DNA of 63,781 bases, counting the filler, from Klebsormidium nitens (taxonomy: Eukaryota > Plantae > Klebsormidiophyceae), in the NCBI GenBank assembly GCA_000708835.1. It is 6 parts of 6 records of this genome, joined end to end, with 100 filler letters (N's around TTAATTAATTAA, not from the genome) between each part and the next. Parts side by side here need not be neighbours in the genome. Positions count along the whole stretch, not along the records: positions 46,733 to 54,569 come from DF238285.1; 5 more parts are not named here. One strand, 5' to 3'. The notes below the pieces were generated by a model that ran no database searches, was not told the origin of the DNA, and saw nothing but the letters and a program-made list of their open reading frames with translations. A program made the position numbers and the translations under genes. Position 1 is the stretch's first letter. Each line of letters starts with the position of its first letter. This document shows, in pieces, positions 1 through 63,781 of the stretch.

Positions 1-103
1 AACCGCTGTGCACGCACGCCGGCGCTCACTAGTTCAAACCCTAACTCGGTCCGAACCCTAATCACGGAGTAATCCGGCTGACCATAATCACCGGATTCTA
101 ACA
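1..103 (-). mobile_element. One end of an LTR (partial, continues beyond the window start)
   Basis: The reverse complement starts TGTTAGAATCCGGTGATTATGGTCAGCCGG and aligns over ~100 bp with the LTR nested at 5806 (TGTTAAGATTCGGTGATTATAGTCAGCCGA...TAGGGTTCGG.CCGAGTTAGGGTTTG). Confidence 0.8.
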
Positions 104-537
104 GAGGTTCGTTCTATGTTCAACGGGTTCACTAACTCCACATCTATCCGTCCTTTCCTAGTTCCCCTGAGTTTCGAAAAAACCTCTGAAAAGGTCTGCC
201 CGTCTTTAGGCCTCTCGTGTTGTTCACGAACTCCCATCCCACCAAGATCTTGGCAGGGATCGTCTATGTATGGGTACAGGGCAAACTCAGCGCTCTTGAC
301 CCCGCGAACTTTGGTGATCACCCCATTCTCAGCTTCCATTTTGTTTGCGGCTCCAGGCTTTATTCGTGCAGAGAAGGAGATTGATGAAAAGACGGGGTAC
401 GTAACGCGAAGAAGCCGGACTTGCTCAATAGGACTTAGAAGAGGGCATGAAACGAAGTGCAACGCGCCAGTCGATAAGCGCTTCTGTAAGGTTGCGCTGC
501 ACAGCTCCGGAATGGTGACCTTCTTCTGAAGTTGCAC
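104..537 (-). other. Unidentified ORF fragment running into the LTR at 103
   Basis: 149-aa ORF with protein-like composition (FALYPYIDDPCQDLGG...RIDVELVNPLNIE) that ends inside the LTR terminus; no recognisable family. Confidence 0.25.
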
Positions 538-942
538 GAGATTAGGGTACGCCGCCTATAAACAGCAAGGTCAGATGGAGTTGGTAGGTAATCGATTGAA
601 GAACCCTCGATAGAAGAGGTACGTTGTTGAACCGCATATACGTGAACTATATGAGACGTATATGAGGTCTCATATAGTATATGAGGTATATGAGACCTCA
701 TGTACCATAGGTATAGGAACTTTTGGAGACAGAAGCGCGGTAGATATCAAGATGTGGAAATCAAGTCAACTTACGTAACGAAACGGGTCATAATCCGGAG
801 CTACCAATTACTCCGACCATGTGAATCACCAACCGACTGCCATAGCAACCTCTAGCAATATTTTTTGTTGTGCTCTTAAATGAGAGGTTTAGCAAAGAAA
901 CCATGACAAAGGACCAGAACAAAACTGGCCTGGTGAAGCGTA

Positions 943-1000
943 CTCTGAAGAACCCAACCTCTAAAGAACCTTTAAAGAACCCAACCTCTGAAGAACCAAC
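943..1000 (+). repeat. Short degenerate tandem repeat (CTCTGAAGAACCCAAC-like, ~4 units)
   Basis: ctctgaagaacccaac / ctctaaagaac / ctttaaagaacccaac / ctctgaagaaccaac read directly. Confidence 0.7.
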
Positions 1001-2487
1001 GAGAGGCAAAAGTGGATGACTAAGACCGAGATTAGAAGGTCTGCAGAGCCTTATAAGGAACCCGCGGCAAAGCCCTGCTTTAGAGAAGAGCCCTTTGGTA
1101 TCTTTACTCCCACTCACATTTTGGCTGAGCCACTGGCCGCTAGGATTCTGTCAAACGGACTCGCCATCTTCAAAGAACCTTAATGACGCCGGAGGGAATA
1201 CAAGGAAGGGCATTCAGGAGGGCAGTTTTGAAAGGAATGAACGTGGCAGGATGAGGCCGTAGCACTGGCACCTTGAGTTGGCTGACCGCTTGCTCTCCTC
1301 GGGGCATCTTCGATGCGGAGTAGCGTCCGTTGGTGGCCCGGTTGAAAGCAGCAAGACGGTTGTTACAGGTACTGCGTCACAATTAAGAGAATTAGCTTTG
1401 ATTCTTGTGTGGTGAAGCACCCGTAAGGACTAAGCCTGGCTGATCAGCACATGCTTGAACAGCACCGCTTTGAGGGAATGGCAACTTTTGCCACTTCAAC
1501 ATTCTCTGCCACACCAATGTTAGTCCGAAGCTAGCCCCAAGTAAGTTTGTCACGACAGTGGAGACCACATGAAGCTAGGATCCTGTTCTGTGAAAGAACC
1601 CCCAAAGCGGTCTCATAGATTTCCAAATTCTGAGCTTAAAGGTTGGCCTAGACGCTGTCGTTCCTCAAGCGCTCTGCATGAAACTTTAAAGTTTATTTGA
1701 AAGCATTGCTGCCTGGTAACAGCTTTCCAGCTTAGCAAGAGTGGGGAGCACAATCCTAGCTACAAGGTTGGCTTAAAAGCTTACGTTATTAAAGCGCCCA
1801 GGATTCAAGATTTTGATGAGTGATTCCTAGAAAGAAGTGACGCCTTGGTCATAGCTGAGCAAGAGTGCAAAGGAGAATATGATTATTTGAACTGTGCCAG
1901 TGGAGTAACCCTTGAAAAACCGAATATGGAAGAGAGGAGAATGATGTTTCAAGCAGACCACTAGACTGAGGCGCTAGGGAGATTGAGGGAAGCTTCTCTC
2001 GCAACCTTTCCAGCTCCCAAGGCTTACCTGGTTTCTCCACAAAGAATGGGAATTGTTATGTCTTTCATGAACTCTTGAATCGTGAAATCTTGCTTGGCAT
2101 CGAAGCCTTCTGCCATGTTTCCTCCTCCTTGGTTACATTGATTTTGCTTTAGGCTGGCACCCCAGAGCCTGTGGATCTAGGGTTTCACATTCTTCCAGCT
2201 GCCTGACACATTTTGACCTCTGTACTGAAGAAACTGCCTGCGCTTGAATCTGCCAAAGTTGAAAAGCTGATGAGCTTGGACACTAGTAGGAAACCGGAGG
2301 CGCCAAGAAAGATCGCACCGCCTGAAGGTTGCTAGCTTTACAAAGGCTGCAGCACACTAGAACGCAAATCTGATCTGGTCAGCTGAGGTTGCGTGCTACA
2401 GTCGACTGTCTGGTCTGATCGTTACCAGTTCGCTGCCAATCTGCTGCCACTGCCAGAGCTGATCTGCAAAGGTCGTTTCGTGCTTTC

Positions 2488-2573
2488 GTGTGGTCAGGCA
2501 TTGAATCTCGGCCGGACATTGCGAACACTGTGTGGTCAGGCATTGAATCTCGGTCGAACATTGCGGACACTGT
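2488..2573 (+). repeat. 42-bp tandem duplication (2 copies)
   Basis: gtgtggtcaggcattgaatctcgg[c/t]cg[g/a]acattgcg[a/g]acact occurs twice, adjacent. Confidence 0.9.
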
Positions 2574-2863
2574 CTTATATTACTTTAAGGTCATGGCTGC
2601 TCGCTCCGCAATTCTGGTTATATGCTGCCGTTCGGCTAAACTTTTAGTGCGTTACAGTTGGACGGTACTTTGGCGACCTCGTATGACCCCCCCGCGACAC
2701 AGAGCCTGCGTCGCCGCAAATTCCGGGATCCGAGATTTTTAACCCGGGCGGATTTTGACGATTAAAGTATCCCGGAAATTATGCCTATGGTACGTTTAAC
2801 CCCTCCTTCCTAGACGTCCTCTTCAACCTTATTCTATTTTGGCTGTAGAAGCCTTTCATAATT

Positions 2864-2893
2864 TGGGAGGGTGGATGGGAGCCCACCCTCCCA
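2864..2893. other. Perfect 11-bp stem hairpin
   Basis: tgggagggtgg - atgggagc - ccaccctccca. Confidence 0.7.
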
Positions 2894-4794
2894 CACACCC
2901 TACTTTACTGGGCAAGACCATCCTTTCACTGCCTGCTTAAAGTGGGCGTTCCATAACCCATGACGCCGGACACTAAAGCTATACCAGCAGCCGTCGGTCA
3001 CGATCCGTCAGTGCTTGTACCGTAGATGTCATGAGATCGACGGATTGGCATGCACTCTGTGCTTGAGCCGAGACTCGGTGCTCGGTGGAAACTCATGACT
3101 CCGGCGACGGCGAACCGCAAATCTCCCTGACTTCAGGCCGGGGCCATCGGTACATTTTAAAGTTGCTGTGGAATGTTGCGGACCTGCGCCGCAAGGCGCC
3201 GGAGTCACCCGGTTCTACAATGCTCTGAATAGATGGGTGACACAAGTGACTTTGCGACTGCCGGGGCTCACCTTTGTGAAAACCACGGTGAGTCTGTATG
3301 CGCTTTGCTGCGGAACACCCAAAAAGAACGAAAAAGAATGCACTTGTGCGAGATTTGAACCCGTGGATTTCCGGGTTGTGACCCTGCACCTTGCCACTAC
3401 GCTACGACCAGATCCCCCGGGCACAGTTTTGTCCGCGGAAATGCGAGCGAAAGGGGGTCTTGTAGGGGTACGCCCACATTAAAGAAGAACCCAAAGTGTT
3501 TGATTCCAGTCGGATTGACCCACTTTTTCTAGCGACCCTTTGATTTCGGCCTTTTCTGTGCCATTTCTGGACGATCTTCAGACGAAGTACGCAATCTCGG
3601 TTTAGTTGTGACTGATCTGTTACGGCGTAAAATTTGAACAGTCCTTTGACCCCATGCCCTCTATTTCGACATGCATAGCTCGGTAATTTCCCCATCTAGG
3701 TCTCGGTCTTCTTTTACTACTGCTTACAGATGATTAACAACATTACTCATGGTCGTCTTGGAGAACTTAGATATGAGTTCCTTCTCAAACCCGTTCAATG
3801 ACAATTCATTAAAATTATCAATTGACTCCAGCCACTGATCTGCGGCTCCTCGCATCAGTACAAATGCCATATATAAATATGTGGCATCCTCCATGCTTTA
3901 AATACAGCCACGTTCTAAAACATACGTAACCATTCCTAAGGCTTGCAGTGACCAGAATATGGGCAATGTTCCACCAAGATTATGCCATTTCCGGAATGCA
4001 TCAAGCCATTACCTCTTAGTGCCATAATGAAAATTTCGAAACTTGAAAAGAGAAAAACAGCCAAGATTTGTATTAGAATCCGCATTCTGTACTTACAGCG
4101 TTCTCTTTTTAGTCTCATTTGTTTTAGAGCTACCCTAAATCCTACTAGGCGCTTTTCTCAAGATCCCTGGCTTGTCAAACTTCCCTTGGTTATTGCTGGC
4201 CGCGGGCGGCTTTACCCCCTCTTCAAATCGCATTTTCTTTGCTTTCGGCTCCTTAGTTTCTTTGGGTGTCACCTTCAGTCGATATGTGCCCGGCTCCCTC
4301 GGGCATACCGGCCTGTCTGCTTTTAGAACCTTTTTGTTGGTTTTGAGGCCGCTGCGCTGCTTCTTCCGCACTACTTTTCAACACTTCTTCGCCCCGTTCC
4401 CGATCTCTTTCCTTGATGAGCCCTGCGACTCCCTTCTCCCTTGTCCCTAACAATTTTCCAAACTCCGTTGACAAAATCCGCATTTGGTCCCCCCTTCCTC
4501 TTTCTAATTTCGAGCTCCGACCTTTTACGCACATGCTCCAAGCCCTTTATTCTGCTAATTCTACCCCAAAGCCTGTAGCTTTTCTTGCTTGAATTTCAGC
4601 CAGCTAAGCAAGCTGCGTCCTTTTCCCGATCAAACACTCGCACCCTCTCCTCGGCTCCTTTGAGATTCTTTGAATAGAAGGTTCAAACGCTTCCTGCCCC
4701 AAGATCGTCCCCTTCTGCCTCTCTTTGTTTGCGGCCTCTCTTGTTTTTTCCTATTCTGCTTGCAGCGCAAATGCTCGGTCCCTTTTCTCACTTC

Positions 4795-5182
4795 TGTTGA
4801 GATTCGGGCATTTAGTGTGCGCGATCTCTTGGGTGACGTCGACGGGAGTTCGACGATAACCGGTAGTTAGCGGTTGGCGATTAAATGCGCGCGGGTTACA
4901 GCGTTACACCCGAATGACTTATTAAGATAACCGCCGTAATGAGTAGGTTCGAAGAGCCGTAGATATTCAGATTTGCGCGAGATCTTCGGACTTGCTTATC
5001 CGCGGTCAACTGAGCCTACTAGGCTATCAGTGTAGACCTCCTAGACTAGGAGTGTGACTCTACATGAGTGAGTCTAGCATTTCACACAGACTGCAGGGCT
5101 TTAGCGCCGCTAGACTCCAAACACTCGATATGTATTGTGTGAACCTGATCATTCGATCATTCATTTCCAACAAAGCCGAACA
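4795..5182 (+). repeat. 5' LTR of Copia element 1
   Basis: TGTTGAGATTCGGG...GCCGAACA; about 90-95% identical by eye to 10066-10457. Confidence 0.95.
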
Positions 5183-5195
5183 GGTTATGGGCCCA
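5183..5195 (+). promoter_or_regulatory. Primer-binding site, copia/Hemivirus type (internal tRNAiMet fragment)
   Basis: GGTTATGGGCCCA immediately follows the LTR end, matching the Drosophila copia-type PBS rather than TGGTATCA. Confidence 0.8.
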
Positions 5196-5473
5196 CGGCG
5201 CACGGACGGCGCACCACGGCGCCTGAGGAGTGAAGGCGCAAGCATTTAATAGTAGGCCTCCAGGAAGGCGATTGTTGAATCTTTGCGCCGAGGTCGGGCA
5301 ATGGTTCTCTTCGGTCAATGGAGGCATCGGCAGGGGCGGTCTGCTTTATCGTGGATGCTCTTCAAGCAAAGCGACATTCGTAAGTTCGTAAGGGGAGTCA
5401 AGTGGCGAGGAAAGTCCGGAAAGGAAATTCACCTTTGGTTTTGAGAAAGAGGAAAGGGAACGCAATCCTGAAA

Positions 5474-8400
5474 ATGGCCGACGGATGTAAGGTCCACATT
5501 GATAAGTTGGATGTGGAGAACTATATGACGTGGATTTCGAATATTAAGTTTTTTCTGACTTCCAAGGACTTATGGAACGGGGTTGAGGATCCCGTAGCGC
5601 ATCCGGCTCAATCAAACAAAGCGTTGTCCATCATCGGGCTAAACGTTGAGGACCATCATTTGGGGTCGATTGAGGAGTGCAAAACCGCAAAGGAGGCGTG
5701 GGATCTCCTTGAGAAGACCTACAAGAGCAAAACCAATACAACGAAGATGCAACTCAGGCAAGAGCTGCGTTCTCTCAAGATGAAGTCGGGTGAGCCAGTG
5801 AACATTGTTAAGATTCGGTGATTATAGTCAGCCGAAGTACTGTGATTAGGGTTCGGCCCGAGTTAGGGTTTGGACTAGCGAACGCCGACGTGCGTGTACG
5901 GCGGTTGGACGGTTAAACCGTTAGGCGGTTTGGAGGTTAGANNNNNNNNNNNNNNNNNNNNCTCCGCTGTGGCCTATGTGGCCGGGCGGAAAGGGGGCAA
6001 GGAGAAGGGCCACGGCAAGGATGAGAGCCGGAGCAAGGGTCCCAAGTGCTATAATTGCGGGGAGTACGGTCACATTGCTCGGAAGTGCAGTAAGCCGGAT
6101 AGGCGGGAGCACAAACCGGAGCAAAAGAAGGGGGGCAAACCTCCCAAGGGTGTGGCCTTTAGCAACATTGAGGGGGTGTCGACTGACGAGTGGCTAGTCG
6201 ATTCGGGTAGCTCCCAACACCTAACCGAGGACAAGAGCCTATTTGAGACCCTCGAAATGTTCGGGGGGAGTGGCCAAGAGTTCACGTTCGGGGACAATGG
6301 AACCCTATGGGCAGAGGGGAGCGGCTCGGTAGAGCTGCGTGGTGCGACACCGACCGGAGAAAGTCTGGTCACTCTGCAGACGTGATGTATGTCCCGGGGG
6401 TGGCGGCGAATCTGGTCTCGGTGAGCAAGGCCACCGAGGTTGCGTTGATGCTGTTCAAGGAAGACGAGAAGTGTGAGCTTGAGGTTGACGGGGAGGTAGT
6501 TCTTGTGGCTCGGAAAGTGACGAGGGTCTATGTGGTCAACCGAGCGGAGAAGGAGACGTGNNNNNNNNNNNNNNNNNNNNNNNNNNNNNNNNNNNNNNNN
6601 NNNNNNNNNNNNNNNNNNNNNNNNNNNNNNNNNNNNNNNNNNNNNNNNNNNNNNNNNNNNNNNNNNNNNNNNNNNNNNNNNNNNNNNNNNNNNNNNNNNN
6701 NNNNNNNNNNNNNNNNNNNNNNNNNNNNNNNNNNNNNNNNNNNNNNNNNNNNNNNNNNNNNNNNNNNNNNNNNNNNNNNNNNNNNNNNNNNNNNNNNNNN
6801 NNNNNNNNNNNNNNNNNNNNNNNNNNNNNNNNNNNNNNNNNNNNNNNNNNNNNNNNNNNNNNNNNNNNNNNNNNNNNNNNNNNNNNNNNNNNNNNNNNNN
6901 NNNNNNNNNNNNNNNNNNNNNNNNNNNNNNNNNNNNNNNNNNNNNNNNNNNNNNNNNNNNNNNNNNNNNNNNNNNNNNNNNNNNNNNNNNNNNNNNNNNN
7001 NNNNNNNNNNNNNNNNNNNNNNNNNNNNNNNNNNNNNNNNNNNNNNNNNNNNNNNNNNNNNNNNNNNNNNNNNNNNNNNNNNNNNNNNNNNNNNNNNNNN
7101 NNNNNNNNNNNNNNNNNNNNNNNNNNNNNNNNNNNNNNNNNNNNNNNNNNNNNNNNNNNNNNNNNNNNNNNNNNNNNNNNNNNNNNNNNNNNNNNNNNNN
7201 NNNNNNNNNNNNNNNNNNNNNNNNNNNNNNNNNNNNNNNNNNNNNNNNNNNNNNNNNNNNNNTGTTCAAGGAAGACGAGAAGTGTGAGCTTGAGGTTGAC
7301 GGGGAGGTAGTTCTTGTGGCTCGGAAAGTGACGAGGGTCTATGTGGTCAACCGAGCGGAGAAGGAGACGTGCTTCCTTGTAAAGGAGCCGGAAACGGCGG
7401 AGCTGTGGCACCGACGGTTGGGACACGCCGGGTACAAAAACTTGGCGAAGATGGTGCAAAGGGACCTTGTGGAAAAGGAAAGGGTGAAACCGAGTGCGTT
7501 CAGGGCGCTTGAAACCTCGGTGTGTGAGCCCTGCATTGTGGGGAAGCAAATTAGGCTCCCTTTTCCGGAATCCGACTCGGTGAGCACGGAGCCTCTTGAG
7601 CTAGTCCATATGGACGTCTGCGGGCCAATGCGGTAGCCTCGGTAGGGGGAAGCCTGTACTTTGCAACGTTTTGGACGATTACAGCAAACTCTCGGTTGTA
7701 GTCCCTATGAAGCAGAAAAGCGAGGTGGCCAAGATCACAGAGCACATGATCAACCGGTTGGAGTTGCAATCGGGAAGCAGCTCAAGTCGGTGCGGACGGA
7801 TCGGGGCAAGGAGTATTTCAACAAGGTCCTAGAAGAGGCTTTCGGGGGCAAGGGGACAATCCACGAGAAAACCGCCCCCTATAGCGCCGAGCAGATTGGG
7901 ACGGCGGAACGGCTTAACCGGGTTCTGGAGGAGAAGACCCGGCCAATGCTTGAGGACTCGGGGTTGGCCGAAGAGTTGTGGGCGGAAGCCGTGGTGACGG
8001 CCAACCACACCCGGAACCGGACGCCCGTGAGCGCCCATGGGAGGACTCCCTGGGAAGTTTTCTTTGGTGAAATGCCAATGTGGGCATATGAGGGTTTTTG
8101 GGGCCCAAGCGTTCCACCACGTGCCCAAGCAGCGGAGGCGTAAGCTAGATCCGGTGAGCGAGCTATGTGTGTTCGTGGGGTACGAGCCGGACTCGAAGGC
8201 GTACAGGTTGCTCAGAGACCGTGCCGGGAAGTTAATTATCTCCCGGGACGTCATACACTTTGACGAGGGGATCGGGGAAGACGGGGTTGTCGAGCTTGGC
8301 TCCGACCCCACGGACGGTTCCCAGACGGCGGAGGGTCCCGGCGCACAGGTTCACACGGAGGCCCATGAGGGGCTAAAAGTTGAATCTCTGCGCGAGGGCG

Positions 8401-10045
8401 ACGCGGCGCGCGCGCGCCCGACGACCCGCGGCCGCCGCGCGCGCTTTCACAAACGGGCCAAAATGAGGGCAAGTTTGAAACTGTGCGCGAGACCAGCAGA
8501 GCCGGAACAGATTGAGGAGGATATCGGGAGGCAAAAACCGGCTGCCCAGAGGTACCCCGCGCGCGAAAGACGCGCATCGGGGGAGTGGTACCGCGCTAAC
8601 TTAGCGGCGGAACCGAAGGCGGGGGAGCACCTCAAAGGGACGGGGAAGCACCTAGACCTGCAAAGCTATCAGGAAGCCATAGGGGGAGAAGAGAGTGAAC
8701 TATGGCGGAAGTCGATGGACGAGGAGATGCGGTCCTTGTTGGAGAATGGGACTGGGGAGCTCGTCAAAAAATCGGAAGGGGTCAAGCCGGTTCTCATAAA
8801 GTCGGTTTACAAGATAAAGCGGGACGCTCTCGGCAATGTGGAGCGGTACAAGTCCCGGCTGGTGGCGAAAGGGTACTTGCAAAAGCAGGGAACTGACTTT
8901 GAGGAGGTCTACGTTCCGGTGAGCAAGCACACCACATTGCGTGCATTGTTGGCGGTGGTCGCTGAGCGCGACTTGGAGCTGCACCAGCTGGACGTTAAGA
9001 CGGCGTTCCTCAATGAGGAGCAGGAGGAGGAGATCTACATGCAGCAGCCGCAGGGATACGAGCAAGGCGGGCCCAACATGGTCTGCCACCTCAAGCGCAC
9101 CATGTACGGCTTGCGCCGGGCGCCGCATGCATGGTACATGCGCCTGAATGAGGAGCTCGGGAACTTTGAGTTCGTGGCGTCAATGGCAGACGCGGCGCTC
9201 TTCAAGGAGATAGTAGCCGGGGAGCGGGTTTACCTGGTGGTGTGGGTAGACGACATTCTAGTGGCGGGGCGGACCGCATTGCCAAAGTAAAGGCGCATTT
9301 GGGGGAGAAGCTCGACATGCGCGACCTGGGGGAGGCGAAATACTTCCTCGGCATCGAGCTCTCGCGCGATAGGAAGGCGCGCATCCTAAAGCTAACCAAA
9401 AGAAGCCGACGGGGGAGCTTGTCGGACGGTACGGACTAGCGAGCGCTCGGGCGCGCTCGGTCCCTCTCGGAACGGGGGACAAATTAACCAAAGAAGGTGA
9501 ACCCCTCGACACAAAGCGGTTTCCCTACAGTGAGTGCGTGGGAAGCATGTTGTACTTGAGTGTGTGCACTCGGCCCGACATTGCACAGGCAGTGGGCGCG
9601 CTTGCGCGCTTTATGGCGAGGCCGACAGAGGAGCACTGGCGGGCGACGCTTGGAGTTGTGCGCTACCTGGCGGGTACGGGTGAGGACGGGGTGACCTTTG
9701 GGGGGAGCGGAGAGACTCTCATCGCTTATTGCGACGCAGATTACGTGGGTGACGTGGACACAATGCGGTCCACAACGGGTTTAGGGTTTTAAGGACGATT
9801 GGACTTTGGGACGGTCCTGATCTACTGCGACAACCAAAGGGCAATACGGCTCCTCAAGTACCCGATCGCTTCCCAGAGGTCGAAGCACATTGACATGATT
9901 TATCACTTTGCACGGGAGCGTGTGGCACGTAAGGAGGTCGCGTTCGCGTAATGCGAGACGGAGCACATGAAGGCAGACATCATGACCAAGGCCTTATAAA
10001 CCGGGGAAGTTCAAGAAGTGCAAGAGCGAGATAGGAATTGCATAA
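5474..10045 (+). pseudogene. Copia gag-pol (frameshifted, with gaps)
   Basis: Gag KLDVENYMTW..AKEAWDLLEKTY; CYNCGEYGHIARKC knuckle; WLVDSGSSQH protease; ELWHRRLGH..CEPC; LELVHMDVCGP, RTDRGKEY, AERLNR integrase; RYKSRLVAKG, QLDVKTAFLN, VWVDDIL RT; YCDADYVGD, SKHID RNaseH. Confidence 0.95.
5806..5941 (+). mobile_element. LTR of a second family nested in the Copia gag (runs into a gap)
   Basis: Gag homology stops at SGEPV/N and the sequence switches to TGTTAAGATTCGG..., homologous to 1-103 in opposite orientation. Confidence 0.8.
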
Positions 10046-10065
10046 GTCATTAGTGTGTGGGGGAG

Positions 10066-10457
10066 TGTTGAGATTCGGGCATTTAGTGTGCGCGATCTCT
10101 TGGGTGACGTCGACGAGAGTTCGACCATAGCCGGTAGTTAGCGATTGGCGATTAAATGCGCGCGGGTTACAGCGTTACACCCGAATGACTTATTAAGATA
10201 ACCGCCGTAATGAGTAGGTCCGATAACAGCCGTAGATATTCAGATTTGCGCGAGATCCTTGGACTTGCTTATCCGCGGTCAACTGAGCCTACTAGGCTAT
10301 CAGTGTAGACCCAGATCAGGAGTGTGACTCTACTTGAGTGAGTCTAGCTTAGCACACAGACTGCAGAGCTCTAGCGCCGCTAGACTCCAAACACTCGATA
10401 TGTATTGTGCGAACTTGATCATCGATCATTCATTTTCAACAACGCCGTATCTCAACA
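10066..10457 (+). repeat. 3' LTR of Copia element 1
   Basis: Follows the PPT; ends TATCTCAACA and then the TSD ACTTC. Confidence 0.95.
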
Positions 10458-10462
10458 ACTTC

Positions 10463-13400
10463 TCTTTCTCGTGGGCTGCTGCCGCCCTCTGAAGCTGCCC
10501 TATTTGCTTGGTCTAAGCTAACACCTTTCTTTCGCTTCTCTCTAGCTGTTTCTTTAGACCTTTGTTCAAGTTTTTCAATGCCTCTATCTTATTCTCCTTG
10601 CTTGACTGGCTCCCTTCCGATGTGCGTGTCTCTATTTTTGACTAAGATTCTCTCTCTAATTTTGAAGCCTCCGGTTGCTCTACTCCATATTCGATTTCTG
10701 GATGATCGAAATCATAGCCCTCGACCTCCCTTCCTCCAGTTCTTATGCTGCATGTGTAGCTTTTTTGCATCATGATTTTCTAAACTATCACCCTCCAGAA
10801 AGTCGATGTTTTTTCTCTGGACTATCAAAGATTGTCCTTCCTCCGATTCCGGTGGTTTTCCGATTTTAACTAGCCCCTCTCCAAATCCCTCATTGCTAAA
10901 TCCATCTTCTTTGCCTGAAATTCATCTTTAAACAAATTCCCAAACAATCTCCCTGTTTTTCGCTACTCTCCTTTGCTTCTGGCTCTTTGGGTGTTTCGAC
11001 GCTTTCGTCCTGGGCGGTGGGTTTATTGGGAGCGAAGACAATCCCTTCCTCAGCTACTGCCACCCTCTCGTCCTGCTGCTGGCTGGTTTTTTGCGGCTCC
11101 ATGACTGCTACGAAGCGAACCAATTTGTTTAAATTTCTAGATGTTGTACCACCAGTTTTTTTGGCGTTCCATTGCCTCCTTTTCCCTCGATCTTTAAAGC
11201 GGGCGTGTCCCGAGCTGCGTCCTCTTCTAGGCTAGCCGAATCTTTGCTTTGCACGAAAGACTCCAGCTCAATCGACGAAGTGCCCTGTTAGAATCACAAT
11301 GCCGGGTCTTTCTATGGTGTGCCAACCTAGGAGCCGCTTCCTTTCTTACCGTTTTTGGCACCCATGCACCATCCTTATGTCAATCTGGTCGCCCTGCTGT
11401 TTGTCTTTGCTTGGCGCCGCTCTTTCTGATTAATACCTCCTTTCTCCCTGTCTCCTTACGGCTAATGGGTACCCGACATTGCTTCTTTGATCGAACGAGT
11501 TTCCATGAACCACTGAACCAGTGTGCACTGGCTGCTCTTTGAAAAGCTCGACTTTTACGTTCGACTCGTCGACTCGACAATACGAGGGATATATTGAATC
11601 TCGACCGATTTGCAACACCTCTGCCCTCCTGTTGCACTTCTCACTTTATTGGCATAGAACTAGCAGGACTGGATTCTCGAGGGCGCACACAGCCCGTAGG
11701 GTCAGGCGCTTGCGACGGGTATTCCTGCATGGCATTCGTTCAATGTTTTGTCGTTTGTGTTCCACATTGTGTTCAGTCCGCAACAAAATTCCAAACTCTC
11801 GCCATTTTTTGCTTTGTTTATTTTGGCCGCAGACTCGGAGTAGATAACGAGTACTTTCGCCGGATTTTGACACCGAGTCGAGCTCGATAATTCCAACTCC
11901 GACTGGATGCGTTGCAGACTCCTCTGCCATTTGACCGGAGATTAACCGGAGGAATGACAGACCGACCCCAACCCTCCGGAGGTCGCCAACCTCATATAAC
12001 TGGCCTGTGCACCGAAATTCCCTTATCATTGGATTTTTAGGCACTAAATGAGACCCATGTCTCGCTATAAACCTAAGGCAAATAGGGTCTTCTATAGCCA
12101 AGAAGCTAGGAAAACACCCTTTATACCAACCGAAAGAACGTCCCTGCTCACTATCTGCATAGTGCACGGCACACATCAAATTTACGCAAAGGCAAGGTGG
12201 TGGCTGAAGAACCGTTGAGGATTTTCGGCTAAGGCAAGAACGGCTTTTCAAATTTCCCGGAAACCTTTTGATGAATGGATTCTTGGCGTGCCGTGGCTTC
12301 TATTTTCTTGGAATCATTGTGAAACTTCGAAAGTTCTCTATCAAGACTTAGAAAGCTTCTATCGGATGCATTTAGCTTGCAGTCATCGATTTATAAACTA
12401 TTTCAATAAAACCAATATTGATCATATGTTGTCTGCAGCCCTCATTTACCTCACATGCAAATTCATTATCCTACGATGATTTCAGGTCTTCGTCTTTGAA
12501 GGTTCGAAAGCTGGTCACGACTCCCTTCCACGTCCTCCCATGCACAAGCTTATGGTGACGACACCCTCTACAAGCTATATAATGGGCCATACTCGATGTG
12601 GAAAATTCCTGAAAATCATTAAAGCTCTTTGTGCATGGCTTGAACCATGGATGAATAGGAGCGCTACAATTACACTGTCTGCTATGGACTTTGCAAATCA
12701 GCAACGTTAATATTAAAAGCTTGAAATGCCGACACGCATGACATATGGCTTAAATTGCAACTGTAGACATAGAATGAACTTGGGTACCACAGCATACATG
12801 TAAGCCTCAATGACAGTGTCTACCTTTTATCTGAGTAGGTACCGCTGTGGGTAACGTCATGCGATATCGTGCGACGGTAGCCAGGCAATTGTAGTTTTGA
12901 AAGTTTCATTTTTTTTTGCTTTTTAAGCGTGCAGAATACCTCTAGTCAAACTTTACGCCGCACACGTCAGAAAGTGCGTACTGCCCAGCGCGTTACAATT
13001 TGAAGGCTTCACAGGCTCAAAATTGAAGGACAAGCGTCGCGCTTTGGTTCAATTCGTCAAAATCCGATGGTCCACGAGAGGGTTGAAAAGTTTAACTTCA
13101 AGGTTTTCTTTTGGCGTTTGTGATTCGTTTTGCTCTGGCCGTGGACTAGTCGTTTCAATACCAGGATGCTTCCATTCTGGGCAAATTGAAGCGTTGGTAA
13201 CTTTTTCTCCCGCTGCTTGTGAACCGTGAATATGTCTGGCCTTGTCGGTGTGAGCCACCACTCCTCGGAGTAGAGAAATCTTGGGATAGCAAGTTATTGC
13301 AGATGCGGCCGCAATCGGAACCGTGGTAGGCGAAGTGAGTTCGCTCGGAAAAGTGCTAAGGCACAATTTGATGTCTCGTTAGTCCTCTCCGTGACGAAAA

Positions 13401-13790
13401 TGCGTTTGAGAAAGATCATCCCATGACCGCGGTCGAACTGGAGTTCACGACGACTACTTCGTGAAGCGCTGGGGTTGGGGGTTCGCAACTGTGTCGATGA
13501 AGCAATTGAAACTTTGTAATAAATCACAGCGTACTCGCACATGAAAGCTCTGGGACATTGTTCAAAAACTAGAAAGAAGAGGTTGATGTCCTTATGTGCT
13601 TAAGTGCGAAAACGCACGAGGTCGTCTGTGACGAAGGATTTTGCGGCGAAAGCCGTTGAAAGATCACTTGCGCTCGGCAGACGAAAATTCATGACATCTG
13701 ATCTGCCTTGCTGGCGAGCGAAGGTGTGAAGAGCTTTATTCTTTATCCATAAAACCCTAGCTTGCCAAGATTGCCGCAGCATAAGTTTGT
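10463..13790 (-). pseudogene. Decayed unidentified coding sequence (continues at ~3900-4789 on the other side of the Copia insertion)
   Basis: Patchy minus-strand reading frames and E/K-rich tracts on both sides of the Copia TSD. One frame is restored by removing the 11549-11880 insert. No family recognised. Confidence 0.35.
11549..11880. mobile_element. 332-bp non-autonomous insertion with CGACT..AGTCG termini and AGCT target duplication
   Basis: AGCT at 11545-11548 and 11881-11884, with clustered CGACTCG subterminal motifs. Excision joins minus-strand VGIIEL to FKEQPVH in frame. Confidence 0.7.
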
Positions 13791-14141
13791 TGTTGAAACA
13801 GCATTGTTGGAAATGATATTCAATCAATCAAGTTCAGATAATGTATATGGAGTGTTTTGAGTCACGGCCGATCTCTAGATCTACACTCTGGCCTAGTGGC
13901 TCAGTGGACCGTCACCTAGTGAATCCGGAAATGTCGCTCTAAACCGTACATCGACGGATCTTATCGAACCTACACGACATCGACGGGTATCGCCGAGTCA
14001 TTCGGGTGTAATGTTGTAACCCGCTGCGCATTTAACTGTGTAAATGTGACTACTAGCTACCGTCGAATTACCGTCGACGTCGTGATAATGAAATGCTAAA
14101 ATCACCCAGCGATTCAGTCCCTAAATGCCCGTATCTCGACA
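13791..14141 (-). repeat. 3' LTR of Copia element 2
   Basis: The reverse complement begins TGTCGAGATACGGGCATTTAG after a purine tract and ends TTTCAACA; both termini resemble the element 1 LTR. Confidence 0.85.
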
Positions 14142-17105
14142 CTCTTCCACACTAATGACTATGCGATTCCTATCTCGCTCTTGCACTTTTGAACTTATCT
14201 GGTGCCAGTGCCTTCATTTCGTCCGTCTGGCAGTACGCGAATGCGACCTCCTTGCGTGCCACGCGCTCCCGTACAAAATGATGAATCATGCCAATGTGCT
14301 TCGACCGCTGCGTAGCGATTGGATGCTTCAGTAGCCGAATTGCCCCCTGGTTGTCGCAGTAGATCTGGACCGTTCCGAGGTCCAACTCGAGATCTCCCCG
14401 AGGTTGCGGATCCACAGCGCCTCCTTCACTGCTTGCGCTGCGCTCATGTATTCCGCCTCTACCGTCGAGGCCGCCACCGTTGGCCACAGTCTGCTCGACC
14501 AGCTCACCGCCCCCCTGTACATCAGGAAGGTGTAACCCATTGTGGACCCTTTCGTGTCCACGTCTCCAGCGTAATCCGCGTCATAAAAACCGACGAGAGT
14601 CTCATCGCTCCCCACGAGGTCACCCCGTCCTCCGCCGTCCCCGCCAGATAGCGCACAACGCCAAGTGTCGCCCGCCAATTCGCCTCCGTCGGCCCTGCCA
14701 TGTAGCGCGCAAGCGCGCCCACCGCCTGTGCGATGTCGGGCCTCGTGCAAACACTCGGGTACAGCGGGCTTCCCACACTCGCTGTATGGAAACCGCTTTG
14801 TGTTGAGGGGCTCACCTTCCTTCGTTAACTTGTCCCCCGTTCCAAGAGCAACGCTACGCGCCCGCGCGTCCGCCAGTCCGTAACGTCCGACCAGCTCCCC
14901 CGTCAGCTTCTTCTGCGTCAGCTTCAGACTGCGTGCCTCCCTGTCGGGCGTCAGCTCCATCGCGAGGAAGTTTGTTGCCTTCTCCACATCGCGCACATCG
15001 AACTTCTCCGTCAAGTGCGCCTTCACCTTCACAAACCGCTCCTCTCCACATGCCTCCACGAGGATGTCGTCCACCCACACCACGAGGTAGCCCCGCTCCC
15101 CGGCCACAATCCCCGTGAAAAGCGCTGCGTCCGCCATGGACGCCACGAACTCGAAGTTCCCAAGCTCGTCCTTCAAGCGCATGTGCGCCACACGCGGCGC
15201 CTGGCGCAACCTGGTGCGCTTGAGGCGGCAGACCATGTCCGGCCCAATTTGCTCCTATCCCTGCGGCTGCTGCATGTAGATCTCCTCCTCCAGCTCCCCG
15301 TCAAGGAACGCCGTCTTGACATCAAGCTCAGTGCNNNNNNNNNNNNNNNNNNNNCTCCTATCCCTGCGGCTGCTGCATGTAGATCTCCTCCTCCAGCTCC
15401 CCGTCAAGGAACGCCGTCTTGACATCAAGCTCAGTGCAGCTCCAAGTTGCGCTCCGCGACCACCGCCAACAGCGCACGCAACGTCGTGTGCTGGCTGACC
15501 GGGGCGTAGACCTCGTCGAAGAGTCAATCCCCTGCTTCTGCAGGTAGCCCTTTGCCATCAACCGGGACTCGTACCCGCTCCACAATATCGTGAGCGTCCC
15601 GCTTGATTTTGTAGACCCACTTCATGGGAAACGGCTTGACCCCTTCCGGTTTTTCAACGATCTCCCACGTCCCGTTCTCCAAAAGGGGACGCATCTCCTC
15701 GTCCATGGACTTCCGCCAGAGGTCACTCTCTTCTCCCCCAACGGCTTTTTGATAACTTTGCGGTTCCGGATGCTCCCTTGTTCCTCTGGGGTGCTTCCCC
15801 GCTTCCGCATCCGCCGCCAAGTTGGCGCAATACCCCTCTCCAGGCGCATGATTCTCACGCGGGGAGTACCTCTAAGCAGCCGGTGTTGGCATCTTGATGT
15901 CCTCCGCAATCTCTTTCGGCTCTGCTCTGCTCTCTTGCACAATTTCCGAAACTTGCCCACTTTGGTTGGTTTTGGAAATCGTGCAACGCGGCTGCGGTCG
16001 GTCGCGGCGAGTACGCGTGTGTGGGCGCCGGTGCAGGCGGGGTCGCGCGCCCTTGCGCCTCCTCGGGAAAACCCTCCGTCTGATCGGAGCGCAGCTCGAC
16101 AACCCCGTTGTCCCTTTCGCCCTCGTCAAAAATGACGTCCCGGGAGATTTTGATCCTTCCGTCGCTCTCTCGGAGCACCCGGTACGCCTTGGAGTCCGGC
16201 TCATACCCCACGAACACACACCGCTCGCTTACCGGATCCAACTTCCGTCTTCTTTGGGACGTGCCTAAGGCTCGCGCCCCAAACACCCGCATGTGCCCGA
16301 CGTTGGGCTTCTTGCAGTAGAACGCCTCCCAACGGGATCCTCCCGTATGCGCTCACTGGGGTCCGGTTCCGGATGTAGTTGGCCGTCACAACGGCCCGCG
16401 CCGCACATTTTTTGGGCACCCCCGAGTCCTCGAGCATCGCCCGGACCTTCTCAACCAGTTGCCGATTGAGCCGCTCTGCCGACCCGTTCTGCTCGGCCGT
16501 GGTAGGGGGCGGTCTTCTCGTGCACCACTCCCCTTGCCCCAGACACGTCNNNNNNNNNNNNNNNNNNNNNNNNNNNNNNNNNNNNNNNNNNNNNNNNNNN
16601 NNNNNNNNNNNNNNNNNNNNNNNNNNNNNNNNNNNNNNNNNNNNNNNNNNNNNNNNNNNNNNNNNNNNNNNNNNNNNNNNNNNNNNNNNNNNNNNNNNNN
16701 NNNNNNNNNNNNNNNNNNNNNNNNNNNNNNNNNNNNNNNNNNNNNNNNNNNNNNNNNNNNNNNNNNNNNNNNNNNNNNNNNNNNNNNNNNNNNNNNNNNN
16801 NNNACGAGGAAGCACGCGTTCTCCCCGGCGCGGCGCCCTCCCGCTCCGTTTTCAAAAGCGGCCCCTCTTGCCAACAACTTTTGAGGATCGTGCGCTCTTC
16901 GCCCAATCGACTACGTAGATCCCCTTCACTTTCGGAGCTACAAGCACTACCTCCCCGTCAACCTCAAGCTCACAATTGCCGTTCTCCTTGAAAAAAGCTG
17001 ATGCGATCTCGGTTGCCTTGCTCACCGAGATCAGATTTGCCGCAACCCCTGGGACGTACATCACATTCTGCAGAATGACCAGACACTCTCTGGTCCGATG
17101 TCACC
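13791..17105 (-). mobile_element. 5'-truncated Ty1/Copia element (sister family of element 1)
   Basis: Minus-strand integrase (AERLNRQL), RT (ELDVKTAFLDG, VWVDDIL) and RNaseH (YDADYAGD, STVEAEY, YCDNQGA) with many frameshifts. Homology to element 1 stops at ~17105; no gag or 5' LTR. Confidence 0.93.
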
Positions 17106-17657
17106 GTTTATACTCGTGCAATTGTGCATGTTAGACTTAACCTTAGCCCAATCGTCATAGCTAGTCACATTGAGAGTTATCGGAGTGCTCCACAGCCGGC
17201 TTGAAACGGTACGTCACAGTGCAACCCTTTCAAAAAATGCCGCCTGAGTGTATTGTCGCATAAATTGGGTCGTGAATTCCTTACTTTTGTGGATATCTCA
17301 GGTCTTTGGTAGAGTGCTTAAAGCCTGCACGGCGGCTTACTAATGATACGTGCTCTGTGGAAAGGCTTGACATTGTGCTTTTGGCCGGATCCACTCATTG
17401 ACGGCTCAAATCAATTACTCAGCGATCATCGTCTTCCTTCACATGCTGCCACATGCAACTCGCCACTGACCCGCCATACAATCGAAAGTTGGCACCGCTG
17501 GACCACTTCAATACACTTGGTGACTGCCTGACTATACACCTGGTTCCGAAGTTGACCAATACCTGGCATATCTCAAGCTGCCAACGAACCTCATCGTAAT
17601 TTTCGCCGATGATTAGTTCCTTAAATGCGTGATGTTTTTAGTATGATCTAGCTGCCG

Positions 17658-18149
17658 TCAGGCACGCGCCAATCGGCGCATGTGGCAACGCGTCCGTTTT
17701 GAATTTGCACTTGCTGAGGATGCCCTTAGCGAGGCGTGACAAGGCCCCGTCCGGATGCCCTTACACTTGATACACTCGGCGCATGTTGCACGGTTGCGGC
17801 GGACACTGTGCTGAAGCACACTGTATCGCCGAGGTGCGTTTTTGGTACTACCCGGCGCGGTCGGGCAAGTTGGTAAACAAGCGGCCAGCGCTGGTCCACC
17901 CTTTTGAGTGCTGGGCGAGCCGCGAGCAAGGGCCGCCTCGAGGAGGAAATCATTGAATGCCATCCATGAGTTCGGTGAGGGACCAAAGTTCGGGCCCGTG
18001 TTGTACACAACGAAAATGCTATCGGGAGGGTACGAATCTCCGGGCCTGCTGCTTGGGTGGGCCCCAATCGCGGTCGGCGCTGGCGCGGTGACTTGGTTGA
18101 GGTAGTTGCGTCGGCCCTCGGCCCGGTAGTTCCGATCTAGCCGTTGCAT
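17658..18149 (-). other. Unidentified 163-aa ORF with a C-terminal Cys cluster
   Basis: ORF track; CAECIKCKG..PC at the C-terminus; no family recognised. Confidence 0.2.
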
Positions 18150-19145
18150 TCACGATTGCGGCGCTGATCCCGCGATTTGAGGGGCAACCACCTATGATGC
18201 CGGGGCCATGGCCGTGCCGCCTCAGATGGGGGCAAACGGGGTGTGGGTGCGTCGGGCGACATGAAGGGGTAAGCGTGGGGCCGGCGGCTGGTAAATCAAT
18301 GCTCAAATATGAATGCCCTCTAGCTAGGCTACTACATGGCTAGGGCTGCTACCTAGGCTAGGTATAGCCTAGGTACACAATGTAAATGCGTGTGTTATAT
18401 GCTAGTACGCACAATTCTTGGAACTGTCTGTCACTCTCCTTGGCAAATCACTAGCTTCTTGTGAAACACTTTCATTGTGTTGTTCTCAGAATCATGCATA
18501 TTAGGATCGAAGGTCAAAAGATATATCCGAGTTGTATTGCCCGCTTCTGATTTACCACATGCTTGCACGGCAAGATCTGCCATTCTCGGTCATGGCTTGA
18601 GAATAGCCTCGGCACCAAGGTGAGCCATTGCAATGATTTTAGTTTGATCCGATTTGGTGGCGGTAGGGCAGCCCCATACATGGAACTCTTGCGATGGCCT
18701 TGCAAAATTTTCTTCATCGCGATAAGCACCAATCATGGCAAGTTTCCGAAGGGGTTATCTAGTGTAATTTGAGCTTCAATGTAGTGCATGTATTAATCGA
18801 AGGACCACTTGGTGCCCACTCTGCTGGAATGTGTACTTGAGAGCTAGCAAGGCTATCATGCCGTCCACATGACAGGGCCTGTACATCCATCCAACTAGAT
18901 GACAGTAGCAATTTCATTCTACGTTTTCTGATGATGAACGGACCTTCTTGCATGCATGGGGCAGTTCACATAGCTGAAAAGTTGCTCGATCTGACGTTTA
19001 CACCAAAGGGACTATGATGCACAACGCAACCCTTAGAGGCGGGCATGAGCTCAAGCGCGAGGTAGACTTGGAAACCACCCAAACAGTCCAAGCGAGATAA
19101 TGTACAAGGCCGGATTGCGAAGTTCATTGGAAGGCTCTTTCATGC

Positions 19146-21161
19146 CTACTTCTTCTCCTTCTTGGCCTTCTTCTCCTTCTTCTCCGGAACCTCAGCCGGG
19201 CTGCAAAAGCACGCAAAAAAGGTTTGCATATCAGAGGCAGCAAAAAGAGCTGCCAACTTTGTCAACGAAGCTGTCTCACTCTCTTACATGAACTCAAATC
19301 GAGCTTCAACCTGCCCCCATTCGAAAGAACCAACGGCGGGCACTATGTTGGACAGCCAGCACCCCTTCCTGGTGCGGGGTAAATGCGGAGCTACAGGTGA
19401 CAAGAACTGTTGTTACCTTTCTCTCCACAATTTTTACCAGATACGAATGCCAACCAGAAGCCCACGCCTTTCATCCATTTTAAAAGCTTCTCTACGACGG
19501 TGGGGTTGAACTTACGTGTCCGCCGGCTGTGGCTCCGCCTCTGCCGCGGTATCCTGGACCCCCTGCACGCAGCCAGCACAGCAACGTCAGCCCCGTAGCA
19601 CGCTCCGTTCCCAGCTTGCTCATTCAGCGCCGTCCTTGCATCCTCAATTGCGACCAGCAGCTGCTACGCGGCAGGCACTGCGCGACATGGCCACCGCTGG
19701 ATGCACCAGCAGCCCCAGGGTGCCTCATCAAACATGGCCCCTGCCTCGCATCTCCCGTGCCCCCTTTCCTCCCCGGCCCGTGCTGCTCAATAACTCCACC
19801 TGTGCTCTGTGGTGCTCACCTGGGCGAGACGGTCCTCGCGGCGCGCAATCTTGCGCTCGCGGGACGCCTTGTTCTTGGCGCGGCGCGCCTCAAACTGGTC
19901 GGTCAGCGTCTTCTCGCGCGCCTTCTCGGCCTTGGACTTGTGGATGGCCTCCATGAGCACGCGCTTGTTCTTGTACACGTTCCCCTTGCACCGCATGTAC
20001 ATGTCGTGGTACATGTGGCGGTCAATCTTCTTGGCCTCGCGGTACTTGCGCAGCAACCGCCGCAGCACGCGCAGCCGCCGCAGCCACAGCACCTTGGTCG
20101 GCAACCGCGCCTCCCGCGTCCCCCGCCGCTTGCCTGCACAACACCCCACGCCCGCGCCCACCTCAGCACAGGCCCGCTACAAGGACCGACCACCATTACC
20201 GCCACCCCAGAGGAAACCAGAATTGCTGCCTTCAGTGCTAGAGGTTTGAGCCTGTCTGGGGGGGTGTGCCTAAATTCAAAGGGTGAGGCCATGCCAGCCC
20301 ATCCGTCTCTTGCATTGGACAGGCTGCCGTGCTGCCCACTGAGTGCCTCTGCAGCGCCTGCTGACCGGGTTGGGAGAGTGGAGGAAGCATGCTTGTACAC
20401 CACGCTTCAGCCAAAGACCGTTACCAGCAGGGAGGACGCGTGCTAGCAGCAGAAAGCGGACATACATTCTCACCAATCACCGGCGCGATTCTGTCTTAAT
20501 CCAAACCTGCTGCTTATATGTGTGGCCCTTCGCATCTTCTGCAGACAACCAGCCCCCAGCCTCATATGGGCAAGGAGGAAGAGCATCTCTGTAAGAAACC
20601 CCTCACCGTAGCCTGTGTGGCGACCCTTCCTCTTGGCCTCCAGCGCGCGGCGTGCACGGTCACGCGAGTGGATCTTCTGGGGCTTGCGGATGACAAAGCC
20701 GTCCTTAATCAACTTGCGGATATTCTGCCCTGCGCCAGCCAAGACAGCCACACGCGGGGTCAGGCAGGCAGGCACGCAGCGTGGCCAAGAAAAGCACACG
20801 GCCCAGCGGGCAGGGAAGTGCGCAGCACAGCCGCACCATATTCTCCCGCCCTCCAACCAGCAATCAGCAAGCGGTGCCGCCACTCGCTGGCCTGCTGAAA
20901 GACCACCCAGGCAGGGCAAAATTGCCGGTCTGCTGCTCACAGCTGCAACCAGGGTTGCCCAAAAGCACGGCCGTGCCTCCTGAGACTCAATAGACAACGG
21001 GGTCCGCAATCATAAGCGCACTATTACCGCATGGCGGGGGCGCACTCACTGGAGTTGGCCATGGAGATCTCGTTGACTTCGTTGGGGTCCAGCCATACTT
21101 TCCTCTCCCCCACCTTGAGCACGCTCGCGGCGAGCCGCTTCTGCAGCTTCAGGCTCACCAT
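19146..21161 (-). CDS. RPL19: 60S ribosomal protein L19 (eL19); exons 21161-21050, 20729-20607, 20133-19820, 19562-19516, 19200-19146; 216 aa
   Basis: [74 protein letters not shown]. All introns are GT-AG and the exon phases sum to 651 nt ending in TAG. Confidence 0.98.
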
Positions 21162-21435
21162 GGCGCCGCCGGCGGGCGTCCTTCCCTCACACACTGAGGC
21201 ACGGCTGGAAAAGGACCGATGCGGGCACGCCACCACGCAGGTCACCAGCTGGAGGACCCGAGGCTCAAGAAACGGGTTAACCAATCAAGCGCAGTCCCGC
21301 CCGGGCGCCACCGGGGTCGATTCAGTGCACCGGCACACCCACCTACTGCAATTACGCGATTGCGCTTGCACCAGTGCCCGGGGCCGTGCCCGTGCGTGCA
21401 CGTACGGCAGTTGCTTCAAGGTTGGGTTTTAGTAT

Positions 21436-21444
21436 AAACCCTAA
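21436..21444 (+). promoter_or_regulatory. Telo-box (AAACCCTAA) upstream of RPL19
   Basis: Exact motif ~275 bp upstream of the ATG; telo-boxes are typical of plant ribosomal-protein promoters. Confidence 0.55.
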
Positions 21445-21823
21445 GTGGCAAACTCGCAAGTCTCGAGTCCGAGTCGCCTTCACATTTCACTTGTCCGACT
21501 GTGGCCCGTCTGGGAGCTCTCGAGAGCAGATGGGTGTTCTTAGCGCGACCTGGCGTGACCTCCAGGTGGGTGCGCTCGCATTCCCCTTCCGTCCGCCTTG
21601 TTTCGGGGCAACCGACTGCTCACCTGCCCTGTGAGCCTCGCTGCATTGCTCACAACGGCACCTTGCACCAGGACACATTGCTGCTCCGCCGCGCCGCTGC
21701 GCCCCCTGGTTCCCCCTCTCGCGGTCCGGCCGCTCTGCGGGCCTGCTACTCGATGCTGCGCGCTGTGCATAGTGGCTGTGAGCGCTGCCTCCCCCCTCCC
21801 TGCGCCCTGCTGCCGGCGCCGCC

Positions 21824-24800
21824 ATGAGCGGGGCTGCGCCTCCCCCTCTCCCTGCCTCTGAGCCAGCCTCCTCCACTGCTCCCGTGTCCGCTGACCTCAT
21901 GCCGGGGCGCCCCTTCCGCAGTGGGCTGCCCGGAGGGGCCGACCCGGGCCAGTGGCACGAGGAGGACCCTGCAGCGCACCCCGCAGAGGACCCCCCGCAG
22001 GTGAGCCATGCGCGCCCCCCCAGCAGGCTGGCCCGTGCACGCTCCGTGCTGGCCCGCATGCCCGCCCTGCCGGTCTGCCCCCCTGGGTTGTGCTGCCAGG
22101 GCCGGCGCATGCCTGGTGTGCCGCCTCCTCGCTCTCCGCCCGCTCGCTGCCGCTCCCCTCATTGCCTGCCCGCATCCCCGGCTGGGCCTGCGGTGCACTA
22201 CGGGTCCTCCCTGCGAGGGCGCCCCGGTCCGTGAGTGTGCGCTGTGCTGCTGCTGCCCGCTGGGGCTGCCCACTCCCCCTCCCCCCGCCTTGCTCAAGCG
22301 CGGTCCCCCTCTCCCTGGTGCAGGCCCTGGACGGCGAGCAGGTGCAGGCGCGCCTCAAGGTGGCCACCTGGCAGCGCCACACGCAGGTGCCCTTGATCGC
22401 CCCATTGTCAGCAGCATCCGCTGCCGTGCCCCTTCCCGCTCCTGCCCCAGCTGGGCCACACCTGGGCCGCAGCGTGGGCGCCTCGTGCGTGCCCTCCCGC
22501 GCCCCCGCTTTCGCGTGCGGCTGACTGCGCTGACCTGCTGCCTGCTGCCCCTGCTGCAGGAGCCAGCCCCCCACCCCAACGGCGGTCCCCCTGCTGCCCC
22601 CCCCTTGGCGCTGCTCAATGGCGCTCCTGCAGCCCCTGACGGTGGCGGCCTCAGCAATGGGCGAGGGCCGCATGAGAGCTCCCCTAGCACGGCCGAACTG
22701 TCCCCCTCCTCCACTCTCGCCGCCTCCTCCCCGCAGCACCACGGCGCCGACCTGCGCCTCTCCGACCACACGCGGTGCGCACCCGCTCCCCTCGTGCGCT
22801 GCACCAATTGCGCCCCCAGGGACAGCTCTGCTCCCGGCTGCCCCCCACCACGGGCTCAGCCTGGCCTCCCTCTGACTGCCTCTGCTGCGTGTGGCCGTTG
22901 CAGGCGGCTGGCATCCGTGCGGACAGTCGGCGTGCGGGCAGCTCGCCCCCCCGAGGCGGTGACGGCGGCCCTGGCTGAGTGTGAGCGCGCGCTGGCAGCG
23001 GCGCACGTGCGTGAGGCGGAGCTGCAGCGCGAGACGCGCGTCCTGGCCGCACGCCTGGCGCACCTGCGCATGGTCAGCTCCGACCCTGGGAGGTGGCCCC
23101 TCCCCCCTGGCCCTTGCAATAGCCCGGCGCCCCTTGGGCGGGCCTGGCTCGCCGAACTGAACTCTGCCTCTTTTCTGCTTCTTGCTTGCTTCTCTCATGC
23201 ATGCAGTGATGCACTGCGACAACTTGGGGAAGGCCCCCGCTCGCAACCTGTCTTGTCCTTTACGACCTACCCCCTTTTGCCTGCCATCTTGCAAGCCCCC
23301 CGACAGTCCATGCTTGCGCGTGCGTGCAGGCGCACGAGGTGCAGGCGGGCAAGCTGGCGGAGGCGGCCGGGCGCGCGGTGGCGGCGCGGCGTGAGGTGGT
23401 AGTGGAAAATGCTGCGCTGGCCAGCGCGCTGGCGGCGGCGCAGCACAGCACGGCGGTGTATGCGCAGCAGCTCCTCCCGCTGCTCGCGCCGCACGGCCTC
23501 ACGCCGCCGCCGGGCGACCCATCCGCCGTGGCCGCCGCGGTGGCCACCCTCGTGGACCGCCTCGCCTCCGAGATCAACCTGCTGCAGGTACGCGCCGCGC
23601 CGCGCCGCCCCTGCCGCCCCTGCCTTCACCAGATTGGCTCTCTCTGTGTTCAGAGTCTCCTTTCCGCCCATGCAAAAAAGGGTTGGGCAATCCCCTTGTA
23701 GACTCCCAATGCCAACCGCTAGGGTCGCACTGCCATGTCTTGCATCAGCCTCGTCTCTGCGCTGCCGCGCCCTGCACAATCGGAACCGGGCTGCCCTCCT
23801 GACCCTCGTCGATCCACCCACTCGCTGACTGCCTCGAATAAGGATGCACCCCCAACGATCACTTTGACCCGCGCACCTTCTGCAACACCTGCCTCGACCC
23901 CCCTCGGGTGACTCGCCAGGCAGACTGCTGGCGCTGCCCCTTTGGTCCACTGTCCGCCCGTCCCCTCTCTCCTTTTCACGCACTCTGCCACTGCGGCAGC
24001 CTCACATGGCCAGTGCCCCTGTAGCCGCCCCACCCCGTGTTCCCCCAGCCCTAGTTTGCAGCCTGCCTCCTCTTCTTGCCCCCCTGCGCGCTCCCCCCTC
24101 CTCCTCCCTGCGCTCCAGGGGGTGCCCCTCGGCCCCCCTCTCCTCCAAGCAGCCCGTCTCCCTGCTGGATGAACCACGTGTTCCTCTACACTGCCCTCTC
24201 AAACAGTGGCTTCTCTATCCACTTCTGGGCCCTCCTGACGATGTCTCTTGCGGATTTGATCCTTTATGAGTGCACCTCCGTGCTTTGCTCCCTGCTGTCG
24301 ACGACCTGCATATTCTGTGCCAGAAGGGTTTTGCCCAGGCTAACTTCCTTGACGCAAGCGCCGTCTTGTTGTGTCCTTCCTGTCGTCCTTCTCTCTGGCC
24401 CTGTCATGCTTACCCCTTGCTGCTCGCCCGCACCTGAGGCCTGCCTCGTCACCGCTCCCTTGGAGTACACTACTGCTCGTATTCTGCTGCAGCAACCTGA
24501 CATACGACACTGCGACCGTCCTGATGCTGCAGCAGCAGCTGCCTGCTCGCAAAGAGCACAACCCTCCCGATCCCCAATCTTCTTTTTCACGCTGGCTCCT
24601 CCCCCCTCCGGCTGTTCCCTGCAGAAGGTGGTGGCGGGCGGCGGCCCTGTTCTGGAGCAGCGCCTGCACGCCGCTGTCCTGGACGCTGCCGCTCTCCCTG
24701 CGCCCCTCGCCCCGGCCCCCGTGCCGCCGCCCCCCATGCAGGACGTGCGTGGCAGCGCCGACAGCTCCCTCAGCCTCGCCACCGGCATTGGCCCCGCCCC

Positions 24801-25000
24801 CCCTGCGGGTCCCCCCCTCTTTCCTGGTGGCACCTGGTCGCCCCTCCCGCCGGGCGCGCACCCGCCCGCCCAGGCCGCCAGTCAGCCCTCGTCCCCACCC
24901 CCTGCGGAGCTGCGCTCGCCGACCGCGAGCGCTGCCCCGCTGGGGCGGCCCCCTGTGGAGGAGGGGTCCCCCGGGCAGTGGTCCCCCGGGGCGAGCGGCG
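21824..25000 (+). CDS. Spliced coiled-coil/Pro-rich protein similar to Arabidopsis At5g08440/At5g23490; exons 21824-22000, 22324-22386, 22560-22774, 22904-23072, 23330-23587, 24625-gap
   Basis: GT-AG exons stay in frame. ELQRETRVLAARLAHLRMAHEVQ..ENAALASALAAAQ..LLPLLAPHGLTPP.GD recalls the plant family motif RIAYMRLAFDQQ..ENIRLTYALQAAQ..LLPLLAEYSLQPP (from memory). The 3' end lies in a gap. Confidence 0.75.
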
Positions 25001-25100
25001 NNNNNNNNNNNNNNNNNNNNNNNNNNNNNNNNNNNNNNNNNNNNTTAATTAATTAANNNNNNNNNNNNNNNNNNNNNNNNNNNNNNNNNNNNNNNNNNNN

Positions 25101-26435
25101 ATCCTCCGTAAACCCGATGTCCCTCCGCCGCTCGTCCGGACGAGGGGTATGGGGTGTGAACCCATCGGAGCCCCCGGGGGAAGGCGGTGGGTCGGGGGAC
25201 GAGGCCACCTGTCTCTGCAAAGAAGGGGAAAGCTCCCGCGGTCTTGTTTCCGGGGCGTTGTTAACTGCTTGGTTCTGGGGAAAAACTCGAAGCGGTATCG
25301 GCTCTTCTCGGGAGTCAATTGGTTCGGACGGAGAGGTTTCTGTGGGCCCCCCCGTTCGCTGCCTCCCATAATCCTGCCATAGCCGCTCAGTCGTTCTGGG
25401 CCTGGGCATCTGTTCCTGCACTTCTATTCGGATTTCAGGAACGGGAGCGAATTGCTCAGGCGGCTGCACTTCCCCGCGTGTTGGCAGCGGAGAAGAAGCC
25501 TGCTCCGAGTCACTTTTGTTGGGACGAGTCGCCAACGGCTGAGTCTGATTCAAGATCAGCGGCTCCTCGTTCACTTCCCCTTTTATTTTCTGTCTTCTGG
25601 TGAACTCCCTGAACCTTTGGTACTCTTCCCATTCTTCTTCGAAGCCTGAGGAATTTCCACTGGCGGAGTTTGTTCCTTTGGGGCGAATGAGCCCTCCTCC
25701 CGGAATTTCCGGTGGGCTAGGTCCTCTGCGCATCGCCCTTGGGGCTGCCTCGGGGAGCCATCCCTGCAGAGTATACTGTGAATCGGTCTCGCCGGCGAGG
25801 CTTCTGCCTCTAGCTCGGTCTCGGAGACCCCTTTCCTGGAAGAAGGGGACTTCTTCCTCTGCTTCTTCCAGCTGCTCCGCGGCGCGGGGCAGACGGTTCC
25901 TCTGCGTATTCAGATTCCTTGCATTCATTGTTTGGGGGAACCCTGCTGTCTGCTCCAGGCTCCTTGCCGAGCCAGTCAGGGCTTCCCTTAGCACGTTTCC
26001 TCCTGTCTGTTCCTGATTCTCAGGGGCGGAGAGGGCTAGCGCCGCGGTCACGTGCCGTGTTCCGCTCGCTTCGCCAGAGGGGGCCCGCGTCTGGGGCATC
26101 TCCCTGTGGCTTTCTTCATTTGTGGGTTCTTCCTGCTGCAAGGCGAGCCTCTGCTCCCCGGCGCGGATACCCGGGCTATCTTCAGGGGCACCATTAGCAC
26201 CCTGAAGCAAAGTCCCTCTGCGAGTTCTGATTCCAATCAGACTTTCGCTCATGTCCGGCACTCCCTCGTGCGGGGTCATGTTCTCCGTAACTTGCGGAGC
26301 CAGCCTCCTGCTGCTCAGCTTAGCGATGGTCAGCCCAATTCCGCTCTCAATTCGTAAGACGACGGAGGCACTTCGAGTTGAGTAGTCAGCTCCTTCCTGC
26401 AGTCTTGGCCAGGCGTGCACTTGGCGGCACTTCAC
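25101..26435 (-). CDS. Long low-complexity ORF, probably the N-terminal gag/ORF1 of a retroelement (3' end in gap)
   Basis: About 445 codons open, rich in P/E/R/S and intronless. A PBS-like TGGTATTAGAAC lies ~330 bp upstream at 26762-26774. No catalytic domain is visible. Confidence 0.45.
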
Positions 26436-29400
26436 TCCCGTGAATCAGCTCTTCTTCGTGACCCTCTCTGGGGACTTCACGAAAGGCACTTCAATTCCGG
26501 AGCAGCCCTGTCCTGTGACCCTGGAGGCGAGACCTGCAGAGGCAATTCAACACTCACAAACAGCCTTATTCCCGTGATGCAGACGGAGTTTTGCGGAGGC
26601 TCGTTCAACCTTTCGATTTTCTGGTGGCTTTCAAGTTTTCCTTCTACCGCAAACTTTCTCTGCGGGAGGGGGCTGGGTGACCCCTTTCTCTTGTCTCTCT
26701 CTTCGGGGAGAGTACTTCCAGGTGCACCCTTCCGTTCGAAGGAGCTCTCCAGGAGTTTCAAAGTTCTAATACCAAAAGTAAAATTCACTTGCACAGATAA
26801 GAATGTTGTGGTTGCACTCTCCGTTGCAACTTTCCTGTAGCTTCTTTGTAAGGGCTCAGCCTTCTCCGGAGCTTGTAGTGGAGCTCAGGGAGACAAGGGA
26901 GCACCTTTCCAGTGGTCTTCTTTCACAAAGGACATGTTCTCCTACTGATACTAAAGAACACCCCCCTCCGGCCACTGCCCACTCTCGGGGTTTAGGTGCC
27001 ACGTGGCAGGGGCGATCGAGTTTCGGCGCACCAGCGCGCGCAGAGCGACGCGGCCAGCTTAAGGCCTGCGTGCTCGGCGGCGGTAAGTCGTCTACGCAGC
27101 GGAATTTGTAAGCGTAGCGTGCCTTTCAGGCCACAGCTCTCCGGAATCTAGTAGCTCTCAGCAAATGCACAAGTGTTCCATACCACTTGCTCTTAGCAGC
27201 TTTTAGGCTGCAAGTTCATATGCGAAGCTTTCATTCATCCAATCACTCACACAAGCAATGCGCTTACAAACTTGTGCTCGGGGAGGCACATCTCATGTCG
27301 TACCATCATAAGGGTAGTTCCCTGATCATGGCCATGAGCATTCTTCCTGCGGAGACTGTGCGCAGAGACAGAAGTCACGCAACACTCGTGCAATGAGGGG
27401 GCAACAATACCTGAGATATCACAAAGCGTCCCAGGTGCCTTAAAGCCACACAGAATGTCTTCGTGCTTACACAGCGCACTAGCCCCTGGGGCTGTGCAGC
27501 TGCGGATCCCCTGTTCCTGCTCTGCTAGCGCCTCTGCGCTCTATTCCAAAAGCTAAGAAACCTGAAAACACAAGGAATGAACTAAAGTTTTGCAAAGTTT
27601 CTAACTTCTATCGATTCTGGCCGAAGTGTTATGCGGCCTTTCCCCAAGTCTAAAGGACCCTTATTTATGTATGACTGGGTCGCCGGGACTCGTGGAAGGC
27701 TCGATCCGGAAGGAGGCCCCGTAGAGAACCTGCACGATAGACCAAGCAAGTCTTAGCGCAGGTTCTCAATGAGATATCGAGTTCCTTTGCCCAGTCACAT
27801 TACTAATGCGGAGAGCTAACTTCTCTCCCCGCGAGGCCGTTCGACTTGTATCTACTAACGGTCGGATTTCTGCCTATCGATCTACGGTACTCTAATACTA
27901 AGTAAGCATCGTGCGGCTCTCCGGAGTCGCACGTGGTCACTAACGACTCCCGGTGCTAAACCCTGAAGGACGGAGACTCCGCATTCAGGAAGTCAAACTT
28001 GTACCGCGCCGCGGCTTAGCGCGCACACCTGTCCCTGCAACAGCAAGTGTCTGCATGCCACGTGTCACAATCTTATACGCGCGCAACCGTGGTGGGACTT
28101 CCGCAGAGGGCGGGAGTATTCAGAGAGCACACCAACCTTGTGCCAAGGTCGGACCTATGGTCCGCCAATGTCAAATCAAGGATGTTCAATGATCGTACAT
28201 CATAGATTGTCCAAGATCGACGGCCAATTAGGTTGAGCCGATGCTCCGGGACATATAGACCTATGATAGGATCCGAGATCTACACAAATCATTGTCAATT
28301 ATCTCGGACGGCCTATGGTCGACCAATTATAGACCTTTTCAAAAGAATTTTCCCGACGTGGTATCTCGAAGTATATTTGACGCTTCGTGGAGGATTTGAC
28401 AAGCTTGAAACATTATATTTGAACCGTTGAAGATATTCAACAATCCATGCACTTCTACTAAATATGAGACATTAGTGTTCACAATGTTTGCAATAGTCGA
28501 CAATCTTTTATCGATATCATGTTGAATGTGCCGAACTTCCCAAACATGACCGCACATTATTAGATTTTTGTATTGATCCAACTCGTGCATGATATAAATC
28601 TATTTTACTATGTAGATACTTACATCTGATGATTGGACGAGATGCTCACGTATAAACCCAATTGATTTGTATTTGATGACTTTGCCAAATGATTAAGCAT
28701 ATTCAGTACATAGGTACGTACATCAGTAACATGTGCGCCGGAACATTGTGCAAGTTTTCCAACCTTCAAAGATGCTCCATCAAACATCATTAATTGTCTA
28801 ACTGAGCCTCAAGATGTTAGATCCAACTCAGTAAGGAATACGTAGCTTCATTCGAGTGGTTTGTACAAGCTTCAAACGGCCCTTCAAACCTATCCAAAAA
28901 AAACCATTCCTTGTTGAAAAAATCCGGGTTTTGGGGTTCACATTTGGCAGCATTTTCGGGATTTTGTGAGTCGGATATGAGGGACTTTATATTGGAGTCC
29001 TGGCCCCCGGGCCCCGGGGCAAATTTTCGGGGTTTGTATCGAGAAAACCAGTGCGTTTTCGGGATTCGAGGGGCTCCACAGCTTCCACCGATTTCTGAGA
29101 ATTTGCCCGAGGATTGGGCGCGTTTTCGAAGTTTTAGGGTTTCAAGGGTATTAGGGTTGCAAGCCTTTCAATCGTAGCTGTGGTCAAGAGTCAAAATCCC
29201 GGGATTATGATCAGGAAACAAGTGGTTTCCGGGGTGTCAAGGTTCACCGGGCTCCACCCGTCGCTCTCAGTTACTGGCAGAAAGTCGGGTTTTATCATTT
29301 ATGTACGATAATACTTTTCGTGGTTCGTGATTATAACTGTTGGTCACGAACCGATTTTTGAAGCTTTTCGAGCATATTCGGCTAAGAAGCTGTCAGATGA

Positions 29401-29726
29401 GACGAAATAATCTGTCATATTCTCCACAAAAATGGTCAAAATTGGCCCAGAAAACCAATGTAAAATAAATAAACGGAAGGCCCTGAAAGGCTTTTTCGAA
29501 AATATGTTATGTCGGTTTTTCGAAAAAATCTAAAATCCGGGTCGGTCGCGGACCGGAAACCCCGTATCAACTTCGCGTAGCCTAATGGAATTGAGCCTTA
29601 CCTGAAGGAAGTCCACAGAGTGTACCATTTTTGGAATATCAGGCCGCCATTGATAGTTGGGGTACTTTATCGATCAGAGGGGCGAGTCCGGCCAGTAGGT
29701 GTGCCCAGAGGGTAGCACAAGAGGGG

Positions 29727-30201
29727 ATGGGGCGGTGTGGCCGACACGCCTATTATTGTATTATGACAATAGAGCCGAGATGAGTAGGCTAGATGTGGTT
29801 TAGCGCAACAGCTGTCATGCTGGATTGTGTCGAGTCGGAAGTTATCTGGCACTAGTTGTTGAGTGGTGACAAACTAGGGTAGGCAGGCTAGGCTGTAGCT
29901 CAGTGCACCATGTGAGACAGTAAGAAGAAAGCTAGGCTTCATTCTTTCTTGTATTCAGACAAAACTTTGATATGGGGCGGCAATCTTGAGCCCATGCGGA
30001 ACTGTACGATGGTTAGAAGTCAGTCTCAACCCAATTACTATGGGTGGCGTGACATGTGAAGTGTGAATAGCGGATGCACATGCGGCTCTGAATTCGGTGG
30101 TGCGCTGTGAGCGCAGCTGAGGCAAGCATTACATGGGGCGGTGTGGCCGACACGCCCATTATGACAATAGAGCCGAGATGAGTAGGCTAGATGTGGTTTA
30201 G
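29727..30201 (+). repeat. ~70-bp dispersed direct repeat (29727-29803 and 30133-30201)
   Basis: atggggcggtgtggccgacacgcc..ttatgacaatagagccgagatgagtaggctagatgtggtttag occurs twice, ~400 bp apart. Confidence 0.85.
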
Positions 30202-31833
30202 TGCGACAAAGATACATGGCATTTCATGTCACTCATATGCATTATACGCATCATCTGTGATCCCTCCCCCCTACTGGGCGAATGTGTCGAATGTTCCTAG
30301 GTTACACCCGCTTTCGTCGGAATATCTGAGTCGAGTCTAGACCCGAAGTCGAGTCGCTACGGTCTAGGGTGTCGCGCGAAGTCTTCACTAGTACGCAGAG
30401 TCTACATCTGGCCTATGAAGTCTACCCATCTGTCGAGTCGATGTCGTCATAACCGCCGTGAGCTGGCCGAAATATGTGGCTGCACGCTTGAAATATAATC
30501 GTAAAGGCCGCGCGCAACTATCAAGCGCACGCCTGTCAAATGATATGCAGCGTTCTGAAGCTCAGGCTCTGGAAAGATCACCCTAGATTCTAGAGCGGCA
30601 GGCTTAAACTAGATGTGGGGAATAAACTAGCTTAGGGCCGAGCCCTTACAGCAACGATATATATCACGGCATGACACCCCCGGTAGAGTTCGCAACCGGC
30701 ACCTTGGTTGCTAATTTCCACTTCAATATTATAATTTCTTCAACTTCAAATTTACAACTGAGTCAACTCCAATAAAGTTACATTTGCAATCCTCCACAAT
30801 TGAACGATGCCATACTAGAATGACACGCGGTCATTCAATTTCTCAACAGTCCAGCTAGAGCCTAGAAGGTTGCATTAATTGCATAGTGACAAGAGCCAAC
30901 CTTTCATTAGCCCTTCGGTTACATGCAAGCGATTGATCACCTTTGTACTTGAAGCTAGACTTTGGTCGAGCGTCAATCGGCCGGTTCGGATCCTGCCATG
31001 CACACATGACTGGCTTCGTCGACAAATCAATTCAGAGCCATTGCATCCTTCATATACGTACACCGGCCATAGACCTGGTCCGACCCCGTAGCACCGCGTT
31101 GCTGGTACGGTCCGGCCTTAAAGATAATTGCCTACTATATGGCTTAATACCAACTTACTTGCCACGTTTTATGTTCAGTTACGTTTTACCTTGTTTTACC
31201 AGTTTCACGCAGTTTGAAAAAATGGGTGCAGCGCAGCCATGGCTCTGAGGTTAGTCACTGCTATGGCGCAGCTCACAGGCTAGTTATGCAATTTTGGATT
31301 CCGCGACACCGTCGCGACGGCCTGGCAGTCGATCGTTGGCCAACCGTTGGCCAACAACATTGCAACAACGTTGCAACGCTCGGCACCGGCAACACTGAAA
31401 AGTACAATTTCGACATTGGAATCTCATACGTGACGAATAAACCGCCCGCCGGGTCACAATCGTCAAACCACTAAGCTTACATTGTAGACACGACATTTTG
31501 TTGTCGAAGCATGTATTGACACTAGTACCATTTCAAATTGTCAAACTGAAACTTGAACACTCTGCTCTAAATTGCAGTATGTCACTTACAGGCACCTTAG
31601 GGACTGTTTCTTCGAGCGACGGTGAAACGCCGTGAAAAATCTTTTGTTGCCCCTATTTAGGGGCAGATTACTTTGTGAGCGCTAAGTGTCTCGACACTTT
31701 TCGGAGTGTCGCAAAGTTGTTGGCCGACGGTCGGGCAATTAACCGTTAGCCAAGGGTTGCCCGACCGTCGCCGCGCAAACCTAGGGTCCGCGCGTATAAC
31801 CAGCCTGTGTTATCATATATGGCACGGCCCTAA

Positions 31834-32472
31834 GGGTACCGTCACTTTGAGTGGCACCCGGTTAGGTATTTTAGAGGCACTTTGGCTGGACTTGGTCTCA
31901 AGCCCCCCCCCGGCCCCCTCCCGGCCTTGCCTTCACAGAAAAAATCAAGGCCCCGGTCCAAATGATCACCACCGTCCCGGGCAAACTTTTTGGACAAAAG
32001 CACCGTCGTATGCATGGACTCGCCCCTTTTTAAAGTCGAAAAGTGTTTTTCTGTTGAATTCATGCATGGGCAATGGTCTAGAAGCACTGACCCGTGCGCT
32101 AAAAGACGTAAAATCAGCATATTGAAGCATGTTCTTCACCCGTTCTTCAGCTGAATGGCTGGGGCTTCGACCCAAGCCAAAGGCCTCATGNNNNNNNNNN
32201 NNNNNNNNNNNNNNNNNNNNNNNNNNNNNNNNNNNNNNNNNNNNNNNNNNNNNNNNNNNNNNNNNNNNNNNNNNNNNNNNNNNNNNNNNNNNNNNNNNNN
32301 NNNNNNNNNNNNNNNNNNNNNNNNNNNNNNNNNNNNNNNNNNNNNNNNNNNNNNNNNNGCCAAAGGCCTCATGAGCCCACCCCCCCCTCCCACCTTCGAT
32401 TGGCTGAAGCAACCCAAGCCCCCCCCCCAAACAGAATACCTAACGGGGTGCCACTTCAAAGTGACGGCACCC
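31834..32472. mobile_element. MITE with ~38-bp TIRs starting GGG (PIF/Harbinger-like); contains a gap
   Basis: gggtaccgtcactttgagtggcacccggttaggtatt versus aatacctaacggggtgccacttcaaagtgacggcaccc. Flanks are TAA/TTT, so the TSD is imperfect. Confidence 0.7.
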
Positions 32473-34827
32473 TTTAAATGAGTCCGATGATTCATACTAT
32501 CGGTGCCCCGCGGCCGAGAGCGTGCCGGAGTACCGTCCATATGGCACTGGAATGATCTTTGGTGCGAATGATCATTCATGGCTGATCACTTGGCATGCAA
32601 CTTGACTGAACGTCACGTGATATGCGCGCGGCTGGATCAAGCTCAAAGTACTGTACTTTTACATGTACACTGTCCACTAAGCACAGCTAGCTGGCAGCTA
32701 CTTCTAGCGGGCATGCATGCGGCTGCGCGCGCGCACGCATGCAATTTCCATGGATTTGCCAGCATTACAACTTGCTAGTTGTCTTGAAGGCTGCACAATC
32801 GTTTCTGAGTATCGCTATCTCAAAGTACGTCAATACCTGGCAACATATGTGGTGTTGTGATCAAACTTATCTTGGAAAAATGTTCGCCATGTAAGATCCC
32901 AAACAATCTGATCTATCAGGCTAGCAGACAAGGCTTAAAGTGCTAGAACTCGGAATCTAAGTATGCTCGAGACGAATCCTAGCACGAATCTGAATAATTC
33001 GAGCCTCCCGGCTCCTCAAGAATCTAGACCTGAGTGTTCTACTATGTAGAACTAGTAAATCAACTCATGTGACCGCTGAGATTCTCATGAGATGGTTAAC
33101 CATAAAGGTGGCAAGCCAAGTTAGGAGGGGAGCTGGAGCTGGTTGCCCATCTTGCGGATCACCTACTCGATACTCCAAAATACAGGTTGTTTCACTACCT
33201 TCAAGCGCGAGTCTTATACGGGGTAGTCTCGTGCCTTTGGCTCAGGAAGTCGGAAGAAAACAAACGTCAATGTTGAACTTGGCACCACTGATTTGGTTCT
33301 CCATTTGTTCCGTTTATTTCCCGAAGTTCAAGAAGAGGCAAGCCACTTGTGGAATCACAATTGTTCCACTTGCGATCCTCATCAGAACAATCCTGATCCA
33401 ACTCCCTATGCCACCTTTTGAAAGGTCTAGGATTATCCAATGAAGGACATCACATGATCTGAGCATTACGCACGTACACAGAGTCAACCATCCTGTGCAG
33501 AGAGCGTCACGAAGTGAGAGCAGGCTCCTGCAAATCCCTGCAAATCCCGACTTCTGAGGTGGATAGAGATTCAGGCCCGGCATGTTTTTGTCCCACTCAG
33601 AATCTTGATAATTTCAGGGCATACACGGCTCCCCAATTGCCCAAACGATCATAAAGTGCGTGCTACAGAGACAGTATGTTAGCCCTATCATGACCAATCA
33701 GAGAACAGCTTCAGGCATCCAGCTTTTTCATTGTATGGGGTCCGTTCACTTTCTTCGTAAGCATGAGTTCAAAATATACAAATCAGGATCAGGGGAACAA
33801 AGAGGAATGAGCTCACCGGCCTGCGTGTCGGAAGAAGTGGTTGCGATAAAGAAGTTCAGCAACCTTGGAATATCTGCGAGGTGCAACCCAAGCGTAGATA
33901 GGTATGACAAAGTATAACTATATACTGCAAAAAGCCATAAAGGAGCAACAGGTATCTGGGCAAACCATAGTGCTTGAAGAACCGCATGTTCTTTACAGTT
34001 TTCATCTACCTTCCGGATCAATGGTCCACAAACTTGAGAAAACATGAGCAGCTAATTCGTCTTGATAAATCGGGCTCACTGTGCTCAAAGGAAGATGTAG
34101 TCGATAAGTCGATCATGTCTGGCCGTTTCAACAACCCATGCTTGCACATTCCACTCATCAAATGGGAAACACCTGTAACACGATGAAAAAGGTGAATGCC
34201 CTCTAGCTGTGGATTTTGCTCCAAACGAGAAATGTCTTGTCAAGCTTCGTTAATCCTTGCAAGGTAGATGACTTTCTGTATTCGAGTAGTCTCTGGCCAT
34301 AACATGGTGTTGAAAATCTCGTCTGGATTGAAATATCCGGGCTCTAAGACAACAGAAATTGCATCATGGACACTCAGCACCTGTTCCCAAAAGTGTGTAT
34401 AAATAGAGGATGATCAGAAACTTCCAATCCCAATTGATGCATGCATGGTAAGGCCAGTGGCTACAACGGCCAAGAGGGAAGTCGGAGAACTTCTGCGGTC
34501 TTTTTGTCGTTGAAGAAGTGTTTGATATTCTGCCAAAAGGGTTGCAATGAGCAGTTGAAGGAGGCAAACTTCCTAGGTCGGTTCATTTCTGAGACCATAG
34601 GAGCCAGCATGATCAGGTTGTCAACTGAAGAGATCTAATGTACCAAGCAACTAGAAGTGGTGGCACCTGAGACAGTAGCGCACCTCGTGATGCGCAAATC
34701 TCTCACCGCACCAAGCCAAAAGATGGGCTTGGAATCATAATTTATATTCAGCTATCCAGGGTTCAAAGCTCCCCAGTTTTGCAAAATGGAAAGGCTTGTG
34801 AATAAAGATGACCGGGGAATCACTTCC

Positions 34828-35184
34828 TCACCTCAAAGCATGAAGCTCAGCCCCCTCGACATCCAATGAGACAAAGTCTATCCTTGAAACACCGTGCTCT
34901 CTCAGAACAGAATCTAGTTGCCTGCACCTCACGGTTATTGTCTCTGAGCTGTTTGCTCCAAGCTGCACCACATGTGCATCCTGATCTGAAGCACCGACGA
35001 CAAAGCCAACGTCTACATTGTCCTTCACATGGACACAATGAGGAATAAGCGTACACGAGCGATTGGTAAATGGCGGAGCCTTATCTGGATTTGGCTCCCA
35101 GCACAAACCTTTCCACCCCAAGCATTTGTCGAAGAAAAGCGTATTTGAATGGGCGAAAGCATCATTCGCACCAATGTCGACGTC
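34828..35184 (-). pseudogene. FkbM-family (Methyltransf_21) SAM-dependent methyltransferase, 5'-truncated exon
   Basis: VDIGANDA, LGWKGLCWEPNP, TVRCRQLDSVL..IDFVSLDVEGAEL are FkbM motifs. It ends at a GTGAG donor-like site; downstream 33.0-34.6 kb holds decayed frames. Confidence 0.8.
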
Positions 35185-35561
35185 ACAGCTGACCAAATTT
35201 GTGAATGCAACTGTGATTGAAACTATTAACTATTAACGTGACTGATGTGATGATACCAAGATTGGGTTCCTGGAGACTGGAGACCGTACGCATACAACCC
35301 GAAATCGTTGCGGCTACCGGCGTACGCTCCGGAGACCGGGACATAGCCCGGTACCGGTGGCAGGGCCCAGTCAAAGGGACCGAGTTACCGGACCCGAGCG
35401 AACAGACCGCTCTGACACACGTCAGACCTCTAGCCAATGGCTGCAGAGATTGACGCCATGCGAAACAATTCACTCTGACAATTCGGCCGGAGACACTAAT
35501 AAAATAGCGTAGATTGACCATTTTGCGTCACTGTCAGCGTCAATGTCACTGTCCTAACCAC

Positions 35562-35832
35562 AGCCCGTAACCACTGTCAGAGTCGCGACTTTGATGATTT
35601 CAGGTGTTTGAGTATGCTTTACACCTATTTTGCGGGGTGGACACACTAACAAAAGGAGAATGCTTTGATAGTTTTGCGTCCCTGACAGTCCCTCACAGTC
35701 CTAGTAACCACATGTAGCCCGTAACCACTGTTAAAAGTCACGTTTCTGATGACTTCAGGTGTTGAGTGTGTTTTACACCTATTTGGCGGGGTGGAGACAC
35801 TAACAAAAGGAGAATGCTTTAATAGTTTTGCG
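35562..35832 (+). repeat. 154-bp tandem duplication
   Basis: agcccgtaaccactgt...cactaacaaaaggagaatgcttt.atagttttgcg repeats with period 154. Confidence 0.85.
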
Positions 35833-35843
35833 ACAGTGACTCA

Positions 35844-36291
35844 GGGCCTGGTCGCATGTAGCCAACATCGACAGATTTCGGTAGAATGTGTTGGGTTGAC
35901 TTTGGCCAGTTGGCACGGTGGTGTCGTTCGGTAAAGTACAGTTTTCGACGCCAATGTTCGATAAATGTTGGCGACGCTTGGAGACCCGACAAACAAGTAA
36001 AATAAAACTCGAAAAATAAAAGCTGGAAAAGCCCTGACACCTACCGAGCAGGAACAGTCGAGATTTCTGCCCATGAAAAGTGCTCGGTTTATGACTTTTG
36101 GTCACCAACACAATCTGGCAGGCTGACAGGCTAGCCTACCAGATTCTGTTGGTTTTCGGAACAATGATTGGGCAAACTTTCCGCATCGATGGTACTTTCT
36201 GCCGGTGTCCAAGTTTTGGGATTGGCATGCGGTCAGGCGGCGGCTCCAAAACCAACGAAATCTGTCGATGTTGGCTACATGCGACAGGCCC
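35844..36291. mobile_element. 448-bp PIF/Harbinger-type MITE
   Basis: ~36-bp TIR GGGCCTG(G)TCGCATGTAGCCAACATCGACAGATTTCG and 3-bp TSD TCA (35841-35843, 36292-36294). Confidence 0.85.
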
Positions 36292-37536
36292 TCAGTGAGG
36301 AGACTGAGAGCTTTCCAGACGGTCAATCCATGAGAATCAGATGGCTCTCCAANNNNNNNNNNNNNNNNNNNNNNNNNNNNNNNNNNNNNNNNNNNNTTAA
36401 TTAATTAANNNNNNNNNNNNNNNNNNNNNNNNNNNNNNNNNNNNNNNNNNNNGTATCATCGTAGGAGAAAGCCTCCCGGGCTCGTGGCTACCGGGGCGGT
36501 CTCTCAAGACATGCATTTGCACGGACGCAATGCTTTAAGACAAGGTCACGGGAGAATGATCTATAGTATCATGCTGAGAAACCACATGTATCAATGAGAA
36601 TACATGAGAAGCACGGAGACAATACCTTCACTTCAATTAGCAGCCCTTCCGAATGAAGCGGCTCCTTCCTCTCCTTCTCTCCTTCAAGGTCACTTGCAAG
36701 TAGATGTCTAAGAGTTGGTTGGGAGCTGCTTTATAGCTAGGCATGCTACTTGGGTAGTCATTATCCAACCAGTTACACAAAGACAATTTGACACTAAGTG
36801 TGTCACTGTTTATACTGTTAACCGATTGCTAACCCGTACTAAATTGGCTAGCCACGGGCAAGCATTGAAATAACAAATACGTTACCGATTTACCGATTTA
36901 TATGGTTAACACCGAGTATCGAACTCGGGTCGGTTTACTACGAATTAGCTATATTTCTCGGAACCCCGGATTTAGGTGATTCCGACTTGAAAGCCAAATC
37001 GACGGCCGAAAATAGGGCCACAATCGGGCCACCGTCCGATGATCCCGAATTAAGGCTGAAAAGTGGGATGTTGTCCAATTATACAGCTCTAATTATACTA
37101 ATGAATGCTAAGGGTAATGTAGGCCGCAGTTGTAGTTGTAGTCGGAATGTGTCGCCCCTAGTTGTCGTCACCGCCAAGAAGCAATCGAGCAAACCGCCAC
37201 ACGTGGCTGTCGTGTCTACATATCGCCTCGATCCATTGCAAGAGCTCGGAATCGACATGCTACAACGCCGAGACTGTACGTCATGACAGCTGTCGGGCCG
37301 TATGCACTCAATAGGATATCGCCTCGGAAGGTCGAATATACTTGCTGTAAACAGCTTTGCATATAAGTGAAAAATCGAAATAGGTACATGTACATGCTAG
37401 CTAGTAATCCATGCGGTATCCCCCCCATACCGGCGAAGGTGTCCCGACGAAGCCAGCAAGTCGCTTAACTCAATCGTTGCGGAGTGGACAAGCATCACGG
37501 ATTAAAAGTCATAGCAACGTCACAGGTCTCTAGGTC

Positions 37537-37737
37537 CTAAGCAAGAGGGTCCGGTGTAGGCAGACACCTTGAGCAGAACCAATCTCCCTTTGGCTTCACT
37601 GTCAACGGCGGTCTGAGGCATCGCATGTGCCATCCCTCGTTGCACCTATCGCACAAGAGCATGCGGATCTTCCTCAAATCGGCCACTGCATCCCTGCAAA
37701 CCTGGCACTTCTGGTCCAAGTCTTTCAGCGCTAACAC
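37537..37737 (-). pseudogene. PHD finger at the integrase C-terminus
   Basis: CQVC..MLLCDRCNEGWHMRCLRPPL..PKGDWFCSRC fits the C4HC3 PHD pattern. Confidence 0.92.
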
Positions 37738-37803
37738 GGGATTCTGCCAGAGGTCAATGTTTGGACTGCGACATGGGGCACAGTTCTCTACAGACTCTCG
37801 AAT

Positions 37804-38913
37804 CTATTTCTTGTCACGCCCCTCGAGGACTAAACTGCCGCCACTGCCGACACTAACTACACGCAGAATCAGCCTATCAACTCTAGGGTCCATGGAATCT
37901 GCCTTCTGACGCTTCAAGTACACCCCGTCGCCTGCCGCAAACCGACGAAGTTTCGGCGTGTGGTCCCCTGACCTCTTGTGCGCATAGCGCAACATGTATC
38001 TGTGTTGCGCTATCGCGAGGTTGTTGAAGGCTATCGGCATCTCCTCCCTAAAGAGTCGGGCGCGCTCCTCAACGACGGTTGCCCACACCTGTGGGGAGTC
38101 TAGATCCACCACGGTGTGCAACACGTCCCGTACACGGGCCCCGACGATGGGCCACCTGCCAAAGAGCAGGAAGTACGGTGAGTACCCTGCCAGGGATGCT
38201 TGGCGACTCATGCGGTAGCCCATGGCTATCCAGCACAAGAATCTGTTCCCAATGATGTCTGTCAGACTGGAGACAGTACTTTCGAAGCCCCTCTTTGCAG
38301 ACTTGCACGATCCGTTCCGCCAGACCGTCTGCCTGCGGGTGGTCGCGCGAAGTGATTATGTGGTCAATGAAAAGTTGTACAAGCAGCTCTGCGAACTCGC
38401 CAGTAAACTCATCACCCTGATCAGTCAGTATTTCGGCTGGAGCCCCATACCTAGTAAGCACGCCACGCAGCGCGGCAGCGGTACGCTTTGACTCTTTTGT
38501 AGGAATAGGAACCAGCTCAATCCACTTCGAAAAGTGTTCGATCATTATTACCACGAATCGATTCCCGTCTGTGGAAACGAATGGCATCTTATATACACAG
38601 ATCCACTCCCCACCTGTGGAACATTCCCACGATGGGCAACGATTTTAGCGTTGGGTCCTTTACCTCAAAACTGGCTTTAACCCTGTCGCATATTGTGCAC
38701 ATGCTTGGCTACCTCAGCCCGCACGTCTGCAAACATGTTGACCCAGAAGTACGTAGGTGACAACAACGAGTAAGTTTTGCTCACTCCATAGTGCCCGACG
38801 TCAACATGGATTGCCTTCACCAGGTTGGCGCCCTGCTCCGTCGGCGGCACAGGGGAAGTGCGTTTCCTCAGCAGCTCGTTCAATAAGTAATAACCCCTTG
38901 ACATGTGCTGCAC
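37804..38913 (-). pseudogene. Gypsy integrase
   Basis: IHVDVGHYGVSKTY..YFW (HHCC region), IEHFSKWIE, ILTDQGDEF, HPQADGLAER, SPYFLLFGR. Confidence 0.93.
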
Positions 38914-39305
38914 ACGATCCTTCTCAGAAGCGCTTAGTCCCGGACTGTAGTTGCCTTCCTTAAGATAGTGGAGCGTCTCTTGGTCATGCCAGATGTCACG
39001 AGAAGCGGAGTTGCTTTAAGGGGCTGCCATCAGTAAGTCGCCATCTTTCTCCGTGCCAGAAAACGGGTGAACGACCAGCTATAAGTCCTGAGTCCCTGCA
39101 AGACTGACGCCCTCGGAAGGGTGGACAATTGGTGTAACGTTCTGGACCGTCACATCTTGGCCACTACCCAACTTTTAAACCAAACTGGCTAAATACGGGC
39201 TCTGCTTCTGTTGCATAAAATCCTGCCAACAAAGCAAGCGCCGCAGAAATGGAGACAGGAACCTCAGGAAGCACGTGATCCATGCGTGCATCTGTTCCAT
39301 CAGAC

Positions 39306-41619
39306 TCATCTGGCAGGGGGTTTTCGCGAAAGCCCGTCTGCATCTTCCGACTTCAAACCAGCCCTATGCTCAATTTTGAAGTCATACTCAGACAGGATAT
39401 GCGCCCAGCGTGCGTGCATCCCTATGAGTTTCTCGTTCGTCATAAGCCACTTCAACGGCTCGTTGTCCGTCGGCAGCTTAAAGTGTCGCCCGTACAAGTG
39501 GGAACGGAAGTAGGACACCCTCAAGACTGCAGCAAGGCACTCACCCTGGTAGCGTGAGTAATTCCTCTCCGTCTTGTTGTTGCTCCTCGAGGCATAGGTG
39601 ATGAGTCCCTGGTCGTCCCTCTGAACGAGCACCGCGCCCAGTCCGACGCCACTCCAATCTGTATGGAGTTCAAAAGGGCGTTTGTGATCAGGCCGTCTCA
39701 AAATTGGCGCTTCTGTGAACCTGATCTTTAGTGTCTCGAAAGCTTGCTGACAAGCCTCGGACCAGCCCCAAGCTACGTCGTTCCGCAGAAGATTGTTCAG
39801 CGGTGCAGCGATGGTGCTGTAATGTTCAACGAACTTCCTGTAATAGTTGAAAGTGCCCAGCACGGCCCTCAACTCAGGAACCTCTGTTGGAGATCGCATC
39901 ATCACGATGGCCTCCACCTTGACCTGCATCGGGGCAGTCCCCCCAGGAACAACCCTGTGGCCAAGATACTCAACATCAGGTTCTGCACAGCGCATTTTCT
40001 TATGATGACACTTGATGTTTTTGTCCCTCAAACGCGTCAGTTCAGCCCTCAGATGCTTCAAGTGATCGTCAAAGCTCTTGGAAAAGACAATGACATCGTC
40101 AATAAAGCAACGCGCACGGTAACGTTCTCAACGCAGCACTTTGTCCATAACACGCTGAAAGAAGGGTGGCGCATTCTTCAGATCAAACGGCACAACTGTC
40201 CACTCATGCAACCCGTCAAGACACCAGAAAGTCGTTTTAGAACAGTCTTCCTCCGCGATGCGGATTTGATGGTATCCCATACGCAAGTCCAAAGTGGTAA
40301 AAATATAGGAGTCCGCCAGCTCATCAAAAATATCCTCTGGTGTCGGCAAAGGGTAGTGGTGCTTGGGAGTTACCTTATTCAGAGCCCGAAAGTCCACACA
40401 CGGCCGTTTATCCGCCCAGTTTCCGTGCACATCTTCTTTAGGAGGTATTGTTTCAGGAAACGCCCACTTAGATGTCGATTCTCTGATAAACCCAACAGAC
40501 TTACGTTCTTCCATCTGCTCAGTTAAGATTTCTTTCTCGTACTGAGACAACCTATTGTTATTTCATAAATCACTCCCCTAAAAAACTTACTACTCATAGT
40601 CTACTGCATGATGTACAGACTATGCACTCGCGGTCGGCGCAGGAAGTAGTGATGACTGAACACATAAAGTGTTCATGGTATGCACTTTACACAACTAACA
40701 CACTATTCTACCCCATAACGCTATGTACACACAATCTATGCGGCGGCGCTATCAATGCAAACTCACTCTCATACACGGCGGAAGCTAGCGTAGGCAACTA
40801 TCATGGAACACTGTGGGCATGGATAGCTGTGAGCATGAAGACAAGCTGGTTGTAAGCGCTTATTTGCTTGAAAGCTTCTCCCTCAAAGTAGGCCCGGGTC
40901 CTTCTTCTTTGCTTCTCTTAAAGTCTGATTTTTACCTAGCAAACCGTAGAATCGGACTCTAGTCGAACACTATATACAGTCTGATTGTCATCTTCTCTTT
41001 GACCTGATTCTAGTTCCGGAACTCACTTGGCACGCGTGAAAGAGTTTAGCTAGCAGAGTTTCACGTGAAACTTACTGATGAGCCAATCAGGTCTCTGACA
41101 CGCTGTACAACTTCATCTGACATTGGCTTCAAAAGTTAGTGCCGGGGATCCGCCGAGGTTACAATCACTAACCACTTGGTTGAGTCTGAACTCCGGTAGT
41201 CGATTTCTATGGTAGCAACTTTTTGAGCTAACACTATACTGAGTCTTGAAGATTGGAGTCTCGTCTGTCAGTGCAATCCGAAAGACCTCGTCCGCCATGA
41301 CTCCAATCTCTGTGATATCATGAGCAAACACGTCTTGAAACTCATCCAGCAAGTCAGTCAAGTGTTCCTTTTGAACTGCTGTGAGATTCGGATTCATTGG
41401 CCACTTCAATTCCTTAGGCCCTGCAGGTTCAGAGTTTACGTCTGGTTTTTCCTCCTTGCTTGGAAGTGAAGTTGAATCAGAACTCTCACCTGGGTCGGGT
41501 GGAGGCCGTCCTTGGGCCACCTTGGCCGCTGCGGGGCTGTCCTCCTTCCCTGTGTTGGCCGTACCAGGCCGTGAAGTCACTTTCTCACTCAAAAGTTTTG
41601 AATTTTTCTCAAGGCGCAT
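39306..41619 (-). pseudogene. Gypsy RT + RNaseH (split by a solo LTR)
   Basis: RPCVDFRALN, YPLP, LDLRMGYHQI, NAPPFFQR, FIDD, YLGH, LGTFNYYRKF, LHTDWSGVGLGAVL, ERNYS..ECLA. Confidence 0.95.
40556..41233. mobile_element. 678-bp solo LTR inserted in the RT N-terminus
   Basis: TGTTA..TAACA termini and 4-bp TSD CTAT (40552-55, 41234-37). Removal restores IFKTQY-RLSQYEKE. Confidence 0.9.
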
Positions 41620-41809
41620 TCCAGTCCCCCCTCCCGCTTATTTTCTCCAAGAAAATTAGCTGCAATCTGAGGGCTGCGACTCACCCGTGTTACGCGACCG
41701 TCCCTGACGGCTGTTGTCAGGTTCTCCCTACTCACACTAACACCTTTCGAGGAAAGGAAGCATCGCCCCCTAGTCGCGCCTGATCGCTACCAGACCGACC
41801 TCGAAATTG

Positions 41810-42800
41810 TCAGTTAGAGAGCAGACACCGCTGAAAGGCCAAAGCACAGCCAAACAGAAAGGTCAACTGGAACATGTCCATGGAGGCACCAAGAAGCCGT
41901 AATCGCTCACCCTCATTTGGGGATGCAGCTGAGTTGACGGTTGTCCCGCGCATGAAACCCATCGCCCCCTCGCGCTCCGCTACAGTCGGCTCTATCATCT
42001 CCCCGCGGGTCGGACCGCACGAGGCTCTGCTGACCTGGAACGAAGGCGTGCGGCCCTCTGTAAGTGACGAAGGTGGCAAAAGCGCGTAAGGGCTCTCCAA
42101 CAACATTGATAGCATGCGGACCGGGAGCTTTGCTGTGCTGCGCCTTGAGGGCCAGCCGCTCTGGTCCTAGAACATCCTGCACTGTCTGAGTAGGCGACCG
42201 GGCATCAAACCGTTTATCCACCATCTCATGAAGCAAGGTGGTCGGAATCAGGTTGGTCCAGATCCTACGGTACCGGTGGGCGTACGAACCCACTGCAACA
42301 GCATCAAAGGCACAGCTTTGTCCGAGGACTCCCTTAACCACCTCATTGAACTCCTGGCGCACCTGGAGGTCTGGGTGATCTGATGCATCAACATTCTCAA
42401 ACAACCACGCACAGTTTCTTTGGTGGCGAATGATCCTGTGTACCAACCGAACCACGTCGACAAAGCGGCGGTGCGTGGGTCTCGAAGGCCTTTGGCCGTC
42501 CCCGACGCCCCCGAGAATCCCTGGCAGGGAAACCCACAAACTACCAAGTCAAGAGGTCCCAGCCCAATGATGTGACTTTGATTGATCAGCTTGACGTCCT
42601 GTGGCAGCAACCCAAAGCAGTTCTCGAACGCAGACTCGGCCGAGAGGTTGGGGAAGATCCCGCTCAACGTCTTCAACCTAGCCATCGCAACCGCCCGAGC
42701 TGTGTGGTCGCTCTCGCAGCAGTGAAGCTGCTTGATTTTGATTCCCATGCGAATCAGCGCCTCTGTAGACGCCATAATGCCCGCGCACAACTAAACAACA
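41810..42800 (-). pseudogene. C5 cytosine DNA methyltransferase (DNMT3-like) domain between protease and RT
   Basis: Motif I VV*LCAG, motif IV GFPCQGFS, motif VI LFENV, motif VIII HRYRRIW, motif X-like RLLGASM. One stop and two frameshifts. Confidence 0.92.
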
Positions 42801-43140
42801 ACCAAACCAGACTCCGCAGACTCGGTAAAGACGCCCACAATGTCTTGGTTAAGCGGCCGAACGTTGGCGTACCCTGCAAGCATTATAGGAGGTGTGGGTG
42901 CCTCTTTTTGCCTCAGAGCCATCACGGACTCATCAAAGGACAGATCGAGTTCCTCCAGATGCCGCTTCCTGTACGTGTAGTACTGGAAGTTCGCATGCTG
43001 CATATCAGGCTTTGACACTGGAGTGGCCATTTGTGGCATGACGCTTGCCTCACCCGCATCCACCACCACGGCTTCCTTTGCGATCTTGAACGACAGGGGT
43101 GCGCCACGGTGAAGCACCTCAAGCACAACAGGTATCCGCA

Positions 43141-43560
43141 CAAAATTTGTTCCCCTTGTCTCCAGTCCTTGTAGTACTTCATCTTGCCTTTGTAGGCATT
43201 CGCAGTCAGTCCGACCTTTCCGATCACACTCATTCCGAGTAGAACAATATCATTGTCTCCTGGTGTGACAACCACATATGCACCAACAGTGGTTTCACCC
43301 GCCGTTCCTGGGTTAAGCACAATCGGAATTCGCTCTAAGGATCGGTCAAACGGTGCAGTGACCCGTTCATCTGCACACCGCAGCGCAACAGCGCCTTTCT
43401 GCATCATGCTGGGTTTGATTCCTGCTTGCCTGGCCGCTCCCCTGCCCATGACGATCATTTCGCACCCCGTATCAACCACCAGGTGCTGAAGCGCCTTGCC
43501 GTTTATCGTACAAGCAAGCCGGGGGGGGTTACTGTTGTCCAGCTTTGGGGCTTTGTGGAC
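43141..43560 (-). pseudogene. Retropepsin aspartic protease
   Basis: LVVDTGCEMIVM ... VLLGMSVIGKVG. Confidence 0.9.
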
Positions 43561-43735
43561 TTCCAAGTCCCTGTCCGCGGTAAAACTAGCTAGCAGGCAA
43601 CGATCCCAACAGCGCACTCAAACCAAGAGAGGATACGTCACAAAACTCCACCACAGTGGGCACTTCTGCAACTTGGAGCGCATTCTGCGGGGCTGGCGCC
43701 CGCCGCTCACTCTAAAAGGATTCTACCACGTTGTC

Positions 43736-45997
43736 CTAGAACAGGTCGAACTTGCTGTCCCCTTTGCAGTCAAACAACACGCCATCGTTCAACAACTCTT
43801 GGAGCAGCTCATCCTCTGACTGTCTCTGAGCACCGGCACATTCACGAGCCAACTGGCCCCGCAACGGGTGCACAAAGCGTTGGCTGGGGACGTTTTGACG
43901 CTCAAAAATACCCTTATGCTCTTCCATCAAATAGCCCAGCTCAAGCAAAGCTAACAGATGGGGTGGGTAGGTATACCTGGCGCGGGGCGCAAGGTTTAGG
44001 GCTGCCTGGTGACCATCTCGCCAAGAGCGACGAGTTTCATCTGACGGCATGTCTGCTGTAAGCGTTCGAGCTTCAGACACAGAGGCTCCCCCCCCCAGCA
44101 GAGATGCCGGCACAAGGTGAGCGAAGTAATACTTCCGATCCATCCACATGTTGGCACCGCCAGCAGGATCCCTACACGCAAACAACACGTCGAATTTTGC
44201 AAGGTGGCGCAAGACAGCAGTGGCAGACCCGTCTTCGTGCATCTGCCGGGCGATACGGCCCTTTCGTGCAGGGTCAATACGCAGCGTGCGTGACCTAGAC
44301 GCGGAAAAAAACAACCCTTTCTCAACCTCAGTCAAAACACCAAGTTCCAACAGTGCCTCAACGTCCATGTCATAGTGGTAATCAGCAGATGAGACCGGAA
44401 CACCCTGGCGGTGTCGCTCTTGAGCCTCCACGTATTCATCCCAGAACATGTTGCGAACATATTCTCTGGTGGGGTCACACTGCGACCAGTCAAGAGTGCA
44501 GTCAAACAACATCTCATTGTCCAACAGGAATTGGAGATAGTCCTCCTCGTGACAGTTGGCGTGACCCTTGACGGCCAGATAGAGCAAGACTTCAAACGGC
44601 ATACGGTGTTCCGGACGGTGCACCAGCTGAAAGACACCCGCGTTGACTTGAACCAACACTCCCAAATCCAACAGAGCCTCAAGATGCGGTGGGTTTTGAT
44701 ACCCTTCGTACCTTGACCCACGTGTCACTATGCCCCTGACATTCAGTGCATCGCGCCATGTGCCACTCGCTTGAGCTTGCCAGATCTCACTGGGCCAAGC
44801 ACACTTAGTAGACGCAACATGCGTGTCACCGAACTCGGAGTCAGTCGCCTCACTTACGACAGTCTCATAATTCTCCTCAGCCGGAACATCAGCTGGAACA
44901 ATTGATCACATCATTAGCCAAACCACCAGCTGCAACAATCGGAACAGACCCAGAAGTCCTCAACTCCGGCCATGCTGCATCACGTTCGAGGTCAGTATCA
45001 AGGCGCTCATGCACGACCGCGTCGTTGAACACCTCCTTTCCTTGAGCGAACAACTGCCGGTCTTGGACCAGGCGTCTGAAAATTGTGTTCTTTGTTCTGC
45101 GCTTGTATGCTTTAAGTGCCAGGTCGTTTAAGTCCGGGTGCAGAGTCCACGTGGTGCGGTCTGTGCGCCCCATGAAAACGCCCTGCTCGAGTTCCTCCAA
45201 GTATCCAAGTTGAAGGAGCACATCAAGCCAGACAGGATATTCGTAAAATGGGGCAGGCTTTTAAACCTCAGTGACCACGGCCCTACCTGCTAAGGTGAGG
45301 TCGACTGGCACAGAGTCGTTGCCCCCCAGTGTTGCTCCGGCGGCTAGTCCGACGGCTGCAGCCTGGGCCCCAACAGCTGTAGGCGCGTCTGTTGACTGCG
45401 CCAGGTACAGGGCCCCGAGGTCCGCTCCACCATCGCCTGCAATGTAAGCAGGACCGTGAGCATACACGATGCGCTCGAGTGTAGACCAGTTGAAGACACG
45501 TTGTACCCTCGATGAACTACCATCTCGAAAGTAGAATGCGCCTTCCACGAAGTTTCCTGACTCCGGTGTGTGTATGACGCGACGATACCAGTGAATTCCA
45601 GACGGCAATTTGCGCCAAGTAGTCGCGTTCGCAACAGCGCGACCTACCCTGTCCACAGTGTATGCGCCCCAAGCAGGTGTAGCCTGCCAGACCCGTGAGC
45701 TACAGAAGTACAGACCAGGAGTTTCCTTTTGTTCATCCCATTTGTCAGGGATGCCATTCAGCGCAACTTCCTGTCCGACCTGAATGCGTGGGTGTCTGGT
45801 GCCTTGCTACCCCGTAGCTCAGAAACCACTGCCTTCTGGACCACAACTGGACTCCCTCGTGCCTTAGCTCGTGCCTCGGCACGGTGCTTACGGTTCCTCA
45901 CACTTTTGGACTGACCTGGCGGTGTCTCAACGGCGTACTGGAACGCTAAAACGACCCGTGGTGGATTCTGGTGGAATTGGGTTCCGTAACGGGTCAA
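43736..45997 (-). pseudogene. Gypsy ORF1 region containing four copies of an unrecognised ~70-100-aa domain
   Basis: YPVWLDVLLQLGYLEELEQGVF / NPPHLEALLDLGVLVQVNAGVF / DMDVEALLELGVLTEVEKGLF / YPPHLLALLELGYLMEEHKGIF. Confidence 0.7.
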
Positions 45998-46079
45998 AAA
46001 GGTGGTTCAACAGCCAACGGGTTATGATACATAAGCTATGGGAGTGACGTTTAATCCACTGCTCTATCAGTGGAGGTCC

Positions 46080-46424
46080 TTGGGGCCTTGAAACATGAGC
46101 AATTAGCTAACTCAAACTTCCAGCAACAACTTGTATGAAGGTCTTTGGGGCCCTCGAAATGCAAGCAATTGCGCTAATTCAAGCAATCCAAGCAACTACT
46201 ATGTGTGGGGCTTCATGGGTGCCTTGAAACATAAGCTATTGCGCTAATTCGAGCAATCTAAGCAACTGCTGTATGAATGGGTCATTAGAGCACTTGAAAA
46301 AATGAGCAATTTCGATAATTTGTGCAATTCAAGCAATTGTTATATGTAGGGCTCATTGAAATGCTTGAAAAGGTAAGCAATTACGCTAATCAAGCAATCG
46401 GAGCAAACGCACTGTGAAGGGGTT
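46080..46424 (+). repeat. Degenerate ~70-bp tandem array (5 units)
   Basis: Recurring cttgaaa..agcaatt.cgctaatt..agcaat..aagcaac in the leader upstream of Gypsy ORF1. Confidence 0.75.
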
Positions 46425-46632
46425 TGTTAGAAGTCGTTGACTCATAATGAGTCAGCCGACAGCTTATCGACGGCCCAGATACGTAGGCTCTAAAGTTAGT
46501 TAGATCGGACGGTAAAGAAGAGCCTAGAGCCCAAAGGTGTTGAACTTGGAATAGACCCAGTAACGGTAGACTGGAGACTCACAACAGTGAGTAGATTTGA
46601 TAGGCTGCTAGACTTGATAGAGGAGACGAACG
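46425..46632 (+). mobile_element. LTR start running into a gap
   Basis: TGTTAGAAGTCGTTGACTCAT..GTCAGCCG resembles the start of the LTR family at 1-103 and 5806. Confidence 0.55.
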
Positions 46633-46740
46633 NNNNNNNNNNNNNNNNNNNNNNNNNNNNNNNNNNNNNNNNNNNNTTAATTAATTAANNNNNNNNNNNN
46701 NNNNNNNNNNNNNNNNNNNNNNNNNNNNNNNNAACGTGGA

Positions 46741-47031
46741 TTATGCGGCTAATCGTATAGCTCTCTCTTGTCCACTACCTTTGACAAGACCAGCCACGCA
46801 AGCTGTGCAGAACACAGATAAGCTTGGCTGCATCGAACGGCGAAGCCGAACACAACTTATCCTGAACGGTGACATCGGCTCACAGAAGCCGATCCATCCG
46901 GGATATTACGGCGTCTTGCAGACAGCCACGCAGTGCGTCGTTACGACGTAACCACCGCCGTTTCGCTAACCCGCAGGTCAACGAAATCCTGTCGAGAACG
47001 AGCTTAGGCTTAACCAGTCGTAATCGTTACA
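46741..47031 (-). repeat. 291-bp LTR-like segment; inverted copy at 62206-62496
   Basis: 5 mismatches in 291 bp by eye against 62206-62496. The inner terminus reads TGTAACGATT; the outer end abuts a gap. Confidence 0.9.
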
Positions 47032-47549
47032 GTTGCCATTCGTCTTTTCCTCCACATGTCACGAGCCATTCTGAAGCCTTGTGGCCCGTTCTTCTCATGC
47101 ACGGCCCTCAAAAGCACATCAGATTTACAATCATATCTTGTTCGGCATGATTGGCAAGGATGCGCAACCCATGGCAGTCTAGAAAGATCATTAATATGGT
47201 ACTTGCGTCGAGCGTCCTGGGTGGTCAAACTGTCCAAAAGAGCATATCTCGCGTCGATACAGTGAATGCAAACGATTGCTCCAAGATGAGGGGAAAGTGG
47301 CCATTGAAAGCAGTAATTGATCCGTTTGCAAATCGTGCACTCTTGATTTGGCCGTGCTTTACTGCACAGATGCGGCCCGAGCGACTCGGACAGGCTTTGA
47401 GATTGGAAGGGGTATTCGTCAACTGTGCATCCAAGGAAAGCATGGGCATCTCTGCACGTAGAGGCGGAAGCGGCCAGACCTTGGAGATCAAGCTTCCCGT
47501 TCCCCGCGATGATGCTCAGCACGGAAGCAAACTTTTCGTTGAGGTCCAT
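47010..47549 (-). CDS. Zinc-finger protein with an XPA-like DNA-binding region, 3' end cut by the LTR-like repeat
   Basis: CTIC..VCIHCIDARYALL..TTQDARRKYHINDLSRLP..AVHEKNG recalls the XPA Zn + C-terminal subdomain. The last codons come from the repeat. Confidence 0.5.
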   Translation of the reverse strand: MDLNEKFASVLSIIAGNGKLDLQGLAASASTCRDAHAFLGCTVDEYPFQSQSLSESLGPHLCSKARPNQECTICKRINYCFQWPLSPHLGAIVCIHCIDARYALLDSLTTQDARRKYHINDLSRLPWVAHPCQSCRTRYDCKSDVLLRAVHEKNGPQGFRMARDMWRKRRMATVTITTG

Positions 47550-47629
47550 GGCGTTGGTATGAGGCTTTGAAAGAAAACGACCGATTTGTACGCAGCAACC
47601 GACCGACTTTTTTGATTCCGTGTTTGCAG

Positions 47630-49678
47630 AAAGATGGGGTCTTCAACTTCTCCGGCACCAACCTTATCTCGCACGGCCTCCTTCTAAGAAAACACTTTGC
47701 CGCCGCCCTTGGAGCAGCACACAGCCTCAACTTTGAGGCCGGAGACATGGCCACGAGGTGCCTCGACGGGCCGAACGTCCCTCGACTGGACGATCGGGTA
47801 TTCGACTCGGCTATGCAAGCCTTCAACGACCTGGCCGCCCGACCTCGGATCCAGCACGTCTGCTCGCGCGTCGACTGCGCGCACCTCTACACGTGTGAGG
47901 TGGAGATGGCGGAGGCGGAGGCTCGGATGGCTGGCACCCCCCTGAGGCCGGAGCGAACGGAGAGGCCGAGCTCCGAGCTGTCGACCTACGCTTTTGGGCG
48001 GGACAAGGTCGTCACCTTCGACGGCACCTTCTTCGCCAACTCAAGCGCGATGCGAGACTCTGAGACGGAGGCATCTCTGCACAGCATCTGCGAGCCGGAT
48101 CCAGGAGCACCGAGGGTTGCTGGGGGCTTCACTCCTCTTAGCGTTGGCGGGGTGCGGCCATCTGACGTGCCGTTGGAGGGGATCGACTGCCCTTGGAAGT
48201 ACCGGAACGGCCTCTCAAAGCTACGGCCGGCAATACGGGCGCTGGCGCTTCGTTGGTGCAACTTTCGCAAGGCCCCGGCCCAAGGGAGCAACGCGCCTTT
48301 GATGACGGAGGAGTTCGTCGCCATGCGGGAGAGGCTTCCGGCCAACGTTGCCGCTCTGGTCGACCTCGTGACCGAGTCGAGGGCTTGTGCGGACCCCGCC
48401 ACGTGTGCCGTCTGCCAGGGGGTCCCGAGGCGGCCCTGGATGCAGGGGTTTTTTAAGGATGGGCCGGTGGGGCCGACCGGTTGGTGCCCCACGCACTTCC
48501 AGCCGTATGGAGCCCTTCTCCACGCGCTGCTCATCCTTCGCTACTCGTGGGTGTTTGGGCGCATTGTCACCCTGAAGTTGTTGAGACACGTGTTGCTGGA
48601 GGGGCCTCTCGATGCGCGAGGGATGGCATTTCTCTCCAACGACGGCCCCATGTTGGCGGCCGTCCTGCGCCTCTATCCAATCGCCGGCGGACAGTACGCC
48701 TTTCCGGCGGCGCTCCGCCCACTTGTGCGCGACATCTATGCCACGAACCTCCTCTGCTTTGAGCCGAGTGCAAACCGACCGGGTCCGGCCTTGCGATCGC
48801 CACTGGCCGCCCTCCATGATGCGACCGAGCACCTCTGGGCAACTGAAGGCGAGAAGCTGAGGCTTGCGGGTCAGCTAGAGGGGGCGGCCATGGAGTATGC
48901 CGAGCAGCGTGGGGCGGCATTGAAGGGGGCGGCCAACTCGCTCCTGTTCGAGCTCGAAGTTCGAGAGCCCCAGTGCTACGAAGAGGGCGGCTTCCTTCGA
49001 GCGCCGTCGGCGACTTACACGGAGCGGGTCGCCGCTGTCTCGACCTACTCCTTCCACCCCCTGCTTTACGGCCGGCCTCGATTCGTCGATTGGGAGGATG
49101 AGGAGGGCCGCGGAAAGAAGTCGACGGAGGAGCGGCTCGCCCAACACTGCAGCACGCCCAATCCGCGATCGTCCAAGGGCCGTGCCGGGACATTTATTGC
49201 GTGCTGCCAAGACCGGGCGCCCCTTGACTTCCACTGGCTCAAGGGCGGCGAGTCGGTGTCGGACCTTGGTACGGTGCTCCTGACGCGGTTTCCATTCAAG
49301 ACGCTGCGGGGCATGACCGTCGTGGAGGACGCTTCGTGCAACGCGCAAGAGTGGTTGCTGAACCGGGTGCCCCAGATGGCCAAGTATGTCTGTTTTGTTG
49401 TAGATAGATTCCATAGTGGGCCCGTGAGCTGCGCTCCATCCGGGGCGAAGCGCTATGCGACGCACACATGCGCGCCGACGCTCTTCATCGACTCTTTTTT
49501 GCAACACTGCCACACGATCACGACGGCCTCGGAGGGCATCAACTCTGGGCTGAAGAGGTGCACGGCGAGCCTTCAGCAGATCACGAGCATCAAGCGGCTG
49601 TTGAGCAGAGTCACCACAATCCTCGACACGTTGTTTTCAAGAGCGATCAAAGTACGCAGTGTACTTGAGCAATACTAG
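47630..49678 (+). CDS. KDZ (Kyakuja-Dileera-Zisupton)-type transposase with a Cys cluster; open for 680+ codons
   Basis: GTFIACC, GGESVSD..LLTRFP, VVEDASC...WLLNRVP, VVDRFH, HTC, SEGINSGL match the KDZ core pattern. It starts at a TTTGCAG acceptor, so the 5' exon is missing. Confidence 0.78.
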   Translation, partial: KDGVFNFSGTNLISHGLLLRKHFAAALGAAHSLNFEAGDMATRCLDGPNVPRLDDRVFDSAMQAFNDLAARPRIQHVCSRVDCAHLYTCEVEMAEAEARMAGTPLRPERTERPSSELSTYAFGRDKVVTFDGTFFANSSAMRDSETEASLHSICEPDPGAPRVAGGFTPLSVGGVRPSDVPLEGIDCPWKYRNGLSKLRPAIRALALRWCNFRKAPAQGSNAPLMTEEFVAMRERLPANVAALVDLVTESRACADPATCAVCQGVPRRPWMQGFFKDGPVGPTGWCPTHFQPYGALLHALLILRYSWVFGRIVTLKLLRHVLLEGPLDARGMAFLSNDGPMLAAVLRLYPIAGGQYAFPAALRPLVRDIYATNLLCFEPSANRPGPALRSPLAALHDATEHLWATEGEKLRLAGQLEGAAMEYAEQRGAALKGAANSLLFELEVREPQCYEEGGFLRAPSATYTERVAAVSTYSFHPLLYGRPRFVDWEDEEGRGKKSTEERLAQHCSTPNPRSSKGRAGTFIACCQDRAPLDFHWLKGGESVSDLGTVLLTRFPFKTLRGMTVVEDASCNAQEWLLNRVPQMAKYVCFVVDRFHSGPVSCAPSGAKRYATHTCAPTLFIDSFLQHCHTITTASEGINSGLKRCTASLQQITSIKRLLSRVTTILDTLFSRAIKVRSVLEQY

Positions 49679-49834
49679 CAATCCTTTGAAAGACTCGATC
49701 AAGAGGGGGCGCTGTTGAGGTTGTTCTGTATTACTCTATTACTCATTACCCACCGCCTCAAGTTCCTTTTGAGTTTTAACATCTGTCATGTGGTGAGGAG
49801 TGCACAGTTAGTATTTCATATTTGTAAAAACAAC

Positions 49835-49868
49835 GGGTAATAGGGTAATAGGGTAATAGGGTAATAGG
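49835..49868 (+). repeat. (GGGTAATA)4 microsatellite
   Basis: Read directly between the converging KDZ and helicase 3' ends. Confidence 0.9.
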
Positions 49869-49959
49869 ATGTATGGTTTAAGGGTTCATTCATGGGTACT
49901 GTCATGTGTGTGTGTGTGTTGTAAGAAGGGTAATCAGAGGGTAATAAGCTATTTGGTAC

Positions 49960-52900
49960 TCAAGCTCTTTGAGAAGAATCATCTTCTGGTCTATCCTGTG
50001 TTAATACTTCTCCGTCCTCACCTCGCCTCACCGCCCACACATGACGGTTCGAGCAGAACGAGCACTTCTGATCTGCAACGGATTGTCGCGACCCTTTTGA
50101 GGCATCGACCAGCTCTTGAAGAGCTGTTGGCTCTGTCATCCATGGCCCTTCCTTATCTTCAACGTAGTCGACTCGTTGCCACGTGTCCACCCACTCCACG
50201 GTGGAGCTCAGAAGCTTGCCTTTATGGAGAGCCTCGCAGATTGCGCCCTGTGGGGCAAACCACCATCCCTTGTGGGTTCGAACCCCCTGAACGGAGCGTG
50301 CCTGCGGTCGCATCTTGAAAACGGCATTCAGAGAGCGCATCAAGAGGTTGACGTCGGAATGGCGGTCTTCTTTGATATCCATCTGATACAGGAACGTGTC
50401 ATAAGTCCGCTTGATGTCTGTCGATGCTACCCATGTCTCCAAAGAAGGGTGAAAGCACCCGTTCTCGAGCAGAGCTTGCATCATATTCACATGTGGTGGA
50501 ATCGAATGTTCCTTCAATGTAACGGTACGGAGGTCCGAGTGCTCTACCGTCGAGCTACGACCCAAAAAGGTGATTCACTTTTNNNNNNNNNNNNNNNNNN
50601 NNNNNNNNNNNNNNNNNNNNNNNNNNNNNNNNNNNNNNNNNNNNNNNNNNNNNNNNNNNNNNNNNNNNNNNNNNNNNNNNNNNNNNNNNNNNNNNNNNNN
50701 NNNNNNNNNNNNNNNNNNNNNNNNNNNNNNNNNNNNNNNNNNNNNNNNNNNNNNNNNNNNNNNNNNNNNNNNNNNNNNNNNNNNNNNNNNNNNNNNNACT
50801 TCGCCCAGCCTGGGGTATAGTACCGCATGTAACGCTTGAGCTAGGCCCCAGAGTCCACTGAGTACTTCGCCTAGGCCCAATCGTTACATTCAAGCCTTCC
50901 CCCCAGGTTGTGATTGGCATCTTTTGAGGATTCCAGTTAGAAATATCAGTGGATGACAGGTATTGAAAGAGGTGATATGCAGTTTCGGGTTTCTCCATCT
51001 CTTCCACGAGTGGATCAAAGTACTCTTTGTCACCCATTTTGGCATCTGATACTTGCTGACAAGCATATCGGCGATCGTCGGCCTCTCGTTTTACTGGCCA
51101 AAAGTTGTTTGTGGTGAAAACGATATTGCTCGTGTCCTGGACGGTGATTGGATTACGGCCTTTGTGCTCTAAACACGTCTCGTCCTCAGTGATGAGCGAT
51201 TTCATCCGATTGTTCATTCGAAACGCTCCGCCCCAATTGCCCGCCTCATCAAAGACAATAAGAAGCTTGTTGGCACCTAGTGAATTGAATTTGCCAATCA
51301 CCGTTTCAATCTGATTGCAATAAAGATAGTACTTGGCACCGAGGATCTTGCGTCCAAAGAATTTCCACAACGAAGACTTTCCACTCGCTTGCCCACCTCG
51401 AAACACTAGGGCGACGCCAATCTTCTTCCAGGGTTTTTGAACGGCATGTGCCATCCAACGGATAGTATAGTCAAAGCGCTCCTTTGACCCATCGCACAAG
51501 ATGTAGCGAAGGTGCCACATGAGCTTTGGCATCTGTTCCTCGCACTCCACGAGCTCAGGCTCCGTCAATTTGTGGTCGAGCGGTTTGAGTCTCAGCCCGG
51601 AGAAAAGATTGAAGTGTCGTGAGGACCCCTTTGATGGGTCTGGTTCGAACACAATCTGATCGTATTCACGGCGTTTAGAACTGCTCTCCCAAAACCTGGC
51701 AACCTCCTTGCTCTTCCCAGGTAGGCTCTGAAGTTGGAAGTTTCTGCAGATTTCCAGAAAGTCGCGACCCGACCGAGCGAGGGTCTCCTTGGGCTCAAGC
51801 TGCCCGTTGTCGTCTCTCGAGTAGATTGTTTCCAGATAAACAGCCTTTGTCGAGCGGACAACGGCAAAGTAATGGTTCATTATACGCAGAACGAGATCGT
51901 GCATGTCCGTTTTTGCTCTCTTTGTTCGTTCGTCGTCCTCCTCCTTCTTCCTTTTCTCCTCCGAGTCGCTTCCATCTGCGGGCGGCTTAAAGGGGAAAAC
52001 GTAGCTTTCGCAAGTTTTGAAAAGTTCCCGTTCCACTCTCAAAGGCAAACACTCAGGCCAGAAGTAGATGCCTAGCAGAGGCTTTGGTCGATCGATGCAA
52101 TCCGGGGACAGACAACGGTACACAAGCACGCACCCGTTGCTCTGGATGCTGAATTGATTCAAATCGTGCTGGTGGCCATTCAAGCACGTTCGCATGCCGT
52201 TCGTTTTGAACTTGAGGATCTACCACCCGTTCGTGGTCCTTTTCCCAACGCCGTTAAAGATGCTAGAGTCGCCTGGCACTCTAGCACGCAGCAGCTTCTT
52301 GATCTCTTCAAGCGCTTGTTCCAGCCCGGCCAATCGATTGGCTTCCGTATCATGATGTGCGGTGCTACATGGTGCCACATCTTTTGCTCTTGGTATTGAC
52401 ATCGGAGCATGTTGCTTCGCAATTCGTGATTCCTCATTGAACGCGGCGTCGTTCAAAAAGTGGACCAACCATTCTGGCATCCCATTGCGAGGTGCCGATT
52501 CGTCGGATCCACTCCAATAATAGCCATACTCTCTCCCAGCTTCGTCAAAGTACTTTGAGGGAGACACGAATACTATCCCGTCTTTTCCTCTTCCATCAAT
52601 GGCCCATGTGGACCCCTCGTATGCGACCCTTGCAAAATTTGTATCTTTGAGGAGGCCGGAGGTCTTGCTTCGGCTAAAATATAGGTGCAACCCCAATCTT
52701 GATCCGGTGGCTGCCTTTAGTGTCTCAACGGCTCCGTGTTGCTCCACCAATTGCTTCCAGAGCCTTGTGCTTGCCTCTTTGCGCGGGTCCTCGTCCTTTG
52801 AAGATCTTTCCGTGGCATCGCAATCGACGACATAGAGATCGGATATGCCACAAAGCACCGCGAGAGCATTAACATCCATGGCGGCCTTGTCAATATAGGA

Positions 52901-53215
52901 ATTAATCCCTTCCTTCCAACCAGCTAACGACTTCGTCAACGGGGTATAACTGCCACCGCTGAAGGTCGCTTTCTTCTTTCCCTCAACCATTTCAAGCCGG
53001 AGCGGAATGGTGTACATGCCCTGTTTGTAAAGAGATCGCATACCTTTGACGATACGATACTTTTGCTGGAAACGTGATTTTAGTGGAGCATCATTGCTGG
53101 GCTCATGAAGCCCGCCGTCCTGGGTGATGAGCACGAGCCTCTCATCCACAGGGGCGTGGACGTATTGCTGCTTCTCCGTTGCGGCTTCTTGCGCGCCTTC
53201 CATTTCTTTGTACAT
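49960..53215 (-). pseudogene. Bifunctional primase-polymerase (Prim-Pol) fused to a Zn domain and D5-like SF3 helicase, ~960 aa when reconstructed
   Basis: Prim-Pol NALAVLCG..VVDCD, TGSRLGLHLYF, IDGRGKDGIVFVSPS. TAG at 52220-52222 is followed by 8 in-frame codons into MRTC..H..C..C. Walker A GGQASGKS, Walker B IVFDEA, sensor VFTTN. The C-terminus resumes in frame after the 50518-50888 insert. Confidence 0.9.
50518..50888. mobile_element. LTR-type insertion in the helicase gene (contains a gap)
   Basis: TGTAAC..GTTACA termini and 5-bp TSD TTCAA (50513-17, 50889-93). Removal restores WGEGL-KEHSIPP. Confidence 0.9.
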
Positions 53216-53304
53216 TATGAGAAGGTTTTAAATAAGGCGTTTCAAACGCGCGTGCGTTCAATCTTTGATCGTTCAAATTTTCTCACCATGATGTTAATAC
53301 TGAC

Positions 53305-53658
53305 ATGAAGTCGCACAGTGAAACTGCCTCAAACGACAACTGCATTTGCAAAACCTGTGCTTCAATCAAACGATTTCATGAGAGGCATCCTGATGCTCGT
53401 AAGACGTACACAAAACGATATTATTATAAGCACAAGAACACAATTTTGTCGACTCAAGCTTTTCAACGCTACAAAAACGGACATGCATCTCAACAAAAGA
53501 CTCTAAAGCGCCTCTTTGATGCAGGCTTTCCAGTAAATAACGGTCCACATCGTGCATGGCAGCATGGTGACCATCAAATGGCGTCTTCAGACACGTCAGA
53601 TGAGACCGAAGTGCCCTCGCTCCATTTGGGTGCGTTCACAAGCATTCAAGTGTCCTGA
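53305..53658 (+). CDS. Small basic protein, possibly DNA-binding (virus-like)
   Basis: CKTC..RKTYTKRYYYKHKNTIL..QRYKNG..TLKRLFDAG; K/R/Y-rich, in the spacer between recombinase and primase. Confidence 0.4.
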   Translation: MKSHSETASNDNCICKTCASIKRFHERHPDARKTYTKRYYYKHKNTILSTQAFQRYKNGHASQQKTLKRLFDAGFPVNNGPHRAWQHGDHQMASSDTSDETEVPSLHLGAFTSIQVS

Positions 53659-53694
53659 AAGAATTTGCCACGTAGCGGGCACATTGTGAATCGT

Positions 53695-54569
53695 TCAAAA
53701 CCGGATCGGAGAGCCGTGTTGGTCGAATTTCTTCTCGTAGGTTCGCTGTGCCATAGCGGCCGTGTGCAACATGCTCCGCGCAAGGTCGTCGCGCTCGGCT
53801 ATGCTTGGAGCATCTTTGAAGAGATTGCTCACACAAATCTTGCGAAGAAGACACGAACCCACGCTTGCGTCTTTAAAAAGACATGTGCTGCAGAATTTTG
53901 AGAGATAATTTCGGCTCATTGGCTTGTCGGGCGACCTGATTCGAGATAATAGGTACCTCCTCGGAAAGACTTCCAGCGATTCCGAGATGACGTTGTTGCA
54001 TCGGGTCGACATGTCTACGGAAGTCGGTCCATGGTGACGGACGGTCTTAAAATCGTTCAATACCAGACGAAATTCGTCTTTTTCGAAATCCAACAGGTAA
54101 TTTCCGGATCCAGACATGATCTTGCGAGTCTCAGTTGTTTTAATGTCTTTTAAGCGCACGATGGGGCAATCGCTGTAGTCATTGCGAAGTGCCCGTTGAT
54201 AGCTATACAAACAGAGTATCAAGTGGCGAAAAAGCACAATTTTGTCCTCATCGGACAAATCTTCGGGCTTCTTGTGTAGAATTTTGCGATTGACGTGCCT
54301 CAGCAACTCCACACGACGCTCGTTAATTTGATCCAAAGTTTTCCAATTTGCTGCTTCGCGCTCTGTTAGTTGCTGGAGAGGCGGCTTGCTTTGATCCATG
54401 AGCTTTCGAACCTCTGTGTACCGCTTATAGTAAGCATCATAGAGCTGTTTGTCATCGGAAAATGCTTTGCGCGCTATCACAAGAAGCGGGTTAATCCCAG
54501 TCGCCTGCATCGACAGCTTTGAGGGGTAGGCTTCTTGAAAGTACTTGATGATTCCGTCAGCGTCCTTAA
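53695..54569 (-). CDS. Tyrosine recombinase of the Polinton-like virus/virophage (OLV11-like) type; 5' end in gap
   Basis: LYSYQRALRNDY (Arg), LNDFKTVRHHG (Lys), LLRKICVS (Arg), LARSMLH (His), QRTYEK (Tyr). The frame is open up to the gap. Confidence 0.85.
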
Positions 54570-55451
54570 NNNNNNNNNNNNNNNNNNNNNNNNNNNNNNN
54601 NNNNNNNNNNNNNTTAATTAATTAANNNNNNNNNNNNNNNNNNNNNNNNNNNNNNNNNNNNNNNNNNNNAAACAAGCATTTGACCCTTACGAACGGCCTT
54701 AAGCGGAGTCGTGTTACCCAGGTCAAAAAGTATACTGACAAAAAACAACTTTCGCACCTCCAGCTCGACCTAATGTAGGCACCCGGGACCATCTTACAAT
54801 GGCCCAAAACAGAGAGAATCAGTGAGAGCTCGTCGTCTAACAGACCATATACGACTCAATAAAGTTGTCTGACAACAGTCGCAAAGTAAAACAGAGGCGC
54901 GTCATCAAAAGTGCTAAAAGAAACAACCTTCTAGTGCAAGTCTTTGCGCCAGTGAGATCGATGTTGCCTTGAACAAAGGAGTTCGAGGGGTCCAACTTGA
55001 AAACAAACTGCAATTCGGAGCGAAGATATCCCCTAGCTCTAAGCTGCGGCCTCCACATACACAAACGCAGTGTCAAAGAACAAGACCCGACACACGGCGT
55101 GAGCAGCCAATCTCCTGAAACGGATCCAAACAGCCATATAGGCTTTTTCAAGTGTTTTGCAGCTTGGAAGAGAACGAACGAAAACCGTTGTGGTGCCGGA
55201 AAGATTCATGTTTCCACTAGGATGAGTGCCCCGGCCCGTCAACCTGGAGAGAAAGAACCTGTCCAACTGGGAAGAGTCTCGATTAGCGCTCAATTTGGCT
55301 GCCACACACTATCGCCCTCCCTGCCCCGGCTTGATCAAAATAACCACACTGGCACCGATATATCCGGCATGAGTTGAACCCAAGAGTCCTGAACTCTAGC
55401 CGAAAACAGACTAGTTTCCGGCCGCCCAAACGAATCAAATCATGTTCCGTG

Positions 55452-58400
55452 CTAGATGATCCCGGACAGGACTTGTATGACCATAAACAGAGGCAGCAAG
55501 AACAGAGGCAGCAAGAAAAAAAGCCAACATAGCAACCTTCCGGAATTGTAATGGATTGGTGGGATAGTCCCAATCAAAACAGACAGCGGTTTGGAGTCAC
55601 AGATCAACCACTTTCGAAAAACAACCTTCCTATCGTAAGAAGCGGACAGAAGAACGAACTCGTGCTCACCACTCTCATCGTCCGACTTCAAATTTACCAG
55701 CTCTGGGACCCCCGCAGATTGCTCTCTTGTGACTTCCGCACTCCGAAGCTCCTCTTCTGCGTCCGACCCTACGTCGTCCTCTAGGGCCCCGTCCATCTCG
55801 TGCCGCAAAATGTCCCTCCATTCCTCGTTCATGCCCGTTGACCGTCCTTCCTCGGCTTCCTCTCCGAGCTTCAACCTGCACTCCTGAAGGAGATGCCCCT
55901 CCGACTCTAGCCAGCCTCGCTCTTCGCATTCTTCGTAAGCCTCCAAGGCCTCCTTCCACTGTGCCAGGTCAAAGTAGGCTTTGGCTAGGGTGCGGTGTAA
56001 CCTGGGCTCTAGCCTTGCCTCCACCCCCAGCACCCACGCCGTTTGGGCCGCCATCAACGCGTGCGTAAACTGATTGTTGTGCTGGTACGCAAGAGTGCGG
56101 ATGTACTCCGCATGACCAAAAAGGGGCCAAACCTTTAGAGCCCGCTTGCACAGATCGACCACGTGCGAAAATGGCCTCTCCGCGCGCCAAGGGATTCCAG
56201 GAGCCCAACCCTCCCACATTTCTTTAGCGTCTTGGTGCTTTCCCTCGACAAGTTGCTTCAGAATGAACGTCGCCAAGTCGTCCAACTCGGTGAGTTCGAT
56301 CTGGGCTCGCCGAATCACCACGTGCTCACGCTTGGGCACGTATGCGTTGTAGTGGGAGACGCCATTGTACCGGAGGTACAGTGGGTGGTCAAAGCCATCG
56401 GTGATTTTCCCTTGCTCCGGCTCAAACCGGAGAGGCTGGTCGACTGGCAAGGAGGGGTGGTAGATAACGATCTCAACACCTAGCAGGTCCGCCATCACTT
56501 GCAATAGAAAAAAAAGCCATTGTGAATTCCAACAAGGAGCGTCGCGGTCCAATCTGTGAAAAATTCGTAACTTGTAACGCTCAGTCGCTAGATGATTCTC
56601 GATGCCGGTTCTCCGGACCAAGGTTGAACCTTTTGATAATGTTCGACAAAGTTTCAGGGTGTGACTGGTGGGAATGGCTCCTTTGCCCTTACGTTCCTGC
56701 AATAAACAAAGAGAGTCAAGTTGCTTCAAGACTGAGAAATTAGTAAAACTTCTCGTTTATTTCAATGATGTCCTTTAGGGGACAAAAACAAAGGGTCAAA
56801 AATCTTCAAAGTCCTTTGTTACCTCCACTCATGTATTGAATCGGGGTGTATATAGAGGGATATGGAATCGGTCAAAATAAGTCCTGAGAGATTTTTCCCC
56901 CGAAATTTTGCTTCCAACTCGTTCCAGGAGTGCGTGTTGCGCTTTTCCTCGAGGATTAAAATCACATGCCTTCTGACATCCAAAACAGAGGCGGGATGGC
57001 AAAGATCGATCAATTAACTCCGCAATCGTCCATTATCTTTGCTGTTGGTGTTCGTTTTGTCCCGAATAAAGGAACGAAAGAACAAAGTTCAATGCACCTC
57101 AAGCTCTATAGGCGGCCACAAGCCCTTTACCGTCACACCAACGATATAAACATAAAGAGTGCGACTCGCTCCGAGGAGAATAGTGGTTTTTACTCCAAGT
57201 GTTTCTGCAACATGTGCCGTCAAAGCTACAAACAGAGGGTAAAACATGCAGGATATGTCTAAAAGTTTCTTGATGTCGCTTTAACGAAGCTGTTCCACTT
57301 GTTTTCGGTCGAAACAAAGAACCAAGGAGACGAATTGGATACTGAGGCCTTTGGGTGTTGGCGCGATTGAACTTTTGAATCTGGTAAAAGAACAAAGAGA
57401 ATCCAACCCGCTTGAAAGACAACGGATTGGCGCTACTCGATCTCGAGTCTTTCACAGAGCCAAGGCAGCCACAGAGCCAAAGTACAGAGGGTAAAGAAGA
57501 GGGATTCACTCGAATAAACATCGGGTTTTGTTGTCCTCCCCTTTCAATGTTGTCTAGGGTGTGAACAAAGGAACATGGAGCTGAAACAAAACGAATTCCT
57601 CATGAGCCGAAGCAAAATTCTCACCTTCGCTATGGCGTCCCCCAGAGGGTGATTCCATTGCCTCCTCTTATACTGAGCAATCATTGACTCCAGCTCCTCG
57701 GCGAACGTTAGACTCCCTTGGTCGTACCAATCAGGGTGCTCCCTCGCTTGCTTCCAGGCCGCCTCCATGAGACCGGGTACGCCCCCTTCGAAGGGCTTCC
57801 CTTGAGCAGCCAACCCGGTTGCCACCGCTAGAAACGCGCACAGCCCGTTTGGGCTTACCTCGAGTCGCACAAGATGAGGATGTCTGGCCGCGAATTCCTC
57901 GTCCATGAAGCGGAGGGCCTCCGTCTGATCGCTGGCGGGATCCCGCTTGCTAAACTCCTCGGCGCAAGAGGCAATAGCGTCCTCTAAAGCTTTCACCGCT
58001 TCTTCCAACTCAAGGCTTGAGGTTGAAAGAGCTGCAAGCTCCTCGATGCTTGAGATGACTAAGGGGAGTGCCGTCATCAGGATACGGTGTAGTGCGATGC
58101 TCTTTCCGAATCCCACAAAGGAAGTTGCAAGCTCATCCGCCATCGACGCGAGCCGTTCCTTGGGGAGTGCTTCTTTTCCGGGTTGATCGCCGAGGGTCTT
58201 CACCTTTCGAAAAGTCTCAAGGGCTCCCTCAAGAAGGCCCTCGATAGTTACCGCAAACCCCTCCTTCTCCCCCTCCGCGACCGTTTCAAACACCTCCAAA
58301 AGATGCACCGCCTGCTTCCGACAAGCCCTTAGAGCACTTGAGGCGAAATATCCATCTAGCTTCGAGGCTTCGATCAGCAACGACACCCCGGAGCCCTCCT

Positions 58401-58764
58401 CTCCCCGCTGTCCAATCTTCTCCAAACCCCGTTTCATCAACGCCTCTGCCCTCGCAGCTGAAGGATCTGAGTCGGAACTGGCTTGCGGTGCGGGATGGGG
58501 AGCACACTTCTCGTTCGGGCGGTTAGGCTGGAAGGCGTGCTTAGGTGCGCGCTCCGGCGGCTCCTCGGTGGTTGGTCGGAACGCCCCTCCTGGCTGCCCG
58601 GGCTTGGTGTTTGCGCACGCTGGAGTCGATCTGGGTGCGCGCTCAGGCATGCGCTTGGGCATGGTTTGGGTTGTGGGCTCGGGCTCGGGAGTCTTTGGCT
58701 CGTTACCATCTGCATAAGCGGAAAAGTACGATGCATCACATCCAGAAGAAATTCTGCTCTTCAA
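55452..58764 (-). pseudogene. Spliced OTU-like cysteine protease + TPR protein
   Basis: The upstream exon has VSPNGLCAFLAVA (Cys box) and QWNHPLGDAIAK before a GTGAG donor at 57624. The downstream exon has MADLLGVEIVIY..LYLRYNGVSHYNAY (His box), then TPR-like helices. The expected acceptor reads CAA, not CAG. Confidence 0.65.
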
Positions 58765-59636
58765 GATTAATGAACGGTGACTCTTTCAAGCGCGGCCACA
58801 ACTACAGTGCCAAGACAAAACTCAAGCCTGGAACCACTTTAACAAGCCGGTACACTCAGCAGTACGACTTGTTTGAAGGAAACGGTATGCATTTCAGTTT
58901 CTGAAGAAGCAAAGAACCAGAACGGAACATGGTGATTCCTGTTGCCCGATCAGTATTCGATATTCGAAAACGTCTTCCCAAGTATGACGATCAAAAAGAC
59001 TTTTTTGTCTTAGACTCAGTCATCTAGAAAAGGGAACATCAGAGCAGAATACATATATTCAAACATCTATCCGACCATTTAGTATGATCAAAGGAAGACC
59101 ACGCGTACCCAAGTCCATAGGGTCAGCATTCCTTGTATCGAAGCCCTGCTCCTCCGTTGGAAGCAGAAAAATCTCTGCCGTTTTCAGAGCAGGACGCCAT
59201 TTGGGCATCCCAAAGCGCCCCATCGGGATCCCCGTATCTCGATTGGACATCTGCCATGTGAGGAGGGTCAAAGAAGTGAAAACTTTCCAAAAGGCTCGGC
59301 TCGATGCAGATGTGATTCAAACCGCTCTTTGCCCTTTTCTTTCTCACGACAGGGCAAAGATTAGATCCCGAATTTCCATGATTCTCTCCATGCTGTCACT
59401 GCAGGACTTCCCTGGCGACAACCATCAAAACGACTTGTCCCTAGACTGAGAGGTAGCTAGCCAAGCTGATGTAAGCTTTTTTTCCAACTTTGAAAGTAAG
59501 ATGGTGAATTAAAACTATACCAAGGCGCCGCTTCGTGTTCGTCATTCTTGACTTTAACCAGAATTTCCGTGTCGACTTCTGTACATAACATCAATCATGA
59601 GTTATTCTTGACTCCAGATTGCTTTACCGTCTAATC

Positions 59637-60167
59637 TTATCCAAGGCAACCCCTTGTCCAGCAATTAGTGCATCTCATTCGAGACATTTGTGTTCTAGAG
59701 CTGTGATTGAAACGAATCCTCACCTCCATATTGCGACACTCATAGCACACGCTGTTGGTCCATAACACCGGCGTGCTTCCAGCCGGTTGACTGTCCGCGC
59801 ACTTGCGGCATGCGCAAAGGCTTTCATTGATGCTGTCGCTTTGACCCGGGCAGAAAGGAACCTCCGGCAATCCTCTGACTTCCACAGCTCTGTACGCGAA
59901 TTGAGCGTCCGAGACGGTCATGGGATGACCAGCCGCACACCAGCCAATGATGGTGTCGCCTCCCGGGTTGTTGGTAGAGTTGACAAGGCCAGCCAAGTCT
60001 TGGTGGTCGGCCTCGAAGAGCGGGCTGTCGCAGCAAGCACACGAGTAGAGGTCGAACTGGTACCATTGCTTCGCAACCTCCAAAGTTTGGCAAGCTGCAG
60101 CACGATTCCGTCGAAGTTCATTCAAAAAAGGGCTAGAATGAAAGTCACATGCATACAGGAGCTTCAC
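59637..60167 (-). CDS. Cys-rich (probably zinc-binding) ORF/exon, unknown family
   Basis: CACCDSP, WCAAGH, CACRKC, CYEC, CTNC spacing. Confidence 0.4.
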   Translation of the reverse strand: MKLLYACDFHSSPFLNELRRNRAAACQTLEVAKQWYQFDLYSCACCDSPLFEADHQDLAGLVNSTNNPGGDTIIGWCAAGHPMTVSDAQFAYRAVEVRGLPEVPFCPGQSDSINESLCACRKCADSQPAGSTPVLWTNSVCYECRNMEVRIRFNHSSRTQMSRMRCTNCWTRGCLG

Positions 60168-60612
60168 AACTTTAACGAAGATGTGAAGAGATCACACTTT
60201 TAGGAACCAACACGCCCACCGAATTGAAAGTGCCTCGATCGACGTCAAGATAGCATGTCATGCCAAAGGGACTTCAGAAATGTCTCACTGGCAGCTGATG
60301 CAGGTGGTGAACTTGTCGAGAACACAAAAAACGCCTCTTAAAAGATAGAGAAACCGCATTAGCGTGGTCCGAAAATCGATAACGGCAAACTCGAGTCCAC
60401 TGATCTAGCAAAAGAACCGCAGATTGCTGCCTCACAAGTTGCCTCAAGCAGTTATAGAGGAATGTTTGAATCAATTTGAGCTGGATTAGAAGCAAAGAAC
60501 CACATAGGGAGGAATGAAAGAAGAACGGTCCGTCTTGACTTCCTAAATGTAATTATTTCGCAAGAACTAGTTGATCAATTCACCGATTTATGCAGAACCA
60601 AACTGAGCTTGA

Positions 60613-60861
60613 TTAGCAAAAGAACCACAGCAGGGAGGAATGTAAAGAGGCCGGAAGTCGTCCAATCTCACCGTCATTGATGCTCTGAACGGCGTCCGCC
60701 TTGACTGGAAGCTTTTGACCGGATTGTTGCACCTTGTCAGGGTGAAAGCGAAGCAACCGTTCTCCCCTTGCCTTGCGGATATCGCCGCGGGAGTCTGTTC
60801 TTGAAGCTCCTAGCACGTTGTAGAATCGTAGAGAAGCGACAGCTAAGACTGCACTTGCCAT
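60613..60861 (-). CDS. J-domain (DnaJ-like) first exon
   Basis: FYNVLGAS..DIRKA..LRFHPDK, followed by a GTGAG donor-like site. Confidence 0.7.
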   Translation of the reverse strand: MASAVLAVASLRFYNVLGASRTDSRGDIRKARGERLLRFHPDKVQQSGQKLPVKADAVQSINDGEIGRLPASLHSSLLWFFC

Positions 60862-62205
60862 GCTGTCCTGAACACTGCAATATAATGGTTAACAACTTTA
60901 GATACTTCGAGGGCTCACCTTTTAAATCAACATCCTTTGACCGTAGCTCTAGCTGGTCGCTAAATAATAGAGACGAACCTTTTTGGATCAGATTTCAATG
61001 AACCGTCAAAAGTGATGCTATGATCGTTTGTTGAGCGACAACGCATTTATCCACAATGATAGAAGTGGTAGGTTTATGTCTATTGTTCACACCTTCAAGA
61101 ATCTGATCAATAACCCCGTCCACAGTGGGTGGCAGGGTAAATCACTTCGGCCCATTCATTGATGTTGGTTCAAGCCAGAGTGTTATCCATGACCCCTCCA
61201 CCTGAGGGAGTACTATTTGCTATCTAAACCCTTCCATTAGCCCCTAAACCACCTATGAATTTCGAATCCTTATCTGCTAATGGATGCTTAATTGTATAAA
61301 AGGTGTCGATCACGTTGGGAGACACACTGGCGTGCCGGCTGCTGCAAATCTGATTTGGCTCTTAATTAGGCAATGAAAAATGGGCTGAATAGAAGATTCC
61401 AGAGCTAGAGCAACCTGATTTTCAAGTGAATCGAGAGAAGAATGCACGCACCTTTGCAACCAACGACAAAGCCAAAACCACGCAAGACGTCTTGAGGCGG
61501 ATCCTATTCCAACCACTACAATTCTATAGTCTGTTCTAGTTCAAAACACAAGGGCACAAAGGATTTCTAAGCCTCCATACGAATCACATGCACTCTTCTC
61601 CGGCTGCACCATATATAAGCACTCAAACCTGCTCCTTACAATCACGATAACTTCTCTGGAAGGCTGAATGCTGAATGCAATTTCCACTACGATTGAAGAG
61701 CGCCTTCTCCATTCCTTGGCTCTACAGATGCAAGTTGTTTTTGTTAGCTAAGAAAGGCTCGTAGCTCGTACTGGTTTGTAGAAGGTAGACTCGTGCTAGA
61801 GCGGAAAACAACTTCTTCTTCAGCAGGCCATGTGTGTTTCATTGAGTCCTATCCGAGAAAATATCCCATGTCTCGAGGCTACGATCAATGATGGAGTTTG
61901 TTTAACCCTGGCCGAGTCATACTGCGTTCTTTGTCTTTTTCTTTATCTGTGTTCCACGTGGTTGGTGAACATGGGAACATGTTACCGTTCATTAATGCAT
62001 AGCCGAATCTCAATCATTAGATTCGATTCGGTGAATTACAAGGTGTACGGATCAAAAACGTACCCTAAAGAAAACCCTAACTCCGCAAATTCCTGTATGC
62101 TGACCATGGATGCGGTTTTGCCTCTAACTTGGGTTGCCGGTTGCTTCATGCTCGTCACACAGGATCTTGGGTCTAGCGTGAAGGGACGAGGCATAAGAAC
62201 CTATC

Positions 62206-62496
62206 TGTAACGATTACGACTGGTTAAGCCTAACCTCGTTCTCGACAGGATTTCGTTGACCTGCGGGTTAGCGAAACGGCGGTGGTTACGTCTTAACGAC
62301 GCACTGCGTGGCTGTCTGCAAGACGCCGTAATATCCCGAATGGATCGGCTTCTGTGAGCCGATGTCACCGTTCAGGATAAGTTGTGTTCGGCTTCGCCGT
62401 TCGATGCAGCCAAGCTTATCTGTGCTCTGCACAGCTTGCGTGGCTGGTCTTGTCAAAGGTAGTGGACAAGAGAGAGCTATACGAATAGCCGCATAA
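62206..62496 (+). repeat. 291-bp LTR-like segment; inverted copy of 46741-47031
   Basis: Starts TGTAACGATTACG and runs into a gap. Confidence 0.9.
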
Positions 62497-62601
62497 NNNN
62501 NNNNNNNNNNNNNNNNNNNNNNNNNNNNNNNNNNNNNNNNTTAATTAATTAANNNNNNNNNNNNNNNNNNNNNNNNNNNNNNNNNNNNNNNNNNNNAACG
62601 A

Positions 62602-63756
62602 GTGCGCAAAGCCCTCAAGGAGGCAGAGGTGTTCACCCCGGTCCGTAGCCTCACGCTCACGCAGGACGAGGCCGAAGCTGCCGCAGAGCGGGTCAGGGGT
62701 GTTTCGGAGTGGTTGCCTCGGCTCTCTGCGGTCCTCCGGGAAGCGCCGCCGCGCGTGTTCGACGAGCAGACGGTTCGGCACGTGCGGGGATTGGCCGTGC
62801 CGGAGGACAAGGGCGGCGTGCGAGAGTGTCGGCCGGGCTGCGAGTGCCGAGATCGTTTGGAGTTCAGGGAGGGGTCGGAGGAGGAGCTCGAGAGTGCCGC
62901 GCAGGCCGTGAAACGGTGCGCGGAGCCACCGCCGGTCACGGACGTCGAGCGAGGGGAGCGAGATTACGCCAGCAGGAGGGGTAAGGGCTTCGACGCGCAT
63001 CCGAAGGTGGACTTGTTTAGCACGGCCGAGCAGCCGGCGGACTCGTTCGAGGAGGGTTCGGTTCCGGTGTGCGTGGAGTGCGTGGGGTTGTGTGTGCACG
63101 GGGATAGCGGACCATCGCAATCGGCTCCGGTGCTCAGCCTCTTCGCCAAGGGCGTGCAGCGAACGGTGCCCAGGGTCCTCCGAGCGGACGAACGGGTCCA
63201 CGACCCCGTGATCATTGCTCTGAGGAACCCACTGCGGTTGAGCCAGATGGGGTACTCCGACTTTAAGGAGTTGGGCGCTGGGGGCAGACTCCTAGCCCCC
63301 TGCCCGAAAGCCCCACCACCTTGTCTCACGACGTGGAGGCTCACGCCGGAGAAGGGCGTCACTATCTACGACGCGCAGTGGACCCTCGAGACGCAGGTGT
63401 ACCACTACACGTGCGATTGCGACAAGAGGCACACGGTCCACTTTGACGGCGAGCACCTGAAGCTGTACACCCACAGCAGGGGCATCATCCTGACCCAGCG
63501 GTGCTGCGAGACGTTGCTGGCGGGCCTGCAGGTGGGTGACTTCGTCCCAGGTCCTCGTTCCGATTGTGAATTTCAAGGCAGTTGCCAAGTTACGAAGTTC
63601 CCCAGTCTCCTTGTAGATTGCAGCGTCAGTGAACAAAAGGCGAGGTTTATCGACGGGTTTTTTGAATCTGGGGGTAAGGGGGGAGGGAATGAGAGGGCTC
63701 GTCCACGTCAGCAGATTATTGTGTCTTGTAGAGGGACCCTGGGAGAGTTTCCTTAA
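62602..63756 (+). CDS. CxC cysteine-cluster N-terminal region of a second KDZ-type transposase (5' end in gap; probable donor at 63532)
   Basis: PCPKAPPPC..W..VTIYD..VYHYTCDC..HTVHFDGEHLKLY..ILTQ parallels the DG(V/L)FN..L.S region that opens the 47630 ORF. Confidence 0.6.
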   Translation: MRKALKEAEVFTPVRSLTLTQDEAEAAAERVRGVSEWLPRLSAVLREAPPRVFDEQTVRHVRGLAVPEDKGGVRECRPGCECRDRLEFREGSEEELESAAQAVKRCAEPPPVTDVERGERDYASRRGKGFDAHPKVDLFSTAEQPADSFEEGSVPVCVECVGLCVHGDSGPSQSAPVLSLFAKGVQRTVPRVLRADERVHDPVIIALRNPLRLSQMGYSDFKELGAGGRLLAPCPKAPPPCLTTWRLTPEKGVTIYDAQWTLETQVYHYTCDCDKRHTVHFDGEHLKLYTHSRGIILTQRCCETLLAGLQVGDFVPGPRSDCEFQGSCQVTKFPSLLVDCSVSEQKARFIDGFFESGGKGGGNERARPRQQIIVSCRGTLGEFP

Positions 63757-63781
63757 AGGATCCCTTAGTGATGTATAGAAC

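Follow-up and report, generated by a model that had tools for sequence, protein, structure and literature searches.

The window analysed here comprises 63,781 nt of Klebsormidium nitens DNA (GCA_000708835.1), and the locus lies on a 7837-nt contig at positions 46733-54569 (DF238285.1). On the plus strand, the last exon of a KDZ (Zisupton-type) transposase gene (47630-49678) runs tail-to-tail with a minus-strand gene at 49960-53215, which combines a Prim-Pol domain, a zinc motif, an SF3 helicase and a C-terminal domain in about 960 codons when its LTR insertion is left out. It is followed by a minus-strand gene for a tyrosine recombinase (YR) of the virophage/Polinton-like virus (PLV) type at 53695-54569. 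The spacer between the converging transposase and helicase genes (49679-49959) contains (GGGTAATA)4 at 49835-49868; it is common to the copies of the locus and rich in indels, and paralog contigs bridge it (49563-50148). Between helicase and YR, a possible small plus-strand gene (53305-53658) would encode 117 aa with CxCxxC and a basic YYxHK stretch; this region is repeated (summed depth 81-121) and gave no matches in domain and sequence searches. A Cys-rich minus-strand ORF (47010-47549, about 172 codons before the LTR that cuts its 3' end) lies on the opposite strand from the KDZ exon and upstream of it. It had no match in Pfam, PDB or viral contigs, and one paralog contig aligns to the window at 47200-47230, then again from 47744.

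On the left, the contig breaks within a minus-strand LTR end (TGTAACGATT..., 46733-47031), whose summed depth exceeds 1e5. A 292-nt inverted repeat (46741-47032 and 62205-62496) was considered as the TIRs of a 15.7-kb element and rejected, since both arms, each at a depth above 1e5, end at an LTR terminus and their flanks differ; the LTRs at 46733-47031 and 62206-62496 belong to one family and are not a TIR pair. On the right, a linker (44N-TTAATTAATTAA-44N, 54570-54669) marks the contig end, and adjacency beyond it is unproven. The pieces between such linkers decrease in size (11252, 10180, 7837 and 7827 nt). The piece at 54670-62205 was likewise rejected as a continuation past YR, being a single 7597-nt contig of single-copy depth (18.2); it bears TPR-like ORFs and others that look OTU-like on visual inspection only. 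No TIR or TSD of the element was seen in the window, in which both contig ends are broken.

The visible 290 codons of YR are colinear with full-length paralogs in a single HSP, and the first ~61 codons, past the contig end, are found nowhere in the window. The catalytic residues R128, K174, R242, H268 and Y277 are all present (conserved in 117/118, 118/118, 118/118, 113/118 and 85/118 alignment rows), and the predicted structure of a paralog (pLDDT 96) matches Cre/Xer. The gene at 53695-54569 is a Cre-fold tyrosine recombinase, with R-K-R-H-Y intact as the earlier note had judged its catalytic residues to be. Relatives were found in virophage contigs L001 and L082, which match PF21915/PF22031, in the algal giant viruses AaV and TetV-1 and in Qinghai Lake virophage; by these relatives, with OLV11 itself outside the comparison, the sequence is assigned to the OLV11-like type. 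In scans for the DNA context of paralogs, YR was found in 0/119 pattern matches from metagenome contigs, and viral contigs gave 1/43 (L001), 0/49, 2/5, 0/5, 0/17 and 0/14. The YR tree contained no Crypton sequence, and the linked KDZ and primase-helicase genes argue against a Crypton, in which YR is the sole transposition enzyme.

The fusion of Prim-Pol (PF09250, E 1.7e-9) and DUF5906 SF3 helicase (E 3.8e-18) was confirmed with Pfam, and its motifs were located at 52831 (DxD), 51397 (Walker A), 51262 (Walker B), 51121 (motif C) and 51079 (Arg finger). As for the zinc part of the fusion, the motif C341-H-H..C365xxxxC370 is kept in paralogs and matches no Pfam family. The damage reported for this gene was also found: a single in-frame TAG at 52220-52222, where paralogs have a sense codon, and an LTR-type insertion at 50518-50888 (TGTAAC...GTTACA, with TG..CA ends) flanked by a 5-bp TSD, TTCAA, at 50513-50517 and 50889-50893. 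Paralog proteins and contigs read through the helicase without this LTR. The insertion, which includes a 215-N gap, is likely a solo LTR, and less probably a collapsed full element. The helicase clusters with sequences of Marseillevirus/NCLDV-like and Polinton-like type and separately from those of phages, which together with the YR relatives bears out the view of both genes as eukaryotic-virus-like. A metagenome scan with the helicase returned distant relatives only (at most 39% identity; 79 loci kept of 450), none carrying the YR or KDZ of the locus. The proposed link to transpovirons was given up: these are linear plasmids of mimiviruses with a superfamily 1 helicase, according to the available text of PMC3671162, whereas the helicase here is of SF3/DUF5906 type and chromosomal.

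The left neighbour changes the picture of a two-gene virus-like module: both genes are virus-like as claimed, but the repeating unit is larger and includes a DDE-type transposase. The ORF at 47630-49678 is identified as a KDZ (Zisupton-type) DDE transposase exon, with D48020, D49328 (EDxxC), DRFH at 49403 and E49532 intact, so that both the D-D-E and the DxFH/HxC motifs of the domain are present. The full-length KDZ paralogs have 1254-1331 aa, and 8/9 long ones carry a CxxC..CxH motif. Their Pfam matches are weak, all under the curated cut-offs (CxC4, E 0.0008-0.011; KDZ, E 0.017-0.038). For residues 640-884 of paralog P0229, 22/30 Atlas feature hits fell in PF18758 clusters at 0.96, with TM 0.63-0.68 to KDZ clusters (Atlas). 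The structure predicted for KDZ was of low quality (pLDDT 38.5). Zisupton proteins are laid out as SWIM+CxC4+KDZ (available text of PMC11343200); the 5' exons (SWIM-like, CxC4) are absent from the window, and a frameshift near 49640 costs about 24 C-terminal residues.

We weighed whether the locus could stem from viral or bacterial contamination assembled together with the alga's DNA, given an assembly that is fragmented and contains linkers, and Prim-Pol/DUF5906 domains that are common in phages. This reading is extremely improbable and is refuted by the host-type lesions and the depth: the locus bears two LTR insertions, a stop and a frameshift, and exact contigs occur at depth 12-20, like single-copy nuclear DNA at 18. 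Moreover, the top matches are K. nitens models, and no YR relative was found among 40 pattern matches in GTDB genomes, or in phages. The locus is endogenous, as first stated. Its lower GC held in comparison with the KDZ exon (62.5%) and with the region of host genes at 19-25 kb (66%), but not against the other pieces, whose 49-52% equals that of helicase (50.4%) and YR (47.9%).

Many paralogous loci were found, as the earlier note had hoped. Among the matches listed, 6/9 K. nitens helicase gene models adjoin a KDZ model; consecutive locus tags occur on five scaffolds (00274, 00324, 00892, 01136 and 01383), and a single model, KFL_014570010, runs through YR and helicase and reads KDZ in antisense. 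Across several assemblies, with contigs matched by their length, 25 listed helicase contigs carried KDZ in 15 cases, YR in 12 and all three genes in 10, so that 17/25 had a partner, with 0.016 matches expected by chance; wherever orientation was known, the contigs with KDZ had the same arrangement. Contigs of about 10-30 related copies cover 47.5-54.6 kb, and summed depth is 158-676 between 47519 and 52234 and 81-326 between 53021 and 54569, whereas unique contigs have 12-20. The KDZ family is dispersed and multi-copy.

Counting against a three-gene unit, 24/40 KDZ contigs (12 of them at least 20 kb) and 38/51 YR contigs (10 of at least 20 kb) among the matches listed, from searches limited in length, had no partner, and in one 2969-nt contig the KDZ 3' end is followed by 2.4 kb without a helicase match at 80%. 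Gene distances across loci were not significantly correlated (Mantel rho 0.14, 0.05 and 0.26; p 0.24, 0.38 and 0.11), and the Mantel test fails even for the certainly linked YR-helicase pair. Such partnerless contigs and incongruent distances would fit a capsid-less, satellite-like element of YR and primase-helicase that forms a unit of its own and hitch-hikes by site-specific integration just behind KDZ genes. So would YR motifs that stay intact across copies 46-86% identical, an intronless cassette with lower GC3 (57%, vs 77% in KDZ), and a spacer (49679-49960) with a depth peak, many indels and loose ends. We regard this sharpened form of the earlier note's proposal as possible at most: partners are frequent on the helicase contigs and KDZ has the same arrangement where orientation is known, YR and helicase are just as incongruent with each other, and no att-like repeat was found in the window.

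We then considered constraint and decay. In 14 linked YR copies, minor letters had a frequency of 0.095 in outgroup-conserved columns and 0.209 in variable ones (Fisher p 0.0016), a sequence pattern showing YR to be under constraint among linked copies. The same column test was flat for the helicase (0.090 vs 0.094, p 1.0). Among the covering linked copies, the Walker A K of the helicase is kept in 15/15 and Walker B in 14/14, and the KDZ D/D/E is kept in 25/27, 22/22 and 18/18 covering copies. A dead viral fragment that came by chance to lie next to a KDZ copy and then multiplied, either carried along passively or through segmental duplication, would account for the flat helicase test, for the fragmented gene models of many copies and for the 20 non-synonymous changes (15 synonymous) in a selected subset of 35 listed variants; giant algal KDZ elements do fix nested insertions, as described in the available part of PMC12477816. 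This origin is nevertheless improbable, in view of the YR constraint and of YR and helicase catalytic residues that are invariant among linked copies differing by 18-26%. The present copy itself is predicted to be non-autonomous because its helicase has a stop and an LTR and its transposase is truncated and frameshifted. The earlier description of the locus as recent is weak for this copy: there are three more lesions (the KDZ frameshift, the missing 5' exons and the second LTR at 47031), and the nearest paralogs among the matches listed are only 81-92% identical.

The absence of capsid genes needs a narrower statement than the one first made. MCP, mCP and packaging ATPase are universal in PLVs (PMC4642659), whose units measure 15-30 kb, often with TIRs (available portion of PMC10120064). 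In the ORFs scanned in the contig (46733-54569), no Pfam match to Sputnik-type MCP, penton, ATPase or protease was found, and neither pPolB nor the rve integrase of Polintons/Mavericks is in the contig. "No capsid on either side" is untenable, because YR runs off the contig end, the single-copy DNA that follows does not continue the gene, and K. nitens has 7 PLV capsid hits (PMC10120064, in part); the claim holds for 7.8 kb on one side. Depth of 326 up to the contig end indicates that the repeat continues. A whole PLV fused with a KDZ transposon in the manner of Teratorn, with genes for capsid and ATPase in DNA upstream of YR that the assembly does not include, would agree with this. The 7 MCP hits (contigs BANV01000556, 572, 1558, 1713, 2520, 2626 and 2767) form one cluster, which counting the columns of Table S4 (PMC10120064, in part) assigns to the PgVV block. 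In PgVV-type PLVs, YR is the most frequent of the information genes, by the text available from 10.1101/2022.07.28.501842, and virus-transposon fusion has a precedent (PMC10175614, in part). We hold such a fusion, too, to be possible at most, as 7 MCPs face about 10-30 copies and the 25 helicase contigs over several assemblies, and by locus-tag order the YR-helicase model on scaffold 00892 (25 kb) has a single gene model ahead of it. In addition, no MCP contig equals a helicase, YR or KDZ contig in length, although comparing contigs with scaffolds is a weak comparison, and no close relative was found in IMG/VR.

Three genes with their catalytic motifs are repeatedly linked in a multi-copy state. 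YR and primase-helicase beside the same KDZ gene at many sites make a giant transposon with a viral copying and integration kit likelier than an isolated viral remnant. We therefore favour, at a probability of roughly one half, a damaged copy of a giant KDZ transposon whose YR/primase-helicase cassette is of viral origin and maintained by selection. The cassette, from a PLV or virophage, would have entered once, probably through the action of the YR that it encodes, at a site directly 3' of the transposase gene. The spliced ~1300-aa DDE transposase would excise the whole unit at its ends and reinsert it elsewhere, leaving 8-bp TSDs; KDZ/Zisupton elements are bounded by TIRs and 8-bp TSDs (PMC12730594 and PMC11343200, in part). 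The cassette may be retained because the Prim-Pol/SF3 protein could prime and unwind excised DNA for copying off the chromosome and YR could circularise or resolve these copies, so that copy number would rise beyond plain cut-and-paste. That this amounts to a self-synthesising class of DDE transposons is less probable: KDZ excision would be combined with priming and copying by its own Prim-Pol/SF3 protein without a protein-primed polymerase, with YR circularising or resolving, and the capsid-less element might be packaged by PLVs or giant viruses of the alga as a eukaryotic satellite. To our knowledge, all known self-synthesising eukaryotic transposons use a protein-primed polymerase. Phage satellites (PICIs/P4-like) have a similar kit of tyrosine integrase and primase-helicase without their own capsid, whereas the present genes lie in a eukaryotic nucleus with a DDE transposase attached.

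Among known elements, Zisupton/KDZ transposons, including giant algal ones (Zisupton-3_cRei, 31.7 kb; Ectocarpus KDZ, up to 30.3 kb), share the ~1300-aa SWIM-like/CxC4/KDZ transposase and are likewise multi-copy, with accessory genes and broken copies. Algal KDZ elements reach 30 kb, with nested insertions and accessory genes fixed (PMC12477816 and PMC9977147, in part), but the cargo here is a virus-type YR and a Prim-Pol/SF3 helicase with conserved catalytic residues, and no KDZ element with such cargo was found in the literature. PLVs and Organic Lake-type virophages (PMC4642659) have an OLV11-like YR alike in family and fold, a primase-SF3 helicase fusion and integration into algal genomes; the 7.8-kb contig differs in lacking MCP, mCP and ATPase, in its fixed link to a KDZ-type DDE transposase and in a helicase joined to Prim-Pol, not TVpol or pPolB. 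The Plavaka giant repeats of Amoebidium are also intron-poor clusters with tyrosine recombinases and a flanking transposase (PMC11244446, in part), but they are CMCT-related, not KDZ (PMC12730594), and tandem, to 50 kb, with primase-helicase unmentioned in the available text of PMC11244446. Teratorn, a piggyBac-herpesvirus fusion, likewise joins a DDE transposase to viral replication genes, with another transposase and virus, and retains a whole viral genome, while this locus is known from three genes (PMC10175614, in part).

A cargo-bearing KDZ, a KDZ-PLV fusion and a KDZ-targeting satellite are each undescribed in the literature searched. If the favoured reading is true, selection maintains a primase-helicase and a second recombinase, of the tyrosine type, within one KDZ family at dozens of loci. 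Such a family would be a new hybrid of virus and transposon, from algal lineages that are sister to land plants, and the locus would offer a testable case of viral replication modules turning into capsid-less genomic parasites.

The locus is a real multi-copy hybrid of virus and transposon, and it is larger than the two-gene module drawn in the earlier note, as the repeated unit includes a Zisupton-type (KDZ) transposase besides the tyrosine recombinase (YR) and the Prim-Pol/SF3 helicase gene. The helicase gene, read on the minus strand from 53215 to 49960, matched Prim-Pol (PF09250, E 1.7e-9) and the DUF5906 SF3 helicase (E 3.8e-18), which bears out that assignment, and its closest solved relative was primase 6K9C/6K9E (E 1.8e-9). 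The single stop and single LTR insertion claimed for it were both found, as an in-frame TAG at 52220-52222 and an insertion at 50518-50888 with ends TGTAAC/GTTACA and a duplicated TTCAA; both sites were uninterrupted in paralog proteins and contigs.

A quick tree built from 95 helicase domains, after the script had dropped 7 short paralogs, placed the 13 Klebsormidium-type rows in one clade (99) nested in a 38-row set (98) that also held a Marseillevirus D5 protein, a Diversispora protein, NCLDV-like contigs and a Polinton-like contig, L053 (rve, A32 ATPase). This set was separate from most phage-like rows, and no single donor was resolved. The metagenomic L053 (349-11026) carries an rve-chromo integrase, the A32 ATPase and a Prim-Pol-like/DUF5906 helicase in place of pPolB, together with a 511-aa ORF, possibly a recombinase.

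The YR (53695-54569, minus strand) had no Pfam match and was characterized by a paralog profile, an alignment and a paralog model. The profile retrieved 2396 proteins at E<=0.001 and matched integrase 3NKH at 7e-6. As the earlier note had held, the catalytic residues are intact, with R128, K174, R242, H268 and Y277 at positions conserved in a 118-row alignment. Structure comparison showed that the paralog model (pLDDT 96) resembles Cre and Xer recombinases, with closer matches among proteins of Tetraselmis virus 1, Aureococcus virus, Pyramimonas virus and Qinghai Lake virophage, and two retrieved viral contigs with YR (L001 and L082) were virophages with Sputnik-type capsids. An OLV11-like identity is thus supported indirectly, through virophage and algal-virus relatives. 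In the YR tree the 13 YR rows formed one clade (99), and their neighbours were metagenomic. A divergent 15-member subfamily represented by P0074 (KFL_010320020; 46% to the window) was partnerless for helicase and KDZ in the retrieved sets and may mark another element type. One ENA contig size, 38474 nt, was common to a helicase, a KDZ and a YR of much greater divergence (proteins P0082, P0035, P0038, P0241); this YR was 26% identical to P0002 and was the nearest outgroup in the tree.

The KDZ ORF (47543-49678, plus strand) had 23 homologs at 50-94%. In the window copy the 5' exons are missing and the reading frame shifts near 49640; D, D, DRFH and E are retained. Full-length paralogs (1254-1331 aa) gave weak Pfam CxC4 and KDZ matches under cut-off, and the C-terminal 245 residues of one were placed with KDZ clusters (Atlas, 22/30 hits, 0.96; TM 0.63-0.68). 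The Zisupton layout is SWIM, CxC4 and KDZ (PMC11343200). A GC-rich ORF at 62597-63756 (plus strand) has a cysteine cluster that, judged by eye, resembles the CxC region of a different KDZ family; neither Pfam nor the linked KDZ proteins gave a match.

A KDZ model lay at the next locus tag or within the same model for 6 of 9 retrieved K. nitens helicase models (scaffolds 00274, 00324, 00892, 01136, 01383, 01457), and these six splice YR to helicase, which establishes the gene order. Among 25 helicase contigs, 15 shared a contig with KDZ, 12 with YR and 10 with both (chance matches 0.016), as judged by equal size of the longest contig, which shows a common contig and not adjacency. Within the linked subfamily, JGI proteins were 77-98% identical to the best K. 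nitens model and therefore come from another assembly. Paralog contigs, ~88% identical, cross from the end of KDZ over the spacer into the end of the helicase gene. In run X1, summed contig depth was 15.8 at 47257-47518 and 158-676 at 47519-52234; it was 39-59 in the Prim-Pol part, which diverges more, and 81-326 at 53021-54569. Summed depth is not itself a copy number; read roughly, it points to 10-30 related copies, and some helicase contigs at depth 160-173 hint at a subfamily that is younger and collapsed. Several results speak against a strict unit: a partner on the same contig was missing for 24/40 KDZ and 38/51 YR contigs in retrieved sets from length-limited searches, one contig ran from KDZ into other DNA, and gene distances did not correlate across loci. 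A capsid-less YR element that targets KDZ copies is an unlikely alternative here, with the recurrent linkage against it and these partnerless contigs in its favour.

The window contains five 100-nt linkers (44N-TTAATTAATTAA-44N), and the pieces that they separate decrease in size, as we would expect of unordered contigs joined by length. All three genes lie in piece 46733-54569, which stops inside YR; the first ~61 codons of YR are nowhere in the window, and the following piece is one unique 7597-nt contig (depth 18.2). The claimed absence of capsid genes on either side can therefore be upheld for one side, as the sequence upstream of YR lies beyond this piece. A KDZ-PLV fusion with capsid genes in that sequence is unlikely, with seven MCP hits in K. 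nitens (PMC10120064, Tables S4-S5) in its favour.

The locus is nuclear DNA and not contamination, because LTRs have inserted into it twice, its genes bear a stop and a frameshift, and its depth is like that of single-copy DNA (exact contigs, 11.8 and 20.2). Klebsormidium nitens gene models were the best named homologs of helicase and KDZ, none identical to the window (about 81-91% at best), and one YR cluster included one such model, so a contaminant origin is extremely improbable. NCLDV inserts occur in Klebsormidium (PMC5294986). Run X6 showed clustered C>T and G>A differences on 46733-54569 and 54670-62496, which suggests a bisulfite library, and was excluded from evidence.

A long inverted repeat around two pieces, considered as one element's ends, was actually two insertions of one LTR family; the family at 46733-47031 and 62206-62496 (summed depth 1e5-6e5) was by far the commonest repeat seen. 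A single-copy, apparently spliced gene at 55452-58785 (minus strand), with weak TPR matches and split OTU-like motifs (by eye only), is unrelated to the three-gene repeat. Gypsy-type remains (37800-43600, minus strand; RT, RNase H, rve) contain a C5 DNA methyltransferase fragment (42251-42790, PF00145 E 4.6e-4), consistent with the charophyte DNMT-retrotransposons that the PMC5890265 abstract mentions. A 71-nt tandem repeat (3.5 copies, 46146-46406) lies upstream of the Gypsy-type remains. A 389-aa ORF (43736-44905, minus strand) has internal repeats, in the form of three HLEALLDLG-like motifs, and no Pfam match. Two Copia-like elements lie in opposite orientation at 4795-10422, with LTR-like direct repeats 5270 nt apart, and 14200-17100.

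Among linked YR copies (n = 14), columns conserved in outside homologs showed half the variation of the other columns (0.095 against 0.209; p 0.0016). None of K, R, H and Y varied, and R128 was changed in 1 of 11. Helicase Walker A, Walker B and arginine finger were invariant among the 15, 14 and 13 copies covering them. The column comparison for the helicase came out flat, and of the 35 variants listed, 20 were non-synonymous. The data thus show constraint on YR and suggest it for the helicase. That the viral genes are passive cargo is quite improbable beside this constraint on YR.

We favour, at a probability of about 0.5, a KDZ transposase that would move the entire three-gene unit by cut-and-paste, with a YR/primase-helicase cassette acquired from a PLV or virophage. 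Judging by domain functions, the cassette may have been retained since excised DNA could then be primed, unwound and copied, and YR might resolve or circularise the products. The full-text literature searched (Repbase and subscription papers outside its scope) contained no description of a KDZ-YR-primase unit and no paper joining 'Zisupton' with 'primase', and the papers drawn on included PMC11244446, PMC4642659, 10.1101/2022.07.28.501842, PMC12730594, PMC3671162, PMC12344493 and PMC10175614. PMC12477816 and PMC9977147 describe giant KDZ elements in algae that reach 30 kb, contain nested insertions that have become fixed and carry accessory genes. On present evidence, the hybrid locus looks like a further variant of these giant KDZ elements.
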